Part shown: piece after piece, positions 1-64,000 of the stretch | How the letters are laid out: each line of letters opens with the position of its first letter | Position numbering within the stretch: the first letter of the stretch is position 1 | Assembly (NCBI GenBank): GCA_902620425.1 | Contig: CACNHX010000003.1 | Coordinates: 7,199 to 71,198 of the forward strand | Origin: an uncultured Alphaproteobacteria bacterium | Lineage (GTDB): Bacteria > Pseudomonadota > Alphaproteobacteria > HIMB59 > GCA-002718135 | Reading direction: 5' to 3' | DNA: 64,000 nt | Position numbers and translations under genes: made by a program | The notes under the pieces: model-generated | What the model was told of the DNA's origin: nothing | Databases searched by the model: none | Seen by the model: only the letters and a program-made list of their open reading frames with translations

Positions 1-2
1 AA

Positions 3-830
3 TTTCATCAAATCTTAAAAATAATTTCAAAATTAAGAAATGAAGATTATGATTATATTTTCACATTTAGTCCTGGTATAATCAGCATATTAATATCAAT
101 TTTTTCTAAAAGTAAAATAAAGTCATTGTTAATTTTTAAATCTAGATACAAAAATAATTACATGAGTAAGTTTTTTGATAAAACTTTGGGTAAAGTCTTT
201 TTTACTCACTGCTTAATAATCGATCGCCAATCAAGATATTCAAAAAAAATCCCAATTCATCAAACAAAAATTATGATGGAGTTAGTTACTAAAAGTGGAT
301 TAATTTATAATAATACTGCAGAGATTAAGAATGAATTAGGATTAAATAAAATAGAAATAAGTTCTAAAAAATTATGCTTAATTCATTTATCTTCAAAATG
401 GATCAATAAATATTTTTCAGAAGAAAACTTTATTAATCTATTAGACAATCTTAAAAATTTGAAAATCAATATTGTAATGACAACTGATAGAACATCAAAA
501 AATGTATTCTATGAAATTTTTAGAAAATATGAGATTATTACTAATGAAGAGTTTGAAAATCTTAAAAATATCAATAATATTTTAATCTTAGATCAATTAG
601 ATTTTAATAATTGGACATCAATAATAAACTCTTCAACATATGTAATTACACCTGAATGTGGATGCACACATATTGCATCACTTTCTGCAACGAAACTTTG
701 TGTTATTTATGATTCAGATAATGTTCCGGATATGATTGCAGAAGAATATGCGCCATGGAAGAAAAAATATACTAAACTATTCTCTAGCAACCAAAATTTA
801 GAAAAAGAATTAATTTCATTTATTGATTAA
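3..830 (+). CDS. Glycosyltransferase family 9 (LPS heptosyltransferase-like), 5'-truncated by window edge
   Basis: Frame stays open upstream of the listed TTG at 126 back to base 3 (FHQILKIISKLRNEDYDYIFTFSPG...). C-terminal IINSSTYVITPECGCTHIASLS matches the GT9 'isxDSGpmHiAaA' motif; neighbours are LPS glycosyltransferases. Confidence 0.7.
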   Translation, partial: FHQILKIISKLRNEDYDYIFTFSPGIISILISIFSKSKIKSLLIFKSRYKNNYMSKFFDKTLGKVFFTHCLIIDRQSRYSKKIPIHQTKIMMELVTKSGLIYNNTAEIKNELGLNKIEISSKKLCLIHLSSKWINKYFSEENFINLLDNLKNLKINIVMTTDRTSKNVFYEIFRKYEIITNEEFENLKNINNILILDQLDFNNWTSIINSSTYVITPECGCTHIASLSATKLCVIYDSDNVPDMIAEEYAPWKKKYTKLFSSNQNLEKELISFID

Positions 831-1751
831 TTTACTATCGTGTAAAAAATCTAAAACTTTTTTTACTGAAATTGAGTCCATTGTATCGGTCAGAATCGTA
901 TAAGCATTTTTATATTCAGATAAGTTTGATTTTGAGATAGCATTATCTTTAGCTAAAAAAAGAATAGGTGAATTACTTAGAGCTGCTATATGACCTGGGC
1001 CAGTATCATTACTAATTATAAAATTACTTCTTTTAGCGATGGAATAGATGATTTCAGGAGGTGATTTATCGCTTAAATCAATAACCTTTTGACATGCATT
1101 ATTGATCGTTTCTACTGTTTGTTTATCTGATTTTTGCCCAATAACACAAATACTATATCCTTTTTTTTCTAGAGTACTTGCAAGTATTGCAAATTTATCT
1201 GGTGACCATTGCTTGTCCTTACCTGATATAGAAACACCAGGTATTATTAAGATTATTTTATCTTCATTAATTGCCGTAATATCTCTGGAAAGCCAATCTA
1301 CATTTTGATTAATTTCATTTACTCCAAGTAACTTTAGTTGATTGTATAAACCTTGTTGTGGAGATTCAGTTCCTTGTGGAGGAATTACATATTGAATATC
1401 ACAATTAGAACGAGATCCGTTAACTTTTACTTCTGAAATAAATTTTAAGAATGACCAATAATTATTTGTTCTTTTAGAATTCTGTAAATCTATGATTAGA
1501 TCATATTTATTTTGATTAATTTTAAAGATAACCTTGAGTGAATCAATAATTCCTTTTCTATTATCTTTAAAAATCGAATTAAAATAATTTGAATTGCTTA
1601 AAAAATTTACGTATTTTTCTTCAGTTAGTAAGTCAATAGTGGCTTTATTAAAAAATTGCTTAATTGATGCCATAGCAAGTATAGAAAATGCAATATCACC
1701 AAGCGATCCATGCTTTACAACTAGTATTTTTTTAAATTGACTGCTGTTCAT
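816..1751 (-). CDS. Glycosyltransferase family 9, RfaF/WaaF-like heptosyltransferase
   Basis: N-terminal ILVVKHGSLGDI, YDLIIDLQ, K.WS..KFA and ISNDTGPGHIAA motifs. Confidence 0.85.
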   Translation of the reverse strand: MNSSQFKKILVVKHGSLGDIAFSILAMASIKQFFNKATIDLLTEEKYVNFLSNSNYFNSIFKDNRKGIIDSLKVIFKINQNKYDLIIDLQNSKRTNNYWSFLKFISEVKVNGSRSNCDIQYVIPPQGTESPQQGLYNQLKLLGVNEINQNVDWLSRDITAINEDKIILIIPGVSISGKDKQWSPDKFAILASTLEKKGYSICVIGQKSDKQTVETINNACQKVIDLSDKSPPEIIYSIAKRSNFIISNDTGPGHIAALSNSPILFLAKDNAISKSNLSEYKNAYTILTDTMDSISVKKVLDFLHDSKLINK

Positions 1752-2859
1752 ATAAGTCTACGTAACTTTTTACCATTTGGTTTTTTGAAAATGTTTTTGA
1801 TATGTAGTCTTTACTATTTAAAGAAATATTAGAAAATTTTTCTTTATCTATTTTTATAATATTTTGAAGTTTTATATCTACTTCATTATATTTATGAGGA
1901 TCTACTTTATAAATATCATCTAATTTATCAAGTTGATCTTTGACACCACCATAGTTAAAAGTAAGTATCTTTTTTTTCATTATTAATGCTTCGCTTATAG
2001 TTCTTCCAAACCCTTCAGCTTGTAAAGGAAAAGAGGTAATAATTGATGATAGGTAATATAAAGTTTTCAAATCATCTCTTAGTAGATTACCTATAATCTT
2101 ACATTTATGACCAAGGTCAAAACTTTGAATTTTATTTTGTAGTTTCTCTGTATAAGATTGGTTTTTTGTATCACCTGCAAAATAAAGTAAAAAATTATCA
2201 TTTTGCATCTTATTAAATATATCTAAAAATTCAATTTGACCTTTCCAGTTTGTTAGCCTTGCAGGATATAGAATAATATTTTTTGAGGTATCAATTTGAT
2301 ACTTATTTATTATATTTTCTATTTGAGGATCTAAAATTGGTTTTTCAAAATATTTAACATCAACTCCTCTATTAATCACTTTAATTTTATTTGAATCCAA
2401 ATTGTATTTTTTACAAATTTCATTTTTTACATAATTTGAAATCGCAACAATCTGATCAACTTTGGATAATTGCTTATTATAGATTTTTTTAAAATAAGAA
2501 TTACCACTATACACATTATGAAATGTAGATATTGTTTTGAAGTTTCTATTTTTTATAAAACTTAAAATCCATGCTGGTGCTCTTGATCGTACATGAACAA
2601 CATTAATATTTTGATTAAAAATTAATTTTTTTAATTGATTAGCAATTAATGGATAAATAAAAAAATTTTTCGAGTTAACTGGTAATTGAAAATGATCAGT
2701 ATAATTTTTATCAATTTCTTTAACTAAACGTCCTCCATTTGAAATAATATTATTTTTTAAATTTAATTCAGATAAATAATTTGCGACTTCAATAGTGCCT
2801 CTTTCGACACCACCAGAATCTAAAGAGGGAAGAATTTGAGCGACATTAAATGATGACAT
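1732..2859 (-). CDS. Glycosyltransferase family 4 (GT-B)
   Basis: QILPSLDSGGVERGT, VHVRSRAPAW, TFHNVY, ARLTNWKGQ and EGFGRTISEA motifs. Confidence 0.9.
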   Translation of the reverse strand: MSSFNVAQILPSLDSGGVERGTIEVANYLSELNLKNNIISNGGRLVKEIDKNYTDHFQLPVNSKNFFIYPLIANQLKKLIFNQNINVVHVRSRAPAWILSFIKNRNFKTISTFHNVYSGNSYFKKIYNKQLSKVDQIVAISNYVKNEICKKYNLDSNKIKVINRGVDVKYFEKPILDPQIENIINKYQIDTSKNIILYPARLTNWKGQIEFLDIFNKMQNDNFLLYFAGDTKNQSYTEKLQNKIQSFDLGHKCKIIGNLLRDDLKTLYYLSSIITSFPLQAEGFGRTISEALIMKKKILTFNYGGVKDQLDKLDDIYKVDPHKYNEVDIKLQNIIKIDKEKFSNISLNSKDYISKTFSKNQMVKSYVDLYEQQSI

Positions 2860-2889
2860 TTTATTAAAATATAACTATTTGTATCAAAG

Positions 2890-3621
2890 ATGCCTTACTT
2901 TATTAATAAGAAAAAAGAAAGAATTCGCTATAAATCTATAAAGGGTAAGGGGCCTGGTATTATCTTTATCCATGGCCTTAACTCAGATATGAGTGGTAAA
3001 AAAGCTTTGTCTTTAGAAAGATTTGCCCGAAAAAATAAATTGCGGTTTATTTGTTTTGAATGCCGTGGTCATGGTAAATCTGATGGAAAATTTGAAGATT
3101 TTACAATTTCGGATTGGAAGAAAGACTTAATTGATATCATTGATAATATTGCAAAAGGACCGCAAATTCTGGTTGGTAGCAGTATGGGTGGATGGTTAAT
3201 GTTTTTAGCTGCCAAAGCAAGACCAAAAAGAATTGCTGGATTAATTGGCCTAGCGGCAGCACCTGATTATATCGATGGGTTTTACAAAAAACTCCCTTTA
3301 AAGAAAAAACAAGAGATGAATAAAAAAGGAATTATTAAATATTCCTCCTTCGGGTTTAGTTATCTTATAAAAAAGAAATACATTGTTGAAGGAAGAAAAA
3401 ATAAAATTTTAAATAAAGAATTCAAATGGAATAAGCCATTAATTTTAATACAAGGACTAAAAGATAATGTTGTCACTCCAGATGTTCCAGAAAAAATAGT
3501 AAAAAAAGTTAATGGTAATCAAATCCAAATAAAATTATTAAAAAATAGTGATCATAGATTATCCGATCCATTTGATTTAAAAATAATGAATGATTCTATT
3601 CAATCAATAATAAAAAACTAA
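2890..3621 (+). CDS. Alpha/beta hydrolase (ABHD10-like esterase)
   Basis: IFIHGLNSDM oxyanion region, nucleophile GSSMGG, Asp in QGLKDNVV, His in SDHRLS. Confidence 0.85.
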   Translation: MPYFINKKKERIRYKSIKGKGPGIIFIHGLNSDMSGKKALSLERFARKNKLRFICFECRGHGKSDGKFEDFTISDWKKDLIDIIDNIAKGPQILVGSSMGGWLMFLAAKARPKRIAGLIGLAAAPDYIDGFYKKLPLKKKQEMNKKGIIKYSSFGFSYLIKKKYIVEGRKNKILNKEFKWNKPLILIQGLKDNVVTPDVPEKIVKKVNGNQIQIKLLKNSDHRLSDPFDLKIMNDSIQSIIKN

Positions 3622-6600
3622 GCAGATTTTTCTTCTTGGATTAATACAGGTTGATCAAATTTATTGATCATCTCTTTTGGAACAATCTGCCAGAAGAGTA
3701 ATTTTTCATTTTCCCAATTTTCGAGTAAATTTTTTGCGTACATTGAATTTGTTTCCTTAATATGTTCTTCAATTTTTTGATGTAAAACTTTTTCCCAATA
3801 ATTTGTCATTTGTTGTTGATAGAAAATATCCTCAAGATTAATTCGAAGTGGTAGAGTGCCTTCTTTATCGTACACAAATGCCATACCTCCAGTCATTCCA
3901 GCTCCAAAATTATTTCCTACTTCACCGAGAATAACTGCACTTCCTCCAGTCATATATTCACATCCATTATCACCACATCCTTCAATAACAGCATGTGCGC
4001 CAGAGTTTCTAACAGCAAATCTATCACCGGCAGTTCCAGCTGCAAAAAGTTTACCACGCGTTGCTCCATATAGGACAGTATTCCCAATGATAACATTTTT
4101 GTTTGTTTTTAGTTGTGAAGATGAGCGTGGTTGAATAACAATCTTACCCCCTGATAATCCTTTTGCAACATAATCGTTAGCGTCACCAAAAACTTTAAGA
4201 GTAGTTCCTTGCACACTCCATGCTCCAAAAGATTGCCCAGCAGAGCCGTGAAAATTAACTGTAAAGAAATCCTCTGGAAGAGAGCTCATTCCTTTTGTTG
4301 TAGTAATTTCTGATGCAAGTCTTGTACCAATAGCTCTATCAGTATTTTTGATATTATAGTTTAGTTCAATTTTTTGATCTGTTTCAAAGAAAGACTTAGC
4401 ATCCTCTATGATTTTAATATCAAGGCTATCGCTAACTTTATTAATTGTATTTTTCTTTATATCAAATTCTCCAACTGATGAATCAATGGTTTGAATAATT
4501 GGATTTAAATCTAGATCATCAAGATCAGCACTTCCTCTACTGACTTGATATAAAAGATCAGATCTTCCAACTACTTCATCAAGAGAAGAAAAGCCTAGTG
4601 ATCCTAAAATTTCTCTTACTTCATCAGCAATAAAACTAAAAAGGTTAATTACTTTTTCTGGTGTACCGGTAAATTTTTCTCTAAGTTTTTCATCCTGAGA
4701 GCAAACTCCAACGGGGCAAGTATTTGAATGACATTGTCTAACCATTATACAGCCCATAGCAACTAAACTTGCTGTCCCAATTCCATATTCTTCTGCTCCA
4801 AGCATAGCCGCAATAACAATATCTTTTCCTGTTTTCAAACCTCCGTCAGTTCTAAGAACAACTTTATCCCTTAAGTTATTTAGAGATAGAACTTGATGTA
4901 CTTCACTTAATCCAAGTTCCCAAGGAAGTCCTGCGTACTTAATGCTTGTTTGTGGGCTTGCTCCAGTTCCACCATTGTGACCCGATATGAGTATCGTATC
5001 AGCTTTTGCTTTTGCAACACCAGCTGCGACTGTCCCAATCCCTGACTGAGCAACTAACTTAACGCATACTTTAGCTCTTGGATTAATTTGTTTCAAATCG
5101 TAAATAAGCTGAGCTAAATCTTCGATAGAATAAATATCATGATGAGGAGGAGGACTAATAAGTGTCACACCTTCAGTTGAATGTCTTAGTTTAGCAATTA
5201 ATTCTGTAACTTTTCCTCCTGGCAATTGTCCACCCTCACCAGGTTTTGCACCTTGTGCAACTTTAATTTCAATTTCTTCACAATTATTTAGATACTCCGC
5301 TGTTACACCAAATCGTCCACTTGCAATTTGTTTAATTTTTGATGATGCGTTATCTCCATTTGGTTTAGGTTTAAATCTAATCGGATCTTCACCACCTTCC
5401 CCTGAATCTGATTTAGCTCCTATCCTATTCATTGCTACAGAAAGAGTTTCGTGCGCTTCAGGACTTAGGGCTCCAAGTGATATTCCTGGTGCAACTAGCC
5501 TTTTTCTAATTTCTTGAGAAGGTTCTACTGTGTTAGAGTTACTATTGTCGTTATTCTTTTTGAAGTCTAAAAGATCACGTATATTTATAGGATCCATTTC
5601 ATCTATCATTGTAGAATATTTTTTAAATAAAGAATAATTATTAGAAGTTACTGCAGTTTGAAGCATGTGAATTGATCTTGCTTCAAAAGCATGTTTTTCG
5701 CCACCAAATCTGTAGCGATAGTTTCCTCCAATTGGTAACGTAATAATACTTTCTTCATAAGCCATGTCGTGAGCTAATCTAGATCTTCTTTCAATACCAC
5801 TAATTCCGATACCAGATATTTTAGAACTCATAGAAGGGAAATATTTGCTCATTAAATTTCTACTAAGACCAATTGCTTCAAAGTTACAACCACCTCGATA
5901 TGAATTAATCACTGATATTCCCATCTTACTCATAGTCTTGAGCAAACCATTATTTATAGAATTGATGAATCTCTCTACACATTCTTCATATGAGAGATTT
6001 TTAAATAATCCCTTTTTATGTCTTTCCGCTATAGCTTGTTGTGCCATATATGCATTCACACTTGTTGCTCCTACTCCGATAAGCACTGCAAAATATTGTA
6101 CATCTAAACATTCTGCAGATTGCACATTCAAGGAAATAAAAGTTCGAAGATTTTGTTTAATTAAATGATGATGAACAGAACTTGTAACTAATATCATAGG
6201 AAGAGCTATTCTTGTTTTAGACATTTCTTTGTCACTTAAAATTATATGAACATACCCCTCTCTAACAGCTTGTTCTGCTTCTAGGTTAATTCTTGCAATT
6301 TCTGTCTCAAAATTATTTTCAGTATTTGTTTTATCCATTGTAGTGTCAATGATCTTCACAGTATCTTTCATATATTTACGCATAGATTTGAATTGCTCAA
6401 TTGAAAGAACAGGGGAATTCAATTGTAAATGATCACATTGATCTTCATCTTCATCAAGAATATTACTTAAGTTTCCAATTCTAGTTCGAAGACTCATAAC
6501 AACTCTTTCTCTTAATGAATCAATTGGTGGGTTTGTAACTTGACTAAAATTTTGTCTAAAAAAGTGATGGAGTCCTCTATATTTATTTGAAAGTACAGCT

Positions 6601-8135
6601 AACGGAGTATCATCTCCCATCGATCCCGTTGCTTCTTTTTTTTCAGCAATCATTGGATGAAGTATTAATTCGATGTCTTCTACTGACCAAGCAAAGCATG
6701 CCATTCTCTTTCGTAGATCTCCAGAGTCTAAATCTCTAAATTCCTCATCAACAGATTGAACAAGTTTATCAATATACGTAATTTTTTTAGTCCAATCACC
6801 AAATGGTTTAGTTTCTGCCAAATACTTTTTTATCTCATGATCTTTAAAAAATTTTTTCTCTTTAAAATTGACTGCTATTAATTGACCTGGTCCTACCCTA
6901 CCTCTTTCTACTATTTCATTTTCTTTAATATCAACCATTCCAGTTTCAGAACCAGCAATAAGAAGATTTTTTGTCAGTGTATATCTTATAGGTCTAAGGC
7001 CATTTCTATCCATCCCAGCAATAGCCCAATCACCGTACGCACCACATATTGCTGCTGGACCATCCCATGGTTCCATAACTGCTCCACCATAAGCGTATAA
7101 ATCTTTTATTTTTTTTGGAAAATCTCTTCTATGGGACCAAGCTTCTGGAATTGTTATTATTTTAGCCATAGGTAAAGAGCGATTAGCTTTGACTAATAAC
7201 TCAATTGTTGAATCTAATGCAGCAGAGTCAGACGCTTTAGAATCAATTATGGGTTTTAAATCATCTACATTATTGCCAAAATTTTTATGTTCCATTCTTG
7301 GCTCATGAGCAGCCATCCAATTTTTATTACCTTTAAGTGTATTTATTTCACCATTATGCGCAATCACTCTAAAAGGCTGTGCTAAAGACCATGTAGGAAA
7401 TGTATTAGTTGAATAACGCTGGTGGTAAACTGCATATCTAGAGATAAAATTCTCATTTTGGATATCTGGATAAAAATTGGAAAGCTGTTCTGCTAAAAAC
7501 ATACCTTTATAAACAATAGACTGACAAGATAGTGAGCAAATATAAAAGTCTGAAATATTTTGATTTCTAATTTCTTTTTCTATTCTTTTTCTAATTATAT
7601 AAAGTTTATTATCAAATTGCTTTTCATCTTCTAGTTCTTCATTACAAATTAGTATTTGTTCTATTTCAGGCCTTGTTGCTTTTGCTTTATCACCAATAAT
7701 CGATGAATTAATTGGAACGTGTCTCCAACCATATATTTTCAAACCTTCTTTAATTATTTCAGATTCAACAATTGTACGAGCATTTTCTTGAGCGGCAAAA
7801 TCTGTACGTGGTAAAAAAATCATGCCAACCCCGAAAGGTAAATTATTAGGAGTGTGACCCGTTCTTTCTATTTGTTGAGTAAAAAAATTCTTTGGTATGG
7901 ATAACTGTATTCCTGCACCATCACCTGTTTTACCATCAGCATCAACTGCTCCACGGTGATACAAAACTCTTAAAGCTTGAACTCCTAACTCGACTATTTC
8001 TCTTGTCTCAGAGCCGTCCAAAGATGCTATTAGTCCAACACCACATGATGAATGTTCATCTTGTTCATTATAAACGTGATTTTCTTCTAGAAATTTTTTA
8101 TTCTTTTTATACTTTTCAATAAAGTGATTAGGCAT
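3618..8135 (-). CDS. gltB: Glutamate synthase large subunit
   Basis: 1505 aa; mature N-terminal CGVG, HNGEINT, KVAQGAKPGEGGQLPG, 3Fe-4S CIMVRQCHSNTCPVGVC, C-terminal beta-helix. Confidence 0.99.
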   Translation of the reverse strand: MPNHFIEKYKKNKKFLEENHVYNEQDEHSSCGVGLIASLDGSETREIVELGVQALRVLYHRGAVDADGKTGDGAGIQLSIPKNFFTQQIERTGHTPNNLPFGVGMIFLPRTDFAAQENARTIVESEIIKEGLKIYGWRHVPINSSIIGDKAKATRPEIEQILICNEELEDEKQFDNKLYIIRKRIEKEIRNQNISDFYICSLSCQSIVYKGMFLAEQLSNFYPDIQNENFISRYAVYHQRYSTNTFPTWSLAQPFRVIAHNGEINTLKGNKNWMAAHEPRMEHKNFGNNVDDLKPIIDSKASDSAALDSTIELLVKANRSLPMAKIITIPEAWSHRRDFPKKIKDLYAYGGAVMEPWDGPAAICGAYGDWAIAGMDRNGLRPIRYTLTKNLLIAGSETGMVDIKENEIVERGRVGPGQLIAVNFKEKKFFKDHEIKKYLAETKPFGDWTKKITYIDKLVQSVDEEFRDLDSGDLRKRMACFAWSVEDIELILHPMIAEKKEATGSMGDDTPLAVLSNKYRGLHHFFRQNFSQVTNPPIDSLRERVVMSLRTRIGNLSNILDEDEDQCDHLQLNSPVLSIEQFKSMRKYMKDTVKIIDTTMDKTNTENNFETEIARINLEAEQAVREGYVHIILSDKEMSKTRIALPMILVTSSVHHHLIKQNLRTFISLNVQSAECLDVQYFAVLIGVGATSVNAYMAQQAIAERHKKGLFKNLSYEECVERFINSINNGLLKTMSKMGISVINSYRGGCNFEAIGLSRNLMSKYFPSMSSKISGIGISGIERRSRLAHDMAYEESIITLPIGGNYRYRFGGEKHAFEARSIHMLQTAVTSNNYSLFKKYSTMIDEMDPINIRDLLDFKKNNDNSNSNTVEPSQEIRKRLVAPGISLGALSPEAHETLSVAMNRIGAKSDSGEGGEDPIRFKPKPNGDNASSKIKQIASGRFGVTAEYLNNCEEIEIKVAQGAKPGEGGQLPGGKVTELIAKLRHSTEGVTLISPPPHHDIYSIEDLAQLIYDLKQINPRAKVCVKLVAQSGIGTVAAGVAKAKADTILISGHNGGTGASPQTSIKYAGLPWELGLSEVHQVLSLNNLRDKVVLRTDGGLKTGKDIVIAAMLGAEEYGIGTASLVAMGCIMVRQCHSNTCPVGVCSQDEKLREKFTGTPEKVINLFSFIADEVREILGSLGFSSLDEVVGRSDLLYQVSRGSADLDDLDLNPIIQTIDSSVGEFDIKKNTINKVSDSLDIKIIEDAKSFFETDQKIELNYNIKNTDRAIGTRLASEITTTKGMSSLPEDFFTVNFHGSAGQSFGAWSVQGTTLKVFGDANDYVAKGLSGGKIVIQPRSSSQLKTNKNVIIGNTVLYGATRGKLFAAGTAGDRFAVRNSGAHAVIEGCGDNGCEYMTGGSAVILGEVGNNFGAGMTGGMAFVYDKEGTLPLRINLEDIFYQQQMTNYWEKVLHQKIEEHIKETNSMYAKNLLENWENEKLLFWQIVPKEMINKFDQPVLIQEEKSA

Positions 8136-9573
8136 TTACTGCTTTCTTATTAATATTATTTTTATCAGCATAATTATTTTCTAAATATTCATTAATATTC
8201 TTTGCTGCATCACGACCATCTTTAATTCCCCAAACAACTAAACTTGCACCGCGAACAATATCTCCAGCAGCAAATACTCCATCAATTGATGTCATCATAT
8301 TTTTATAATTAATTTTTAATGTACCCCATCTTGTAATTGTTAGGTTGTTATGATCAAAAAGCTTTGGTAAATCTTCAGGTTCAAAACCCAAAGCTTCTAT
8401 AGCTAAATCAACATCTAGGTTTTTTTCCGTACCTTCTTTTGGCTCTGGCTTCCTTCTACCTGACTCATCTGGTTCTCCAAGTTGCATTGAAACGGTTCTG
8501 ACATTTTTTAAAGATCCGTTTCCCGAATATTCAGTTGGTAAAGTCAACCATTGAAAATCAACACCCTCTTCTATTGCATTTTGAACTTCTCTTTGCGAAC
8601 CAGGCATGTTTGTTTTATCACGTCTGTAAAGACACTTAACAGATTTTGCTCCTTGTCTTACAGCTGTTCTAACGCAATCCATGGCGGTATCACCGCCGCC
8701 AATGACAACTATATTTTTTCCATTTGCGTTTAATCTTCCATTTGTAAAATCTTCAACTTTATCTTTTAAACCAGTCTTGTTACTTGCTATTAGAAAATCT
8801 AAAGCTGGTACAACATTATTAAAATTAGATGTATTTAGATTGATTTCTCTAAATTTGTAAACCCCGGTTGCGATAAGAACTGCGTCATGCTTAATTTTAA
8901 TATCTTCAAAAGTAATGTCTTTGCCAATATCGCAGTTTAATTCAAACTTAATTCCACTTTCTTTAAGTCGATTTGTTCTTCTTATAACAATATCTTTTTC
9001 TAATTTAAAATTAGGGATACCATAAATTAAAAGACCACCTGGTCTGTCATAGCGATCATAGATTGTAACTTGAAATCCTTTTTTACGAAGTTCTTCTGCT
9101 GCGGCTAGTCCAGCAGGGCCAGAGCCGATAATTCCCACGCTTTGGTTTCTTTCTTCAACTGGCTCTATATTTTTAACCCAACCTTCTTCCCAAGCTTTAT
9201 CCGTAATATATTTCTCTATTGATCCTATAGTAACAGTACCGTGGCCAGATTGTTCAATTACACAGTTACCTTCACACAAACGATCTTGGGGACATATACG
9301 ACCACAAATTTCAGGCATATTATTTGTAGAGTTGGAAATTTCAAATGCTTCCTGCATTCTATCCTCAGCAGTTAGTTTTAACCAATCTGGAATATTATTG
9401 TGTAAAGGACAATGAACTTGGCAAAAAGGTACGCCACATTGAGAACATCTGGAGGCTTGTTCTTCTGCCTTTTGTGAGGCATATTTAGCGTAAATTTCAT
9501 CAAATGTTTTTACTCTTTCTTTAGCAGATATTTTACTAGGATTTTCCTTATTTATTTTTGTAAATTTTAGCAT
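8128..9573 (-). CDS. gltD: Glutamate synthase small subunit
   Basis: RCSQCGVPFCQVHCP, GRICPQDRLCEGNC, GSGPAGL, GGGDTAMDC; upstream of gltB as in other alphaproteobacteria. Confidence 0.98.
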   Translation of the reverse strand: MLKFTKINKENPSKISAKERVKTFDEIYAKYASQKAEEQASRCSQCGVPFCQVHCPLHNNIPDWLKLTAEDRMQEAFEISNSTNNMPEICGRICPQDRLCEGNCVIEQSGHGTVTIGSIEKYITDKAWEEGWVKNIEPVEERNQSVGIIGSGPAGLAAAEELRKKGFQVTIYDRYDRPGGLLIYGIPNFKLEKDIVIRRTNRLKESGIKFELNCDIGKDITFEDIKIKHDAVLIATGVYKFREINLNTSNFNNVVPALDFLIASNKTGLKDKVEDFTNGRLNANGKNIVVIGGGDTAMDCVRTAVRQGAKSVKCLYRRDKTNMPGSQREVQNAIEEGVDFQWLTLPTEYSGNGSLKNVRTVSMQLGEPDESGRRKPEPKEGTEKNLDVDLAIEALGFEPEDLPKLFDHNNLTITRWGTLKINYKNMMTSIDGVFAAGDIVRGASLVVWGIKDGRDAAKNINEYLENNYADKNNINKKAVNA

Positions 9574-9657
9574 TTAGTTATCATTTGTTTACTATTTTAT
9601 CTAGATCGAACCAAATACACATTCAAGATAAGAAAGGAAACAAAAATTTTGTAATAA

Positions 9658-9676
9658 TAGTACCAATTATGTACTA
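9658..9676. promoter_or_regulatory. Perfect inverted repeat TAGTAC-N7-GTACTA upstream of gltD
   Basis: Read directly in the 118-bp intergenic gap; function inferred. Confidence 0.3.
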
Positions 9677-9691
9677 AATTTAAAGAAACCC

Positions 9692-10597
9692 TTATTTTAC
9701 AACAATATTTTTTAGTATTTGTAGAGTGTCCTGTGGATTAATATCAAGATTTTGGAATGATTTATCAACGTTTACGATAAGATTGTCTTTTTCAAATAAT
9801 CTTAGCTGTTCTGAAGTAAGAGGAGAAAATGGTGTTTTTTCTGCAATGTTTATCATAGGTTTAATTACTCCCATAGGAACAGGAACAAAAACTCTAGTTT
9901 TGTTTAAAAAATTAGAAATATGATTAAAAAATTCTTTGTAAGAATAAACCCTAGGACCGGCAAGCTCATAAATATTTTTCTTTTCAGTCTGAGAATTAAT
10001 TATTTCATCAACAGCTAGAGATACATCATCAATAAATACAGGTTGGAATTTTGTTGAACCATCTCCAAAAAGTGGCACAAAAAATGAAGCTTTAAATATT
10101 GGCAAAAGTCTTTTCAAAAAAATATCACCACCGCCTATAATAACCCCTGGTCTAATAATAATTGCATTATCTAGTTGTTTAAAGGCTTCCTTTTCAGATT
10201 TATGCACTGCTATGCTTCTTATTGAATTTTTATCAATATCCACGCCAAGACCAGAAAAAAGAATAAATTGTTTTAATTCCTTACAAGATTTTAAAATTCT
10301 AATAAGTTTTTGATTAAACTTATATATTGTATTATTAAAATCACCTTTTTTTTGATCATATGTAGTTTTCAAATTAATGCATACATCTGCATTATTTAAA
10401 ACAGATCTAAGCCTTTTGTCTTCTAATGAAGAATAACGAAATGGAATTACCTGTCCTGTGACACCTAAAAGTCGGATTTTAGCTTCTTGTACAGATCTTT
10501 GATATGGAACAATGATTTTATGGCCATTTTTAGTAAGACGCCTTATTAAATGTTTACCTACAAAACCTGCGCCTCCAAAAATTACTATTGATTTCAT
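9692..10597 (-). CDS. Complex I NDUFA9-family NAD(P)-binding protein (atypical SDR)
   Basis: IFGGAGFVGKHLIRRL, IIRPGVIIG, FQPVFIDDV, YELAGP; divergent from RNase D as in many alphaproteobacteria. Confidence 0.85.
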   Translation of the reverse strand: MKSIVIFGGAGFVGKHLIRRLTKNGHKIIVPYQRSVQEAKIRLLGVTGQVIPFRYSSLEDKRLRSVLNNADVCINLKTTYDQKKGDFNNTIYKFNQKLIRILKSCKELKQFILFSGLGVDIDKNSIRSIAVHKSEKEAFKQLDNAIIIRPGVIIGGGDIFLKRLLPIFKASFFVPLFGDGSTKFQPVFIDDVSLAVDEIINSQTEKKNIYELAGPRVYSYKEFFNHISNFLNKTRVFVPVPMGVIKPMINIAEKTPFSPLTSEQLRLFEKDNLIVNVDKSFQNLDINPQDTLQILKNIVVK

Positions 10598-10659
10598 GAC
10601 CTTTAATTAAATAAGTGATATAGAGAAAAAATATAAATTATACAGGCAATAAAATCAAA

Positions 10660-11268
10660 ATGAAAATAAATTTCTATACAGGAGATCTTCCAGCAAGTTT
10701 TAAAGCTTCTAATATTATTGCATTGGATAGCGAAACAATGGGATTAAATCCTAAAAGAGATAAACTATGTTTAGTACAAATTTCTAATGGGGATGAAGTA
10801 TGTCATCTAGTAAAAATTGACTTATCTACTGAAAAACCTTTAAATTTAATTAAAATTCTCAAGAATAATAAAATTCAAAAAATTTTTCATTATGCTAGGT
10901 TTGATGTAGCAGTATTCAAATACAATTTTAAAATTAATATTAAAAATATTTACTGTACTAAAATTGCATCAAAGTTAGTTAGGACTTATACTGATAAACA
11001 TGGATACAAAGATCTTTGTAGTGAATTACTAGGAAAATCAATTTCAAAAACCGAACAGTCTTCTGATTGGGGTGGAGAATTAACTAAAGAACAACAAAAA
11101 TATGCTGCTACCGACGTTTTGTATTTACATAAGATAAAAGACAAGCTTGATAAAATGTTATTAAGAGAAAGTAGAAGTAAACTAGCTAAAGCTTGTTTTG
11201 ATTTCATTCAATACAGAACAGAGTTAGATATTAATGGTTGGTCAGAACAAGACATATTTAAACATTAA
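10660..11268 (+). CDS. rnd: Ribonuclease D (short DEDD exonuclease form)
   Basis: IALDSETMGL, LCLVQIS, FHYARFD, CTKIASKL, YAATDV. Confidence 0.9.
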   Translation: MKINFYTGDLPASFKASNIIALDSETMGLNPKRDKLCLVQISNGDEVCHLVKIDLSTEKPLNLIKILKNNKIQKIFHYARFDVAVFKYNFKINIKNIYCTKIASKLVRTYTDKHGYKDLCSELLGKSISKTEQSSDWGGELTKEQQKYAATDVLYLHKIKDKLDKMLLRESRSKLAKACFDFIQYRTELDINGWSEQDIFKH

Positions 11269-12227
11269 TGAAAAATAATACAAAAATAATTAATAGTGCA
11301 AAAAGGACGTTAAGCAGAGAATTAAACAGTATTAAAAATTTAAAATCTACTTTTAATAAAAATTTTTGTGAAGCAGTTAACATAATATACAGGACTAAGG
11401 GTAAAATTGTTATTACTGGCGTCGGCAAAAGTGCTCACATCGGGAATAAGTTTTCTGCAACACTTACATCGACTGGAACACCATCTTACTTTATACATGC
11501 AACAGAAGCTAGTCATGGAGACTTAGGGAGTATTAAAAAAGACGACTGTGTCATAGCTATTTCTAATTCTGGTGAGACTTCAGAGTTAAATAACATCATA
11601 CAATTTACCAAAAGATTTAATATAAAACTTATAGGATTAACCAGCAATAATAAAAGTAGTCTTCACAAAAACTCAACAATTAGCATTTTGTATAAAAAAC
11701 CTATAGAAGCTTGCCCATTAAATCTGGCACCAACTAGCTCTACATCAATGGCTATGATAATTGGAGATTGTATTGCGATTGCCTTATTAGAATTAAAAGG
11801 TTTTAAAAGTAATGAATTTAAAAAATTACATCCAGGAGGCAATCTTGGCAAGGATTTAAAAAATTTAAGTGAAATAATGCATATTAAAAAAAAGCTGCCG
11901 TTGTCCGGTTTAAATGAAAAAATGTCAAAAGCTCTTATTACAATGACAAAAAAAAGTTTTGGTTGTGTTGGAGTCATCAATAATAAAAGGGAAATGGTTG
12001 GAATCATTACTGATGGAGATTTAAGAAGAAAACTAAATTCAAAATTTTTTGAAAAAAAAGCTTCTGATGTAATGACTAAAAATCCTACTTTTGCTGATAA
12101 ATTTATGTTAGTTGGTGAAGCAATTAACTTAATGAATTCTAAGAAGATAACAAGCTTATTTGTTTGTGAAAAAAGAAAACCAATAGGTATTGTGCATATT
12201 CATGATTTACTTAGATTGACGAGTTAG
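11268..12227 (+). CDS. kdsD: Arabinose-5-phosphate isomerase, KpsF/GutQ family (SIS + CBS)
   Basis: TGVGKSAHIG, EASHGDLG, APTSST, HPGGNLG, C-terminal CBS pair. Confidence 0.95.
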   Translation: MKNNTKIINSAKRTLSRELNSIKNLKSTFNKNFCEAVNIIYRTKGKIVITGVGKSAHIGNKFSATLTSTGTPSYFIHATEASHGDLGSIKKDDCVIAISNSGETSELNNIIQFTKRFNIKLIGLTSNNKSSLHKNSTISILYKKPIEACPLNLAPTSSTSMAMIIGDCIAIALLELKGFKSNEFKKLHPGGNLGKDLKNLSEIMHIKKKLPLSGLNEKMSKALITMTKKSFGCVGVINNKREMVGIITDGDLRRKLNSKFFEKKASDVMTKNPTFADKFMLVGEAINLMNSKKITSLFVCEKRKPIGIVHIHDLLRLTS

Positions 12228-12228
12228 C

Positions 12229-12678
12229 TTGAACTTTTTTTTGTACATAAATAGAAATATTTTTTTATTTTCTTCAATTATAATTATAATATTTTTTTTG
12301 GCTCTGATTTTTACTAAGAAAATTTCAATTAATAATATCACTATTGATAATTCAGATACACCTTTATCTAAGGCAGATATATCTGAACCTAAATTTTCAA
12401 TTAATAATGAAAGTAAAAAAATTTTTATAACTGCAAATGAAGGTAATTTTATTAATAATGACGAAATTTTTTTAAAAAATAATGTGAAATTTAAATCAAA
12501 CGACTTTAGTATAGAAACTGAAAATGTTATTTTTAACAGAACTGATCAAACAGCACAAAGTAAGACTAGATCAATATTTAAATCTGAAAATACTTCAATT
12601 TCCTCAGATGGTTTTGACATACAAGATAAAGGAAACGTAATTATTTTTTATGGTAAATCGTATTTGATATTGAAATGA
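12229..12678 (+). CDS. lptC: LPS export protein LptC
   Basis: N-terminal TM helix plus beta-jellyroll-like sequence; position between kdsD and lptA/lptB. TTG start. Confidence 0.75.
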   Translation: MNFFLYINRNIFLFSSIIIIIFFLALIFTKKISINNITIDNSDTPLSKADISEPKFSINNESKKIFITANEGNFINNDEIFLKNNVKFKSNDFSIETENVIFNRTDQTAQSKTRSIFKSENTSISSDGFDIQDKGNVIIFYGKSYLILK

Positions 12679-13439
12679 ATATTATTATAAAATTAATAAT
12701 CATTTTACTAATAACAATAAATGTAGTTTCAAAAGCTGTAGGTAAAACTGAGATTACAACTGAAGAAGGAATTGAAGTATATCAAGACTCTAAATACTAT
12801 TTATTAAAAAAAAATGTTCATATAAAATCAGATAACTTTAATTTAAAAGGTGACATAGTAAAAATTTTTTTTGATAAAAGTTTATACGATATTAAAGAAA
12901 TAGAAGCAAAAGGAAGTGTTACATTTGACTCATCAGAATTTAAAATTAATGGAAATGGAGAATATTTAAATTTCAAAGTTTCAAGTGAAGAAATAATTAT
13001 AGATGGATTAAATTCTAAATTAATTACTAATAATATAAACATGGTTTCAGATGGTATAATAAAGGTCAATAATTTAAATGGTGATTTTATTATTAAAGGT
13101 AAAAATTCTAAACTAATTAACGAAAATATATTGATAATAGGAGATAACATCAAAGGTGGCTTTGAAAATGATTTTAATCAGAAAGAAATTAAATATTTAG
13201 ATGTTGATGACAAAGAAATCTCTTATGTAAAAAATCTTAATACAGAAATGTATGCAAAAAAAATAAATTTTGATAGTGAGTCTTCGTTAATAGAACTAAA
13301 AGATAATGTAACGATAATTAGAGATGGAGAAAAAATTAAAGGAGATTATGGAACGCTTGATACAAAAAACAATTCGTATAAAATAAAATCAAATAATAAA
13401 AATAAGGTTATTGTTATAATTGAAAATAATGACGAGTAA
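12675..13439 (+). CDS. lptA: LPS transport periplasmic protein LptA/OstA family (extended)
   Basis: Signal peptide, repetitive beta-strand pattern, IKGDYGTLD near C-terminus; between lptC and lptB. Confidence 0.75.
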   Translation: MNIIIKLIIILLITINVVSKAVGKTEITTEEGIEVYQDSKYYLLKKNVHIKSDNFNLKGDIVKIFFDKSLYDIKEIEAKGSVTFDSSEFKINGNGEYLNFKVSSEEIIIDGLNSKLITNNINMVSDGIIKVNNLNGDFIIKGKNSKLINENILIIGDNIKGGFENDFNQKEIKYLDVDDKEISYVKNLNTEMYAKKINFDSESSLIELKDNVTIIRDGEKIKGDYGTLDTKNNSYKIKSNNKNKVIVIIENNDE

Positions 13440-14175
13440 ATTTACAGTATTGGATGATGGTTTAAATATTACTAAAATTTCAAAAACTTATGGTAATAAA
13501 AAGGTAGTAAGAGATGTTTCTATTTCTATTAAAAGAGGAGAAATTGTTGGATTGCTCGGTCCAAATGGTGCGGGTAAAACTACTTCATTTTATATAATAG
13601 TTGGATTAGTTAAGCCGGATAAAGGTACAATAGTTTTAGATAAATTAGATGTATCTAATTTACCAATTTATCTTAGAGGAAAACTTGGGATTAGTTATCT
13701 ACCCCAAGAAGCTTCAATATTTAGAGGAATGAGCGTAGAGGATAATTTGATTTCTATAATAGAAATAAATGAAAAAGATAAAAGTAAACAAAATATAATT
13801 TTACAAAATCTTCTTAATGAATTTGATATTAATCACGTTAGAAAATCTAAATCAATAGTATTGTCTGGAGGAGAAAGAAGAAGATTAGAAATTGCAAGAA
13901 CATTAGCAACTAATCCAAAGTATTTATTACTAGATGAGCCTCTTACAGGTATTGATCCTGTTTCTATTGAGGAGATAAAAATTATAATAAAAAAACTAAA
14001 AGATAGAAATATTGGTGTTTTAATTACAGATCACAATGTTAGAGAAACATTAAAAATTGTTGACAAAGTATATATTGTAAATGAAGGAGCTATATTCTAC
14101 GAAGGTGATCCTATTTCTGCTGTCAAAGATGATAAAATTAAAAAATTTTATTTAGGTTCCGATTTTAAACTATAA
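13429..14175 (+). CDS. lptB: LPS export ABC transporter ATP-binding protein (ATG at 13429 preferred over TTG 13420)
   Basis: GPNGAGKTT, YLPQEASIF, LSGGERRRLEIAR, LLDEP, ITDHNVRETL. Confidence 0.97.
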   Translation: MTSKFTVLDDGLNITKISKTYGNKKVVRDVSISIKRGEIVGLLGPNGAGKTTSFYIIVGLVKPDKGTIVLDKLDVSNLPIYLRGKLGISYLPQEASIFRGMSVEDNLISIIEINEKDKSKQNIILQNLLNEFDINHVRKSKSIVLSGGERRRLEIARTLATNPKYLLLDEPLTGIDPVSIEEIKIIIKKLKDRNIGVLITDHNVRETLKIVDKVYIVNEGAIFYEGDPISAVKDDKIKKFYLGSDFKL

Positions 14176-15474
14176 ATGATCAGCAATATTATATCTAAGG
14201 GTATTAATGGTTCTCCAAATATACCAGGAGACAAATCTATCTCTCACAGATCAATAATAATACCAGCGATTTCAAATGGAGTATGCGAAGTCAATAATAT
14301 TTTAAACTCTGAAGATGTTTTGCATACACTTGAAGCGTTTAAAAATATGGGAGTTAAAATTATAGAAGATAAAAAAAATATAATAATTATTGGCAATGGA
14401 TTAAATTCATTAAAAAAACCAACAAATGAAATTTATCTCGGTAATTCAGGAACAAGTGCGAGATTATTAACAGGCCTTTTGGCAAGTCAAAAATTTAATT
14501 CAATTTTAAAAGGAGACAAATCTTTAAGTACAAGACCGATGGGGAGGATTGCAGATCCATTAACAAAAATGAACGCAAAAATTTATACTAATAATGGAAA
14601 ATTACCTTTAAAAATAACACCAAGCAATCTAGTACCTACTAAAATAGATTTAAAAATACCATCTGCACAAATCAAATCTGGTTTAATTTTAGCAAGCTTA
14701 AATATTAAAGGTGAAACTGAACTAATTGAAAATAAAATTACAAGAGATCATACTGAAATTATGCTTAAATCTTTTGGTGCTGATATTAAAATTAATAAAT
14801 TAGATAATAAAAAACATATAAAAATTATTGGAGGTAAAGAATTAAAATCTAAAAATATAGATGTTCCTAATGATCTTTCTAGTAGCGCTTTTTTTATAAT
14901 TACTGCTTTAATAAATCAAGGCTCACATATAATAGTTAAAAACATAAACAATAACCCAACCAGAAATGGTTTAATAATTGCGTTAAAAAAAATGGGAGCA
15001 AATTTATTTTTTCACAACAAGAGATTAAGCAATAATGAAGAAATTTGTGATATTGAGGTATTTTCTTCAAACTTAAATGGCTGTGAGTTAGGTCCCGAAA
15101 TAGCTGATTTAATGATAGATGAGTATCCAATTCTTTCAATTGCTGCATCATTTGCACAATCGCCAAGTGTTTTCAGGGGATTAAAAGAGTTGCGAGTAAA
15201 AGAAAGTGATAGATTAAATTTAATACTTATAAATTTACAAAATTGTGGAGTTGATTGTAAAATAATTAATGATGATTTATATATTAATCCATCAAAAAAA
15301 TATGATGTTAAGAATAACATTATAAGAACAGACTTTGATCATAGAATTGCAATGGCCTTTAGTGTTATGGGTACAAAATTAGGTCCATTAGAAATTAGAG
15401 ATTCAGAATCAATAAATACAAGTTTTCCAACATTTAAAAATGAATTTAATAGGTTGGGTGGACAAATTTTTTGA
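14176..15474 (+). CDS. aroA: 3-phosphoshikimate 1-carboxyvinyltransferase (EPSP synthase)
   Basis: PGDKSISHRS, GNSGTSARL, SAQIKS, LRVKESDRL, DHRIAMAF. Confidence 0.98.
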   Translation: MISNIISKGINGSPNIPGDKSISHRSIIIPAISNGVCEVNNILNSEDVLHTLEAFKNMGVKIIEDKKNIIIIGNGLNSLKKPTNEIYLGNSGTSARLLTGLLASQKFNSILKGDKSLSTRPMGRIADPLTKMNAKIYTNNGKLPLKITPSNLVPTKIDLKIPSAQIKSGLILASLNIKGETELIENKITRDHTEIMLKSFGADIKINKLDNKKHIKIIGGKELKSKNIDVPNDLSSSAFFIITALINQGSHIIVKNINNNPTRNGLIIALKKMGANLFFHNKRLSNNEEICDIEVFSSNLNGCELGPEIADLMIDEYPILSIAASFAQSPSVFRGLKELRVKESDRLNLILINLQNCGVDCKIINDDLYINPSKKYDVKNNIIRTDFDHRIAMAFSVMGTKLGPLEIRDSESINTSFPTFKNEFNRLGGQIF

Positions 15475-16106
15475 AAAATATTATTATAACAATTGATGGC
15501 CCTGCAGCTTCAGGTAAAGAAAAAATATCACAGTACATAAGTAAAAAATGGAAATTAAAACATTTAGACTCAGGGATACTTTATAGAAGGTTAGCATTTA
15601 TTTTTTTAAATGATAGAATAGAAATAAACAAAGTATCTAATATAAAAAAAAAATTAAAAGAGATAAGTTCTATTTCATATAACAAGAGTCAATATTTAAG
15701 AACACAGGAAATAAGCAGATTAGCCTCAAAAATTGCAGTTCATAATTGTGTAAGACTTTTTATTAATAATCTGCAATATAATTTTGTCAAAAAAAATAAA
15801 AAAATTAAAGGTTTTGTAATTGATGGTAGAGATATTGGGTCAGTAGTTTTTAAAAAAGCAGATTTAAAACTATATATTGATGTAAATCCTAAAATTAGAG
15901 CAAAAAGGAGATATAAACAGTTGATTGATAGTGGTGAAAAGTCTATATACCCAAAAATTTTGAAGGATATAAAATTGAGAGATAAAAAGGACAAATTAAG
16001 AAAGAATTCACCACTCGTCGTGCCTAAGGATGCACACATAATTAATAATAATGGTTCTTTTAATTCAACAATCAAACAAATTAATAATTTAATTAAAGAA
16101 ATCTAG
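15471..16106 (+). CDS. cmk: Cytidylate kinase
   Basis: IDGPAASGK, DSGILYR, DGRDIG.VV, RAKRR, RDKKD...R..SPL; aroA-cmk-rpsA synteny. Confidence 0.93.
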   Translation: MKNIIITIDGPAASGKEKISQYISKKWKLKHLDSGILYRRLAFIFLNDRIEINKVSNIKKKLKEISSISYNKSQYLRTQEISRLASKIAVHNCVRLFINNLQYNFVKKNKKIKGFVIDGRDIGSVVFKKADLKLYIDVNPKIRAKRRYKQLIDSGEKSIYPKILKDIKLRDKKDKLRKNSPLVVPKDAHIINNNGSFNSTIKQINNLIKEI

Positions 16107-16107
16107 T

Positions 16108-17808
16108 ATGAATCAAGAAATTAATAATAAATTGTCAAATTCTGAATATGATACGCTAATCGCAAATTCTTTAAAAAGTTCTTCAGTTAAAGAAAAAAGT
16201 ATTGCTACTGGGAAAATTATTTCGATTGAAAACGATATTGTTACAATAGATGTTGGTCTGAAAAGTGAGGGTCGCATTCCATTAAGTGAATTTTCTAGAC
16301 CAGGTCAAAAAGCTGAAATACAAGTTGGTGATGAAACAGAAGTGTTTATTGAAAATGTAGACAGTTCTAATGGTGAAACATTACTTTCTAGAGAAAAAGC
16401 AGTGAAACAAAAAGCTTGGCATAACTTGCAAATCAGTTTTAATGAAAACAAAGTAGTTTCGGGAACTCCATTTAATAGGGTTAAAGGAGGGATGAGTGTA
16501 GATTTAGATGGCGTAGTAGCTTTTTTACCTGGAAGTCAGATTGAGACAAGACAGATCATAAAAGATACCAGAGAACTTTTAAATAAACCAATTGATTTAA
16601 TGATACTAAAAATGGATAAATATAGAGGAAATATTGTAGTATCCAGAAAAGCTATAACTGAAAATGAATTGAAAGAGCAAAGAACAGAATTGCTAAATAA
16701 TATTAAGGAAGGTTCTGTTATTGAGGGTAAGGTAAAGAATATAACAGACTATGGAGCATTTATTGATCTAGGTGGCATAGATGGGCTTGTTCATGTGACT
16801 GATTTATCTTGGACAAAAATTAACAATCCCTCTGATATGCTTGAATTAAATTCTACAATTAAAGTTAAAGTTCTAAAATTTGATGAAGAGCTTTCTAGAT
16901 TAAGTCTTGGCGTAAAACAATTGACTGACAATCCATGGGAAAATGTTAATTCAAATATAAAAATCCAGGATAAAGTAATTGGAAAAGTAATAAGTATGAA
17001 TGATAATAACGTCCATATAATTATAAATAATTTATATGATGGAGTTGTTTCATTAAATGAATTAAGTTGGTTAAAAAAACCTCCTCATCCATCTAAAATA
17101 GTTAACTTAAACGATGAGGTTGAAGTTTTAGTTATTGAAATAGATGATGACAAAAAAAGGATTAATTGTAGCTTAAAACAAATGAAAGAAAATCCTTGGG
17201 TTAAACTTAATGAAAATTTTAAAATAAATGACACATTTGACACTGAAATAGTAAATATTGTAGATTTTGGTATTTTTGTAAAAGTCTTAGATGAAATAGA
17301 TGGTATGGTTCATATATCTGATTTAAGTTGGGATGAAAAAGAATGTGAAGAAATTATCAAAAACTTAAAAAAAGGAGAGAAAGTAAAAGTCAAAATACTT
17401 GATATTAACGCTGATAAGGAAAGAATTAGTTTAGGTATTAAACATTTAAAAAATGACCCAGTACAAGAATATATTGAAACGTATCCTTTAAATTCTAAAG
17501 TTACAGGAAAAATTATAGAAATTGATGAAAAGGGTTTAAAGATTGAATTAGACTCAAAAAGACAAATATACGGTTATATAAAAAAATCAAATTTATCTAA
17601 TGAAAAAACAGAAAATAAAACTGAAAGGTTTGCTCTAGAAGAAAAAATAGATTCTATAATCTTGTCTATTGACTCAAAAAACAGAACTTTAAATCTTTCT
17701 ATAAAAGAACTAGAAATTAGAGATGAAAAAGAGGCTTTATCAAAATATGGATCTAGCACATCAGGAGCTTCATTAGGTGACATTTTAGGCTCAGTTCTTA
17801 AAAAATAG
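16108..17808 (+). CDS. rpsA: 30S ribosomal protein S1
   Basis: DVGLKSEGRIP, AFLPGSQI, DYGAFIDLGGIDGLVHVTDLSW; repeated S1 domains. Confidence 0.98.
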   Translation: MNQEINNKLSNSEYDTLIANSLKSSSVKEKSIATGKIISIENDIVTIDVGLKSEGRIPLSEFSRPGQKAEIQVGDETEVFIENVDSSNGETLLSREKAVKQKAWHNLQISFNENKVVSGTPFNRVKGGMSVDLDGVVAFLPGSQIETRQIIKDTRELLNKPIDLMILKMDKYRGNIVVSRKAITENELKEQRTELLNNIKEGSVIEGKVKNITDYGAFIDLGGIDGLVHVTDLSWTKINNPSDMLELNSTIKVKVLKFDEELSRLSLGVKQLTDNPWENVNSNIKIQDKVIGKVISMNDNNVHIIINNLYDGVVSLNELSWLKKPPHPSKIVNLNDEVEVLVIEIDDDKKRINCSLKQMKENPWVKLNENFKINDTFDTEIVNIVDFGIFVKVLDEIDGMVHISDLSWDEKECEEIIKNLKKGEKVKVKILDINADKERISLGIKHLKNDPVQEYIETYPLNSKVTGKIIEIDEKGLKIELDSKRQIYGYIKKSNLSNEKTENKTERFALEEKIDSIILSIDSKNRTLNLSIKELEIRDEKEALSKYGSSTSGASLGDILGSVLKK

Positions 17809-17813
17809 AGTTA

Positions 17814-18122
17814 ATGCTCAAATCACAGATTATTCAGGCATTACATCATAAACACAACAACTTAAGCTTAGATGATATTGAACAGCTATTTGATATATTT
17901 GTAAGTAAGATTTCAAATTCCCTTAAATTAGGTCATAATATTGAAATAAGAGGTTTTGGAACAATTAGTAGAAAAATAAATAGAGAAAAATTTGTAAGGA
18001 ATCCTAAAACAAATGAAAAAATATATAAACAAGAAACTTTTAAACTACATTTTAAAACTGGTAAAATTTTACATAAAAAAATAAATCATCCTCTTGTATC
18101 TGATAACAATGACTCCTTCTAA
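17814..18122 (+). CDS. ihfB: Integration host factor beta subunit
   Basis: MLKS start, IEIRGFG, RNPKT; directly follows rpsA. Confidence 0.85.
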   Translation: MLKSQIIQALHHKHNNLSLDDIEQLFDIFVSKISNSLKLGHNIEIRGFGTISRKINREKFVRNPKTNEKIYKQETFKLHFKTGKILHKKINHPLVSDNNDSF

Positions 18123-18795
18123 CAAGGTTATTGTAGCTTTAGATAGTAAAAATTTAAATAAATCTATAAAGCTAGTAAGAATTCTTAAAGATTATGTTTA
18201 TGCCTTTAAGGTTGGGTATCAATTTTTCTTTAATTTTGGATTAAATGGATACAACAAAATATATTCAATATGTCCAAAAATTTTTTTAGATTTAAAACTG
18301 CATGATATTCCTAATACAGTTAATAATGGTTTAGAAGCTTTAATTAAAATTAAACCATTGTTTACTACTATTCATATCTCTGGAGGTGATGAAATGATGA
18401 AAGCTGCAAAGATAAAAAATAAAATTACAAAAATTTTAGGAGTATCTATTTTAACTAGTATGGATTCAAAGCAGACTCAAAAATATTATAATCAAAAAAA
18501 TGTATCACTCTTAGTTAAAAAATTTGCTAAATATGCGAAAAAAAATAATTTGGATGGTATCGTGTGTAGTCCTAAGGAGATAAAGTACATAAGAAAAGAA
18601 GTTGGTGAGAAATTCATAATTGTAACACCTGGAATAAGAATTGATGACAAAATAAAAAGTGATGATCAAAAAAGAGTCGAAACTCCAAAAAAAGCTATTG
18701 AATTAGGGGCCAACTATTTAGTTATTGGTAGGCCTATAACAGAATCAAAAGATCCACTCAAAGTTTTAAAAGCAATAAATAAAACACTATCATAA
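18109..18795 (+). CDS. pyrF: Orotidine-5'-phosphate decarboxylase (ATG at 18109 preferred)
   Basis: IVALD, FKVG, FLDLKLHDIPNTV, VTPGIR, DDQKRV, VIGRPIT. Confidence 0.97.
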   Translation: MTPSNKVIVALDSKNLNKSIKLVRILKDYVYAFKVGYQFFFNFGLNGYNKIYSICPKIFLDLKLHDIPNTVNNGLEALIKIKPLFTTIHISGGDEMMKAAKIKNKITKILGVSILTSMDSKQTQKYYNQKNVSLLVKKFAKYAKKNNLDGIVCSPKEIKYIRKEVGEKFIIVTPGIRIDDKIKSDDQKRVETPKKAIELGANYLVIGRPITESKDPLKVLKAINKTLS

Positions 18796-18797
18796 AA

Positions 18798-19424
18798 ATG
18801 ATTATCAAAATTTGCGGAATACAAACTAAAGACACTTTACTTTGCTGTGAAAAAAATAATATTGATTTTTTTGGTATGATTTTTTACACGCACAGTCCAA
18901 GAAATATATCAATTGAAAATGCCAATGTTCTTCAGAAGATTTCAAAGAATTTAAATATTAACGGTGTTGGAGTTTTTGTGAATAACAATATTAATCAGAT
19001 ACTAGAAATTATAAAAATTTTAAAATTAAAATTTATTCAATTACATGGTGCGGAAGATGAAACATACATTGAAAATCTAAAAAAAACTGGAGTTAAAATA
19101 ATAAAATCAATTTCCGTATCTAATCAAAGTGATTTAAATAATATTAAAAAGTATCAGAATGCTGATTATTTTTTATTTGATTATAAGCCTCTTAAAGGAG
19201 AGTTACCTGGTGGAAATTCTAAAAGTTTTGATTGGAACATATTAAAAAATTTAGAGACTGACAAACCTTGGTTTTTATCAGGAGGTATAAATATAAATAA
19301 TATTGAGAAAATTAAAGATTTAAATCCAATAGGTATAGATTTGTCATCTGGGGTGGAAAAAGAGCTTGGCATTAAAGATAATGGGATTATAAATAATTTT
19401 ATTGGAAAATTAATAAATGCTTAA
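18798..19424 (+). CDS. trpF: Phosphoribosylanthranilate isomerase
   Basis: [40 protein letters not shown]. Confidence 0.96.
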
Positions 19425-20625
19425 AAATACTTACAAAAATTATCCAAACGAAAAAGGGTATTTTGGTCAATTTGGTGGAAGATATGTTTCTGAAACCTTA
19501 ATGCCATTAATTCTTGAAGTAGAAAAAGAATACGAAAAAATAAAAAATGATAAAAATTTTATAAATGAGCTTAAACATTATTTAAAAACTTATGTTGGTA
19601 GACCTAGTCCGCTATTTTTAGCTGAAAGAATAACAAAAGACCTAGGAGGTCCTAAAATTTATTTTAAAAGAGATGAACTAAATCATACTGGTGCTCATAA
19701 AATAAATAATTGTATGGGGCAAATCCTATTAGCAAAAAAAATGGGTAAGTCTAGAATTATTGCTGAAACAGGAGCGGGGCAACATGGGGTTGCAACAGCA
19801 ACTGTATGTGCTCTATTTGGTTTACCTTGTATAGTTTATATGGGAGAGAAAGATATTGAGAGACAATCACCAAATGTTTTTAGAATGAAATTACTTGGTG
19901 CAGAAATACGATCTGTCTCTACTGGTTCAAAATCTCTTAAAGACGCGATGAACGAGGCGCTAAGAGATTGGGTTACAAATGTTAAAGATACTTTTTATAT
20001 AATAGGAACAGCAGCAGGACCTCATCCATATCCAGCAATGGTGAGAGATTTTCAATCTATAATTGGAAAAGAAGTGCGTGAACAACTTGAAGATTCAGAA
20101 GGAAAATCACCAGATTTATTAATGGCGTGTATTGGTGGTGGTTCAAATGCTTTGGGTTTATTTCATGAATTTCTAGATGATTCTAATGTTGAAATGATTG
20201 CTGTTGAAGCAGCTGGTCATGGTATAAATACTGATAAACATGCAGCTAGTTTAACTGGTGGAAAACCAGGTGTGCTTCATGGTAATAAAACATATTTGCT
20301 ACAATCAAATACTGGGCAAATTCAGGAAGCACATTCTATTTCAGCTGGTTTAGATTATCCAGGAATTGGTCCCGAACATTCATTTTTGTTTGAAGAAAAA
20401 AGAGTAACATATATGTCAGCCACAGATAATGAGGCTCTGGAAGCTTTTCAGTATTGCTGCAAATTAGAAGGTATAATTCCAGCTTTAGAACCAGCTCACG
20501 CGTTAGCTGTATTAAAGAAAATAGCAAAAAACTATAGTAAAGATAAAATTATTGTCATGAATATGTGTGGCCGTGGTGATAAAGATATTTTTACAATAGC
20601 TGATGAATTAAATATTAAGATTTAA
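19417..20625 (+). CDS. trpB: Tryptophan synthase beta chain
   Basis: [15 protein letters not shown] (PLP lysine), [29 protein letters not shown]. Confidence 0.99.
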
Positions 20626-21420
20626 ATGACTAATTTAATTAGTCAGGCTTTTAAAAATAATGAAAAAAAACTAGTAACATTTGTTACAGGAGGTGACCCT
20701 GATTTCGAGACAAGTTTACAAATTATTAAGACAATAATTAATAATGGGGCTGATATTATAGAAATTGGAATGCCTTTTTCTGATCCAATGGCTGATGGCC
20801 CAACAATTCAGCTATCAAGTAATCGAGCAATAAGTAAAGGAATTGACTTAGAAAATATTTTTTCTTTGGTCAGCGAGGCTAAAAAAATAAAAGATGATTT
20901 GCCAATTATTCTAATGGGATACTATAACTTAATACTATATTTCGGAATTGAGAAGTTTGTTAAAAGATGCAAAGAAAACGGAGTTGATGGTTTAATTATT
21001 GTCGACCTACAACCTGAAGAGGATGAAGATTTGATTAATGAACTAAAGATTAACCAGATTGATTTGATAAGATTAATTACTCCAACAACTGACAAGGAAA
21101 GACTAAAATTGATATTAAAAAATGCTAGTGGTTTTTTATATTATGTAAGTGTTATGGGAATTACTGGACAAAAATCTGCTGATCTTAATGATCTTGAAAA
21201 ATCAGTTTCTTTTATCAAAAGATATACAAATTTACCTATAGTTCCTGGTTTTGGTATTAAAAACTCAACAGATGTAAACAATATTTGCAAAATAGCTGAT
21301 GGAGCAGTTGTTGGTTCAAGTATAATTAAAATTATTGAGGAAAATTTAAATAATAAAGAAAGAATGTTATCAGAAATTGATAAGTTTTCAAAAGATTTGA
21401 AAAATGGAACTATAGTATGA
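20626..21420 (+). CDS. trpA: Tryptophan synthase alpha chain
   Basis: IEIGMPFSDPMADGPTIQ, LMGYYN, YYVSVMGITG, GFGI. Confidence 0.98.
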   Translation: MTNLISQAFKNNEKKLVTFVTGGDPDFETSLQIIKTIINNGADIIEIGMPFSDPMADGPTIQLSSNRAISKGIDLENIFSLVSEAKKIKDDLPIILMGYYNLILYFGIEKFVKRCKENGVDGLIIVDLQPEEDEDLINELKINQIDLIRLITPTTDKERLKLILKNASGFLYYVSVMGITGQKSADLNDLEKSVSFIKRYTNLPIVPGFGIKNSTDVNNICKIADGAVVGSSIIKIIEENLNNKERMLSEIDKFSKDLKNGTIV

Positions 21421-22259
21421 ATTGGCTAACAAATTTTGTTAAACCTAAATTATCATCACTTGTAAAAAGAAGAGATGTGCCAGAAAAATTATGGAATAAC
21501 TGTGTTTCATGTGGGAATATGATCCATCATAAAGATTTAAAAGAAAATCTATTTGTTTGTATTAATTGTAATTATCATTTTAGAATGTCTGCAGAAGACC
21601 GGATAAAATTATTTTTCTCAGATGTAGATTATAGAGAGATTATCCCAGACAAAATTTCTGATGATCCACTAAAGTTTACAGATAAAAAAAAATATAAAGA
21701 TAGGTTAAAAGAATACAGAAAAAAAACAAATAGAGATGATGCATTCATTCTGATTAAAGGAAAAATTAAAGATAAAGAAATTATCTTAGGACTCATGAAT
21801 TTTGAATTCATGGGTGGATCTATGGGCAGAGCAGTTGGGGGAGCAATAGTTAAAGGAGCTAAATTGGCAATAGAAAATAAATTACCTTATGTGATTGTTA
21901 CCTCATCTGGTGGAGCAAGAATGCAAGAAGGAATTGTAAGTTTGATGCAAATGCCTAGAACGATTGCTGCTGTTGATTTGTTAAATGAAAATAGTATTCC
22001 TTACATAGTAGTTCTTACCGAACCTACTACTGGTGGAGTGACTGCTTCATTTGCAATGTTAGGTGATATAACAATAGCTGAGCAAGGTGCTACAATAGGT
22101 TTTGCAGGTAAAAGAGTTATACAAGACACCATTCGAGAGGAGTTACCTATAGATTTTCAAAAAGCTGAATATCTAAAAGATCATGGGATGGTAGATATTG
22201 TTTCTCATAGAAAAGATCTTAAAGAAACTTTATACAAAGTATTAGATCACATAAGTTAA
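21417..22259 (+). CDS. accD: Acetyl-CoA carboxylase carboxyltransferase beta subunit
   Basis: Zn ribbon CVSC...CINC, FMGGSMG, SGGARMQEG, PTTGGVTASFA. Confidence 0.98.
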   Translation: MNWLTNFVKPKLSSLVKRRDVPEKLWNNCVSCGNMIHHKDLKENLFVCINCNYHFRMSAEDRIKLFFSDVDYREIIPDKISDDPLKFTDKKKYKDRLKEYRKKTNRDDAFILIKGKIKDKEIILGLMNFEFMGGSMGRAVGGAIVKGAKLAIENKLPYVIVTSSGGARMQEGIVSLMQMPRTIAAVDLLNENSIPYIVVLTEPTTGGVTASFAMLGDITIAEQGATIGFAGKRVIQDTIREELPIDFQKAEYLKDHGMVDIVSHRKDLKETLYKVLDHIS

Positions 22260-22262
22260 TAA

Positions 22263-23522
22263 GTGAAATCTAAAACAGAAAAGTTATTAGATGAACTTGT
22301 CAAACTTCATCCCAAATATATAGATCTTTCATTAGACAGATTAAAATTATTATTAAAAAAATTAAATAATCCTCAAGATCATCTCCCAAAAACTATTCAT
22401 ATTGCGGGAACAAATGGAAAAGGGTCTGTTCAAAGTTTTATAAGAAATATTCTATTGAAGAATGGGTATAAATGTGATGCTTATATCTCACCTCATTTAT
22501 CTAAGTTTAATGAAAGAATAATTCTGAATAATAAAGAAGTAAGTACAAAGAAACTTTATGAAACTCTAAAATTTGTAAAAAAAATAAATAATAATAAACC
22601 AATAACTTTCTTTGAAATAACAACAGCTGCAGCATTCATATTGTTTAAACAATCAAAATCTGACTTTCTTATTTTAGAGACAGGATTGGGAGGACGATTA
22701 GATGCAACTAATATAATACCAAAAAAGATATGTAGTATTTTGACTCCAATTAGTTTTGATCATGAGGAATTTCTTGGAAAAACACTTAAGAAAATTGCTA
22801 ATGAAAAATTGGGTATAGTGAAGAATTGTAAGTTTGTGTTAGTTGGTAAACAAAAAAGAGAATTAAAAGATCACATTCAAAAAAAACTAAATAAATTTGA
22901 AAATAAATATTTTTATGGAAAAGAATATCGAGTCACAAAATCATTAAAAAATAAGTTTCAGATAAAAATAGATGGAAAAAAATATTACTATAGTCAACCT
23001 TCATTGAATGGAAAACATCAGGAAGAAAATGCATCAATATCTATTTATTTTGCAAAAATTATGAAAAATATGGGTTATAAATTAAATACAAAAGATATTA
23101 ATGAAGCGATAAAAACAACTGCATGGCCAGGAAGATTGGAAGTTATTAATTATAAGCATAAAAAAATAATTCTTGATGGATCACATAATATTGATGGAGC
23201 TGATAAACTAAATGAATTTTTAAAAACTGAAAGAATAAAACCCGTAGTCTTGTTTGGAATGTTGAACAATAAGAAAGCAAATTTATTTTTGAATAAAATA
23301 AAAAAAAGAATATCAAAAGTTTTAGCTATAGAAATTCCAGATGAAAAAAATTCATTTAAAAATAAACAAATAAATGAAATATGTAATTTTTATTCTATTA
23401 AATGTGAGCAAATAAATAATATAAATGATGCTTTAAAATATTTTAGATCTCATAAACAAAAAATATATTTAATTACTGGTTCATTATATTTGATAGGAAA
23501 AATTAGAAAAAAACTATTGTAA
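22263..23522 (+). CDS. folC: Folylpolyglutamate synthase/dihydrofolate synthase
   Basis: HIAGTNGKGS, SPHL..FNERI, ETGLGGRLDATN, WPGRLE, DGSHN. Confidence 0.96.
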   Translation: MKSKTEKLLDELVKLHPKYIDLSLDRLKLLLKKLNNPQDHLPKTIHIAGTNGKGSVQSFIRNILLKNGYKCDAYISPHLSKFNERIILNNKEVSTKKLYETLKFVKKINNNKPITFFEITTAAAFILFKQSKSDFLILETGLGGRLDATNIIPKKICSILTPISFDHEEFLGKTLKKIANEKLGIVKNCKFVLVGKQKRELKDHIQKKLNKFENKYFYGKEYRVTKSLKNKFQIKIDGKKYYYSQPSLNGKHQEENASISIYFAKIMKNMGYKLNTKDINEAIKTTAWPGRLEVINYKHKKIILDGSHNIDGADKLNEFLKTERIKPVVLFGMLNNKKANLFLNKIKKRISKVLAIEIPDEKNSFKNKQINEICNFYSIKCEQINNINDALKYFRSHKQKIYLITGSLYLIGKIRKKLL

Positions 23523-23837
23523 ATTGGATTGTATCCAGGTCTCTAATGCTGTTTTAGGAAGACTGCCAACCTTAGTGTCGATTAACTCACCATTTTTAAA
23601 AATCATTATTGTTGGAATACCCCTAATACCGTATTTTTGCGGTGTCATAGGGTTCTCATCAATATTCATTTTATATATTTTAACTTTATCTTTATTCTCA
23701 ACAGCAATTTCTTCTAAAATTGGGTCAAGTACTTTACATGGACCACACCATTCTGCACCAAAATCAACTACCACTGGAACATCATTAGTAGATATATCTT
23801 TATCAAAAGTTTGATCGTTTGTTTTAAGAGTAGACAT
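23514..23837 (-). CDS. trxA: Thioredoxin
   Basis: WCGPC active site, GIRGIPT. Confidence 0.97.
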   Translation of the reverse strand: MSTLKTNDQTFDKDISTNDVPVVVDFGAEWCGPCKVLDPILEEIAVENKDKVKIYKMNIDENPMTPQKYGIRGIPTIMIFKNGELIDTKVGSLPKTALETWIQSNLQ

Positions 23838-23883
23838 AACTAATATGTAAGAAATATTTAACTATTATCAAGTTAAATTAAAT

Positions 23884-24564
23884 CTAATTTTCTAAAATTG
23901 ATTTTTTATCCCCAATATGTCTAATTTTAGATGGAATTACATAACCTTTGATTTGATTGTTTTTAATTAATTTTTTCCAAATATCATTCATTGGGAATAT
24001 TTTTTTTCTTTTATTAAAGATATTTTTAGATACGATTTGAAGGCCGGAATAATACAATTTCTCATTTTTATTATTCCAATTTGTGACTACATTTCTTTTT
24101 AAATTAAAGTCTCCATTTTCTTTTTTTAAACCTAAAAAATTAATATCTTTAGATAACAACATTTTACAGTGAGAAATATCTTGATAATTACCAAGAAAAT
24201 ATTTGATATGTGATTTATTTTTTTTAGTCCAAAAAATATCAGAATTAACAACACATATTTTTTTTCTATTTGTATAATTGAAAATATTTTTTACTCCACC
24301 CCCTGTACCAAGTATTTTTTTTTCATAGATAATCTGAATGGGATATTTTTTAAAATTTTTGTCCAAATACTTTTTAATTTTATTATGTAAATAGTGTGTA
24401 TTTATTAAGATTTCATCACATCCAATATTAATAAAGAAATCAATTGTGTTCTTTAATAATACTTTATTTTTATATTTTAACAGAGGTTTTGGGGTACTGC
24501 GTGTCAAATTAAGCATTCTTGTTCCAAAACCTGCACATAAAATCATTAACGTAAAATTCTTCAT
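23884..24564 (-). CDS. murU: Nucleotidyltransferase, MurU-like (MurNAc-alpha-1-P uridylyltransferase)
   Basis: MILCAGFGTRM...TPKPLL, INTHYL, LGTGGG; next to amgK-like kinase and tsaE. Confidence 0.7.
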   Translation of the reverse strand: MKNFTLMILCAGFGTRMLNLTRSTPKPLLKYKNKVLLKNTIDFFINIGCDEILINTHYLHNKIKKYLDKNFKKYPIQIIYEKKILGTGGGVKNIFNYTNRKKICVVNSDIFWTKKNKSHIKYFLGNYQDISHCKMLLSKDINFLGLKKENGDFNLKRNVVTNWNNKNEKLYYSGLQIVSKNIFNKRKKIFPMNDIWKKLIKNNQIKGYVIPSKIRHIGDKKSILEN

Positions 24565-24567
24565 AAA

Positions 24568-25485
24568 TTACAAATACTTTTCATACATTGATCTTAGTTC
24601 ATAATCTTTAATATTATGTAATGTCGCTATTGTTCTAGATTTAGTTATTTTTAAATAGTTTAGGTATTTATTATCATTATTTTTGGCAAGTAATTTTCTC
24701 CATCTACCAAGTAATCGAGTCTGTCGAGCTAAACTTAAAATATAATATTGCTCCAGAAAAGTATTAAAATTTTCAATAATCAAAGTGTTATCATAAAAAT
24801 ATTCAATTAATTTATCATTGTAATCTCGTGTAAAATTTATTCTTGGGTTTTCTAATAGTGATATTAGGTCCCATCCTATAAATCCTTTAAAAGCGCTTTG
24901 AAAATCAATAATTCCACATTGTAAATGTGATTCACAATTTTCTAAAAAAAATAAATTAACAAATTCAAAGTCTTTGTGAACAAAATTTTTCATATTATAA
25001 TTTTGAGAATAAAATATATTTTTCCATAATTTATAAAATTTTGAAGTTGGAAAATTTAAATTTTTGTTGTTAGGAATATAATAAGTAACAAACTCTTTAA
25101 GTTCAATTTTTAAATCTTCAAAGGTGTATTCTTTTAAATTTTTTAAATTATTTAAATTTGATTCATTTTGGATAACAATTATATTTTCTACAGCTAGTTT
25201 TAAAAGTTTATAAAGATTATCTTTATTGTATATTTTATTAAATCTATTTTTTCCAAAATCTTGCATATATATTTGATATTGCTTTTGATTAACTTCATAT
25301 ATCTTAGGAATTGATATATTAATCTTTTGTAATATTTCATAAACAATAAGGAAATTTTTAAACTCATGTTTATCTCTAGAAAAATCAATTATTATTTTGG
25401 TATTCTTTTTTTCAGTAATTCTATAAATTAATTTGTTAGATAATCCGTCCTCAATTTTTTCTAAATCATTATGATCAGAATTCAT
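24568..25485 (-). CDS. amgK: Aminoglycoside-phosphotransferase-family kinase, AmgK-like anomeric sugar kinase
   Basis: HKDF...NL and IIDFQ kinase motifs, DLISLL; tsaE-amgK-murU synteny. Confidence 0.65.
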   Translation of the reverse strand: MNSDHNDLEKIEDGLSNKLIYRITEKKNTKIIIDFSRDKHEFKNFLIVYEILQKINISIPKIYEVNQKQYQIYMQDFGKNRFNKIYNKDNLYKLLKLAVENIIVIQNESNLNNLKNLKEYTFEDLKIELKEFVTYYIPNNKNLNFPTSKFYKLWKNIFYSQNYNMKNFVHKDFEFVNLFFLENCESHLQCGIIDFQSAFKGFIGWDLISLLENPRINFTRDYNDKLIEYFYDNTLIIENFNTFLEQYYILSLARQTRLLGRWRKLLAKNNDNKYLNYLKITKSRTIATLHNIKDYELRSMYEKYL

Positions 25486-25489
25486 TAGA

Positions 25490-25936
25490 CTATTGTTTAA
25501 AACAAATATTAATTTTTCTTTTAGTTTCCGAAATCATATCTAAATTTATTAAATAATGATTTTTGTTAAGCGGTAAACTAATTAACATTTCAGGCCATTC
25601 TATAAATGTAATATTGTTATTTAAATTTTCGAAGAAATCTAATTCCTCTAACTCCTTTAGGCTCTTTACTCTATAAAGATCATAATGATAGACTTGTGAT
25701 GAATTCAATTCATAGGTTATCAAAATAGGGAATGTTGGACTAGTAATGGAAGATGGTTTTGGTAAATTATTTAATACAAAAAGATTATTAATTAATAACC
25801 TTATAAATGTTGTTTTACCAGCACCTAGCTCTCCTTGAAATAAGTAAATATCTCCAACAGATATGTCTTTACATAAATTAGTTGAGAGTTTTTCAAGTTC
25901 ACGCAGATCTAAAATTTGATTACTTAATTTTTGCAA
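25490..25936 (-). CDS. tsaE: tRNA threonylcarbamoyladenosine biosynthesis ATPase
   Basis: GELGAGKTTF, SPTF, YHYDLYR, FIEWPE. Confidence 0.96.
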   Translation of the reverse strand: MQKLSNQILDLRELEKLSTNLCKDISVGDIYLFQGELGAGKTTFIRLLINNLFVLNNLPKPSSITSPTFPILITYELNSSQVYHYDLYRVKSLKELEELDFFENLNNNITFIEWPEMLISLPLNKNHYLINLDMISETKRKINICFKQ

Positions 25937-25942
25937 ATTTTA

Positions 25943-27112
25943 TTATGCAATACCTTTTAGAGCTTCCACTAAATCAGTTTTTTCCCAAGTAAAATGTCCC
26001 TTATCACTTGGTTCTCTACCAAAATGACCATAAGCAGAAGTTGGAACATAAATTGCATTTGTAAGTTTTAAATGTTCTCTTATTCCTCTTGGGCTTAGAT
26101 CAAATAAATCTTGCACAGATTTTTCAATTTTCTGTTCATCAACTTTATTTGTTCCATTAGTATTTACATAAACCGATAAAGGTTTTGATACTCCTATTGC
26201 ATAAGATAACTGTATAGTACACTCATCAGCTAGATCCGCTGCAACAACATTTTTTGCTAAATATCTAGCTGCATATGCTGCAGATCTATCAACTTTAGAT
26301 GGGTCCTTTCCTGAAAAAGCGCCTCCACCATGGGGCGCTGCACCACCATATGTATCAACTATTATTTTACGGCCAGTTAAACCAGAATCGCCATCAGGGC
26401 CTCCAATTACAAAGTTTCCTGTGGGATTAACATAGAATTCTTCATCTTTAAGATCTTCTAATAATTCATTAGGTATACACTCATATACATAAGGTTTGAC
26501 AATTTCTTTTACGTCTTCAGGAGATAAACCTTCTTTGTGTTGTGAAGAAATTACTAAAGATGTAACTTTGCTTGGTTTTCCGTTTTCATAAAGCATTGTA
26601 ACTTGGCTTTTTGAATCAGGTTCTAGACCAGAAGCAGATCCATCTTTACGAGCTTGTGCCATTTTATATAATATTTGATGAGAATAATGTATCGGTGCTG
26701 GCATTAATGATTCAGTGTCTTTACAAGCAAAACCAAACATAATTCCTTGATCGCCTGCGCCCTCATCTTTATTGCTACCAGAATCAACACCCATAGCAAT
26801 ATCAGCTGATTGCTCATGAAGAAAACTTTCAATATCACAATTCTGCCAATGAAAACCATCTTGTTCATAACCAATATCTTTAATACAATCCCTAACTTGA
26901 GATATAATCTGATCCTTAGAAACTGATGGTCCCCTTACTTCTCCAGCTAAAACTACTTTATTAGTGGTAGTCAAAGTCTCACAAGCTACGCGTGTTTGTG
27001 GGTCACCAGATGATAAATAAGTATCAACAACCATATCTGAAATTCTATCACAAACTTTATCTGGATGGCCTTCAGAAACTGATTCACTTGTAAATAAATA
27101 AGATCTTTTCAT
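25943..27112 (-). CDS. metK: S-adenosylmethionine synthetase
   Basis: [48 protein letters not shown]. Confidence 0.99.
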
Positions 27113-27120
27113 ATTAACTC

Positions 27121-28422
<1,302 letters not shown>

Positions 28423-28433
28423 TTATGATTATT

Positions 28434-30143
28434 TTAACTTTTTAATGGTAATTTAATGAGAAAACAAGCACCTCTAAAGTCTAATTTGTCACTTTCTGTT
28501 AATTCAATTGAACCATTGAATGAATTGATTATCTCGTAGGATATGGATAGCCCAAGACCTGAGTGCTTGTCCCGATCATCTATTCTATCAGTGTAAAATC
28601 TATCAAAAATTTTATTTTTTTCTTTCAAATCTATACCTTTTCCTTGATCATAAATTTTGATTTCAACACAATTTTCATTTTTTTTATTTGATGTAATTAA
28701 AATATTTGAATTATTTTTGGCAATTGAAATACTATTATCTATTAAATTTAGTATTACCTGCAAAAATTTATCTTTGTTAAGAAGTACTAAATTTTTATTA
28801 TTATCAGATTGAAATAAAATTTTAATATTTTTCTGATTAGTTGACTTTTCACTAAAATTTTCTTTTAGAAATTTGTTTATATTAGTTAGTTCAAAATTTT
28901 CTATTTCAATTTCTGCAATAGTTTTTGAAAAATGAGAAATGTCGGAGATCAATCTATTCATTCTGTCGATATCTTGATTAAAATTATTCATTACTTTGGT
29001 TCTATTTTCATTAGTTATGTTTTTGCTAGTTAATAATTCAAACGAAGATTTTATTGCTGTTAGTGGGTTTTTTAGTTCATGAGCAACATCAGAGCTAAAT
29101 TTTTCTAATTGATTGATTTGTGATTTCAATTCGTTTGACATAAGTTGTATTTGGTTAGATAAAATACCAATTTCATCAGATCTTAGAGGGTATATTAATT
29201 TTTTCTTATTTGTTTTATCTCTCTCAAGGACAGTGATTTTGGTTATTTGCCTTAATGGTGATATCAAACCTCTCAAAAAAATAAATGATAATAAGATTGT
29301 AACTAAAATAAATAATAGAAAAAAATTAAAGAAATTCAAAGATTGTCTAGCTAGTTCATTATTATTTAATAATAATTTATACTTTATTAGAACAACTCCA
29401 TAGACGTTATTATCTTGGATTATAGGTGAAGTTAAAATTCTAGTTATATCATTATTTTCATCTTCAAAAGTTTTAACAAGTTTCTGCTTTTCTTTAATAG
29501 TGTCAATAATCAAAATAATTTCATGGACATTTTTATCTAAATTTTTAGTAAATTTATTTTTAAGAAAGTAATTATTAATATAATTAAAATTATTAATATA
29601 AATTTTTTCAAATAAATTTGAGAAATCAGCTATATTTTCACGCGTTTCAGATAAATCTATTTCCTCAACATCTGTGCTCAGAAATAAATTTGATGAATCT
29701 GCAATTTTAATCCAATTTTCATTATAAATAATAGTGTTAAAATCTTTATCACCAAAGTTTTGAAATATAAATTGTTCAGTTGTAAACTTTTCTAACTCAG
29801 GTTCTGACAATTCTATAGGATTAATATTATCTACCAAGTCACAACTTTCCTTGTACGCTTCAATATCTTGAAGATATCTACAACGATAATCATACTGAAA
29901 AATTGGTACTCTTAATATTGAAGTGTTTTCTAAATATTTTGTTATATTTGATAAATTTAATCTTATTGATTGATCCCTATTATATATAAATTTATTATTT
30001 TGAATTAAGTTGAAATTGAAATAAGATAAAAATACTAAACCTAAAAATACAATTATTAAGTTAATTATAATGAGTTGAAATGTTAGATTATAACTTGATA
30101 AGGTAAATAATCTCTTAATCACGCCAAGAATATCCAGAGCCAT
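28434..30143 (-). CDS. chvG: Sensor histidine kinase ChvG/ExoS
   Basis: Two TM helices, HAMP (RSDEIGILS), H-box VAHELKNPL, HATPase (NLIDNS, DQGKG, FDRFYT, GLGLSI); follows chvI. Confidence 0.85.
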   Translation of the reverse strand: MALDILGVIKRLFTLSSYNLTFQLIIINLIIVFLGLVFLSYFNFNLIQNNKFIYNRDQSIRLNLSNITKYLENTSILRVPIFQYDYRCRYLQDIEAYKESCDLVDNINPIELSEPELEKFTTEQFIFQNFGDKDFNTIIYNENWIKIADSSNLFLSTDVEEIDLSETRENIADFSNLFEKIYINNFNYINNYFLKNKFTKNLDKNVHEIILIIDTIKEKQKLVKTFEDENNDITRILTSPIIQDNNVYGVVLIKYKLLLNNNELARQSLNFFNFFLLFILVTILLSFIFLRGLISPLRQITKITVLERDKTNKKKLIYPLRSDEIGILSNQIQLMSNELKSQINQLEKFSSDVAHELKNPLTAIKSSFELLTSKNITNENRTKVMNNFNQDIDRMNRLISDISHFSKTIAEIEIENFELTNINKFLKENFSEKSTNQKNIKILFQSDNNKNLVLLNKDKFLQVILNLIDNSISIAKNNSNILITSNKKNENCVEIKIYDQGKGIDLKEKNKIFDRFYTDRIDDRDKHSGLGLSISYEIINSFNGSIELTESDKLDFRGACFLIKLPLKS

Positions 30144-30828
30144 ATCTTGTTCTTATTTGATCAAAAGAATTATCATAAGATCTGAATTTTTTTCTTAATC
30201 TCTTGATATGGCTATCAATAGTCCTGTCATCAACATATATTGAATCACCATACATTGCGTCCATTAATTGATTTCTATCTTTTACTACACCAGGATACTG
30301 AGCAAGAGATTTTATTAAATTAAACTCTGCAACCGTAAGTTCAATTTCTATATCTTTCCAAAAACATAATTGTTTATCTTCATCTAGTATCAAATCACCC
30401 TTAATAAAATTTTGTTTTTTAATATTATTATCTTTTTGTTCTTCGTTTCTATTGTTATGAATTCTTAACACTGTTCTTATGCGCTCATTTAATAATTTTT
30501 GTGAAAAAGGTTTTTTTATATAATCTGAAGCTCCCATTCTTAATCCAATTATCTCATCTTGTTCATGATCTTTTGAAGTTAAAAAGATAATAGGAAGTTC
30601 TTTAAGATTTTCAATCTTGCTCGAACGTACTTTTGAAAGAAGTTCATTTCCATCCATTTTTGGCATCTTAATATCAAACAGTCCCAAATCGTATGATTTG
30701 CTTTCAAGAGCCTCTAGGGCTTCAACTCCATTAAGAAATGTATCAACTGTAAATCCCTCACTTTGCAGAGAAAGAGATACTGATGTGAGAATCGACTGCT
30801 CGTCGTCAACTAATGCTATCTTTGGCAT
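30115..30828 (-). CDS. chvI: OmpR-family response regulator ChvI
   Basis: IALVDDE, LFDIKMPKMDG, FLTSKD, DYIKKPFS, VKDRNQLMD, YVDDRTIDSHIKRLRKKF, YGSGY. Confidence 0.93.
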   Translation of the reverse strand: MPKIALVDDEQSILTSVSLSLQSEGFTVDTFLNGVEALEALESKSYDLGLFDIKMPKMDGNELLSKVRSSKIENLKELPIIFLTSKDHEQDEIIGLRMGASDYIKKPFSQKLLNERIRTVLRIHNNRNEEQKDNNIKKQNFIKGDLILDEDKQLCFWKDIEIELTVAEFNLIKSLAQYPGVVKDRNQLMDAMYGDSIYVDDRTIDSHIKRLRKKFRSYDNSFDQIRTRYGSGYSWRD

Positions 30829-30970
30829 ACTGCTTTTTATTAATAATTTATGGCAGATTTAAGTTCAAAGAAAAAATGACTCAGTTAACAAAATGTGACT
30901 TAGGTTGATAAGTAAATGTAAATATTTCAATAACTTGTTTGCCTCATAAAAATATGAATTAAGTAAGGGA

Positions 30971-30998
30971 TTGACATGATAAAAAAAATATTTATGTT
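30971..30998 (+). promoter_or_regulatory. Sigma70-type promoter of nrdAB-grx (TTGACA-N16-TATGTT)
   Basis: Consensus -35 TTGACA at 30971-30976; -10-like TATGTT at 30993-30998. Confidence 0.55.
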
Positions 30999-31010
30999 CT
31001 TATTTTGTTC
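30996..31010 (+). promoter_or_regulatory. Alphaproteobacterial LexA (SOS) box GTTC-N7-GTTC
   Basis: GTTC TTATTTT GTTC, an exact match to the known alpha LexA direct repeat, overlapping the -10 element. Confidence 0.7.
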
Positions 31011-31022
31011 TTATTGCGATAT

Positions 31023-31038
31023 TGAGCAAATGTTGTAT
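31023..31038 (+). promoter_or_regulatory. NrdR box 1 (degenerate)
   Basis: TGAGCAAATGTTGTAT, 9/16 identical to box 2 and exactly 31 bp upstream, the usual tandem spacing. Confidence 0.5.
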
Positions 31039-31053
31039 TGTCCCTTTTCGGCG

Positions 31054-31069
31054 GCACTACATATTGTGT
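31054..31069 (+). promoter_or_regulatory. NrdR box 2
   Basis: GCACTACATATTGTGT fits acaCwAtATaTwGtgt; 39 bp before the nrdA ATG. Confidence 0.8.
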
Positions 31070-31108
31070 TTTTCGACAATAATTTTTTAAAAAATGGATA
31101 GAATTTAA

Positions 31109-33862
31109 ATGGCAGACAATCTACAGGTATCAGCAAAAATCTCAGAAGAAAAAAGTGTAAATATTTTAACATTAAGTGTCGTGCGTCGTGACGGAGCTAT
31201 CACCCCTTTCAAATCTGATAAAATTTCAAACGCTATAAAAAAAGCATTCTTAGCACAAACAAAAATTAGAAATGATAAAAATAAAGAAAAGGAACAACAA
31301 GATGGAATTCATAAAACTGTTGAAGCTTTAACGCATAAAGTTGTGTCAGCTCTAACAAGAAGGATTGCTGACGGTGATATGATTCACATTGAGGATATAC
31401 AAGATCAAGTGGAGTTAGCACTTATGAGGGATGAGCATCATAAAGTTGCTAGAGCGTATGTTTTGTATAGAGAACAGAGAGCGGCTTCAAGATATCACAC
31501 TAAAAAACTGAAAGAACAAGTTGGAGAAAAAGCTTCTTCAATGATGGTAACTAAAAGAGATGGAAGTAAAGAGCCAATTTCACTAGATAAAATAACCAAT
31601 AGAGTTTCTGTTCTATCTACTGGCTTAAACATTGATCCAATTGTCGTTGTTCAAAAAGCTGTTCCAGGCTTATATAGTGATATTAGTTCCGTTGAAATTG
31701 ATACTTATCTTGCTGAAACTGCTGCTGCTTTAACAGTTGAACATCCTGATTATTCTTATCTTGCAGCAAGAATAAAAGTAAACTCACTTCATAAAGAAAC
31801 TCCGGGTTTCATCATAGCAACAAAAAATTTATACGATGATGGATTGTTAAGAGAAGATTATTATAAAAAGGTCATGGAGAATGCAGACTTAATTGAGTCT
31901 GTAATTGACTATGACAAAGATTATACTTTTGATTATTTTGCTCTCACAACTCTAATAAGAGCATATTTATTAAAGTTCGATAATAAAACAATTGAAAGAC
32001 CTCAAGATCTTTGGATGAGAGTAACTTTAACAGTTACCGGTAATGAGTTTAATTTAGATAAAATAAAAGAAACTTATAAAAGTTTATCAACGGGTATGTA
32101 TACACATGCTACCCCAACATTGTTTAATAGTGGATTAAAAATGCAACAATTATCTTCATGCTTTTTAATAGGAATGGAAGATGACTCCATAGAAGGTATT
32201 TTTAATACTATAAAAGATTGTGCCCTAATTTCTAAAACAGCTGGTGGTATTGGCATGCACGCTCACAATATTAGAGGTAGTGGAAGTAGAATAAAATCAA
32301 CAAACGGGAAATCTAACGGCCTTATTCCATTTTTGAAAATATTTAATGAGACTGCTAAATCAGTTGATCAAGGCGGTGGTAAAAGAAAAGGTTCTTTTGC
32401 AGTTTACTTAGAACCTTGGCATGCTGACATTGAGAAATTTCTAGAACTTAGAAAAAATACAGGTGCCGAAGAATTTAGAGCAAGAGATTTGTTTTACGCT
32501 TTATGGATACCAGATTTATTCATGAAAAGAGTAGAAAATGATGAAGAGTGGACACTTATGAGTGAACATGAATGTCCAGGCCTCTCAGATGTTTATGGAG
32601 ACGAGTTTGAAAAACTTTACACAAAGTATGAAAATGAAATGAAGCATTTAGAAAAAATTAAAGCGAGAGATTTAATGTCTAAAATCATAGAAGCACAAAT
32701 AGAAACAGGACAACCTTATATGCTTTATAAAGACTCTATTAATAATAAGTCTAATCAAAAAAATATTGGTATCATTAAATCTTCAAACCTTTGTGCAGAG
32801 ATAGTTGAATATTCAGATAGGAATGAAACATCTGTATGTAATTTGGCTTCCATAGCTCTGCCAAAATTTGTAAAAAAATCAGATAAAAAATTAATATATG
32901 ACTATGACGCTCTTTACGAAACTGCAAAATTGGCTACAAAAAACTTAGATGAAGTAATTGATATTAATTTCTATCCAACTGATAAAACGGAAAGATCTAA
33001 TAATAAACATAGGCCAATAGGTTTAGGAATACAGGGACTTGCAGATGTCTACTTTAAGATGGGAATAGCCTATGAATCTGAGGAAGCTAAAGAAATAAAT
33101 AAATTAATTTTTGAGACAATTTATTTTGGAGCTTTAGAAGCTTCATGCGATTTAGCAAAAGAAAAAGGAGCCTACGAAACATTTAATAATTCACCCATCT
33201 CAGAGGGTAAGTTTCAATTTGATCTGTGGAATGTTAATCCTTCTTCAAAGTGGGATTGGGATTCACTTAGAGCTAAAATTAAAGAGCACGGTGTGAGAAA
33301 TTCTTTAACCACAGCTTGTATGCCAACTGCGTCAACAGGTATTATACTAGGTAATACTGAAACATTCCAAATACAAACGTCTAATATATATAAAAGACAA
33401 ACACTCTCTGGTGAGTTCCTACTCGTAAATAGATATTTAGTGAATGAACTTTCTCAAAGAGGATTATGGAATAAAGAAATGAGGGACAAAATAATTTTAG
33501 AAAATGGATCGGTAGAGAACATAAATGAAATTCCAACCGAACTTAAAGAAGTTTATAAAACAGTATGGGAAGTATCACAAAAAACTGTAATTGATATGTC
33601 AGCAGATAGAGCACCATTTATTGATCAAACCCAATCGATGAATCTTTGGCTTTCAACACCTACATTTGGAAAAGTTAATTCGATGCATATGTACGCTTGG
33701 AAAAAAGGTCTTAAAACAGGAATGTATTATTTAAGAAGTAGATCAGCAGTTGATGCTGTAAAAGTCACAGTTTCATCAGAAAAAGCAGCTAAAGATGCTT
33801 ATATAAATACTGCTATTAAACAAAACAATGAACCAGAAGATTGCGAAACTTGCAGTGCATAA
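31109..33862 (+). CDS. nrdA: Class I ribonucleotide reductase alpha subunit, eukaryote-like core, two N-terminal ATP cones
   Basis: QLSSCFL, SNLCAEI (Asn-Cys-Glu), VCNLASI, GMYYLRS, C-terminal CETCSA; cones begin VVRRDG and VTKRDG. Confidence 0.98.
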   Translation: MADNLQVSAKISEEKSVNILTLSVVRRDGAITPFKSDKISNAIKKAFLAQTKIRNDKNKEKEQQDGIHKTVEALTHKVVSALTRRIADGDMIHIEDIQDQVELALMRDEHHKVARAYVLYREQRAASRYHTKKLKEQVGEKASSMMVTKRDGSKEPISLDKITNRVSVLSTGLNIDPIVVVQKAVPGLYSDISSVEIDTYLAETAAALTVEHPDYSYLAARIKVNSLHKETPGFIIATKNLYDDGLLREDYYKKVMENADLIESVIDYDKDYTFDYFALTTLIRAYLLKFDNKTIERPQDLWMRVTLTVTGNEFNLDKIKETYKSLSTGMYTHATPTLFNSGLKMQQLSSCFLIGMEDDSIEGIFNTIKDCALISKTAGGIGMHAHNIRGSGSRIKSTNGKSNGLIPFLKIFNETAKSVDQGGGKRKGSFAVYLEPWHADIEKFLELRKNTGAEEFRARDLFYALWIPDLFMKRVENDEEWTLMSEHECPGLSDVYGDEFEKLYTKYENEMKHLEKIKARDLMSKIIEAQIETGQPYMLYKDSINNKSNQKNIGIIKSSNLCAEIVEYSDRNETSVCNLASIALPKFVKKSDKKLIYDYDALYETAKLATKNLDEVIDINFYPTDKTERSNNKHRPIGLGIQGLADVYFKMGIAYESEEAKEINKLIFETIYFGALEASCDLAKEKGAYETFNNSPISEGKFQFDLWNVNPSSKWDWDSLRAKIKEHGVRNSLTTACMPTASTGIILGNTETFQIQTSNIYKRQTLSGEFLLVNRYLVNELSQRGLWNKEMRDKIILENGSVENINEIPTELKEVYKTVWEVSQKTVIDMSADRAPFIDQTQSMNLWLSTPTFGKVNSMHMYAWKKGLKTGMYYLRSRSAVDAVKVTVSSEKAAKDAYINTAIKQNNEPEDCETCSA

Positions 33863-33875
33863 GAAGGAGTAAAGA

Positions 33876-34865
33876 ATGATATCAAAAGGCGTTAAATCAA
33901 TATTTCCAATAAAAAACCAAGAAATTTGGGATAGGTACAAGCAACATATTCAAGCCTTTTGGACAACCGAAGAAGTATCTTTGCAAGATGATTTAAGAGA
34001 TCTTGAAACTTTAAATGATGGTGAAAAACATTTTATTAAGCACGTACTTGCATATTTTGCTAACTCCGAAGCAATGATTAACGAAAACCTAGCAAGTAGG
34101 TTCTACAAAGAAATTTTAATTCCTGAAGCGAGATGTTTCATATCAATGCAAATGTTGAATGAATCAATTCATGCAGAGATGTATGGTCTTCAAATTGAGG
34201 CTTATGTAAAAGATGCAAAAGAAAAGGATATGCTTTTTGATGCAATACAAAACGTACCATGTATTAACCACAAAGCACAATGGGTATCAAAATGGCTTAA
34301 TGGTAGTCAAAACCTACTAACCAGACTAATAGGTTTTGGATTAGTTGAAGGTTTATTTTTTGCAGGCTCTTTCTGTGCTATTTATTATTTTAGAAAAAGA
34401 GGTTTACTGCCTGGTTTAGCCTTATCTAACGATTGGATTGCAAGAGATGAAGGAATGCACTTTAGCTTCTCATCGTTAATGTTCAGGACTTTAAGAGACA
34501 AGTTTAATAATAAAACATTAACAGATGCGGATATTAGTGATTTATCTTTGATTCCTTCTGACGTTCCTCAATCACAATTTGAGGAAATTGTTAGAGAAGC
34601 GGTAGCATTTGAAAAAGAATTTGTAAGAGATGCTTTACCTGTGGATTTAATCGGTATGAATGCTGATTTAATGTGTCAGTATATCGAGGCTGTTGCAGAC
34701 AGAATTGCAGATTTGTTTGAATTTGATAGAGTCTTTAAGACAGAAAATCCTTTTGATTTTATGAGAGCTTTAGATGTACAAAACGTTACAAACTTTTTTG
34801 AAAAAAGAGTATCTGAATATCAAAGACCTACAGATAGGGCTTTAAGTTTTGATGAAGCATTTTGA
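33876..34865 (+). CDS. nrdB: Class I ribonucleotide reductase beta subunit, eukaryote-like
   Basis: FWT.EEV.L, NESIHAEMY, VEGLFFAGSF, RDEGMH, NFFEKRVSEYQ; SD AAGGAG upstream. Confidence 0.98.
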   Translation: MISKGVKSIFPIKNQEIWDRYKQHIQAFWTTEEVSLQDDLRDLETLNDGEKHFIKHVLAYFANSEAMINENLASRFYKEILIPEARCFISMQMLNESIHAEMYGLQIEAYVKDAKEKDMLFDAIQNVPCINHKAQWVSKWLNGSQNLLTRLIGFGLVEGLFFAGSFCAIYYFRKRGLLPGLALSNDWIARDEGMHFSFSSLMFRTLRDKFNNKTLTDADISDLSLIPSDVPQSQFEEIVREAVAFEKEFVRDALPVDLIGMNADLMCQYIEAVADRIADLFEFDRVFKTENPFDFMRALDVQNVTNFFEKRVSEYQRPTDRALSFDEAF

Positions 34866-35104
34866 TGGAAGCAGAGATATATTCTAAAACTAATTGTGGA
34901 TACTGTGATAGAGCTAAACTACGGTTAGCGAAATATAATCCAAAAATTTATATGCTTGATACAGATTATACGAGAGACGATTTTTTTGAAAAGTTTCCAA
35001 ACGCAAAAACTTTTCCTCAAATAATTTTAAATGGTAAAAAAATTGGAGGGTATCATGAGCTTGAAAAATGGTTTGAAATGAATACCTTTGATGAGGAGTT
35101 CTAA
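34865..35104 (+). CDS. Dithiol glutaredoxin (CGYC) with acidic/aromatic C-terminal tail; ATG overlaps nrdB stop (TGATG)
   Basis: YSKTNCGYCDRAK, TFPQI, IGGY; ends NTFDEEF. Confidence 0.93.
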   Translation: MEAEIYSKTNCGYCDRAKLRLAKYNPKIYMLDTDYTRDDFFEKFPNAKTFPQIILNGKKIGGYHELEKWFEMNTFDEEF

Positions 35105-35229
35105 ATAACCTTTTTGTTTCCTTTTCTCGTGTAAGTTTTTTTACTTTTAACAATTCTTTGTTTGTACTTAGGTAGTTTCAAATCTTGAGCAAAGGGGTTG
35201 CGTTTTTTTATTTTTTTTTTAATTAACAT
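35101..35229 (-). CDS. Small basic protein resembling ribosome-rescue factor ArfA (42 aa, not in ORF track)
   Basis: Hand translation: MLIKKKIKKRNPFAQDLKLPKYKQRIVKSKKTYTRKGNKKVI*. It aligns without gaps to the ArfA core up to KK, then lacks 3 residues before Y.RKG. ATG lies 10 nt after the polA stop. Confidence 0.7.
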   Translation of the reverse strand: MLIKKKIKKRNPFAQDLKLPKYKQRIVKSKKTYTRKGNKKVI

Positions 35230-35239
35230 AAATTAAGAT

Positions 35240-37981
35240 CTAATGTGCCTGACCCCAATTATCGCCAACACCAAAATCAACTGTCAGTGGAACTGAAAAA
35301 TCTTTATATTTTAAATGTATTGATTCCATAATTGTTTTTACATTGCTCACTAAATTGTCAAATTTTTTACTTTCCACTTCGAAAATCAGTTCGTCATGTA
35401 CTTGTAAAAGCATTTTTGCCTCAATGTTTTTAACTTTTATTTCTTTATGAATTTCAATCATTGCTAACTTAATTATATCTGCTGCACTACCCTGTATTGG
35501 AGCATTAATAGCTTGTCTTTCAGCAAACCCCCTTACAGCAAAATTCTTATCCGAAATTCCCTTAATATTAATTTTCCTTTTAAAAATTGTTTCAACATAT
35601 TGATTTGTTTTAGCAAAATCAATTTGATGATCCATATATTTTTTAATATTTGGATATTTTTTAAAATACTCATTTATATAATCTTTCGCTTCTGTATTAG
35701 AAATGTCAAGTTGTTTAGCTAAGCCGTATGGACTGATACCATACAGAATACCAAAATTAATTGCTTTTGCTTTTCTTCTATAATCATTATTTATTTGACT
35801 ATCTTTCAAATTAAATATTTCCTTAGCAGTTGATGCATGAATATCTTCATTATTTTTAAAAGCTTTAATAAAATTTTTATCACGAGAAATTTCTGCAGCT
35901 AATCTAAGCTCTATTTGGGAATAATCGAAACTTACTAATTTTTTTCCTTTTCCACTAACAAAAGCTGTTCTAATTTTTTTTCCATTCTCAGTTCTAATTG
36001 GAATATTTTGAAGATTTGGATCTGTAGAGCTTAATCGACCTGTTAATGTATTAGCTAAACCAAATGATGTATGAATTCTACTTTTACTGTCTGTTAATCT
36101 AAATAGAGCATCTGTATAAGTTGATTTAAGTTTTGTTAATTCCCTCCAATCGAGAACTAATTGAGCAATTTCAAACCCATCTGAAGCAAGGTTATTTAAA
36201 GTTGAGGAATCAGTAGAATATGTACCTGATTTTGTTTTTTTACCACCAGGTATTTTAAGATTCACAAATAATATCTCCCCTAATTGTTTAGGTGAACCAA
36301 TATTGAACTCTTCTTTAGATAATTTATAAATATTCTTTTCAAGTTTTTTACTTTCATTTTCAAATTCATTACTTAGACTTGTTAAAAACTTTTTATTTAC
36401 TTCAATACCATTTGCTTCAATTGAAGATAATACCTCTACAAGAGGCAAATCTATATTTTGATAAACAAAATTAGCCCTTTCTTTTATTAAACGAGGATAA
36501 AGATTTTGAAAAAGTCTAAATGTTAATAGAGAATCTTCAGCAGCGTAATTAGTTGCTTTTTCAATTGCTACTTTATCAAAAGTAATTTCATTTTTCCCTG
36601 TGCCTACAACTTCCTTATATTTAATAGTTGTATGATTTAAGTGATTAAACGATAGATCGTCTAAATTATGCTTATAAATCCCATTATCAATTGAGTAGGA
36701 AATTAGCATTGTGTCTGCAATTGAGTTAAAAATTACTCCATATTTATTTAAAATTCTAATATCATATTTGATATTTTGACCAATTTTTAAAATTGATTTG
36801 TTTTCACAGATTTTATTAATAAGATTAATTACATATTTTTCATCTAACTGACCATTAACTCTTTTAGATCCATCTGGGGTAGTATGATTGATTGGAATAT
36901 AGTAAGAAATGTCTTCACTGTAGCAAAGTGAGATGCCAATTAATTCAGCTTTTTCTAAATTTAGTGAATTTGTTTCAGTATCTATTGCGCATAAGCCGCT
37001 CTTTTCTATTTCCTTTAAAATAATTTCAAAATTATTTTTTGAATCAATTAACTGATACTTTGGTTCTAAATCTTTTTTTAAATTAATATTATTATTTTCA
37101 TTAGATATAAAAGAATTTGATTTTAATCTTTCTGATGTTGATTTAAAACCCTGTTCTTTAAGAAATTTAAAGATGTTATTATTTTCTTTTTTTAGTTCGT
37201 TATAACTCTTTATACTCTTAATAGTATTAGGTACTTGAACATCTTTTTTTAGTGTTACAAGTTCTAAACTTAATCTTATATCATTTTCTGCTACTGCTAA
37301 TATGTTTCTTCTTTTTTCTTGTTTAATTTTATCAATGTTTTTAATTAAACCATCAATATCATTAAATTCGTTTATTAATTGAGATGCAGTCTTAGGCCCA
37401 ATACCTGGGGCACCTGGAATATTATCAACTTTATCTCCAGTTAAAGCTTGAATAAAAATAACTTTATCCGGTTGCACTCCAAATTTTTCTTCAACATCTT
37501 TAATTTCTATTTTTTTATTTTTCATTGGATCAAGCATTGTCACATTTTTACTAACAAGCTGCATTAAATCTTTATCTGAAGACACTATAATGGTTTCAAT
37601 TTTATCTTTTTCAGCTAAACTAACATAAGTAGCAATTAAATCGTCGGCTTCAAATCCTTCTATTTCTAATTGTGGGATATTGAAACTCTTAACACACTCT
37701 CTTATTAAAGGAAATTGTGGTATTAAATCATCAGGAGCTTCTCCTCTATTAGCTTTATATTCTGGGTAGATTTTATTTCTAAAGTTTTCCCTTGCTGCAT
37801 CAAATATGACAATCATTTTATCATCACTATAATCTTCTATCAGTTTAACGAGCATATTTGTAAATCCAAAAACTGCATTAATAGGTGTTCCATCGGATCG
37901 ATTCATTGGGGGAAGACCGTAATATGCTCTAAATATATAAGCAGAACCGTCAACTAATATTAATCTTCCCTTTTTATTCAT
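35240..37981 (-). CDS. polA: DNA polymerase I
   Basis: 5'-3' exo LVDGSAYIFRAY, 3'-5' exo AIDTET/YAAED, polymerase DYSQIELR, RRKAKAINFGILYG, QVHDEL. Confidence 0.99.
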   Translation of the reverse strand: MNKKGRLILVDGSAYIFRAYYGLPPMNRSDGTPINAVFGFTNMLVKLIEDYSDDKMIVIFDAARENFRNKIYPEYKANRGEAPDDLIPQFPLIRECVKSFNIPQLEIEGFEADDLIATYVSLAEKDKIETIIVSSDKDLMQLVSKNVTMLDPMKNKKIEIKDVEEKFGVQPDKVIFIQALTGDKVDNIPGAPGIGPKTASQLINEFNDIDGLIKNIDKIKQEKRRNILAVAENDIRLSLELVTLKKDVQVPNTIKSIKSYNELKKENNNIFKFLKEQGFKSTSERLKSNSFISNENNNINLKKDLEPKYQLIDSKNNFEIILKEIEKSGLCAIDTETNSLNLEKAELIGISLCYSEDISYYIPINHTTPDGSKRVNGQLDEKYVINLINKICENKSILKIGQNIKYDIRILNKYGVIFNSIADTMLISYSIDNGIYKHNLDDLSFNHLNHTTIKYKEVVGTGKNEITFDKVAIEKATNYAAEDSLLTFRLFQNLYPRLIKERANFVYQNIDLPLVEVLSSIEANGIEVNKKFLTSLSNEFENESKKLEKNIYKLSKEEFNIGSPKQLGEILFVNLKIPGGKKTKSGTYSTDSSTLNNLASDGFEIAQLVLDWRELTKLKSTYTDALFRLTDSKSRIHTSFGLANTLTGRLSSTDPNLQNIPIRTENGKKIRTAFVSGKGKKLVSFDYSQIELRLAAEISRDKNFIKAFKNNEDIHASTAKEIFNLKDSQINNDYRRKAKAINFGILYGISPYGLAKQLDISNTEAKDYINEYFKKYPNIKKYMDHQIDFAKTNQYVETIFKRKINIKGISDKNFAVRGFAERQAINAPIQGSAADIIKLAMIEIHKEIKVKNIEAKMLLQVHDELIFEVESKKFDNLVSNVKTIMESIHLKYKDFSVPLTVDFGVGDNWGQAH

Positions 37982-38012
37982 TGTAAATTTAAATATATAA
38001 GATTTTAATTAA

Positions 38013-38951
38013 ATGTCAGATTATAAATTTTCAATAGAAGCAGAAAATGTAAATAAAATTTTTTTGAAGAAATCTCAAAGAGTGGATGCTTTAATTGATT
38101 TCAATATTAAAATAGAAAAGGGTACTATTCATGGATTACTGGGGCCAAATGGAGCAGGAAAATCAACTTTTATAAATATTCTTGGAGGATTGGTTAAGAA
38201 GGATTCTGGAAATGTAAAAATTTGTGGGATAGATATTGATAAGGACATAAAGTCGAGTAAATTTAAAATTGGTATAGTTCCACAAGAACTAAACATAGAT
38301 CCTTTTTTTTCACCAGCTGAATTATTAGAACTTCAAGCCGGGTTATATGGTGTTCCAAAAAGAAAAAGAAAAACTGATGAAATATTAGAAAATTTAAAAT
38401 TAACAGATCAGAGAAATGCCTATGCAAGAACTTTATCAGGAGGCATGAGAAGAAGATTGCTTATAGGGAAGGCATTAGTTCATGATCCTGAAATTATTGT
38501 TTTAGATGAACCAACTGCAGGGGTTGATATTGATATTAGAACATCAGTTTGGAACTATATCAAAAGCATTAGCAAGCTAGGAAAAACAATATGCTTAACA
38601 ACTCATTATTTAGAAGAAGCAGAAAATCTTTGTGATAATATTACCATAATTAATTATGGGAAAAAAATAATTGAAGGATCAAAAAATGAACTTTTACGTA
38701 TTATTTCAACAAAGTCTGCATCCTTTGTTTTAACAAAAGATATTAAATTACCAAGTGAGTTAAAAGAATTTAAACCAATATTAAATAATAATATTTTAAA
38801 ACTTAGTTATGATAAAAATCAAACAAATTTAAAAAAAATTATAGATATTTTAATAAAAAATAAAATTGAATTTATAGAAATAAATACGATTGAAGGCGAT
38901 TTAGAGGATGTATTTATAAAAGTAGTTAATAGTAATGATCCATCAAACTGA
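38013..38951 (+). CDS. ABC-2 type transporter ATP-binding protein (YadG-like)
   Basis: GPNGAGKST, IVPQEL, LSGGMRRR, VLDEPTAGVD, TTHYLEEAE. Confidence 0.92.
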   Translation: MSDYKFSIEAENVNKIFLKKSQRVDALIDFNIKIEKGTIHGLLGPNGAGKSTFINILGGLVKKDSGNVKICGIDIDKDIKSSKFKIGIVPQELNIDPFFSPAELLELQAGLYGVPKRKRKTDEILENLKLTDQRNAYARTLSGGMRRRLLIGKALVHDPEIIVLDEPTAGVDIDIRTSVWNYIKSISKLGKTICLTTHYLEEAENLCDNITIINYGKKIIEGSKNELLRIISTKSASFVLTKDIKLPSELKEFKPILNNNILKLSYDKNQTNLKKIIDILIKNKIEFIEINTIEGDLEDVFIKVVNSNDPSN

Positions 38952-40257
38952 GAAAATATATAGTTATTTATTTTTACTTATACCTTTTTTCCTTATAACT
39001 GGTCCAGCTATACCTGACATTATTATAAGCACAGGTGGGATATTTGGGATTCTATATATTATTTTTTTAAATAAATATAAAAAAATTTTACAATTTAATA
39101 TTCTAAGGATTACAATTTTATTTTGGATAAGTTTAATATTTATTAGTTTTTTTGCATATAATAAAACTATTTCATTTCAAGATTCAATCATATTTATAAG
39201 ATTTTTATTAATCCCAATTTTTATTTATTTTATTTTTTTTAATAATAATAAAAATTTAGATTTGTTTTTATTATTTAATTTTATAATTGTCATATTTGTT
39301 TGCTTAGATACACTTTATCAATTTTTTAATTATAGTTCAGAGAATGGTTTTGGTGAAGATTTACTAGGATTTAAATCAAACTGGTATGGAAGGTTAACTG
39401 GCCCATTTGGTGACGAGTTAATTCCTGGTTCTTATGTGTCAAAATTTGGTCTTCTTGGATATGTATTTCTCATTTCAAAAAAAAGGTTTAGCTCTAATAT
39501 ATTTATGCAATCTAGTTATTTATCTTTGATCCTTTTAGTTACTTATGTATCTGGTGAAAGAATGGCTTTTGCTACTTTTTCTTTAGCATTGGCCTTTTTA
39601 TTTATATTCCTAAATGTAAACAGAAAATCAATTTTAATATCAATTATTTTTGGAATTATATTGATATTTTCAGTTGTAAAACTACACCCATTTTATAACG
39701 ACTTTAAAGTAATTGAATCTACAGAACATCATCAAGGTCTGAAGATTGAAAAAAATTTTAAGTGTAAAGAAAATAAACAAGAAAAATGTACAAAGATTAT
39801 AGAAGTGCAACCAAACTTCATAGAGGTAATTAAAAACTTTAATACATCTGCCTATGGTGAAATTTATTTATTATCCATAAAAATGTTTACTGATAACCCA
39901 ATTACCGGGATTGGTATCAATAATTATAAATACCTATGTAACTTAAAAAATTCTTATAAAAATTTAATGATTAACTATAACTGTGCCTCTCATCCTCATA
40001 ATATATATATTCAATGGTTAACTGAAGGTGGGTTAATTACCTTTTTGTTTTTTATTTTATATTTATATTATTTGATAAAGTTTATAATTTTTAATAATGG
40101 TGAAAGAAAATATAAAGTAATTTCATTAGCAATTATTTTAATTATGTTTTGGCCAGTAATGTCTACCGGAAGTTTAATTAAAAATTGGTATGGAATCTCA
40201 ACCTTTTTTATTATAGGAATTTGTATGATTTTGAGTAATTTTAGAAAATATAATTAA
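38935..40257 (+). CDS. O-antigen ligase (WaaL/Wzy_C) family membrane protein
   Basis: Multiple TM helices; DTLYQF, RLTGPFGDELIPG, SGERMA, GIGINNY, HPHNIYIQWLTEGG. Confidence 0.85.
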   Translation: MIHQTEKIYSYLFLLIPFFLITGPAIPDIIISTGGIFGILYIIFLNKYKKILQFNILRITILFWISLIFISFFAYNKTISFQDSIIFIRFLLIPIFIYFIFFNNNKNLDLFLLFNFIIVIFVCLDTLYQFFNYSSENGFGEDLLGFKSNWYGRLTGPFGDELIPGSYVSKFGLLGYVFLISKKRFSSNIFMQSSYLSLILLVTYVSGERMAFATFSLALAFLFIFLNVNRKSILISIIFGIILIFSVVKLHPFYNDFKVIESTEHHQGLKIEKNFKCKENKQEKCTKIIEVQPNFIEVIKNFNTSAYGEIYLLSIKMFTDNPITGIGINNYKYLCNLKNSYKNLMINYNCASHPHNIYIQWLTEGGLITFLFFILYLYYLIKFIIFNNGERKYKVISLAIILIMFWPVMSTGSLIKNWYGISTFFIIGICMILSNFRKYN

Positions 40258-41272
40258 ATTTTGAATGTAAAAAATATTTTTTGATATTTCTTGCAACAAA
40301 TAAACCAAAAATAAAAAATATTAAGACCGCAAGTGATGTCCCATTTCCTTTACCAAATAAAGATCCGATAAATATAAAGAAAAAAATAATAGTAGAAGAT
40401 AGTATCTTAAAATGTATTCCAATTACAGATCCAATTATAAAAAAAATAATTATAAAAAGTGTATTACCGAGACCCATTCCAAAGTGAGAACCAACAAAAG
40501 ACATATATATTGCAGAATATGCAATGGAAAGATTTGTAGATCCTGAATTATCAAAAAATCTTGCCTTAATAAGATAATAAAATGATTTAATACCATCTAT
40601 CCAAGTAATTTTTTTTCCTTGAGCTTTGGATCGAAAAAAATATGAAACTCCAAATTCGTAAATAAAAAAATTATTTCTGACTATTTGCGATGCCAAATCA
40701 ATTTCAATTCCAAAATCATTAACTGTTAAATTGATCTTATTAACAACAGTTCTATGCATAACTTTAAGACCGCAATGAACATCACTTAATGACTGAGAGA
40801 AAAAAATATTAAAAATTAATGAATTAATTTTTCCAATTAAATTATTAAAAAAATAATTATTTTTTTTTAATTTACCTGAAAGATATCTACTTCCAAAAAT
40901 ACATTTTATTTCCTTGTTTTTAGTGATCATTTCATACATTTCTTTAGCATCTTTAGTATCTAATTCTAAATCAGCATCTTGCAATAAAACATAATCTCCA
41001 GTAGAATTTTTAATTCCTGTTTGAATTGCTTTTCCTTTTCCAGAATTAATATCTAATTTAATGATCTTAAATGTAAATCCATATTCATTATTTTGTTTAA
41101 TTTTTTCTAGTCTTTCTAAGGAACCATCTGTTGAACCATCATCAACAAAAATTACTTCAGTTGTGGAATCATTAAAATATAAAACAAGCTGATCGTAAAG
41201 TTTATTAATAAAGTTCAATTCATTAAAAACTGGAATAATTATTGATAATTTTTTTTTATTCTCTTGGGGCAT
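40241..41272 (-). CDS. Glycosyltransferase family 2 (DPM1/ArnC-like) with C-terminal membrane extension
   Basis: SIIIPVFNE, VDDGSTDGS, NSGKGKAI, QDADLE, GSRY, DVHCGLK, FGIEID. Confidence 0.9.
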   Translation of the reverse strand: MPQENKKKLSIIIPVFNELNFINKLYDQLVLYFNDSTTEVIFVDDGSTDGSLERLEKIKQNNEYGFTFKIIKLDINSGKGKAIQTGIKNSTGDYVLLQDADLELDTKDAKEMYEMITKNKEIKCIFGSRYLSGKLKKNNYFFNNLIGKINSLIFNIFFSQSLSDVHCGLKVMHRTVVNKINLTVNDFGIEIDLASQIVRNNFFIYEFGVSYFFRSKAQGKKITWIDGIKSFYYLIKARFFDNSGSTNLSIAYSAIYMSFVGSHFGMGLGNTLFIIIFFIIGSVIGIHFKILSSTIIFFFIFIGSLFGKGNGTSLAVLIFFIFGLFVARNIKKYFLHSKFNYIF

Positions 41273-41783
41273 GTTTATTCAGAATTCTTTGTAATGTACG
41301 TCTGTGCATTCTAAGCCTTCTTGCAGTTTCTGATACATTTCTATTACACTGTATAAACACTCTTTGAATATGTTCCCATCTAATTCTGTCAGCTGTCATA
41401 GGATTTTCAGGAGGTGGCGGCAGAATCTCCTTTGAATTTGTTAAAGCATCATAAATTTGATCTATTTCAGCTGGTTTTGGCAAATAATCTATTGCTCCTG
41501 ATTTAATTGCAGCAACAGCAGTCGCAATATTTCCGTAGCCAGTGAGCAATAGTGATTTAGTATCAGGGCTAATTTTTTGCAATTCTTTAACTAGCTCTAA
41601 GCCGGAACCATCTTCCAATCTCATATCTACAACTGCATAGTCAAAATTTATTTCATTAACCTTTGTAATTGAGTCTTTAAATCCATGAGAAGATATTACT
41701 TCAAATCCTTTTTTTTCCATAGATCTTGTGAGTCTTTCTCTAAATGGAAGATCATCATCTACTATTAATAATTTCATACTCAT
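41256..41783 (-). CDS. regA: Redox response regulator RegA/PrrA/ActR
   Basis: VVDMRLEDGSG, LTGYGNIATAVAAIK, WEHIQRV, NVSETARRLRMHRRTLQRIL. Confidence 0.96.
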   Translation of the reverse strand: MSMKLLIVDDDLPFRERLTRSMEKKGFEVISSHGFKDSITKVNEINFDYAVVDMRLEDGSGLELVKELQKISPDTKSLLLTGYGNIATAVAAIKSGAIDYLPKPAEIDQIYDALTNSKEILPPPPENPMTADRIRWEHIQRVFIQCNRNVSETARRLRMHRRTLQRILNKHAPRE

Positions 41784-43009
41784 AAGTTTAAGATAGAGTT
41801 GTTAAAAGTAATTTCAACAACAGCTTTATTACTATCAGAATTATATAATTTAATATTTCCACCCATATTTTCAATAAGATTTTTTGATATAAATATACCA
41901 AGGCCCATTCCCTGATTATTTTTAGAAATATATGGTTCACCTAATTTATCTAATATATCTTTTGAGAATCCATTTCCATCATCAGAGATGATAATTTTCA
42001 TAAATGTTTTAGAGTAAATTAATTCAGCACTAACAATTTTAATTGAATAAGTTATAGCATTTTGGACTATATTTCCTAAAGCATACATGATCTCATCTTT
42101 AAATATAATTTCTGGTTCAAGTGTTTTCTTATCCATAATTAAGTTTAATTGTTTATTTTTATTAAATTTTTCAAAATTAATCTTTATCAAGTCTGTAATT
42201 TTTACTTTCTCTAAAAATTTGTCTTTTAATTTTAGTGGATTTTTTGAAAACTTTTGAAGTATTTCTCTACATCTTTCTGCTTGAGATTTTAATAAATTAA
42301 TATCTTTTACAATATTTTTATCATTAGTTAGTTTTTTTTCTTTTAATAAATCATTTAGTACTAAAAATATTGTATTCAAAGGAGTGCCTAATTCATGTGC
42401 TGCTGCCGCACTTAAAGAACCAACTTCTGTTATTTTTTTTTGATTGAGAATTTGAAGTTTTGATACTGATAAAGCGTTAGATATTTTTCTTGATGAACTT
42501 GCAAAAAGATAGGCATATATTGCAATGAAAATAACAGTGATTATGAGAGATGTAACTAATCCAAAACTATAAATATTTGGTAGATAAAATTCTGTACCTA
42601 AATCAAGTGCAATAAAATAAAAATTTAACAATATTATTATTATGATAGAAATAATAGAAAGTAATACTGTCATTAATGCTGGTAAATATGAGGCTGAGGT
42701 TATTACAGGAGCTAAAATAAGTATAGAAAAAGGATTAATTATTCCACCTGTTAAAAATAGTAAAAAACCTAATTGCAAAATATCAAAAAGTAAAAAAGAA
42801 AAAGCTTTAATGTTTGTTATAGATTTATTTTTTCTTTCTTCATAATATGAGTAAAAATTCACCAAGACAGAAAGCAAGATGATTATTAATGTTTCATATA
42901 AAGGAATGTTAATTTTAAGAATATAATAAACAAAAAAAACTGCAAAAAATTGACCAAATATTGCAATCCATCTTATTTTAATGAGATTCCCAAGAAGTAT
43001 TGTATTCAT
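41780..43009 (-). CDS. regB: Redox sensor histidine kinase RegB/PrrB/ActS
   Basis: IRWIAIFGQ, GGIINPFS, AAAAHELGTPL, DDGNGF, LGEPY, GMGLGIFI. Confidence 0.93.
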   Translation of the reverse strand: MNTILLGNLIKIRWIAIFGQFFAVFFVYYILKINIPLYETLIIILLSVLVNFYSYYEERKNKSITNIKAFSFLLFDILQLGFLLFLTGGIINPFSILILAPVITSASYLPALMTVLLSIISIIIIILLNFYFIALDLGTEFYLPNIYSFGLVTSLIITVIFIAIYAYLFASSSRKISNALSVSKLQILNQKKITEVGSLSAAAAHELGTPLNTIFLVLNDLLKEKKLTNDKNIVKDINLLKSQAERCREILQKFSKNPLKLKDKFLEKVKITDLIKINFEKFNKNKQLNLIMDKKTLEPEIIFKDEIMYALGNIVQNAITYSIKIVSAELIYSKTFMKIIISDDGNGFSKDILDKLGEPYISKNNQGMGLGIFISKNLIENMGGNIKLYNSDSNKAVVEITFNNSILNL

Positions 43010-43014
43010 TAAAA

Positions 43015-46559
<3,545 letters not shown>

Positions 46560-46562
46560 ATT

Positions 46563-47678
46563 TTAGACTCGCATTGGCATCAAAACATAAACTAGTTTAT
46601 CATTTGATTTTTCTTGAGCTGTTATAGGTGAAGTGTTATCATTTAAGTTAATACATATCTCTTCATCTTCTAAATTATTTACGATATCCATAATATACTT
46701 TGAATTGAAACCTATTTCAATTTCATCTCCAGAATAATTAATTTTTATATCTTCTGACGCAGTACTACTTTCATTGTTAATTGAATTTAAATTTAAAATA
46801 TTCTCAATTAATTTAAATTTAATCACAGGAGACTTATCATTTGCAATAGTACTAACTCTATCAACAGCAGCTAAAAGTTTTTCTCTACTTACATTTAAAA
46901 CATTGGTATTATTTTTTGGAATAACTCTTTTGTAATCTGGAAAACTACCATCTATTAATTTAGAAACAAATATAATTTTTCCTATAAAGAATACAATCTT
47001 GTTTGTACTGATTGATATTTCAATATCTATATCAATTTCTGATAATAATTTTGATAATTCATAAATTGTTTTCTTTGGTATGATAACACCTGGTATTTGT
47101 TCAATATTACTAGAAATATCATGACTAAATTTAGCTAACCGATGTCCATCAGTCCCAACTAAAGTAACTATATTTTTATTATCATCTTTATTTACACTAA
47201 AATACAAGCCATTTAAAAAATACCTTGTTTCTTCATTAGAAATTGCAAACTTAGTCTTGTCTATTAATTTAAATAATATTCTAGAATTTAATTTTATATT
47301 TATTCCAGTATTTTCATAATCTATAATAGGATAATCTTCTTTAGGTAAGCAATGCAATGAAAATCTTGATCCATCTGCTCTTAAAGTTAATAATTTTCCA
47401 TTGTTTGAAATTATCTCAATTTCACCATTATCATCAATCTTCCTTACTATATCGTATAAAATTTGAGAGTTTATTGTAGTAGATCCATCTTCAAAAATTT
47501 TGCAGCTAACTTTTTCTACAATTGAAATATCCATATCAGTTGAAGATAAGATTAGTTGATTATTTTTTGCTTCAATTGATATATTTGCTAAAATTGGAAG
47601 AGAATTTTTTTTATCAACTATACCTTGTAAGTGTGAAAGAGTTTTAAAAAAAAGTGAGCGTGATATTTTAAATTTCAT
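46563..47678 (-). CDS. dnaN: DNA polymerase III beta sliding clamp
   Basis: EETRYFLNG, GTDGHRL, IIPKK, SKLIDGSFPDY, IGFN, VLMPMRV. Confidence 0.98.
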   Translation of the reverse strand: MKFKISRSLFFKTLSHLQGIVDKKNSLPILANISIEAKNNQLILSSTDMDISIVEKVSCKIFEDGSTTINSQILYDIVRKIDDNGEIEIISNNGKLLTLRADGSRFSLHCLPKEDYPIIDYENTGINIKLNSRILFKLIDKTKFAISNEETRYFLNGLYFSVNKDDNKNIVTLVGTDGHRLAKFSHDISSNIEQIPGVIIPKKTIYELSKLLSEIDIDIEISISTNKIVFFIGKIIFVSKLIDGSFPDYKRVIPKNNTNVLNVSREKLLAAVDRVSTIANDKSPVIKFKLIENILNLNSINNESSTASEDIKINYSGDEIEIGFNSKYIMDIVNNLEDEEICINLNDNTSPITAQEKSNDKLVYVLMPMRV

Positions 47679-47701
47679 ACTTAAACATATGATAAAAAGA
47701 A

Positions 47702-49096
47702 TTAAGAATCTATAAGTCTTTTTAGTAATTCTAAATCTTCATTAAAGTTTACATCACTTAGTTTAAGTTCCTCAATCTTTTTTACTGCATGCATAACAGT
47801 AGTATGATCTCTACCGCCAAATTTTCTACCAATCTCCGGTAAAGATCTTGAAGTTATGGATTTGGCTAAGTACATTGCTATTTGTCTAGGTCTAGCGACA
47901 GATCGCGATCTTCTAGGTGAATGCATGTCAGTAATTCTAATATTAAAATGTTCTGCAACTTTTTTTTGTATTTCTTCAATTGTAATTTTTTTATTTGATG
48001 ATTTTAATAAATCTTGAAGTACTAACTGTGCCGTTTCAACTGTTATAGGCGTTCCTACCAGTGTTGCGTGCGCAACTAATCTATTGAGTGCACCTTCCAT
48101 TTCTCTAACATTTGAAATAATTCTATGTGAAAGAAATTCTAAAACCTTTGGCGGAATTTCCACACCTCTTTTGTGAGCCTTTTCTATTAAAATACCGAGT
48201 CTTAATTCATAAGTTGTTGGATGGATATCTGCTACGAGGCCACAACCTAGTCGAGATTTTAATCTTTCTTGTACCCCATCTAGATCAGTTGGTGTTTTAT
48301 CAGCTGAAATTACTATTTGTTTATTTTGTTCTATTAGAGCATTAAATGTGTGAAAAAATTCTTCTTGAGTATTATCTTTACCACTTATAAATTGAACGTC
48401 ATCGATCATAAGCACATCTATTGACCGAAACTGTTCTTTAAAAGCTGATGTATCTTTATATCTCAGAGCTCTTACAAATTGATACATAAATTTTTCAGCA
48501 GAAAGATAGATTACCTTTCTTTCTGGTTGTTGTTGTTTAATTTTCCATCCGATAGCATGCATAAGGTGAGTTTTACCTAACCCTACACCGCCACATAAAA
48601 ATAATGGATTAAATGTTATTTTATTTGCTTCTGATACTCTTTGAGAAGCTGCAAAAGCTAATTCATTTGGTTTCCCAACAACAAAATTTTCGAAAGTAAA
48701 TCTAGGATCTAACGGAGCACCAAATTCATTAGGATATGTTGAGGATTGATTAGACCTTAAGTCCATTGAAGATTTCCAGTGATTATCATTGCTTTTAATA
48801 GTTCTTGTTGTTCCAGGAACTATTCTTCCACCTGAGGGTTTAACAACAAATTTAATGGTATCAATTTTGTCAATAAAATTTTTTGCTTCACTTTTTATCT
48901 TGTCAGAATAATTATTAACTATCCAATCTCTTAAAAACTTTGTTGGTACGGAAAATGTTATGATAGTTTCTTCTACAGAAACATAGTTTAAATGTTTTAG
49001 CCAATTGTTGAAGGCGGAGTCACCAACATTTTTTTTTAGATTTTTTTTAAAGGATAGCCACTTACTGTCATCAAATATAGTAGATGTATTATCCAT
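47702..49096 (-). CDS. dnaA: Chromosomal replication initiator DnaA
   Basis: FTFENFVVG..N, GGVGLGKTHL, IDDVQF, RLKSR, FGGRDHTTVMHA. Confidence 0.99.
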   Translation of the reverse strand: MDNTSTIFDDSKWLSFKKNLKKNVGDSAFNNWLKHLNYVSVEETIITFSVPTKFLRDWIVNNYSDKIKSEAKNFIDKIDTIKFVVKPSGGRIVPGTTRTIKSNDNHWKSSMDLRSNQSSTYPNEFGAPLDPRFTFENFVVGKPNELAFAASQRVSEANKITFNPLFLCGGVGLGKTHLMHAIGWKIKQQQPERKVIYLSAEKFMYQFVRALRYKDTSAFKEQFRSIDVLMIDDVQFISGKDNTQEEFFHTFNALIEQNKQIVISADKTPTDLDGVQERLKSRLGCGLVADIHPTTYELRLGILIEKAHKRGVEIPPKVLEFLSHRIISNVREMEGALNRLVAHATLVGTPITVETAQLVLQDLLKSSNKKITIEEIQKKVAEHFNIRITDMHSPRRSRSVARPRQIAMYLAKSITSRSLPEIGRKFGGRDHTTVMHAVKKIEELKLSDVNFNEDLELLKRLIDS

Positions 49097-49240
49097 TTTC
49101 CCCCAACAAGACGATTTTATAGCTTAACAAATTTTACGCAAAAAATCTAAAGTCGCAAAATCAATCACCAAATTTATTTCTTAATCAACACCCTTTAAGT
49201 ATTTTTAGCAAGAAGAAAAGTGAAAAAAATTAAAAAAAAA

Positions 49241-49501
49241 TTATTTTTTTGAAATTTGTTTTGATAAAGAGGATAACTTTCTGGATATGTATTCTTTTTT
49301 AAAAATACCTTTTTTTGATGCTCTAGCCATTATTGAGTTGACATTGGTAAAGGATCTTTGGATTTCTTCCTCATTTTTTGCTTCAACTGACGATTTAAAT
49401 TTATTCAGAGCGTTTCTAAATTTAGATAGGTATTGAGAATTAACAGTATTTCTAGTTTTGTTCTGTCTAGACCTTTTTTTTGCAGAAGCATGATTAGCCA
49501 T
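49241..49501 (-). CDS. rpsT: 30S ribosomal protein S20
   Basis: MANHASAKKR.RQ...R...N, KKGIF, SRKLS. Confidence 0.96.
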   Translation of the reverse strand: MANHASAKKRSRQNKTRNTVNSQYLSKFRNALNKFKSSVEAKNEEEIQRSFTNVNSIMARASKKGIFKKEYISRKLSSLSKQISKK

Positions 49502-49507
49502 ATGCGT

Positions 49508-49535
49508 GCTATAAATTCAAAATAAATTAAGTCAA
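49508..49535 (-). promoter_or_regulatory. Putative rpsT promoter (TTGACT-N16-TATAGC) 6 nt before ATG, probably leaderless
   Basis: Motif read on the minus strand; no SD between the -10 and ATG. Confidence 0.4.
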
Positions 49536-49553
49536 TTAATATTTAATATAGAA

Positions 49554-50372
49554 TTACTTGTTATTTTGAAGTTTTGGACAATAAAAAGTAGATCTTCCGT
49601 ATTGAACTATCTTTTTAACCTCATCTCCACCTATTTTTTTTCCTTCTTTATTATAAACCTTAAAATTTGACTGAAAATTTCCTAATGTACCGTCAGTAGA
49701 CCTATAATCTCGTATACTCGATCCTCCATATTTAATTGCTTTCTTTAAAATTTTTCTAATGGACATAATTAGTTTCATAATGAGACTAATTTCTAAATCC
49801 TTACCCAAAGTAAGTGGTGAAATTTTAGAATCAAATAGAATTTCCGATGCATAAATATTACCTATACCAGCAATTAGTTTTTGATTCAGTAAAATCTGCT
49901 TTATTGGGACCTCAGATTTTGAAATTTTTTTAAATATCATTTGTGCTGTAAGATTTGGACTCAGTGCATCTACACCCAAACTAAATATATACTTTTGTTT
50001 TTGTAGATCTTTTGTTTTTATTATGTCTATAAATCCAAATTTCCTTGGATCATGATAAACAAGTATCATTCCACTTAAAAAGTAAATAACAAAATGATCA
50101 TGTTTTATTCGTTTGTAGCTTTTATTAACAGTTTTTAATCTTCCTGACATTCCTAGATGTATTACTAGAGAATAATCTGTATCTAAATCTATAATTATTA
50201 ACTTTGCTATACGTCTAAGGTTGGATATCTTGGAGTAACGTAGTATATTAATTATATTATTTGGAATTTTAAAACGAAGTTTTGAAGTATGAATTTTAAC
50301 ATTAGATATTTTTTGATTCAATATTACACTAAGTCCTTTAACTGTAGTTTCAACTTCAGGTAATTCTGGCAT
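49554..50372 (-). CDS. mutM: Formamidopyrimidine-DNA glycosylase (Fpg)
   Basis: MPELPEVE, HLGMSG, DPRKFG, LLNQK.IAGIGNIYASE, GRSTFYCP. Confidence 0.97.
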   Translation of the reverse strand: MPELPEVETTVKGLSVILNQKISNVKIHTSKLRFKIPNNIINILRYSKISNLRRIAKLIIIDLDTDYSLVIHLGMSGRLKTVNKSYKRIKHDHFVIYFLSGMILVYHDPRKFGFIDIIKTKDLQKQKYIFSLGVDALSPNLTAQMIFKKISKSEVPIKQILLNQKLIAGIGNIYASEILFDSKISPLTLGKDLEISLIMKLIMSIRKILKKAIKYGGSSIRDYRSTDGTLGNFQSNFKVYNKEGKKIGGDEVKKIVQYGRSTFYCPKLQNNK

Positions 50373-50373
50373 A

Positions 50374-51105
50374 ATGAAAAAAGATTATAATTTTGGTTAT
50401 ACAAAAGTAAATTCAAAACAAAAGACTAAACTTGTTCAGAATGTATTTTCAAGCGTAGCTCCAAGCTACGATATTATGAATGATTTAATGAGTTTAGGTA
50501 TGCATCGTTTATGGAAAAAAAGATTTGTAGAGACTGTGAATCTAAAAGAAAATGAAATTATCTTGGATGTTGGTTCTGGTTCTGGTGATATTGCCAGCGA
50601 AATTTTAAAAGAGAATTTATCAACCAGTCTTTATCTTTTAGATCTAAATGAAGAAATGTTATTAGAAGGAAGAAAAAGATTAAAAAAAGAAAAAAATATA
50701 AAATATTTTATTGGTAATGCTGAAAAGTTAAATTTTGAAAATAATTTTTTTGATAAATATACTATTTCTTTCTGCTTAAGAAATGTGACGGAGTATTTAT
50801 TATCTATAAAAGAGGCTTACAGAGTTCTTAAACCTGGTGGTAAATATTGTTGCTTAGAATTTAGTACACCTAAATCATCTTTGGTATCAAGTTCATATAA
50901 AATTTACAAATCAAAGATTTTACCTCTGTTAGGAGAAATAGTTGCTGAAGATAAGAATGCTTATAAATATTTGAGTGAAAGTATTGATTTGTTTCCATCA
51001 CAAGAAGAACTTAGCAAAAATCTACGTGATTGTGGATTTACTAAAGTTGAAACTATTAATCTATTTAATGGAATTGTAGCAATACATACTGGCTATAAAC
51101 TATAA
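50374..51105 (+). CDS. ubiE: Ubiquinone/menaquinone C-methyltransferase
   Basis: VFSSVAPSYDIMNDLMS.G.HRLWK, LDVGSGSGD, F.LRNVT, RVLKPGG, CLEFS. Confidence 0.96.
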   Translation: MKKDYNFGYTKVNSKQKTKLVQNVFSSVAPSYDIMNDLMSLGMHRLWKKRFVETVNLKENEIILDVGSGSGDIASEILKENLSTSLYLLDLNEEMLLEGRKRLKKEKNIKYFIGNAEKLNFENNFFDKYTISFCLRNVTEYLLSIKEAYRVLKPGGKYCCLEFSTPKSSLVSSSYKIYKSKILPLLGEIVAEDKNAYKYLSESIDLFPSQEELSKNLRDCGFTKVETINLFNGIVAIHTGYKL

Positions 51106-52274
51106 TGAATAAAATTTTATTAATAATAACTGGCTCTATTGCTGCATCTCGATGTAAAGAAATTATTGCTTTGTTAAATATTAATGAAGTTAAAATTAGC
51201 TGTATTCTAACTAAAGAGGCAAAGAAATATGTAAAAATATCAGATATAAAAAAATTACTTAAAAATAGAGTATTTACTGATGAAGATGAGAAAAAAAATA
51301 AGATGCTTCATATTAATTTATCAAGAGATAATGATATAATAGTTATGTGTCCAGCAACAGCTAATTCTATTGCAAAATTTGCTAATGGATATGGAGATAA
51401 TTTAGCTTCTAATACGTTGCTTGCTTCAAATAAAAAAATTTTGTTTGTCCCTGCAATGAATAGTTTTATGTGGCATAATAAAATTAATCAAAAAAATGTG
51501 AGATTATTAAAAGATAGCGGTCATGAGTTTATTGGCCCTTCAGTTGGAAATCTAAAGTGTGGAGAATTTGGTTTAGGCAGAATTGATAACTCAAAAAATA
51601 TAGTAAATAGAATTTTAAACAAACTAGAAAATGTTAATTTGTTAAAAAATAAAAAATGCCTAGTAACTGCAGGACCAACAATTGAAATGATTGATCCAGT
51701 TAGGTTTATTTCAAATCAATCTTCTGGGAAACAAGGCTATGAAATTGCTTCACAATTAGTTTTATATGGAGCGGATGTAACCTTGATATCTGGACCAACA
51801 AATTTAGATCCTCCACCAAATTTAAAATTTATTCAAATAAAATCAGCAAACGAAATGTATCAAAAAATTAGAAAAATTTCTAAAATTGATATAGGAATTT
51901 TTACTGCTGCAGTATCTGATTTCAAAAATAAAAATATAAATAAATCGAAGATTAAAAAAAATAAAAAATTAAATATTAGTCTTTATAAGAATATTGATAT
52001 TTTAGAAAAAATTGGAAAAAGCAGAACTCAGAGGCCTAAATTTTTAGTTGGTTTTGCTGCAGAAACGGAGAGCATTGATAATGCCAAAAAAAAATTAGTT
52101 GATAAAAAATGTGATATGATGGTTTACAATAAAATCGATAGTAAAAATAAAGTTTTTGGTTCAGATTATAATCGGATATCAATAATTACAAAAAACCAGA
52201 TAAAAAAATTTAAGAAAATGACAAAGGTAAATTGTGCAAAGCAAATTATAAAACAAATTTATAATTCTATATAG
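51105..52274 (+). CDS. coaBC: Phosphopantothenoylcysteine decarboxylase/ligase
   Basis: TGSIAA, PATAN.IAK, PAMN, CGEFG.GR, TAGPT.E.IDPVRFISNQSSGKQG, AAVSDF, GFAAET. Confidence 0.96.
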   Translation: MNKILLIITGSIAASRCKEIIALLNINEVKISCILTKEAKKYVKISDIKKLLKNRVFTDEDEKKNKMLHINLSRDNDIIVMCPATANSIAKFANGYGDNLASNTLLASNKKILFVPAMNSFMWHNKINQKNVRLLKDSGHEFIGPSVGNLKCGEFGLGRIDNSKNIVNRILNKLENVNLLKNKKCLVTAGPTIEMIDPVRFISNQSSGKQGYEIASQLVLYGADVTLISGPTNLDPPPNLKFIQIKSANEMYQKIRKISKIDIGIFTAAVSDFKNKNINKSKIKKNKKLNISLYKNIDILEKIGKSRTQRPKFLVGFAAETESIDNAKKKLVDKKCDMMVYNKIDSKNKVFGSDYNRISIITKNQIKKFKKMTKVNCAKQIIKQIYNSI

Positions 52275-52278
52275 AATT

Positions 52279-53031
52279 ATGAATAATTACTCTGAAGAAG
52301 AATATAAAATTTTCAGTAGATTATTTATTTTAAAAGAATTTTCTGAAGAAAACCTAAAAAAATTATCAAATATAAAAATTGGTATTGTAGGTATGGGAGG
52401 TATAGGATGTCCTTTAAGTCAATATTTAGTCAACTCTGGAATAAAAGAATTGTTAATAGTAGATGGAGACATTGTTGAAAAAAGTAATCTTAATAGACAA
52501 ATTTTGTTTAATTTAAATGATATTGGAAGAAAAAAGGTCGATGTAGCTAAAAATAAATTACAATTAATCAATACTGAATGTAAAATTCATACTATTGATG
52601 AAAATATTAATTCTTTAAATTTAAATTCTTTAAAAGAATGTTCTATAATTGTTGATGCAACTGATGATTGGTTGAGTTCTAGATTATTAAATGAATATTG
52701 TCTTAAAAACTCAATCAATTTTTTATATTCCTCTGCATTAAGACACGATTTACAAATAATTCTTTTCAATAACTCAAATAAAAATAATCATCTATGTTTA
52801 AATTGTATCTTTCCTAACAAAGATGATGTTGATCTTCCCAGATGTGATGTAGTAGGTATTTCAGGTATTTCTGCAGGGTTAGCAGGTTTGATTGCTGCTC
52901 AAAAAATAATTAATTTCTATTTAAATTTAAAGGATGAAACTAATATAATGACAATTTCTGATGGAAAAAAATTAAGCATTGATAATATTGTTATTAAAAG
53001 TAAACATGATTGTTATTTAAAATCAGTTTAA
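52279..53031 (+). CDS. ThiF/MoeB/HesA family adenylyltransferase
   Basis: GMGGIGCP, DGDIVEKSNLNRQ, VDATD, CLNC, later catalytic-type Cys. Confidence 0.88.
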   Translation: MNNYSEEEYKIFSRLFILKEFSEENLKKLSNIKIGIVGMGGIGCPLSQYLVNSGIKELLIVDGDIVEKSNLNRQILFNLNDIGRKKVDVAKNKLQLINTECKIHTIDENINSLNLNSLKECSIIVDATDDWLSSRLLNEYCLKNSINFLYSSALRHDLQIILFNNSNKNNHLCLNCIFPNKDDVDLPRCDVVGISGISAGLAGLIAAQKIINFYLNLKDETNIMTISDGKKLSIDNIVIKSKHDCYLKSV

Positions 53032-53070
53032 GTTAATTGATAAATACATTAAAAAAGTTTAATTTAAATT

Positions 53071-53577
53071 ATGAGACAAAATTCATTTACCTACGATCAA
53101 TTAATTGATTGTGCAAAAGGTGTTCTTTTTGGAAAAGGGAATGCACAACTTCCAATGCCTCCAATGTTAATGTTTGATAGAATTACTTCAATAAATGAGA
53201 CTGGCGGAGAATTCTCTAAAGGTGAGGTTATTGCAGAACTAGATATTAAAGAAGACTTATGGTTTTTTGAATGTCATTTTAAAGATGATCCGGTAATGCC
53301 AGGTTGTTTAGGTTTAGATGCTATGTGGCAATTACTTGGTTTTTATTTAGGATGGCTTGGCCAACCAGGAAAGGGTAGAGCTTTAGGAGTTGGTGAAGTT
53401 AAATTTACTGGTCAGGTATTACAAAAAGTAAAAAAAGTAACTTACCATATATCTCTTAAAAGGCTTATACTAAGAAAATTGATTTTAGGAGTTGGAGATG
53501 GTATTTTAAAAGCTGACGGTGAAACAATTTATGAAGCTAAGGATATGAAAGTCGGTTTATTTTCACCTGAAAGATAA
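53071..53577 (+). CDS. fabA: 3-hydroxyacyl-ACP dehydratase/isomerase
   Basis: [44 protein letters not shown]. Confidence 0.97.
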
Positions 53578-53580
53578 GTA

Positions 53581-54798
53581 ATGAATAGAGTAGTAGTAAC
53601 AGGTTTAGGTATAGTATCATGTATTGGTAATAATCAATCAGATGTTATAAACAGTCTTAAAAATTTGAAATCTGGAATAACAAGTGCTGAAGAGTATGAG
53701 GAGTTTTCTTTTAGAAGTCTTGTGCACGGTAAACCAAATATAGATATAAGTAACGAAATTGATAGAAGATTACTAAGGTTTATGGGTGATGGAGCTGCCT
53801 ACAACTATATTGCGATGAAAGATGCTATAGATGACTCAGGACTAGAGGATAGTGATATTTCAAATGAAATGACTGGTATAATTGTTGGTTCAGGCGGTCC
53901 ATCTACACAAAATTTATTTAAATCTTCTGAAATTGGAAAGAATTTGGGTTCAAAAAAAATTGGGCCATTTATGGTACCTAGAGCAATGTCTAGTACAAAT
54001 TCTGCAACTCTTGCGACTCCTTTTAAAATTAAAGGAGTTAACTATTCGATTACTTCAGCATGTTCTACAAGTTCACATTGTATTGGTAATGCATATGAAC
54101 TCATTCAGATGGGAAAACAAAACATTGTTTTTGCTGGAGGAGGTGAAGAGCTCCATTGGACTTTATCAATTTTATTTGATGCAATGGGTGCTTTGTCATC
54201 AAAATATAATTCTACTCCAAACAAATCTTCAAGGGCATATGATGCAGATAGAGATGGGTTTGTAATAGCTGGAGGGGGTGGGACTTTAGTACTTGAAGAA
54301 TTAGAGCATGCAAAAGCTAGAGGTGCTAAAATATATGGTGAAATAACAGGATATGGAGCAACCTCAGATGGATACGATATGGTACAGCCTTCTGGAGAGG
54401 GAGCAGAAAGATGCATGAAGCAAGCATTAAAAAATATTGATGGTAAAATTGATTATATCAATACACATGGAACAAGCACTCCAATAGGAGATGTAAAAGA
54501 ATTGGAAGCAATCAAAAATGTTTTTGCTTCCAATATTCCTAAAATGAGCTCGACAAAATCTTTGACTGGTCATTCTTTAGGGGCAACTGGTGTGCATGAA
54601 GCAATTTATAGTTTATTGATGATGAAAAATAATTTTATTAGTGGTTCTGCTAATATTGAAAATCTTGATGATAGTGCCAAAGATTGTAATATTCTTTTAA
54701 AAACGGAAAATGATGTTGAAATAGACCATGTGATGTCGAATAGTTTTGGTTTTGGCGGTACAAATGCAACATTAGTATTTTCAAAATATCATGCTTAA
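53581..54798 (+). CDS. fabB: Beta-ketoacyl-ACP synthase I
   Basis: [33 protein letters not shown]; fabA-fabB-fabI cluster. Confidence 0.96.
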
Positions 54799-55564
54799 AA
54801 ATAAAAAAGGCTTAGTATTTGGTATTGCAAATAATCATTCAATTGCATGGGGAATAGCAAAACAACTAGCTGAAAATGGTGCTGAAATAGCCATTGGTTA
54901 TCAAAATGAAATATTATTGAAGAGAGTGAAACCGCTTTCTGAAAAAATTAATTCAAAAATATTAATAGAATGTGATTTTAATAATGATGAGTCAATAAAC
55001 AAATCTGTAGAAATTATAAAAAAAGAATGGGGCACAATTGATTTTATAATTCATGCTGTTGCATTTGCAGATAAATCAGAGTTAAATGGCAGATATGTTG
55101 ACACTACAAAGGATAATTTTATTAATTGTTTGGAAATATCATGTTTTTCATTAACTAGTCTTGCAAAAAGTTTTGAACCTATAATGAATAAAGGAGCAAG
55201 TATTCTAACCCTTACTTTTTATGGTGCAAATAAAGTGATACCAAATTACAATTTAATGGGAATTGCAAAAGCCGCTTTGGAAACAAGTGTGAAATACTTA
55301 AGTGTGGATTTAGGCACAAAAAATATTCGTGTTAATGCAATATCAGCAGGACCAATGAGAACAATTGCTGGTGCAGCGATAAATAATGCTAGGGAGGTTT
55401 TTAAATTTACAGAAGAACATTCAGCATTGAAACGAAATGCACATCTAGATGAAATTGGTAAATCTGCTTTATACTTTATTAGTGATTTATCTTCTGCAGT
55501 TACTGGTGAAGTACATTATGTTGATTGTGGTTACAATATTATTGGAATGCCCAATAAGTTCTAA
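54791..55564 (+). CDS. fabI: Enoyl-ACP reductase (NADH)
   Basis: [44 protein letters not shown]. Confidence 0.97.
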
Positions 55565-56316
55565 AATTTTCCAAGTAAATCTAAAGGATTATCAACAAAA
55601 ATACTATCTACACCTATGGAGAAAATATCATTAGCGCTAGATAAATTTATATTTTTATCTGAATACACAGTTATTACTATATTGGATTCTTTAATTTTTT
55701 TTATAATATCAGCTGTAACAAGATCTATATTTAATCCACAAATTTTTAAATCGTGATTAATGGATATGTTAATCAAATCATCAATATTATATTCTTTAAA
55801 ATCATCTAATAAAAGACTACGTATAGATTGAGGGTAAAGCTTTGAAATTTCTAAAATAGAAATTATATCAAATGACGAGAAAAAAATATCTATTTGATTA
55901 ATATTTTTTGTAATTTTATATATTTGATAAGCATTTTCTTTTTCAAAATTTTTATTGGGTTTTAATTCGATATTTAAATTACCATTATTATTAACGCAAA
56001 AACTAAGAACATCTTCTAACTTTGGAATAAAAATATTTGTATTTTCTTTATAAAAAAATTTTCCCGCATCAAGTTTTTTTATGTTCTCATAATCATAATC
56101 AATTGCAAGTCCACTTCCATTAGTAGTCCTATCAAGTGTGTCGTCATGTAATAAAATTGGGACTTTATCTTTAGAGATCTTAACATCTATCTCTACAAAA
56201 TTTAAGCCTATTTCAAATGCTCTGGAAATAGATACTAAAGTGTTTTCTGGACACAGATCTTTTACACCTCTGTGTCCAATAAATTTAGGTAATTTAAGAG
56301 TTTTCTTCTGCGTCAA
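55561..56316 (-). CDS. ugpQ: Glycerophosphodiester phosphodiesterase (UgpQ/GlpQ family)
   Basis: IGHRG....[30 protein letters not shown]. Confidence 0.88.
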
Positions 56317-58387
56317 CTGCTTTCATAGAAAGTTTTATTTTTCCTCTTGAGTCGATATCCAATACTTTTACTTTAACGATATCTCCTTCACTAATAACAT
56401 CTTCAACTTTCTCTACTCTTTCGTTTTTTAATTGACTAATATGAACAAGACCGTCTGTAGATCCCATGAAATTAACAAAAGCACCAAAGTCCATTATCTT
56501 TATAACTTTACCATCATAAATTTTACCGATCTCTGGCTCTTCGACAATACCTTTGATCCATTCTAATGCATCATTGCCAGATTTTTGATCTACAGCTGCA
56601 ATACTTACTAAACCTTCATCATTGATTTCAATTTTAGCTCCAGTTGTTTCAGATATTTCTCTAATAACTGCCCCTCCTTTACCAATAACTTCTCTAATTT
56701 TATCTTTGTTTATTTGTAGGTTAGTTATTGTTGGTGCGTATTGGGAAATCGATTGATTAGGTTTATCAATTGCTTTAGCCATTTCACCAAGTATATGGAA
56801 TCGTCCATCTTTAGCTTGCGCTAATGCTTCTTCCATAATTTCAGCTGTGATACTAGTTATTTTAATATCCATTTGTAATGAGGTTATTCCTTCAGAAGTT
56901 CCTGCAACTTTAAAATCCATATCACCAAGATGATCTTCATCACCAAGTATGTCTGATAATATCACATATTTATCATTCTCTTTAATTAAGCCCATCGCGA
57001 TACCTGCTACTGGTCTTTCTAAAGGCACTCCTGCATCCATTAAAGACATTGAGGTACCACAAACAGTTGCCATAGAACTAGAACCATTTGATTCTGTAAT
57101 TTCAGATACAACTCTATAAGTGTAAGGAAACTTTTCTTTAGAAGGTAACATTGGGTGAATAGCTCTCCAGGCTAATTTTCCATGTCCTATTTCTCTTCTA
57201 CTGGTAGAACCTATTCTTCCAACTTCCCCAACAGAATAAGGTGGAAAATTATAATGCAACATAAAATTCTCTGTATATTCGCCGTCAATTGCATCTATTC
57301 TTTGCTCATCTTGTCCAGTTCCTAAAGTTGAAACTACAAGAGCCTGTGTTTCTCCTCTCGTAAATAATGCAGACCCGTGAGTTCTTTCTAAAACTCCAGT
57401 TTCACACACAATTGGACGGACTGTTTTTGTATCTCTTCCATCAATTCTGTTACCAGTATTAATTAATTCTCCTCTAACTATATCTTTTTCTACATTTTTT
57501 ATTGCATCTGAAACCAATACTGGTGAGAGTGTTTCACTTACAAATTTTTCAGAAATTTCATTTCGTAACGAAGATAATTTTTCTGATCTTTTTTGTTTTT
57601 CAGTTATTTTATAAGCATCTATAAAATTTTTACCAAAGTCTTCGTTGATTTTAGATGGTAGATTTTTAATTTCTTCATCTTTTTCTTTAAGTTCCCAAGG
57701 TTCTTTTGCCGCTTTTTTAGCTAAGGAAATTATTGCTTCAATCACTGTTTTATAATTTTCTTGACCAAGAACTACTGCATCTAGCATTTGTTTTTCTGAA
57801 AGTTCGTGAGCTTCAGACTCGATCATTAATACACCTTCCTTAGTCCCTGCCAATACTAATTCTAGTTTAGAATTTGATAATTGACTCTTACTCGGGTTAA
57901 CAACAAACTCATCGTCAATAAAACCAATCTTAATTGCTCCGAGTGGACCTAAAAATGGCAAACCAGATAAAGTTAATGCGGCACTTGCTGCTACCATTGC
58001 TACAACATCTGAATCATTTTCTTGATCATGTGATAATACTGTACAAGTAACTTGGGTCTCATTTTTAAAATCTTTATGAAATAAAGGTCTAACTGGCCTA
58101 TCAATTAATCGAGAAACTAATGTTTCTTTTTCAGTTGGTCTAGCCTCTCTTTTAAAAAAACCACCAGGTATTTTTCCTACAGAATAATATTTTTCTTGAT
58201 AATTTACTGTTAAGGGAAAAAAATCCATATCAGGATTTGCTTCTTTTGCAGCAACTACATTACACATAACTGTCGTACCACCATAAGTGGCTATAACTGT
58301 TGAGTCAGCTTGTCTTGCTATTTTTCCAGTTTCTAATTTAAGTGTTCTTCCAGCCCATTCAATTTCTACATTTTTCACATCAAACAT
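56294..58387 (-). CDS. pnp: Polyribonucleotide nucleotidyltransferase
   Basis: [49 protein letters not shown] and S1 domains. Confidence 0.99.
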
Positions 58388-58409
58388 AATTTTTATTTTT
58401 CCTCTTTTT

Positions 58410-58679
58410 TTAACCTCTAATATTTAATTTTTTTATTAAATCTGAATATTCAGATTTATTTTTTTTAGATAAGTAGTTTAATAATTTTTTTCTTTTATTA
58501 ACTAATGATACTAGTCCTCTTTTTGAATGATTATCTTTACTGTGAGTCTTAAAATGTTCAGTTAAATTTTTTATTCTTTCTGTTAAAACTGCTATCTGAA
58601 CACCTGCTGATCCAGTATCTTTTTCATTTTTAGAAAATTCATTAATAAGATTTTTTTTATTTTCTTTTGTTATCGACAT
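58410..58679 (-). CDS. rpsO: 30S ribosomal protein S15
   Basis: [29 protein letters not shown]. Confidence 0.97.
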
Positions 58680-58687
58680 CGGTTCTC

Positions 58688-59593
58688 CTATATTAATATT
58701 TTATTTGGTTTAAACAAATTACCATCTAATTTGCCTATTGAGACAATGTCTCCTTTCTTAAATAAAAAAATATTTTTTTTATCTAAGTTTAATGACGAAG
58801 GATTTATAACTTTTCTTTCATCAATTTTAATAGATCTTCCAAAAGATAAATTTTCAATATCTAATTTTTCTTCAATTTCATAAGCCAAGATGTCGTCCAG
58901 CATAGAAATTGTAGTGGAGATACAATTAATTTCATCGTGCGTTTGTCCTATTTTTAGAAGATCGTCCAGTAAAATCGAATTTTTTTCACTGAATTTACCT
59001 ACTTTTGACCTTTTCAATGAAGAAATGTGTCCATATGTTTTAAGATCTATAGCTAAATCACGAGCTAGACTTCTAACATAAAAGCCCTGTCCGCATAAAA
59101 TTTTAAATGACGTTTTGTTTATACTATGACCAGTAATACACAAATCTTTGATAAAAACTTTTTTTGGTTGAATCGTAAATTTTTTATTTTCTCTAAATAA
59201 TTTATAAGCTCTTTTACCATTAATTTTAACTGCCGAAACTTTTGGAGGTATCTGATTTATATAACCAATATAATTTATAATTTTTTTTTCTATTTCTTTT
59301 CTTTTAGGAAGATAATTTGATTCAAATAAAATTTTACCCTCAGCATCATCTGTTGTTGTTTGAGTTCCCCAAGTTACTGTAAATTCATATTCTTTATTTA
59401 TTTTACTAATATATGGAATTAATTTTGTTGCTTTTCCTATAGCAATTGGTAACACACCTTCCGCCATAGGATCTAAAGTACCCGCATGACCAATTTTATT
59501 AACTGAAAATTTTTTTTTTATTGAATTAATTGCTTTAAAAGATGTAATATTTTTGGGTTTGTATAAATTTATCCAACCTTGTTTTGTAATCAT
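58688..59593 (-). CDS. truB: tRNA pseudouridine(55) synthase
   Basis: [42 protein letters not shown]. Confidence 0.97.
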
Positions 59594-59958
59594 TACTTAA
59601 TATCTCTTAAGACATTTTTATTTAATAAAAGGTTTTCAATTTTTTCTGCCTCGTCAAATGTATCGTCTAAATAAAAAGAGAGTCTTGGAGTAAATTTTGA
59701 ATTAATTTTTGCTTTTGACAGAAATTTTTGAAAAATATATTTTCTATCTTTTAAAACTTCTAAAATTTGTATTTTGTCCTTACCACCAAGAGGCATGAAA
59801 TATACATTTGCTATCTTTAAGTCCTTGGACATTCTAACAAATGAAATTGTGATGGATGAAGAGTTAATATTTTCGTCAAAAAAATCTTCTTTTAATAAAC
59901 AATCACTTAGTAATGACCTTATTAGTTCACCAAATCTAATTTGCCTTTGTGTTTCCAT
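59593..59958 (-). CDS. rbfA: Ribosome-binding factor A
   Basis: RQIRFGELIR, V.MSKDLK.ANV, KFTPRL.FYLD; infB-rbfA-truB synteny. Confidence 0.93.
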   Translation of the reverse strand: METQRQIRFGELIRSLLSDCLLKEDFFDENINSSSITISFVRMSKDLKIANVYFMPLGGKDKIQILEVLKDRKYIFQKFLSKAKINSKFTPRLSFYLDDTFDEAEKIENLLLNKNVLRDIK

Positions 59959-59970
59959 TGTTAAAAAACA

Positions 59971-62211
59971 TTATAACTTTCTACTTGTAGAAACTTCTTC
60001 GAATGTTTCAATTATATCACCTACTTTTATATCACTATAATTATCTAGCATTACACCACACTCAAAACCTGACTTAACCTCGGACACTTCTTCCTTAAAT
60101 CTTTTTAAGCTACTAATTTGTCCTTTATGAATTACGATATTATCTCTAAGAATTCTAATCTGTGATTTTCTAGAAATAAGACCATCCTTAACCATACATC
60201 CTGCAATATTTCCAACATTGGAAATATTAAACACCTCTCTAATTTCTACATTACCAGTTATATTTTCAGAAATATCAGGTTTTAATAAACCAGATAAAAG
60301 ATTTCTTACATCGTCTATAAGCTCATAAATAATTGAATAATATTTAATATCAACACCATCTCTTTTTGCTATATCTCTTGCATGAGGTAATGCTCTAACA
60401 TTAAAACCAACAATAAAGCCTTTTCCAGATCCAGCTAGAGTAACATCACTCTCGGTAATTGCGCCTACTCCTTTATAAATAACATTTACTTTAACCTCAT
60501 CGGTTGAAAGTTTAGTTATTGAATTTTCAATAGCTTCTGCTGAACCTTGAACATCCGTTTTAATTACTACTGGAAGACTTGTTGCTTCACCTTTATTGAT
60601 TTGGGCAAACATTTCTTCAACATTAGATTTAGCCACGGTATTTTTTTGAATTTGTAGTTTACTTGATCTAAATTCTGCAATTTTACGAGCAATACCCTCA
60701 TTTTCAACCACAATGAAGTCATCACCAGCTAATGGATTAGAATCAAATCCAAGAACTTCAACCGGCAAAGATGGTTCAGCTTGTTTTATGTTTTTACCTT
60801 TATCATCAATTAAAGCTTTAACTTTTCCCCACTCAGACCCTGATACAAAAATATCACTTACTTTTAGTGTTCCTTTTTGTACTAAGACTGTTGCAACTGA
60901 ACCTCTACCTTTTTCAAGTTTAGATTCAATTACAGATCCTCTTGCTTTTCTATCAGGGTTAGCTTTGAGATTAAGAATATCTGCTTGTAAATGGATTGCT
61001 TCTTCTAATTTATCTAAATTTGTTCTTTTTATTGCAGATACCTCAATATCTAAAACTTCACCACTTAATTTCTCAACAATTACTTCATGACTTAGTAATT
61101 CATTTCTTACTCTATCAGGATCAGCTCCAGGAAGATCAATTTTGTTTATAGCTACAATTATTGGGACTTCTGCAGATTTTGCATGAGCAATTGATTCAAT
61201 TGTCTGAGGTTTAATTCCATCATCAGCAGCCACTACAAGTATAACTATGTCCGTTGTTTTAGATCCTCTAGCTCTCATATTTGAGAATGCTGCATGACCC
61301 GGAGTGTCAATAAATGTAATTTTTTTGTTATTATTATTGATTTGATAAGCACCAATATGCTGTGTGATTCCGCCAGCCTCACCGGATACTACATTACTTT
61401 CTCTAAAAGCATCAAGCAAAGAAGTTTTACCATGATCAACATGCCCCATTATTGTTACTACTGGAGCTCTTTTAATAAGATTATCTTCTTGGTCTTCAAA
61501 ATCTTTAATATCATTTAATACATCATCATCTTTAACTACAGTCACTTTATGACCTAATTCTTCTGCTACTAGTTGAGCTGTATCAGACTCTAAAGATTGT
61601 GTTGCATTTGCCATAACACCCATTTTCATTAAAACCTTAACTACATCTGCTGTTTTCTCAGCCATTCTGTTCGCTAAATCTTGGACAGTAATAAAATCAG
61701 GAATAGAAACTTCTCTAGAAATTTTTGTATCATCTTCGTCGGTTATTGATTTTAATCTTTCTTTTTCCCTAGCTCTTTTTATTTTAGCTAGACTCGGAAA
61801 TTTATCAAATTCCTGTTCTTCTTGTTCTAATATTTTTTTAGCATCAGATTTACTGAAATCATCTTCAAGTGGTCTAAGAGTTGATTTTTTTTGTTGGTTT
61901 TTTTTATCTACATTTTTTTTATTTTTATTATCAAAGTTTCTAGTTTTATTTGGAGAAGAAAAGTTTGGTTGTGGTGATGAATTTATTCCTAGCCTAGGTG
62001 TTCTTAAGCTAGATGATCCTCTAAAATTAGATTGAGTTGTAGATGAACTTTTCTGTTGATTGTTCTTATTTTTAAAAACAATTTGTATTGTTTTTTTACT
62101 ACCACTATTTCTTGCTTTATCACCAGCCGGACCAAGATTTTTTCTTATTTGAAGTCTCCCTGATGAAGATAGTTTTAATGGTTTTTTTTTATTACCTTTA
62201 TCTTTATCCAA
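59971..62211 (-). CDS. infB: Translation initiation factor IF-2 (TTG start, SD AAGGA)
   Basis: TIMGHVDHGKTSLLD, GGITQHIGAY, DTPGH, NKID, GSAEAI, ECG. Confidence 0.99.
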   Translation of the reverse strand: MDKDKGNKKKPLKLSSSGRLQIRKNLGPAGDKARNSGSKKTIQIVFKNKNNQQKSSSTTQSNFRGSSSLRTPRLGINSSPQPNFSSPNKTRNFDNKNKKNVDKKNQQKKSTLRPLEDDFSKSDAKKILEQEEQEFDKFPSLAKIKRAREKERLKSITDEDDTKISREVSIPDFITVQDLANRMAEKTADVVKVLMKMGVMANATQSLESDTAQLVAEELGHKVTVVKDDDVLNDIKDFEDQEDNLIKRAPVVTIMGHVDHGKTSLLDAFRESNVVSGEAGGITQHIGAYQINNNNKKITFIDTPGHAAFSNMRARGSKTTDIVILVVAADDGIKPQTIESIAHAKSAEVPIIVAINKIDLPGADPDRVRNELLSHEVIVEKLSGEVLDIEVSAIKRTNLDKLEEAIHLQADILNLKANPDRKARGSVIESKLEKGRGSVATVLVQKGTLKVSDIFVSGSEWGKVKALIDDKGKNIKQAEPSLPVEVLGFDSNPLAGDDFIVVENEGIARKIAEFRSSKLQIQKNTVAKSNVEEMFAQINKGEATSLPVVIKTDVQGSAEAIENSITKLSTDEVKVNVIYKGVGAITESDVTLAGSGKGFIVGFNVRALPHARDIAKRDGVDIKYYSIIYELIDDVRNLLSGLLKPDISENITGNVEIREVFNISNVGNIAGCMVKDGLISRKSQIRILRDNIVIHKGQISSLKRFKEEVSEVKSGFECGVMLDNYSDIKVGDIIETFEEVSTSRKL

Positions 62212-62228
62212 TTTTAATCCTTATTTTG

Positions 62229-63752
62229 TTATTCAGACCAGAAACTTCTTGCTTCCATTATCATATTGTTAGCTATTTCTTCATCAAGATCTAATTCCCT
62301 TAAAATACCTTCTTCTTTGTCTATAAGTTCAAATGTAGCTAAATCAGCAAAATCATTTACATTAAGTATATTTGATTTTGCTAATTTTGCTAGGATACTG
62401 TTATTCATGCCCTTCAAATTTTTTAATTTTTCATCACTAATATTTTCATCTATAATTTTTTTATCCGACTCTTCTTTTTCCTGCACAAAGTTTGTTGATC
62501 TATCAATTATTTCTTGAGCTAAAGTAGTATCAAAACCTTCTATTTTTTCTAAGTTATCTAATGTTTCGCTAGCTATAGACTCCACGGTTGTATAACCATC
62601 AGTAACAAGTAGTTGCGCAATGACATCTTCAACATCAAGTGTCTCAGCTAATAAAACACTTTTTTCTTTAAATTCTTGTTGCCTTCTCTCTGATTCTTCA
62701 TCTTCAGTTAATATATCTATTTCCAAACTAGTTAAGTTAGAAGCTAATTTTACATTTTGACCTTTTCTTCCAATTGCTAGACTTAATTGATCATCAGGTA
62801 TTACAACTTCAACTTTATTTTTTTCTTCATACAAAAAAATCTTACTAACTTCAGCAGGCGCAAGAGCATTTGCTAAAAAAGTAGCTTGATTATCTGACCA
62901 TGTAACAATATCTATTTTCTCTCCTTGTAATTCATTTACGACAGCTTGTACCCTTGAACCTCTCATACCAACACAAGCTCCTACTGGATCTATAGTAGAG
63001 TCTTCAGTAAAAACACTAATCTTAGCTCTTGATCCAGGATCTCTTGCAACACTTTTAACAGTAATAACTCCTTCGTATATTTCTGGCACTTCTTGAAAAA
63101 ATAATTTTGATAAAAATTGAGGATGTGTTCTTGATAAAAAAACTTGGTATCCTTTTACATCGTTTTTTACTTCGTAAATATAAGCTCTAACTCTATCTCC
63201 ATTTTTAAATGTTTCTCTTGGAATAAGTTCTTCTCTTTTAATTATGGCTTCACTCTTACCCAAATCTATAATTAAATTTCCAAATTCTGTTCTTTTAACT
63301 ATACCAATTGCTATTTCACCAACTTTATCTTTATATTCTTCAAACTGATTTGATTTATCAGCTTCTCTTACTTTTTGAATTATTACTCCTTTAGCATTTT
63401 GTGCTGCAACTCTTCCTAGTTCAATTGGTGGAAGTTCTTTAATAATGAACTCTCCTAAACTGACATCAGGATTAGTTTTTTTTGCATCTTCTAAAAGAAT
63501 TTGTCTAGATTGAAACTCTTCTTCAATATTTTCCACAACTTCCAAATAAGAATTAAGTTTAATATCCCCTGTGCTTCTATCGATAGATATTCTTATATCA
63601 ATCTCTTGGCCATATTTTACTCTTGCAGCTTTTTCTAATGCTTGTTCCATTGCAGAAAAAACTGAATCTTGATCAATATTTTTTTCTAGCGCTACATTAG
63701 ATGCAACTTGAAGCATCTCTTCTCTGATTACATTATATTTTTTTTTAGCCAT
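62229..63752 (-). CDS. nusA: Transcription termination/antitermination factor NusA
   Basis: GRVAAQNAK, LSRTHP, ARDPGSRAK, GACVGMRGSR, SLAIGRKGQNVKLA, acidic AR domains. Confidence 0.98.
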   Translation of the reverse strand: MAKKKYNVIREEMLQVASNVALEKNIDQDSVFSAMEQALEKAARVKYGQEIDIRISIDRSTGDIKLNSYLEVVENIEEEFQSRQILLEDAKKTNPDVSLGEFIIKELPPIELGRVAAQNAKGVIIQKVREADKSNQFEEYKDKVGEIAIGIVKRTEFGNLIIDLGKSEAIIKREELIPRETFKNGDRVRAYIYEVKNDVKGYQVFLSRTHPQFLSKLFFQEVPEIYEGVITVKSVARDPGSRAKISVFTEDSTIDPVGACVGMRGSRVQAVVNELQGEKIDIVTWSDNQATFLANALAPAEVSKIFLYEEKNKVEVVIPDDQLSLAIGRKGQNVKLASNLTSLEIDILTEDEESERRQQEFKEKSVLLAETLDVEDVIAQLLVTDGYTTVESIASETLDNLEKIEGFDTTLAQEIIDRSTNFVQEKEESDKKIIDENISDEKLKNLKGMNNSILAKLAKSNILNVNDFADLATFELIDKEEGILRELDLDEEIANNMIMEARSFWSE

Positions 63753-63758
63753 AGTTAT

Positions 63759-63784
63759 AAAAAAAAGGTGGGAAAACCCACCTT
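63759..63784 (-). terminator. Intrinsic terminator/attenuator hairpin immediately upstream of nusA
   Basis: Minus strand AAGGUGGG-UUUU-CCCACC-U8; only 6 nt separate the U tract from the nusA AUG. Confidence 0.8.
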
Positions 63785-63824
63785 AATATTATTGCGTATA
63801 TTAATATTTTATAAAATTTCAAGC

Positions 63825-63998
63825 TTATAATTTTCTCAAAATGAATAAAGAGGGAATTCTCTCATAATTAATTGCTTTTTTATAATATTTTGTCTCAACA
63901 TCGAAATAATCTTTTATATGTAGATTCATTTCTGATTGGTTTAACCACGCAAAATAATCCTTACAATTGTAAATTGAGTTTAAAATAAACCTTGTATA
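63825..63998 (-). CDS. 3' end of an unidentified gene truncated by window edge
   Basis: Open frame YTRFILNSIYNCKDYFAWLNQSEMNLHIKDYFDVETKYYKKAINYERIPSLFILRKL*. It does not look like RimP; the ending is loosely reminiscent of SAM-methyltransferase C-termini. Confidence 0.5.
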   Translation of the reverse strand, partial: YTRFILNSIYNCKDYFAWLNQSEMNLHIKDYFDVETKYYKKAINYERIPSLFILRKL

Positions 63999-64000
63999 AA

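Follow-up and report, generated by a model that had tools for sequence, protein, structure and literature searches.

The nrdA, nrdB and grx genes

The window, a stretch of 64,000 nucleotides from an uncultured Alphaproteobacteria bacterium (GC content 28%), carries the genes for both subunits of a class Ia ribonucleotide reductase (RNR) and, directly behind them, a small glutaredoxin gene (Table 1). The nrdA product comprises 917 residues, with two N-terminal ATP-cone stretches identified by Pfam and the C-terminus EDCETCSA in the translation. Human RRM1 and yeast Rnr1 are its top hits in the PDB, with E-values of about 1e-277 to 1e-280, and we assign NrdA to the eukaryote-like class Ia type on the basis of its sequence. 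NrdB terminates in ALSFDEAF, with the final codons ttt gat gaa gca ttt tga, and the glutaredoxin (Grx; MEAEIYSKTNCGYC...EMNTFDEEF) terminates with the codons ttt gat gag gag ttc taa.

Table 1 Features of the RNR locus, in coordinates of the window.
Feature	Position	Strand	Evidence
nrdA, class Ia RNR α subunit, eukaryote-like	31109..33862	+	Pfam Ribonuc_red_lgC 1e-214, Ribonuc_red_lgN, ATP-cone x2
NrdA residues 823-862, helices of putative β-tail pocket	33575..33694	+	mapping onto yeast Rnr1
NrdA C-terminal redox shuttle Cys912-Glu-Thr-Cys915	33842..33853	+	translation
nrdB, class Ia RNR β subunit, eukaryote-like, 329 aa	33876..34865	+	Pfam Ribonuc_red_sm 7e-89
NrdB docking tail L-S-F-D-E-A-F, residues 323-329	34842..34862	+	sequence reading
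TGATG, overlap of nrdB stop and grx start, 1 base	34863..34867	+	sequence reading
grx, 79-aa dithiol glutaredoxin, active site C11-G-Y-C14	34865..35104	+	Pfam Glutaredoxin
Grx C-terminal tail N73-T-F-D-E-E-F79, disordered β-tail-like motif	35081..35101	+	sequence and AlphaFold

The original prediction started from the resemblance between the LSFDEAF end of NrdB and the NTFDEEF end of Grx. Direct reading confirmed both ends, their coordinates and the TGATG at the gene junction, and the synonymous codon differences (gaa/gag and ttt/ttc) are as had been described. The ATG of grx at 34865 uses the final A of the nrdB TGA, an overlap that probably couples the translation of the two genes; the same overlap of 1 nt is found in loci L081-L084. 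Since nrdB, with its stop codon at 34863-34865, and grx, which begins at 34865 in a different frame, are separate open reading frames, the window Grx is not a Grx::NrdB fusion. Scans of the window for Rfam families, tRNAs and terminators returned nothing relevant.

Among related loci, grx lies downstream of nrdB in 89/89 for which synteny was examined, and nrdA lies upstream wherever the contig reaches that far. A scan that included the window found a complete NrdB together with a complete Grx in 91/91 loci. The C-terminal CxxC of NrdA is kept in all related loci, as CETC, CLTC, CVTC, CSTC or CLMC.

Structure of the glutaredoxin

The window Grx passes the Pfam Glutaredoxin (PF00462) cut-off, scoring 34.9 bits against 22.9, and its AlphaFold model (pLDDT 85.5) has the β-α-β-α-β-β-α topology of the standard glutaredoxin fold. 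The family hallmarks are present in the sequence, namely C11GYC14, the cis-Pro motif T49-F-P51 and the GG motif G61-G62. The best Foldseek matches were E. coli Grx3, Francisella Grx1 and E. coli Grx1, with a probability of 1.00 for the two E. coli proteins. At 79 residues, the protein ranks with the shortest glutaredoxins. Its scores lie under the NCBIfam equivalog cut-offs (45 against 90 for GRX_bact and 35.8 against 84 for the GrxA family), so it is placed in neither the GrxA nor the GrxC orthologue group.

In both the PDB profile search and Foldseek, the alignments to E. coli Grx3, E. coli Grx1 and Francisella Grx1 all stop before the tail. Helix α3 spans residues 63-72 in the AlphaFold model and residues 73-79 are coil. 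The tail is thus modelled as a free, flexible seven-residue peptide outside the fold. Grx had been said to extend past the normal glutaredoxin fold; the tail does lie outside it, but the extension was overstated and amounts to about seven residues after helix α3.

A tail of this kind might fold back on its own protein, for instance to cover the active site or fill the glutathione groove, and serve as an autoregulatory lid, since acidic C-terminal peptides may be able to mimic the carboxylates of glutathione. However, AlphaFold shows no confident internal docking, and pLDDT is below 50 both at residues 76-79 of the window Grx and at the disordered last five residues (81-85) of Grx from the second lineage described below. 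A lid would also not account for the resemblance of the tail to that of the cognate NrdB, and we consider this reading very remote.

We compared the window Grx to the known small reductants of RNR. NrdH-redoxins have a C[VM]QC site and a WSGFRP[DE] motif, and are associated with class Ib nrdEF. Like NrdH-redoxin, the RNR-specific reductant of nrdHIEF operons, the window Grx is a small Grx-like redoxin within an RNR operon. It has none of the three NrdH features: its active site is CGYC, the WSGFRP motif is absent and its neighbours are a class Ia, eukaryote-like nrdA and nrdB. NrdH-redoxin is not known to have a β-like tail. The glutaredoxins known as NrdC (T4-type and cyanophage nrdC) have a role as RNR reductants in phages. 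They are likewise small and of the Grx type, and cyanophage NrdC is the nearest match in phage genomes, with about 40% identity by tblastn. Unlike the window Grx, these NrdC proteins lack an acidic Phe-terminated tail and are not encoded beside nrdB; cyanophage NrdC served as a negative control.

Conservation of the tail

A protein search for Grx homologues gave 151 sequences, with 65-95% identity among the matches listed. In 111/111 full-length homologues among these matches, a C-terminal Phe (in one case Tyr) follows an acidic stretch; their length is constant at 79 residues and the tail conforms to N-x-[F/P/S]-[D/E/N]-[E/Q/K]-[D/E/N]-F. Asn73 and Phe79 are invariant in an alignment of 29 Grx sequences. 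The CxxC is intact in every orthologue, with variation in its two middle residues.

The last residue of Grx is Phe in 91/91 loci, encoded by TTC in 63 and by TTT in 28, and the terminal Phe codon of NrdB in the same loci is TTT in 82 and TTC in 9. In the window, the 3' ends of nrdB and grx have only 8 nt in common. Because both Phe codons are in use and so few nucleotides coincide, the likeness of the Grx and NrdB tails in the window's lineage is maintained at the protein level. The earlier argument for protein-level selection, rather than a fresh DNA duplication, is therefore upheld for this lineage by the 111 conserved homologues and by the two Phe codons across 91 loci. Furthermore, the NrdB and Grx tails evolve independently in the 91-locus scan, which argues that there is no ongoing gene conversion between them.

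Over the last seven residues, the NrdB and Grx tails of the window score 20 with BLOSUM62, relative to a null distribution from 78 unrelated Grx tails with a mean of -5.8, a standard deviation of 6.2 and a maximum of 15. A background set of 899 distinct long-ORF C-termini, drawn from every locus retrieved, contains the motif F-x-[DEN]-x-F 11 times, in each case on NrdB. Comparison of the two tails position by position indicates where the likeness lies. At position -2, NrdB has Ala or Thr and Grx has Glu, Asp or Asn. Asn at position -7 never varies in Grx, whereas NrdB has Leu there and eukaryotes have Phe. Position -5, which is Phe in the window Grx, is Pro or Ser in many orthologues. Thus, as judged from these sequences, what Grx and NrdB truly have in common is confined to the C-terminal half of the heptapeptide.

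The test proposed with the original prediction was whether the Grx tail is conserved and co-varies with the NrdB tail. Conservation in orthologues is clear, but residue-by-residue co-variation is weak. In the window's clade co-variation is uninformative, since the NrdA pocket and the NrdB tails are almost invariant there; in 80 listed loci the NrdB tail hardly departs from ALSFD[ED][AT]F.

The β-tail pocket of NrdA

The pocket that receives the β tail in yeast Rnr1 has two parts. Subsite 1 (V342, E343, Q386, W389, L393, M721, G722, T725 and F729) holds Phe1 and Leu3 of the heptapeptide, and subsite 2 (S691, Q692, K693, I696, K723, S726, M727 and Y730) holds Asp6, Phe7 and the terminal carboxylate (PMC3483043). 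A HMMER alignment of NrdA with yeast Rnr1 gives an identity of 8/8 in subsite 2 (S823, Q824, K825, I828, K855, S858, M859 and Y862) and of 3/9 in subsite 1, where W389 is replaced by Met. Subsite 2 is invariant in the NrdA of the window's clade, save for K825R in 2/77 sequences, and is nearly invariant in the NrdA of the second lineage. Since subsite 2 has been kept and subsite 1 has diverged, the conserved part of the pocket would read what NrdB and Grx have in common, which is one or two acidic residues and a C-terminal Phe.

The Grx tail agrees with the eukaryote-type β tail, as originally proposed, in having an acidic run that ends in a C-terminal Phe carboxylate. It presents a free Phe carboxylate preceded by an acidic residue, corresponding to the D6-F7-COO- required of a ligand of this pocket. 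For subsite 1, hydrophobic residues are required at positions 1 and 3; Grx has Asn at position 1 and Phe, Pro or Ser at position 3, and it is this subsite that has diverged in NrdA.

The minimal ligand of the P-site on α is known from the R2 heptapeptide inhibitors (AcFTLDADF, or P7, and its derivatives), in which the final Phe is read by subsite 2, and free β-tail heptapeptides inhibit eukaryotic RNR competitively (PMC3483043). The Grx tail resembles the P7 peptides in being short and acidic and in its C-terminal Phe carboxylate. It differs from these synthetic inhibitors in being the natural C-terminus of a redox enzyme, and in having Asn, not Phe, at position 1.

In the NrdA sequence, the pocket helices stop some 50 residues short of Cys912/Cys915. 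A Grx docked at the pocket would lie close to the point from which the flexible redox tail extends. The Grx globule would be only about seven residues from its anchor, which bears on the steric fit, and a tail that competes with β could inhibit RNR instead of supporting it. Bound in the β-tail pocket, Grx would then serve chiefly to brake the association of α and β by competition, perhaps in a redox-sensitive manner, and not to donate electrons. The competitive inhibition by free heptapeptides and the conserved pocket in NrdA would be compatible with such a brake. However, the CxxC retained by every Grx orthologue is hard to reconcile with it, as an inhibitor needs no redox-active site, and so are the coupling of Grx synthesis to that of NrdB and the fused Grx domains, which are proven reductants (PMC6187632). 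We regard a role as a brake as distinctly improbable and continue to treat the docked Grx as a candidate reductant.

A second bacterial lineage and a phage contig

The same arrangement, with β-like tails on both NrdB and Grx, is apparent from the sequences of a second bacterial lineage. This lineage has a GC content of 39-44%, contigs of up to 3 Mb and flanking genes unlike those of the window; the identities are 67-69% for NrdA and 77-82% for NrdB. Its Grx proteins are 84-86 residues long and have a CPNC active site. The NrdB tails end in LSFNEDEDF, MKFEEDF, VFSDEIDF and IFSDEEDF, and the Grx tails in LHFDNDDF, TDFQDDF, MCFDEDF and MNFDEDF. The F-to-F spacing of the two tails shows no strict co-variation in this lineage. 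At one locus nrdB and grx are separated by two unrelated genes, one for a methyltransferase and one unknown, and the tail is kept.

A scan covered 80 viral loci with a eukaryote-like NrdB. One of them, on phage contig L185, encodes a free-standing Grx (PF00462, CPNC, 93 residues) about 0.9 kb upstream of nrdB. Both this Grx and the L185 NrdB end in FSVTDDF, a tail quite unlike that of the window. Over 26 nt, stop codon included, grx and nrdB of L185 match exactly; the region between the two genes holds an HNH endonuclease gene. The Grx tail of L185 is thus a copy of the nrdB 3' end made at the DNA level. L185 thereby reveals one route to tails of this kind; by itself, it says nothing on the long-term selection of the tail. 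No relatives of the L185 Grx were found in the viral contigs, metagenome contigs or cultured phages searched.

The 26 identical nucleotides and the intervening HNH endonuclease gene of L185, as well as a stray duplicated nrdB 3' fragment at another locus (L396), are what would be expected if the likeness were functionless, a leftover of nrdB 3'-end duplication or gene conversion, or else due to chance. The lineage of the window speaks against this: a mere 8 nt coincide there, synonymous codons have turned over, the length is fixed and the NrdB and Grx tails have evolved independently. The Phe and the acidic run also persist at 65-95% identity and in the far more divergent second lineage. We therefore hold a functionless likeness to be highly unlikely for the window Grx.

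Other NrdB types and other proteins with acidic tails

We examined operons with other types of NrdB as negative controls. In five phage and metagenome operon types of the form nrdA-nrdB-grx with an E. coli-type NrdB, the Grx tails are unrelated and not β-like, and the NrdB tails end in DFDL, LPSI or GF[KS]L. Among the loci examined, tailed Grx was found solely beside eukaryote-type nrdAB and never beside other NrdB types. The comparison between lineages accordingly favours the predicted tie between the two tails, since the Grx tails of the second lineage and of the one phage contig resemble the tails of their own NrdB, whereas Grx proteins that accompany another NrdB type do not have such tails.

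Viral contigs were also screened for open reading frames that end in FDEDF or FDEEF followed by a stop codon. The FDEEF endings among the matches listed comprised 100 NrdB, of which 52 were Grx::NrdB fusions, and 7 others. Among the matches listed for FDEDF there were about 77 NrdB, about 22 of them Grx::NrdB fusions, together with about 32 terminase large subunits (DDDWGFDEDF, Pfam TerL) and a T4 gp15-like protein. Some of the FDEEF others look, from their acidic tails alone, like T7-like helicase or SSB types. These proteins, the terminases and the gp15-like protein presumably bind other partners. No further free-standing Grx with either ending occurred among the matches listed from viral contigs.

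Docking by way of acidic tails that end in Phe is a general device. SSB and the T7 proteins gp2.5 and gp4 have acidic C-terminal tails that end in Phe. The Grx tail has in common with these proteins, and with the terminases, that it is a disordered acidic peptide with a terminal aromatic residue and forms a portable docking motif; the partners and pockets differ. Because unrelated phage proteins carry such tails, the motif alone is not diagnostic of α as the partner, and with a motif class this generic the argument must be carried by the context.

The Grx tail could accordingly be a generic acidic, Phe-terminated tail aimed at another partner, such as a Grx-recycling enzyme, NrdB itself, another site on NrdA or a replication protein, and its likeness to NrdB would then be convergent. 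The occurrence of the same motif on terminases, the T4 gp15-like protein and the putative T7-like helicase or SSB types fits this reading, as do the differences between Grx and its cognate NrdB tail at positions -2 and -7. It is less easily squared with the restriction of tailed Grx to eukaryote-type nrdAB, with the L185 Grx tail, which is literally the NrdB tail, or with the finding that the motif is confined to NrdB among the 899 long-ORF C-termini. On this evidence we consider a different partner unlikely, and α remains the partner that we favor.

Viral NrdB proteins of precisely this type very often have a Grx tethered to the β tail. Grx::NrdB fusions, found in Facklamia ignava, Francisella and many viruses, are functional and efficient RNR reductants (PMC6187632). 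As in these fusions, the window Grx would be dedicated to a class I RNR and held near α, with a β C-terminal tail as the anchor. Unlike them, it is a separate polypeptide encoded downstream of nrdB, with its own copy of the tail and no covalent link. Since tethering by fusion is so common in this NrdB type, a free Grx with a β tail can be seen as a natural variant of a proven arrangement.

A model for reductant recruitment

We propose that the window Grx is a dedicated reductant, recruited to α through the β-tail pocket, which it would share dynamically with NrdB, and that it reduces Cys912/Cys915. Binding, binding site and reductant role are each deduced here from sequence and models, and we give this proposal somewhat better than even chances. 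The sequences themselves, their conservation, the disordered tail, the conserved pocket and the recurrence in other lineages partly support the original prediction, in which docking would couple β release to re-reduction or Grx would act as a competitive regulator. In outline, Grx would be made with NrdB from one message and be dedicated to RNR. The Asp/Glu-Phe-COO- end of its tail would insert in subsite 2 of NrdA, normally the seat of the NrdB tail, and leave the docked Grx on α at a sequence distance of about 50 residues from Cys912/Cys915. From there, Grx could re-reduce this shuttle after each turnover. Occupancy of the pocket by the Grx tail would be transient and shared with the β tail.

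This proposal could be taken further. The reductant and the radical-delivering subunit may time-share a single pocket on α, such that turnover alternates between the β tail, for radical transfer, and the Grx tail, for re-reduction of the C-terminal cysteines. The mimicry would then set the rhythm of catalysis, and it would have emerged repeatedly, whenever a redoxin gene acquired a copy of the nrdB 3' end. We consider this extension speculative and rather doubtful.

To our knowledge, it is not well established how thioredoxins and glutaredoxins reach the flexible C-terminal Cys residues of class I RNR, and the solutions that we know of for reductant access are operon-encoded NrdH and covalent Grx fusions. 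If our proposal is correct, a free Grx with a β docking peptide would be a third solution, and a natural case of short-motif mimicry in bacteria. RNR-dedicated redoxins are known as such; what is new here is the means of recruitment, a copy of the tail, which suggests an undescribed way of delivering the electron donor. In open-access papers and bioRxiv we found Grx fusions, NrdH and peptide inhibitors, and no description of a free redoxin with a β-tail copy, in line with the statement made in the original prediction that no description of such a tail-mimic reductant was known. The tail would provide a simple experimental handle on the coordination of reductant access and β binding on α, and the pocket concerned is the one at which peptide inhibitors of the human enzyme are aimed. 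Very abundant marine bacteria of the SAR11-like kind are among the carriers, and the mechanism, if true, would be at work in a large fraction of the cells in the ocean.

Further loci

Tenacibaculum phages with a eukaryote-like NrdB have no Grx near nrdAB. A phage Grx that ends in KFDSEF (P0266) was set aside as a possible chance occurrence: it is a singleton on a T4-like contig, nrdB is not adjacent and its relatives are tail-less. A metagenome scan for the second lineage yielded additional negative-control operons and one more low-GC member of the window's wider family with a CPNC active site (L194, with L110).

Local copying of nrdB 3′ ends

A viral contig, IMGVR_UViG_3300020165_001593, carries a duplicated fragment of the nrdB 3′ end, roughly 100 nt in length, which contains the GFDEEF codons and the stop codon and lies ~690 nt 3′ of a gene encoding a Grx::NrdB fusion. 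This duplicate shows that local copying of nrdB 3′ ends occurs. In the phage contig where Grx and NrdB both end FSVTDDF, the grx and nrdB genes with this common tail are separated by a gene for an HTH and HNH endonuclease, which could plausibly have driven the copying of the 26 nt. A 62-residue metagenome protein (P0141) comprises Grx residues 1–43 fused to an NrdB C-terminus (…FFEK joined to RVSEYQRPTDRALSFDEAF). The junction is the FFEK motif, common to Grx and NrdB, and this micro-homology probably gave rise to the chimera as an artefact of assembly or recombination.

Features of the nrd region in the window and of related loci
Feature	Sequence	Position	Strand
NrdR-box-like palindrome (candidate)	window	31054-31069	
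NrdA N-terminus, two ATP-cone stretches	window	31109-31530	+
nrdB in two ORFs	L084, metagenome contig	1222-2210	
N6/N4 DNA methyltransferase gene	L107, lineage 2	within 5370-6990	
Gene of 231 aa product, without Pfam match	L107, lineage 2	within 5370-6990	
HTH + HNH endonuclease gene	L185, phage contig	3279-3956	
Terminase large subunit (TerL)	L212	5026-6993	
Duplicated nrdB 3′-end fragment	L396, viral contig	5063-5194	

Gene order and integrity at related loci

In one lineage-2 genome (L107), two genes are inserted between nrdB and grx, and the Grx tail is retained despite this separation. The nrdB gene of L084 is divided into ORFs of 80 and 241 aa. The gene is frameshifted, or the break is an error in the sequencing; this contig derives from long-read data at low coverage (3x).

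Similar tails on other proteins

Terminase large subunits of phages and prophages, assigned by Pfam TerL_ATPase and TerL_nuclease, share a conserved acidic C-terminal tail, …LDLDDEIDDDWGFDEDF (L212 and about 30 similar viral loci), and its terminal pentapeptide is identical to that of many NrdB proteins. The control operon on metagenome contig OGVV01001804.1 encodes a non-eukaryote-type NrdB ending …TFKGFKL and a linked Grx ending …SVKAFYA. The pair scores 8, a value reached by 4 of the 78 null tails; from this borderline likeness, a second type of tail might also be mimicked.

The Grx active site

Among the Grx orthologues (P0001–P0120, P0123, P0127 and P0270–P0278), the two inter-cysteine residues of positions 11–14 vary unusually widely (CGYC, CIFC, CVFC, CVYC, CPYC, CSFC, CAYC, CTYC, CPNC and CHNC), with the classical CPYC being rare. 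With CPYC so rare, either glutathione or thioredoxin reductase may be the system that recycles this Grx.

The nrdA upstream region and N-terminus

The sequence GCACTACATATTGTGT, ~40 nt 5′ of the nrdA start, has two mismatches to the consensus of an NrdR-box-like palindrome. Since 2.4 matches with three or fewer mismatches are expected by chance across the window, only its position makes it suggestive of an NrdR box. Scans of the whole 64-kb window (1–64000) returned no tRNA genes and no Rfam families above the gathering score.

Pfam reports both ATP-cone stretches in NrdA. Along its whole length, extra ATP-cone included, the NrdA of the window aligns with Pseudomonas aeruginosa NrdA (PDB 5im3); the alignments of eukaryotic R1 begin only at residue 139–145.

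What the first reader, a model, noticed from the sequence alone, without database searches (positions are those of the whole stretch)
34041..34190. NrdB has Glu instead of Asp at metal ligand 1 while keeping the radical Tyr
Seen: YFANSEAMINENL (GAA at 34068-34070) where eukaryote-type class Ia beta has FFAASDGIVNENL. The radical Tyr is retained in NESIHAEMY (TAT 34182-34184), and the other ligands (VEG, RDEGMH) are intact. Established: class Ia has Asp+Tyr (Fe2), class Ic has Glu+Phe (Mn/Fe), and class Id has Glu+Tyr plus a Lys four residues after the Glu (Mn2, superoxide-activated). Here that +4 residue is Asn. Inference: an all-Glu site with Tyr but no class Id Lys, in a eukaryote-type scaffold, fits none of the standard subclasses. 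It may use Mn or Mn/Fe, which would matter for an oligotroph in iron-poor water.
Basis: partly seen in the sequence, partly recalled or inferred. Interest (0 to 1): 0.65.

Follow-up and report, generated by a model that had tools for sequence, protein, structure and literature searches.

The report
Glutamate-type eukaryote-like RNR small subunit
This marine bacterium makes its DNA building blocks with a ribonucleotide reductase whose metal site has a glutamate where all its closest relatives have aspartate; the change defines a whole uncharacterised clade that sits behind an iron-starvation control site in Vibrio relatives, so the enzyme may spare iron by using manganese.

Summary
GAA at 34068-34070 encodes Glu65 of NrdB. 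It aligns without gaps to mouse R2 Asp139, the first metal ligand. Tyr103 and the other ligands (E96, H99, E158, E192, H195) are intact.

The Glu is not a one-off. It is fixed in 218 of 218 members of one clade (NJ bootstrap 0.99), using both GAA and GAG codons. The clade spans SAR11/HIMB59-like marine Alphaproteobacteria, Vibrionaceae and Ichthyobacterium. It is Asp in 147 of the 150 nearest cluster representatives (255 of 255 full-length relatives outside the clade) and in 80 of 80 viral relatives.

The clade always travels as nrdA, nrdB and a small redoxin gene.

Membership tests exclude the other subclasses:
- Class Id: no Lys at +4, the alpha subunit has ATP-cones, 18% identity.
- Class Ic: Tyr is kept.
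- Strict class Ia: no Asp at ligand 1.

New circumstantial evidence: in four gammaproteobacterial loci a Fur-box-like site lies 57-77 nt upstream of the Glu-type nrdA. This suggests an iron-starvation isozyme.

Best reading (about 0.5): an iron-sparing, Mn-containing tyrosyl-radical cofactor. The main rival (about 0.35) is an ordinary diferric-tyrosyl enzyme with a conservative Asp-to-Glu change.

Metal identity cannot be tested here. I found no paper that describes this clade.

The parts
31109..33862 (+). nrdA, class I RNR alpha subunit, 917 aa. It has two N-terminal ATP-cone stretches and a C-terminal CETCSA (CxxC) tail.
   Evidence: Pfam Ribonuc_red_lgC 1.1e-214, ATP-cone with 2 stretches, Ribonuc_red_lgN; TIGR02506 NrdE_NrdA above its cut-off; tail read.
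33876..34865 (+). nrdB, class I RNR beta subunit, 329 aa, eukaryote-type scaffold, Glu-type clade.
   Evidence: AlphaFold pLDDT 85, pTM 0.83; Foldseek top hits are human and mouse R2.
34068..34070 (+). GAA = Glu65, first metal ligand (mouse Asp139, E. coli Asp84 column).
   Evidence: Fixed in 218/218 clade members and Asp in 255/255 full-length relatives outside the clade. GAA/GAG split 58/36.
34074..34079 (+). Met67-Ile68, clade-specific partners of Glu65 on the same helix (Asp-type relatives have Ile-Val).
34080..34082 (+). Asn69, the +4 position where class Id has Lys71.
   Evidence: review PMC8463856.
34161..34172 (+). Glu96 to His99 (ESIH), second and third ligands. Asn95, just before, is clade-specific (Asp-type relatives mostly have Met).
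34182..34184 (+). TAT = Tyr103, radical-site tyrosine (mouse Tyr177).
   Evidence: invariant in alignment A2.
34347..34349 (+). Glu158 (mouse Glu233), bridging ligand. The pocket residues Phe162 and Phe166 follow.
34449..34460 (+). Glu192 to His195 (EGMH), last two ligands. Asp191 precedes them (mouse Asp266).
33960..33962 (+). Trp29 (mouse Trp103, E. coli Trp48), radical-transfer and electron-injection residue.
   Evidence: invariant in A2.
34818..34820 (+). Tyr315 (mouse Tyr370), C-terminal radical-transfer tyrosine. It is followed by the alpha-binding tail ...LSFDEAF.
34497..34571 (+). Insertion of about 20-25 residues (208-232) relative to eukaryotic R2 and the Vibrio copies. It is confidently modelled.
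34862..35104 (+). Glutaredoxin-like redoxin, 79-80 aa, active site CGYC, C-terminus NTFDEEF. The ORF opens with TTG at 34862. ATG at 34865, overlapping the nrdB TGA, is the likelier start.
   Evidence: Pfam Glutaredoxin 1.9e-08; TIGR02181 9.7e-12, below its cut-off. Present after nrdB in 80/80 GTDB relatives. Homologous to the cassette redoxins of Vibrio and other Alphaproteobacteria.
31054..31069 (+). NrdR-box-like site GCACTACATATTGTGT, 40 nt upstream of the nrdA ATG.
   Evidence: The only 2-mismatch match in 64 kb. The total number of matches is not above chance.

Best explanation
nrdA, nrdB and grx form the aerobic ribonucleotide reductase module of this SAR11/HIMB59-like marine alphaproteobacterium.

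Shown here:
- NrdB belongs to a distinct monophyletic clade of eukaryote-type beta subunits in which the first metal ligand is Glu. The site is therefore four Glu plus two His.
- The rest of the class Ia tyrosyl-radical apparatus is unchanged: Tyr103, the Phe162/Phe166/Ile188 pocket, Trp29, Asp191 and Tyr315.
- The module includes its own glutaredoxin-like gene.

Inferred:
- The redoxin re-reduces the C-terminal CxxC of NrdA.
- The Glu-type site binds manganese in at least site 1, giving a Mn/Fe or Mn2 cofactor.
- The oxidised cluster then oxidises Tyr103 to the radical that starts long-range radical transfer to NrdA.
- The enzyme therefore works with little or no iron.

In gammaproteobacteria that have other RNRs, the same module appears to be the Fur-controlled iron-starvation isozyme. 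That would make it the functional counterpart of Mn-dependent NrdEF. In streamlined marine Alphaproteobacteria it is the only RNR seen in this 64-kb window; the rest of the genome could not be checked.
For: Ligand mapping and conservation.

Monophyly: the core Glu clade has NJ bootstrap 0.99 with the ligand column removed.

Conserved three-gene cassette:
- Window.
- V. harveyi L161, V. tapetis L166, an unnamed bacterium on a 3.0-Mb metagenome contig L173, and alphaproteobacterial L170.
- Ichthyobacterium and a relative carry a thioredoxin instead.
- The redoxins are homologous.

Fur-box-like sites 57-77 nt upstream of the Glu-type nrdA:
- L161 5614-5632, 2 mismatches.
- L166 3644-3662, 2 mismatches, with the suf promoter at 7303-7321 (1 mismatch) as an internal positive control.
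- L167, 3 mismatches.
- L173 3613-3631, 2 mismatches, plus a second site.
- Chance expectation is 0.00-0.01 per locus.

Other context:
- In V. tapetis the cassette lies between a catalase gene and sufABCDSE.
- By the review PMC8463856, the characterised RNR betas with Glu at this position (Ic, Id) use Mn. R2lox does as well, per the abstracts listed.
- From my own knowledge: the Fur-repressed RNRs I know of are Mn-dependent class Ib.
- The module is expressed in marine metatranscriptomes.
Against: - No metal was measured. The Mn assignment rests on correlation and on regulation in distant relatives (59-66% identity), not in the window organism.
- The window has no Fur box upstream of nrdA.
- The full class Ia tyrosyl-radical environment is retained, and the closest structures are diferric eukaryotic R2.
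- From my own knowledge: E. coli R2-D84E still assembles Fe2(III/III)-Tyr radical.
- No NrdI-like activase or class Id-type Lys channel is present, so the oxidant for an all-Mn site is unexplained.
- Clade-specific substitutions are only marginally enriched near the ligands (OR 3.1, p = 0.047).
- The Fur pattern I used is the palindromic form. The classical 19-mer at 3 mismatches or fewer found nothing in L161.
Confidence: 0.5

Rival explanations
1. This is an ordinary class Ia enzyme. The Glu-type site still assembles a diferric cluster with O2 and a stable Tyr103 radical. The Asp-to-Glu change is a conservative, lineage-specific substitution. It might alter the kinetics of O2 activation (a longer-lived peroxo intermediate) but not the metal used.
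For: - The scaffold, radical pathway and hydrophobic pocket are those of eukaryotic diferric R2.
- The alpha subunit has ATP-cones, as in class Ia.
- The +4 Asn is the ancestral residue of the Asp-type relatives.
- From my own knowledge: E. coli R2-D84E forms the Tyr122 radical. Its PDB entries 1piy, 1piz, 1pim and 1piu appear among the hits.
- RNRdb-based papers file NrdBg as subclass Ia.
Against: - The Glu is fixed across a deep clade, while 147 of the 150 nearest cluster representatives and 80/80 viral relatives keep Asp.
- Fur-box-like sites upstream of four gammaproteobacterial copies fit poorly with an iron-demanding isozyme.
- The characterised RNR betas with Glu at ligand 1 (Ic, Id) use Mn.
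Confidence: 0.35
2. This is a class Id-like mechanism. A Mn2(III/IV) cluster assembled from scavenged superoxide is itself the oxidant. Tyr103 is not a stable radical and serves only as a conduit.
For: The Tyr/Glu pairing is the feature by which class Id was first recognised. No NrdI is encoded nearby, as in class Id.
Against: - There is no Lys at +4; Asn69 is invariant in the core clade.
- NrdA has two ATP-cones, whereas all known class Id alpha subunits lack them.
- F. johnsoniae 6cwq is only rank 50 in Foldseek with 18% identity, and it is absent from the 60 best phmmer hits.
- The class Ia-type pocket around Tyr is retained.
- The modelled helix 48-79 is continuous. This is weak evidence, because the model is apo.
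Confidence: 0.1
3. This is a degenerate or non-catalytic beta-like subunit, comparable to yeast Rnr4.
For: None found.
Against: All six ligands, Tyr103 and the radical pathway are intact and invariant. The gene is under purifying selection and is expressed. It is the only RNR beta in the window.
Confidence: 0.02

Closest known systems
Eukaryote-type class Ia R2 (mouse/human RRM2, p53R2, yeast Rnr2; RNRdb group NrdBg)
   Same: - 45-51% identity and Foldseek TM 0.9.
- Same ligand spacing, radical Tyr and hydrophobic pocket, plus the Trp and C-terminal Tyr of the radical pathway.
- Same C-terminal F-x-D-x-x-F type alpha-binding tail.
- The alpha subunit has ATP-cone(s) and a CxxC tail.
   Different: - The first ligand is Glu, not Asp.
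- Clade-specific changes lie next to the ligands: Met67, Ile68, Asn95, Gln106, Gly155, Ala163, Tyr171, Asp186, Ser199.
- A redoxin gene is linked.
- The alphaproteobacterial and Ichthyobacterium members carry a 20-25 residue insertion.
Class Id NrdB (Flavobacterium johnsoniae, Leeuwenhoekiella blandensis, Facklamia ignava; NrdBi)
   Same: Tyr/Glu pairing. No NrdI nearby. A marine distribution for many members. A redoxin is associated in one case (Grx fused in F. ignava).
   Different: - No Lys at +4.
- Alpha has ATP-cones.
- Only about 18% identity, and a different phylogenetic group.
- The class Ia-type Tyr pocket is kept.
Class Ic NrdB (Chlamydia trachomatis; Mn(IV)/Fe(III))
   Same: All-Glu carboxylate set, and an alpha subunit with ATP-cones. 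It is the second-closest structural group (22-24% identity, E about 1e-29).
   Different: Tyr is retained here, where class Ic has Phe. It belongs to a different clade (NrdBz).
Engineered E. coli R2-D84E (PDB 1piy, 1piz, 1pim, 1piu)
   Same: The same single change at ligand 1, in a Tyr-containing class Ia scaffold.
   Different: It is a laboratory point mutant without the co-evolved second-sphere changes. Its behaviour (diferric-Tyr radical with a long-lived peroxo intermediate) is recalled from memory. The literature search for it found nothing.
Class Ib NrdHIEF as the iron-starvation RNR of enterobacteria
   Same: It is the working analogy for the gammaproteobacterial copies: a second aerobic RNR with its own small redoxin, placed behind a Fur box. 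The NrdEF facts are from my own knowledge.
   Different: There is no NrdI. The beta is not NrdF-like (E about 1e-9). The redoxin is Grx-like rather than NrdH. The first ligand of NrdF is Asp.

Membership tests
Class I RNR beta subunit (ferritin-like R2, PF00268) | R2 fold with E/D...EXXH...E...EXXH dimetal motif | tested here: met
   PF00268 7.4e-89. Ligands map one-to-one onto mouse R2. Foldseek TM 0.9.
Class Ia (eukaryote-type, NrdBg) | Asp as first metal ligand, paired with the radical Tyr | tested here: not met
   Glu65 lies in the Asp139 (mouse) column. Tyr103 is present.
Class Ia (eukaryote-type, NrdBg) | Closest sequence and fold relatives are eukaryotic or NrdBg R2 | tested here: met
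   Best PDB hits are mouse, human, yeast and Plasmodium R2. The nearest Asp-type representative is vertebrate RRM2 at 51%.
Class Ia (eukaryote-type, NrdBg) | Alpha subunit with N-terminal ATP-cone | tested here: met
   Two ATP-cone stretches in NrdA.
Class Ia (eukaryote-type, NrdBg) | Fe2(III/III)-tyrosyl radical cofactor assembled with O2 | not testable with these tools
   Needs protein chemistry.
Class Id (NrdBi) | Tyr/Glu pairing | tested here: met
   Glu65 and Tyr103; definition from PMC8463856.
Class Id (NrdBi) | Conserved Lys four residues after the Glu ligand (Lys71, F. johnsoniae numbering) | tested here: not met
   Asn69, invariant in the core clade. The review gives Glu67 and Lys71.
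Class Id (NrdBi) | Alpha subunit lacks an ATP-cone | tested here: not met
   NrdA has two ATP-cones. The Vibrio and other cassette alphas have one.
Class Id (NrdBi) | Sequence membership of the NrdBi group | tested here: not met
   6cwq is at Foldseek rank 50 with 18% identity. It is not among the 60 best phmmer hits at E up to 10.
Class Id (NrdBi) | Thr (Thr191) hydrogen-bonded to the Tyr, holding it about 7 A from Mn1 | tested here: inconclusive
   No class Id sequence could be aligned residue by residue here. The class Ia pocket residues are retained.
Class Id (NrdBi) | Mn2(III/IV) cofactor activated by superoxide | not testable with these tools
   Needs EPR and activity assays.
Class Ic (NrdBz-c) | Phe, Leu or Val in place of the radical Tyr, together with a Glu first ligand | tested here: not met
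   Tyr103 is invariant. Criterion as stated in PMC6370689.
Class Ib (NrdF with NrdI/NrdH) | NrdF-type beta with Asp ligand and a neighbouring nrdI | tested here: not met
   TIGR04171 scores 61 bits against a cut-off of 355. No flavodoxin-like gene lies in any cassette.
Class Ie | Loss of three metal-binding carboxylates | tested here: not met
   All four carboxylates are present.
Fur regulon (gammaproteobacterial copies only) | Fur box overlapping the promoter | tested here: met
   Sites with 2-3 mismatches lie 57-77 nt upstream of nrdA in L161, L166, L167 and L173, against 0.00-0.01 expected per locus. Binding and regulation themselves were not tested.
Fur regulon (window organism) | Fur box upstream of nrdA | tested here: not met
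   No site near 31109. The two 3-mismatch hits elsewhere are at chance level.

The most novel reading that the evidence does not exclude
The Glu-type clade is a new class I subclass. It would be a eukaryote-type beta subunit that builds a manganese-dependent (Mn/Fe or Mn2) tyrosyl-radical cofactor without NrdI and without the class Id lysine channel. It travels as a self-contained alpha-beta-redoxin module. It would be the sole RNR of SAR11-type bacteria, which would take DNA synthesis out of the iron quota of the ocean's most abundant heterotrophs. It would also be the Fur-controlled back-up RNR of Vibrionaceae fish pathogens.
Probability: 0.4. Interest if true: 0.85.

Novelty: new variant of a known kind. 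Interest (0 to 1): 0.66.

Why it matters
RNR subclasses are defined by their radical-generating cofactor. Each new ligand and radical-residue combination studied so far (Ic, Id, Ie) turned out to use new chemistry. Here a Tyr/Glu combination sits in the eukaryote-type scaffold, in a clade that RNRdb-based surveys file as iron-dependent class Ia.

If the enzyme uses Mn:
- Estimates of iron demand in SAR11-type bacteria would change, and so would ecological readings of RNR type against ocean iron.
- Vibrionaceae would gain an unrecognised iron-starvation RNR.
- A close homologue of human R2 with different metal chemistry would be available for comparison.

If the enzyme is diferric, it is a natural D84E-type variant. 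That would be useful for studying O2 activation, but otherwise ordinary.

Tried and rejected
- **Class Id membership:** rejected on Lys, ATP-cone and sequence.
- **Sequencing error or strain polymorphism:** rejected.
- **Unique to this genome:** rejected; it is clade-wide.
- **Phage origin or pelagiphage copy:** no viral or phage relative exceeds 50% identity and all IMG/VR relatives have Asp. Pelagiphage NrdB is about 26% identical.
- **Classical Fur 19-mer** GATAATGATAATCATTATC at 3 mismatches or fewer found nothing in L161. The site has 4 mismatches to it by eye. The palindromic form was then used and replicated in three further loci.
- **Promoter scan** of the V. harveyi upstream region found nothing.
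- **Literature search for D84E** found no paper in the library; a second attempt was a malformed query.
- **Literature on SAR11 or Pelagibacter NrdB, NrdBg, and Vibrio Fur with RNR** gave nothing on this clade.
- **Second-sphere remodelling near the ligands:** enrichment is only marginal (p = 0.047 including the ligand itself).
- **AlphaFold** cannot speak to the metal. Helix 48-79 is continuous in the apo model.
- **NrdR-box pattern:** the count in the window is not above chance overall.
Full report
**1. Observation**

The ORF 33876-34865(+) encodes a 329-aa protein. It is a ribonucleotide reductase small subunit by Pfam (PF00268, 7.4e-89). GAA at 34068-34070 and TAT at 34182-34184 are in frame.

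phmmer against all PDB sequences gives mouse R2 (1h0n) as best hit at 4.7e-91. Residues 9-112 align without a gap at an offset of +74. The mapping is:

| Window NrdB | Mouse R2 | Role |
|---|---|---|
| Glu65 | Asp139 | first metal ligand |
| Glu96 | Glu170 | ligand |
| His99 | His173 | ligand |
| Tyr103 | Tyr177 | radical site |
| Glu158 | Glu233 | ligand |
| Glu192 | Glu267 | ligand |
| His195 | His270 | ligand |
| Trp29 | Trp103 | radical pathway |
| Asp191 | Asp266 | radical pathway |
| Tyr315 | Tyr370 | radical pathway |

The assignment of the mouse residues as ligands is established knowledge. The alignment itself is a tool result. The residue four after the Glu is Asn69.

**2. The Glu is not noise**

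- All 120 nearest database proteins (87-93% identity) carry FANSEAMINEN, ESIHAEMY and RDEGMH.
- All 80 GTDB species genomes with an 85-100% identical protein carry SEAMINEN.
- Over 95 loci the codon is GAA 58 times and GAG 36 times. The single GAT belongs to an Asp-type phage-like relative. The amino acid is therefore kept through synonymous change.
- Contigs from four marine metatranscriptomes cover nrdA, nrdB and the downstream redoxin gene and fall away outside them. Contigs can include DNA, so this is supportive only.

**3. Organism and context**

The record titles of the identical or near-identical genomes are:
- uncultured Alphaproteobacteria single-cell genomes (AG-xxx series);
- Pelagibacteraceae bacteria;
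- a HIMB59 MAG (89%);
- MarineAlpha5 bins (85-87%).

The window is a housekeeping region with dnaA-dnaN-recF-gyrB, polA, metK, ahcY, trp genes and gltBD. It holds no other RNR gene, no nrdI and no metal transporter.

nrdA (31109-33862) encodes 917 aa with two ATP-cone stretches and a C-terminal CETCSA. A glutaredoxin-like ORF of 79-80 aa with CGYC overlaps the nrdB stop codon.

**4. How rare is Glu here, and who else has it**

A full HMMER scan of 1.84 billion cluster representatives returned 150 nearest representatives. Of these, 147 have Asp plus Tyr. The exceptions are two short fragments of the query's own family (P0121 with Glu; P0193 does not span the site) and one 302-aa protein, P0243, with AEGVIQEN. 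The nearest Asp-type representative is vertebrate RRM2 at 51%. All 80 relatives in IMG/VR (37-50% identity, phages and giant viruses) have Asp.

Searching from P0243 and then from its best hit uncovered more Glu-type proteins:
- NrdB of Vibrio harveyi, Vibrio sp. B172a, V. tapetis, Photobacterium damselae subsp. piscicida and Ichthyobacterium seriolicida. These are 310-328 aa, 56-66% identical to the window protein by the multiple alignment (61% by BLASTP for P0299 and P0303), and all carry FFAQSEGMINENL.
- A series of 329-aa alphaproteobacterial proteins at 73-82% identity, on contigs up to 2.6 Mb, all with SEAMINEN.

In a pooled alignment, 218 sequences have Glu and 255 have Asp. A neighbour-joining tree was built with the ligand column removed. 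It recovers the core Glu clade in 99% of 200 bootstraps. P0243 is its sister in the point estimate but in only 39% of replicates. The substitution is therefore a single old event that defines a clade spanning Alphaproteobacteria, Gammaproteobacteria and Bacteroidota.

tblastn also finds the gene on a 2.06-Mb V. campbellii replicon. It also lies on a 136-kb P. damselae plasmid, where nrdA-nrdB-grx sits between IS elements. No phage in INPHARED exceeds 50% identity, and pelagiphage NrdB is about 26% identical.

**5. A conserved three-gene module**

Everywhere examined, the Glu-type nrdB follows nrdA and is followed by a small redoxin gene:

| Organism or locus | nrdA (aa) | nrdB (aa) | Redoxin |
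|---|---|---|---|
| V. harveyi | 752 | 310 | 80-aa Grx-like |
| V. tapetis | 750 | 310 | 80-aa Grx-like |
| Unnamed bacterium, 3.0-Mb metagenome contig (L173) | 757 | 310 | 80-aa ORF |
| An alphaproteobacterium (L170) | 896 | 329 | 85-aa Grx |
| Ichthyobacterium and a relative | 759 / 763 | 328 | 95-99 aa thioredoxin |

All 80 GTDB relatives also have the redoxin gene. The Grx-like proteins are mutually homologous (34-44% identity, CxxC invariant).

The two nearest Asp-type bacterial or phage relatives inspected have no such neighbour. One paper notes that trx and grx genes usually lie away from nrd operons (PMC6187632).

**6. Membership tests**

- *Class Ia, eukaryote-type.* The scaffold, radical pathway and ATP-cone alpha are met. 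The Asp ligand is not.
- *Class Id.* The review PMC8463856 defines it by five features: the Tyr/Glu pairing; Lys71 four residues after Glu67; Thr191 holding the Tyr away from Mn1; alpha subunits without ATP-cones; and a Mn2(III/IV) cofactor. Only the first is met here. Asn69 replaces the Lys and NrdA has two ATP-cones. F. johnsoniae 6cwq is Foldseek rank 50 at 18% identity and is absent from the 60 best phmmer hits.
- *Class Ic.* Fails on the retained Tyr.
- *Class Ib.* Fails on NrdF and NrdI.
- *Class Ie.* Fails because all carboxylates are intact.

The statement that the protein fits none of the standard subclasses holds at the level of sequence-defined membership. RNRdb-based surveys file the whole NrdBg group as subclass Ia (PMC6370689; PMC12918982). 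The review's sequence network coloured nodes by motif, but its text does not discuss Id-like motifs inside the eukaryotic/viral cluster. I found no paper describing this clade.

**7. What else changed with the ligand**

I took the 137 positions that are at least 70% conserved in Asp-type relatives. Fourteen of them are switched and fixed in the core Glu clade. Seven of those lie within five residues of a ligand or of Tyr103:
- D65E, I67M, V68I
- L106Q
- A155G, S163A
- A199S

N95, F196 and S197 are additional clade-specific residues next to ligands.

The enrichment is modest: odds ratio 3.1, one-sided p = 0.047, with the ligand itself counted. The Phe162/Phe166/Ile188 pocket and Trp29, Asp191 and Tyr315 are invariant. 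This speaks for a working tyrosyl radical rather than a displaced Tyr as in class Id.

The AlphaFold model (pLDDT 85) has a continuous helix 48-79. It confidently places the 208-232 insertion. It says nothing about metals.

**8. Evidence bearing on the metal**

In V. harveyi the intergenic region upstream of the Glu-type nrdA contains AATGATAACTATTATCATC. This is 2 mismatches to the palindromic Fur consensus AATGATAATNATTATCATT, 58 nt before the ATG, and the only match in 16.9 kb (0.01 expected).

The same position is occupied in three more loci:
- V. tapetis: 2 mismatches. The suf promoter in the same locus scores 1 mismatch and serves as a positive control.
- P. damselae: 3 mismatches.
- L173: 2 mismatches, plus a second site with 1 mismatch.

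I defined the palindromic pattern after seeing the first site, and the classical 19-mer at 3 mismatches or fewer had missed it. The three replications, at the same distance from the ATG, are what make the result credible.

In V. tapetis the cassette lies between a catalase gene and sufABCDSE.

Two pieces of established knowledge, not tested here, bear on this. Fur-repressed paralogues are typically iron-sparing substitutes, and the Fur-repressed RNR of enterobacteria is the Mn-dependent NrdEF. Vibrionaceae also carry E. coli-type NrdAB and NrdDG, so the Glu-type module is an accessory isozyme there.

By the review PMC8463856, the characterised RNR betas with Glu at this position (Ic, Id) use Mn. 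The R2lox abstracts listed report a preferred Mn/Fe cofactor.

Taken together this favours an iron-sparing, Mn-containing cofactor.

The points against:
- There is no Fur box in the window.
- The best NrdR-like site lies 40 nt upstream of nrdA.
- The class Ia radical environment is complete.
- No activase or superoxide channel is evident.
- From memory: E. coli R2-D84E still forms the diferric-tyrosyl cofactor.

**9. Mechanism proposed**

Shown: an alpha-beta-redoxin module, a four-Glu/two-His site with Tyr, and a class Ia-type radical pathway.

Inferred:
- Mn occupies at least site 1.
- The oxidised cluster generates the Tyr103 radical.
- The radical passes via Trp29 and Tyr315 to NrdA.
- The Grx-like protein recycles the NrdA CxxC tail.

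I cannot choose between Mn/Fe with O2 and Mn2 with a reduced oxygen species. I put 0.5 on a Mn-containing cofactor, 0.35 on an ordinary diferric enzyme, and 0.1 on a class Id-like metal-centred oxidant.

**10. Verdict**

This is a new variant of a known kind and a candidate new subclass, pending biochemistry. The iron-poor-ocean rationale is plausible. It is not specific to oligotrophs, because the same enzyme occurs in copiotrophic Vibrionaceae and in fish pathogens.

Noticed in passing
window 34862-35104 (+); also L161 8959-9201, L166 6945-7187, L170 7023-7280: The cassette's Grx-like protein ends in ...NTFDEEF, which closely resembles NrdB's own alpha-binding C-terminus ...LSFDEAF. All six cassette redoxins end in Phe, mostly after an acidic stretch. 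In 80 GTDB relatives the tail is mostly N[TS]F[DEN]E[ED]F. The redoxin may dock in the beta-tail cleft of NrdA.
   Followed up: partly
window 34862-34867: The mechanical ORF for the redoxin starts at TTG 34862. ATG at 34865 overlaps the nrdB TGA (TGATG), and this start matches the M-x-I-E-hydrophobic-Y-S starts of the homologues. Translational coupling of nrdB and grx is likely.
   Followed up: partly
window 31054-31069 (+): GCACTACATATTGTGT is the best NrdR-box-like match in the 64-kb window (2 mismatches) and lies 40 nt upstream of the nrdA start. The overall number of matches is at chance level.
   Followed up: partly
window 34497-34571 (NrdB residues 208-232): An insertion of about 20-25 residues relative to eukaryotic R2 and the Vibrio copies. 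It is present in the alphaproteobacterial and Ichthyobacterium members. AlphaFold models it with pLDDT above 94. Its function is unknown.
   Followed up: no
L176 (NZ_CP061863.1, P. damselae subsp. piscicida plasmid) 4846-8347: The Glu-type nrdA-nrdB-grx module sits on a 136-kb plasmid between IS1, IS91 and IS240-type transposase genes. This suggests it moves as a self-contained unit.
   Followed up: partly
L166 699-12877 (V. tapetis): The module lies between a catalase gene and a sufABCDSE operon that has its own near-perfect Fur box at 7303-7321. This is an iron-starvation and oxidative-stress neighbourhood.
   Followed up: partly
L172 (Logan SRR28998483 contig) 3896-6909: P0243 is a divergent Glu-type NrdB (AEGVIQEN, Gln at +4, 40% identity). 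It pairs with a 697-aa NrdA without an ATP-cone, sits next to a thymidylate kinase-like gene and has no redoxin gene. It is possibly the sister of the core clade (bootstrap 0.39).
   Followed up: partly
window 43015-49096 (-): A dnaA-dnaN-recF-gyrB cluster, so the window probably lies next to the chromosomal replication origin.
   Followed up: no
window 28434-30828 (-): A histidine kinase and OmpR-type response regulator pair lies divergently upstream of nrdA. No link to nrd regulation was examined.
   Followed up: no
PDB 9dws: A 2025 apo structure of the Francisella hispaniensis RNR beta subunit appears among distant hits (21% identity). Its subclass was not looked into.
   Followed up: no

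Follow-up and report, generated by a model that had tools for sequence, protein, structure and literature searches.

We found that a 42-codon open reading frame (ORF) on the minus strand, located between the glutaredoxin gene grx and polA, is a real and conserved gene of a marine SAR11-type bacterium. Profile comparisons support homology of its product to the ribosome-rescue factor ArfA, of which it would be a shortened relative. In our view the product is probably a minimal member of the ArfA superfamily that acts by an ArfA-like, RF2-dependent mechanism and is likely to be expressed constitutively. The window, that is the whole stretch of 64,000 nucleotides that was analysed, contains the following features at this site:

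35101 to 35229, minus strand: the ORF, coding for a small basic protein that appears ArfA-like and loop-less (DUF7230-like), based on its sequence, homologues, dN/dS and HMM comparisons
35230 to 35239, minus strand: the spacer of 10 nt between the stop codon of polA (TAG, 35240-35242) and the ATG of the ORF, its length being kept in relatives
35240 to 37981, minus strand: polA (DNA polymerase I, 913 aa), upstream of the ORF and co-oriented with it, assigned by the Pfam domains of the orthologue in L002
34862/34865 to 35104, plus strand: grx (glutaredoxin), convergent with the ORF, with its TAA stop at 35102-35104

The reading frame of 35101-35229 is complete and runs over 42 codons from an ATG start to a TAG stop, with the translation MLIKKKIKKRNPFAQDLKLPKYKQRIVKSKKTYTRKGNKKVI, as the first-pass annotation of this DNA had described. 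The protein consists for approximately 36% of Lys, in a genome with 28% GC, and starts with a Lys-rich N-terminal extension (MLIKKKIKK). The earlier observation that the stop codon overlaps with that of grx was also reproduced, as the TAG of the ORF and the TAA of grx together form CTAA at 35101-35104. The same arrangement had been claimed for two other gene junctions, one of which was located at 3618-3621, while the second was not found in the window. Furthermore, the ORF had been called hidden, which is correct insofar as it falls under the ORF-length cutoff used at that time; the gene is, however, already annotated in public assemblies (P0370; L002, L003), as 'hypothetical protein [Pelagibacteraceae bacterium]'.

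Close homologues of the ORF were detected in marine metagenomes and SAR11 single-cell genomes and formed 78 clusters with 74-95% identity, nearly all of exactly 42 aa, and this length was kept in 59 proteins. Among these close homologues the order polA-ORF-grx was fixed. In a DNA alignment of five genomes no gaps were present, and the start, the stop, the 10-nt spacer and the CTAA overlap were all kept, with the in-frame stop at the same codon in each of the five. The dN/dS was 0.09-0.21 in every informative pair, at dS values of up to 0.87, and the ORF is under purifying selection. Conservation behind polA, together with dN/dS, had been put forward earlier as a way to check the ORF, and the clusters, the fixed synteny and the dN/dS values all confirmed it. 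Most of the other Pelagibacteraceae sampled were without such a gene behind polA, in a genome scan with the polA C-terminus by which presence and absence in SAR11 were thinly sampled (at least three close genomes among the matches listed). As the gene is missing behind polA in these Pelagibacteraceae, it does not represent a universal SAR11 function.

We used several types of searches to compare the ORF product with ArfA. The single 42-residue sequence gave no matches in Pfam and the PDB even at E ≤ 10, and hence remained below the gathering threshold of Pfam PF03889 (25.5 bits). It had no matches in NCBIfam either, which is uninformative as NCBIfam is without any ArfA model and E. coli ArfA itself scores nothing there. 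A profile search of the PDB with the first alignment (A1) also gave no match, probably because a match expected at an E of about 1 was lost to the speed filters. An HMM based on SAR11 sequences only matched E. coli ArfA with 11.7-12.2 bits (HMMER, p of about 1e-5); one out of 20,000 composition-matched shuffles scored as high, and the reversed sequence reached 3.2 bits. Similarly, with hhalign the SAR11-only profile matched enteric ArfA with a probability of 71% (P 4e-5). The broad family matched E. coli/enteric ArfA with a probability of 92-95% (P 5e-8 to 6e-7), compared to 4.6% for the reversed control and 18% for the best of 200 column shuffles; the ArfA-side profile in these comparisons is shallow, since the homologue search with E. 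coli ArfA gave only enteric sequences of at least 80% identity. Residues 8-39 of the ORF product were aligned by hhalign to residues 11-45 of ArfA. When the window was searched in six frames, the enteric ArfA HMM ranked the ORF first among 1387 segments, and a broad-family HMM that was built without the SAR11 rows had the ORF as its only match (E 4e-20). The predicted profile similarity to ArfA was thus obtained, above controls, with the SAR11 and broad profiles and not with the single ORF, which matched no Pfam entry.

The core of E. coli ArfA that had been given in the first-pass annotation was correct, as it agrees with ArfA chains in the PDB (e.g. 5h5u and 5mdv). The alignment proposed there, consisting of N..A..L..P.[YF][KR]QR[IV].K.KK, a gap at GKG, and Y.RKG, was returned by both HMMER and hhalign with a 3-residue gap at GKG. 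Based on this alignment the following parts of the ORF can be related to ArfA:

35149 to 35199, minus strand: residues 11-27, NPFAQDLKLPKYKQRIV, aligned with N14-E30 of E. coli ArfA, with a putative function
35134 to 35139, minus strand: the K31-T32 junction, where three residues of the K-G-K-G-S loop of ArfA are missing according to the gap placed by HMMER and hhalign, where KK-GKG-SY becomes KK-TY
35104 to 35148, minus strand: residues 28-42, KSKKTYTRKGNKKVI, a Lys/Arg-rich tail aligned with K31-N48 of E. coli ArfA, with a putative function

In E. coli ArfA, N14-E30 forms a short helix and a strand that adds to the beta-sheet of RF2, and the K31-N48 segment plugs the empty mRNA entry channel (PMC8012679). 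The best conserved part of the alignment is P.[FY][RK]QR[IV], which is the segment of ArfA that contacts RF2 and the decoding centre. The last residue of the ORF corresponds approximately to ArfA residue 48, where the order seen by cryo-EM ends, and the stop follows directly after residue 42, which agrees with the earlier remark that the C-terminal extension of ArfA is lacking. The ORF reads KSKK-TY where ArfA reads KNKKGKGSY. This 3-residue gap was found in every alignment, and none of the 147 top family representatives had an insertion at the loop site; the KGKGS loop, absent from the ORF, is the most conserved motif of ArfA. The Y-T-R-K-G motif is present in the ORF. The K-H pair, of which K44 and H45 in ArfA bind the mRNA channel (PMC8012679), is changed into N-K in the window and into K-K in the close relatives L006-L008. 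The query profile is without His there, and yet a K-H pair stands at the same offset from the Tyr in 38 out of the 204 members of the family. In E. coli ArfA the A18T substitution of Ala18 blocks RF2 activation (PMC8012679). The equivalent residue is Gln15 in the ORF and Lys, Gln or Arg across the family, with an invariant Ala14 one residue earlier, and as this position is not Ala, RF2 activation may differ or may not work at all. The AF2 model was of low confidence and mostly coil (pLDDT 66), with a short helix at residues 14-17, which agrees weakly with what would be expected for an ArfA-like peptide off the ribosome.

A link between the loop-bearing and loop-less forms is supported by sequences that appear to be intermediate. 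One of these, P0076, is encoded directly after polA and is nearly residue-for-residue the same as the window ORF over the first 28 residues, and it carries KKGKGSFKRK at the position of the loop. It scored 29.4 bits with Pfam ArfA (cutoff 25.5) and matched PDB ArfA chains at E 0.005. A tblastn search of phages with P0076 was nearly empty, probably due to low-complexity masking. P0368 is a tandem fusion of a loop-bearing and a loop-less copy (Pfam ArfA, 27.4 bits), and P0389, of which the IMG name is ArfA, matched both DUF7230 (27.1 bits) and ArfA (16.8 bits). In addition, a Citromicrobium phage protein annotated as ArfA combines RNPLA...P.FRQR with KGRGSY.

Judging from motif and profile matches the ORF is not a one-off, and is part of a very large family of loop-less proteins with abundant members in phages. 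Clustering at 50% identity divides this wider family into at least 450 clusters; it is common in alphaproteobacterial phages, and appears to correspond to Pfam DUF7230 (PF23876) and phrog_20887. The loop-less motif of the family is RNP.A..L..PKY..R[IV]V.SKK.Y.RK, in proteins of about 35-60 aa, and the ORF follows it with RNPFAQDLKLPKYKQRIVKSKKTYTRK in 42 aa. The ORF matched phrog_20887 with E 1.2e-7 over residues 8-37. No reportable score was obtained for the ORF against Pfam DUF7230, for which the best E among SAR11 relatives was 0.23, and the SAR11 HMM retrieved DUF7230 members from 1.8 billion proteins with E 1e-9 to 1e-5. Members of the family abound in phage genomes and in small-ORF arrays that resemble early genes, and many of them have variable, often hydrophobic tails after the core. 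A close copy (at least 74% identity) of the SAR11 form was not found in IMG/VR. In Pfam and PHROGs, DUF7230 and phrog_20887 have neither an assigned function nor a link to ArfA.

The tight linkage of the ORF to polA that had been noted earlier was confirmed by the distance of 10 nt from the polA stop, and the conserved length of this spacer suggests that the ORF is co-transcribed or coupled with polA. Between the two genes, neither a terminator nor a conserved promoter was found. A promoter-like site in the 3' end of polA (35287-35258) was considered and rejected, as its -10 hexamer lies within the codons for the conserved polA residues G-D-N-W, the site is not kept in L006-L008, and the number of such sites equals that in shuffles. 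Neither a terminator nor a non-stop hairpin was found in or after the ORF by in silico folding, which is weak in a genome of 28% GC. Over 83 nt, folding of the ORF strand gave dG values of -4.5 to -10.7 kcal/mol, with z-scores of -1.25 to +1.3. RNAalifold had predicted a long, imperfect stem in the region of the stop codon, which was discarded based on these z-scores, a positive covariation term and a single compensatory pair. One contig covered the ORF (35003-35264) in the RNA data, which are unstranded Logan contigs of metatranscriptomes, and it could be derived from read-through of grx or carry-over of DNA. Scans of the window with Rfam and for tRNA and tmRNA gave no matches. TGA is the stop codon of seven out of the 48 large ORFs in the window, and as TGA stops are in use we infer that the organism must have RF2. 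The missing hairpin and the missing hydrophobic tail are consistent with the earlier proposal of a constitutive rescue factor that is uncoupled from tmRNA.

By analogy with ArfA we infer that the ORF product binds the ribosome, uses RF2 and is expressed constitutively. It would be an intrinsically disordered, Lys/Arg-rich peptide of 42 residues, of the loop-less subtype, and is probably made from the polA transcript. Its basic C-terminal half (KSKKTYTRKGNKKVI) would enter the 30S mRNA entry channel only if this is empty, as on a ribosome that has run to the 3' end of a truncated message and stalled there. Placed in the decoding centre, the middle segment (NPFAQDLKLPKYKQRIV) would dock RF2, which would then hydrolyse the peptidyl-tRNA. 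As the ORF has its own stop after the part that is ordered in ArfA, and is without a hydrophobic tail or stem-loop, truncation of the mRNA is probably not needed for activity. The product would not be subject to tmRNA feedback of the kind that acts on E. coli arfA.

We weighed this against other explanations. The short length of the ORF, its position under the earlier ORF cutoff and the lack of an obvious Shine-Dalgarno sequence could all point to a chance frame in an AT-rich spacer that is no gene. The low dN/dS at dS up to 0.87, a frame, start and stop that are kept with zero indels, the 78 homologue clusters and the thousands of relatives across bacteria and phages speak against it, and we give this explanation practically no credence, as the dN/dS and the gap-free DNA alignment refute it for practical purposes. 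It is also very improbable that the resemblance to ArfA is convergent or compositional, and that the ORF codes for a Lys-rich peptide with an unrelated role, for example polA-linked nucleic-acid binding. The absence of database matches for the single sequence (Pfam, NCBIfam, PDB) would fit such a peptide, as would the low absolute scores (12 bits) of a short protein so rich in Lys. However, the score was not reproduced by composition-matched shuffles, the reversed sequence or column-shuffled profiles, among the 1387 Lys-rich six-frame segments of the window the ORF alone scored, and the bridging sequences have the N-terminal half in common and differ only in the loop.

Concerning regulation, the ORF could be controlled in the same way as canonical arfA, with a product made from truncated non-stop mRNA and normally tagged by tmRNA, as a backup system; the mRNA would be truncated by 3' processing, or by termination where the ORF and grx converge and overlap. 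No terminator between the ORF and the antisense strand of grx fixes where the mRNA ends, non-stop expression evolved in both ArfA and BrfA (PMC8012679), and the hydrophobic tails of many family members recall the tail of E. coli ArfA. The window ORF itself, however, has no tail past the core, folding predicts neither a stable nor a covarying stem-loop on its strand, and its stop codon (five out of five genomes) and length (59 proteins) are constant, and we consider this type of regulation improbable. Rather unlikely, though to be taken seriously, is a true ArfA homologue that occupies the mRNA channel in a role other than RF2-mediated rescue; it might plug the channel or act in the manner of a hibernation factor, compete with tmRNA-SmpB, or bring in RF1 or a different hydrolase. 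Such a function may be inherited from phages, in ribosome management during destruction of host mRNA. This would agree with the abundance of the family in phage genomes and early-gene-like small-ORF arrays, with the lack of conservation of both the RF2-activating Ala18 position and the KGKGS loop, and with ArfT and BrfA, which are small basic peptides with different release-factor partners (PMC8012679). On the other hand, the RF2/decoding-centre contact segment is the best conserved part, the N-terminal half is common to loop-bearing proteins above the Pfam ArfA threshold, and the copy studied here is chromosomal, has housekeeping genes as its neighbours and evolves under purifying selection.

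As a conserved ArfA homologue in a SAR11-type genome, the ORF is a concrete candidate for a backup of trans-translation in streamlined marine alphaproteobacteria, and its product is short enough to be made synthetically as a 42-mer. A wider picture can be put forward only tentatively, and we are inclined to doubt it. SAR11-type bacteria and many phages would have a constitutive, loop-less and stop-terminated 'mini-ArfA' that rescues non-stop ribosomes without tmRNA feedback, DUF7230/phrog_20887 would be an unrecognised branch of ArfA, and phages would keep ribosomes free in this way while shredding host mRNA. If true, this would extend release factor-dependent rescue well past the beta- and gamma-proteobacteria. 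With a tie of DUF7230/phrog_20887 to ArfA, thousands of small proteins listed as 'hypothetical', many from phages, would gain a function, and ribosome rescue would emerge as an activity that phages commonly encode. The natural deletion of the loop and the missing device for non-stop expression are informative on which parts of ArfA are essential.

Among the known systems, the ORF product resembles ArfA (alternative ribosome-rescue factor A; YhdL; PF03889; E. coli and other gamma/beta-proteobacteria), which is likewise small, basic and disordered. Both have the collinear pattern N-x-[IFY]-x-x-x-L-x-x-P-x-[FY]-[KR]-Q-R-[IV]-x-K-x-K-K ... Y-x-R-K-G, and the full length of the ORF product corresponds to the approximately 46-48 ArfA residues that are ordered on the ribosome. 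In contrast to ArfA, it lacks the G-K-G of the KGKGS loop and the C-terminal extension of 25 residues with its hydrophobic degron-like tail, has its own stop codon without a predicted RNase III or terminator hairpin, carries Gln at the Ala18 equivalent and N-K for K44-H45, and is encoded behind polA. It also occurs in a SAR11-type alphaproteobacterium, whereas ArfA has been described in reviews as confined to some beta- and gamma-proteobacteria (PMC8012679, PMC4235212). In the rickettsial branch of the Alphaproteobacteria, in a survey that included 'Candidatus' species, no ArfB was reported (PMC8012679, PMC4235212). With DUF7230 and phrog_20887/phrog_2701 the ORF has the loop-less architecture RNP[IMV]A.[DE]L..PKY..R[IV]V.SKK.Y.RK in common; it differs from DUF7230/phrog_20887 by the Lys-rich N-terminal extension and by a fixed chromosomal site among housekeeping genes instead of a phage location. 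A marine alphaproteobacterial setting is also found for gp30 of Pelagibacter phage HTVC027P and gp10 of Citromicrobium phage vB_CbaS-RXM, which are phage genes of the PF03889 type by report or annotation, as opposed to the chromosomal ORF. For HTVC027P gp30, the presence of PF03889 and expression in the course of SAR11 infection have been reported (PMC12753301). The protein of the Citromicrobium phage has RNPLA...P.FRQR and ...SYTRKGR in common with the ORF family; unlike the loop-less ORF it contains a KGRGS loop, and its tail is longer. BrfA of Bacillus and ArfT of Francisella follow the same functional logic as proposed here, in which vacancy of the mRNA channel is sensed by a small basic peptide that brings in a class I release factor (PMC8012679); sequence homology to the ORF is not detectable for either. 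BrfA, which has only the K-H motif in common with ArfA, is translated from non-stop mRNA, and ArfT works with both RF1 and RF2 (PMC8012679).

Four lines of sequence evidence, namely homologues, synteny, a gap-free DNA alignment and dN/dS, show that the 42-aa reading frame behind polA (hereafter the ORF) is a real gene. The coordinates and translation in the first-pass annotation were right. That annotation had called the ORF hidden, and it did lie below the ORF cutoff used there, but the gene is already called by NCBI (P0370, 'hypothetical protein [Pelagibacteraceae bacterium]'). The window has a GC content of 28.3% and also contains dnaA, dnaN, recF, gyrB and nrdAB; the features at the stop-stop junctions are the following.

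35229-35101, minus strand: the ORF, ATG plus 41 codons and TAG; product MLIKKKIKKRNPFAQDLKLPKYKQRIVKSKKTYTRKGNKKVI
35240-37981, minus strand: polA, with its stop 10 nt upstream of the ORF
End at 35104, convergent with the ORF: glutaredoxin gene (grx), the two stop codons overlapping as CTAA
2890-3621 (plus strand) and 3618-8135 (minus strand, 1505 aa): convergent ORF pair sharing CTAA at 3618-3621

The CTAA arrangement had been claimed for two other junctions; the overlap at 3618-3621 is the single additional case, and a second was not found in the window.

A search of 5.8 billion proteins gave 78 clusters of ORF homologues (74-95% identity) from marine samples of Tara, ENA, JGI and NCBI. Nearly all of these are exactly 42 aa long, and the longer ones are artefacts of an upstream start or a frameshift. 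SAR11-type single-cell genomes carry polA, the ORF, convergent grx, nrdB and nrdA in the same order as the window. Five orthologous DNA sequences align with zero gaps and share the start (ATG) and stop (TAG) codons, the spacer of 10 nt and the overlap at CTAA; they differ mainly at third codon positions. dN/dS (Nei-Gojobori) was 0.09-0.21 in every informative pair with dS at most 0.87. A run of 9-10 A at 35211-35220 (minus strand; codons 4-6 and the first base of codon 7), encoding KKK near the ORF start, is present in each of the five genomes aligned. In E. coli, poly(A) tracts make ribosomes slide; here the run may come from AT bias alone.

The single ORF sequence gave zero matches in Pfam, PDB and NCBIfam, the last of which has no ArfA model; comparisons at the family level gave much stronger evidence. 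The E. coli ArfA core had been given correctly in the first-pass annotation, the 72-aa ArfA being an exact match to PDB chains 5h5u, 5mdv and 5u4i. A profile HMM of 59 SAR11-type 42-mers (SAR11-only) gave E. coli ArfA a score of about 12 bits (p about 1e-5). It paired L17-N38 with ArfA L20-K44 and left out the three residues G-K-G, just as the first-pass annotation had drawn the alignment. Of 20000 shuffles of ArfA(1-55) with matched composition, one reached this score, and reversed ArfA gave 3.2 bits. With hhalign, the SAR11-only profile matched ArfA at a probability of 71% and the broad family at 92-95% (P 5e-8 to 6e-7, 31-32 columns), compared to 4.6% for a reversed ArfA profile and at most 18% in 200 column shuffles of the ArfA profile. 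The Lys-rich window served as background for a six-frame specificity test: a family HMM without SAR11 rows had the ORF as its sole match in 1387 segments (E 4e-20), and an enteric ArfA HMM placed it at the top of the same number (8.8 bits vs 4.6 for the next). From these comparisons, together with the wider family, the bridging sequences and the K-H pair described below, we conclude that the ORF and the loop-less family to which it belongs are homologous to ArfA.

Searched against 1.84 billion representative proteins, the SAR11-only HMM found at least 450 clusters at E<=1e-3, and a profile search of a larger collection gave 2369 family proteins. The wider-family proteins are 35-70 aa long with the motif RNP[IMV]A.[DE]LR.PKY..R[IV]V.SKK.Y.RK, and none of the 147 top representatives had the GKG insertion. 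Their matches are Pfam DUF7230 (PF23876) and phrog_20887, neither of which has an assigned function; the ORF itself matches the latter at 1.2e-7. By tblastn, GenBank relatives occur in large phages of Sinorhizobium, Agrobacterium, Rhizobium, Rhodobacter, Ochrobactrum, Roseobacter, Citromicrobium, Acinetobacter and Pelagibacter, annotated as hypothetical in nearly all cases. In IMG/VR, relatives with 42-69% identity were present on 89 contigs, none of which carried the SAR11 form. The inspected contexts included series of small ORFs on one strand, as is typical of early regions in phages, and at least one bacterial context. Gp30 of pelagiphage HTVC027P is reported to contain an ArfA domain and to be expressed while SAR11 is infected (2025; PMC12753301). 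Many loop-less members (P0201, P0225, P0245, P0251 and others) end in a short tail past the Y.RK core that varies in sequence and is often hydrophobic, such as …SSAFFAL, …RPFAFAA, …PHFFKVA and …SSSFLFY. As full-length E. coli ArfA has a similar tail, hydrophobic and unstable, non-stop or tail-dependent control might persist in some members.

Several sequences bridge the loop-bearing and loop-less forms. P0076, a protein from a marine contig, is encoded immediately downstream of polA, and we take the convergent gene downstream of it to be a sugar-kinase (pfkB-like) gene. It resembles the ORF almost residue for residue to residue 28 and then reads KPKKGKGSFKRKKLKV, the difference being in frame in the DNA. 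With 29.4 bits it passes the Pfam ArfA cutoff (25.5), and it matches ArfA chains in the PDB at E 0.005. P0368 (JGI metagenome, 70 aa) joins two copies head to tail, one of the ArfA type with the loop (…KPKKGKGSFKRKKK) and one of the DUF7230 type without it (…KSKKIYNRKKK), and is a natural 'Rosetta' link joining both Pfam families. P0389 (…YSRKGKHGKTEA) matches DUF7230 as well as ArfA and is named ArfA in IMG, and a protein of a Citromicrobium phage that carries the annotation ArfA has the sequence RNPLAGTLANPAFRQRKVRPLKGRGSYTRKGR.

Among the matches listed, the closest genomes (polA C-terminus 94-96% identical) were marine single-cell assemblies labeled uncultured Alphaproteobacteria; ORF relatives carry the label Pelagibacteraceae. 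Other Pelagibacteraceae in the matches listed (polA 51-58% identical, including Ca. Pelagibacter sp. Uisw_092) had no such ORF and have a response regulator and histidine kinase immediately after polA, located at about 3400-5700 in the related loci L011, L016, L017, L028, L049, L053 and L063. In the window these two genes lie beyond nrdA (28434-30828), and among the matches listed only this lineage has nrdA-nrdB-grx and the ORF between polA and the two-component genes. This arrangement (28434-35239) suggests an insertion or rearrangement specific to the lineage. RNR and glutaredoxin cassettes are common in marine phages. Elsewhere in the window, dnaA, dnaN, recF (237 aa, partial-looking) and gyrB follow in order on the minus strand at 43015-49096, which suggests that a chromosomal replication origin region lies inside it.

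No terminator-like site was detected between polA and the ORF or past the ORF, promoter-like matches near it showed no excess over shuffle expectation, and no stable RNA structure was predicted on its strand (z = 0.13, 311 nt). RNAalifold on five genomes gave a positive, penalising covariation term with one compensatory pair. A long stem around the ORF stop codon was considered and rejected as weak (-4.5 to -10.7 kcal/mol, z -1.25 to +1.3). These in silico negatives are consistent with the proposal in the first-pass annotation that the protein would be made constitutively, from a normal mRNA that ends in a stop codon and is co-transcribed with polA, and would be free of the non-stop/tmRNA feedback that controls arfA in E. 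coli. The plus strand at 35050-35132 (grx 3' end) folds at -16.1 kcal/mol (z -2.06, 6/200 shuffles as good) and its minus strand no better than shuffles; the former may be a weak structure at the 3' end of the nrdAB-grx mRNA. Unstranded marine metatranscriptome contigs lie over the ORF, one of 262 nt with zero mismatches (35003-35264), and could stem from grx read-through or DNA carry-over. In metatranscriptome run X28 the word depth was 130-240 at the nrdB 3' end (34723-34845) vs below 10 over grx, the ORF and polA; RNR transcripts are abundant, and those from the polA side rare. As TGA is the stop of 7/48 large window ORFs, RF2 must, by inference, be present in this organism.

Reviews confine ArfA to some beta- and gamma-proteobacteria and report ArfB to be absent from the rickettsial branch of the Alphaproteobacteria, in a survey including 'Candidatus' species (PMC8012679, PMC4235212), and Burroughs and Aravind (2019) widened the range of ArfT, not of ArfA. 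Since no mention of DUF7230 was found in the literature searched, the link of DUF7230/phrog_20887 to ArfA and the chromosomal copy in a SAR11-type bacterium appear unreported there. Automatic annotation in IMG already labels at least one family member ArfA. Ribosome rescue by the ORF product is plausible by analogy. The ORF is a concrete candidate, inexpensive to test, for backup ribosome rescue in a marine lineage that is abundant. Its likeness to ArfA also suggests a possible function for a very large family that is carried by phages and filed under "unknown function".

By comparison with E. coli ArfA, the ORF is a relative rather than a canonical member, because it lacks the KGKGS loop, has Gln at the position of Ala18 (Lys/Gln/Arg in the family), has N-K where ArfA has K-H, lacks the C-terminal extension and falls by itself below the Pfam ArfA threshold. 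The missing extension had been pointed out in the first-pass annotation, and the stop indeed follows residue 42, equivalent to about E. coli residue 48. In E. coli ArfA, A18T blocks RF2 activation and the K44-H45 pair docks in the mRNA entry channel (PMC8012679); 38/204 family members have K-H at this distance from the conserved Tyr, even though the query profile has no His there. Activation of RF2 by the ORF product may therefore differ in detail from that by ArfA. Its AlphaFold2 model (pLDDT 66) is mainly coil, with one short helix spanning residues 14-17; such a model is in keeping with a disordered ArfA-like peptide but is not diagnostic. Counting the 3-residue gap, residues 1-42 correspond to ArfA 4-48, nearly the same stretch as the 46-48 residues that are ordered in ribosome-bound ArfA, and as ArfA shortened to 40 residues is inactive (PMC8012679), the SAR11 protein ends just past the minimal functional length.
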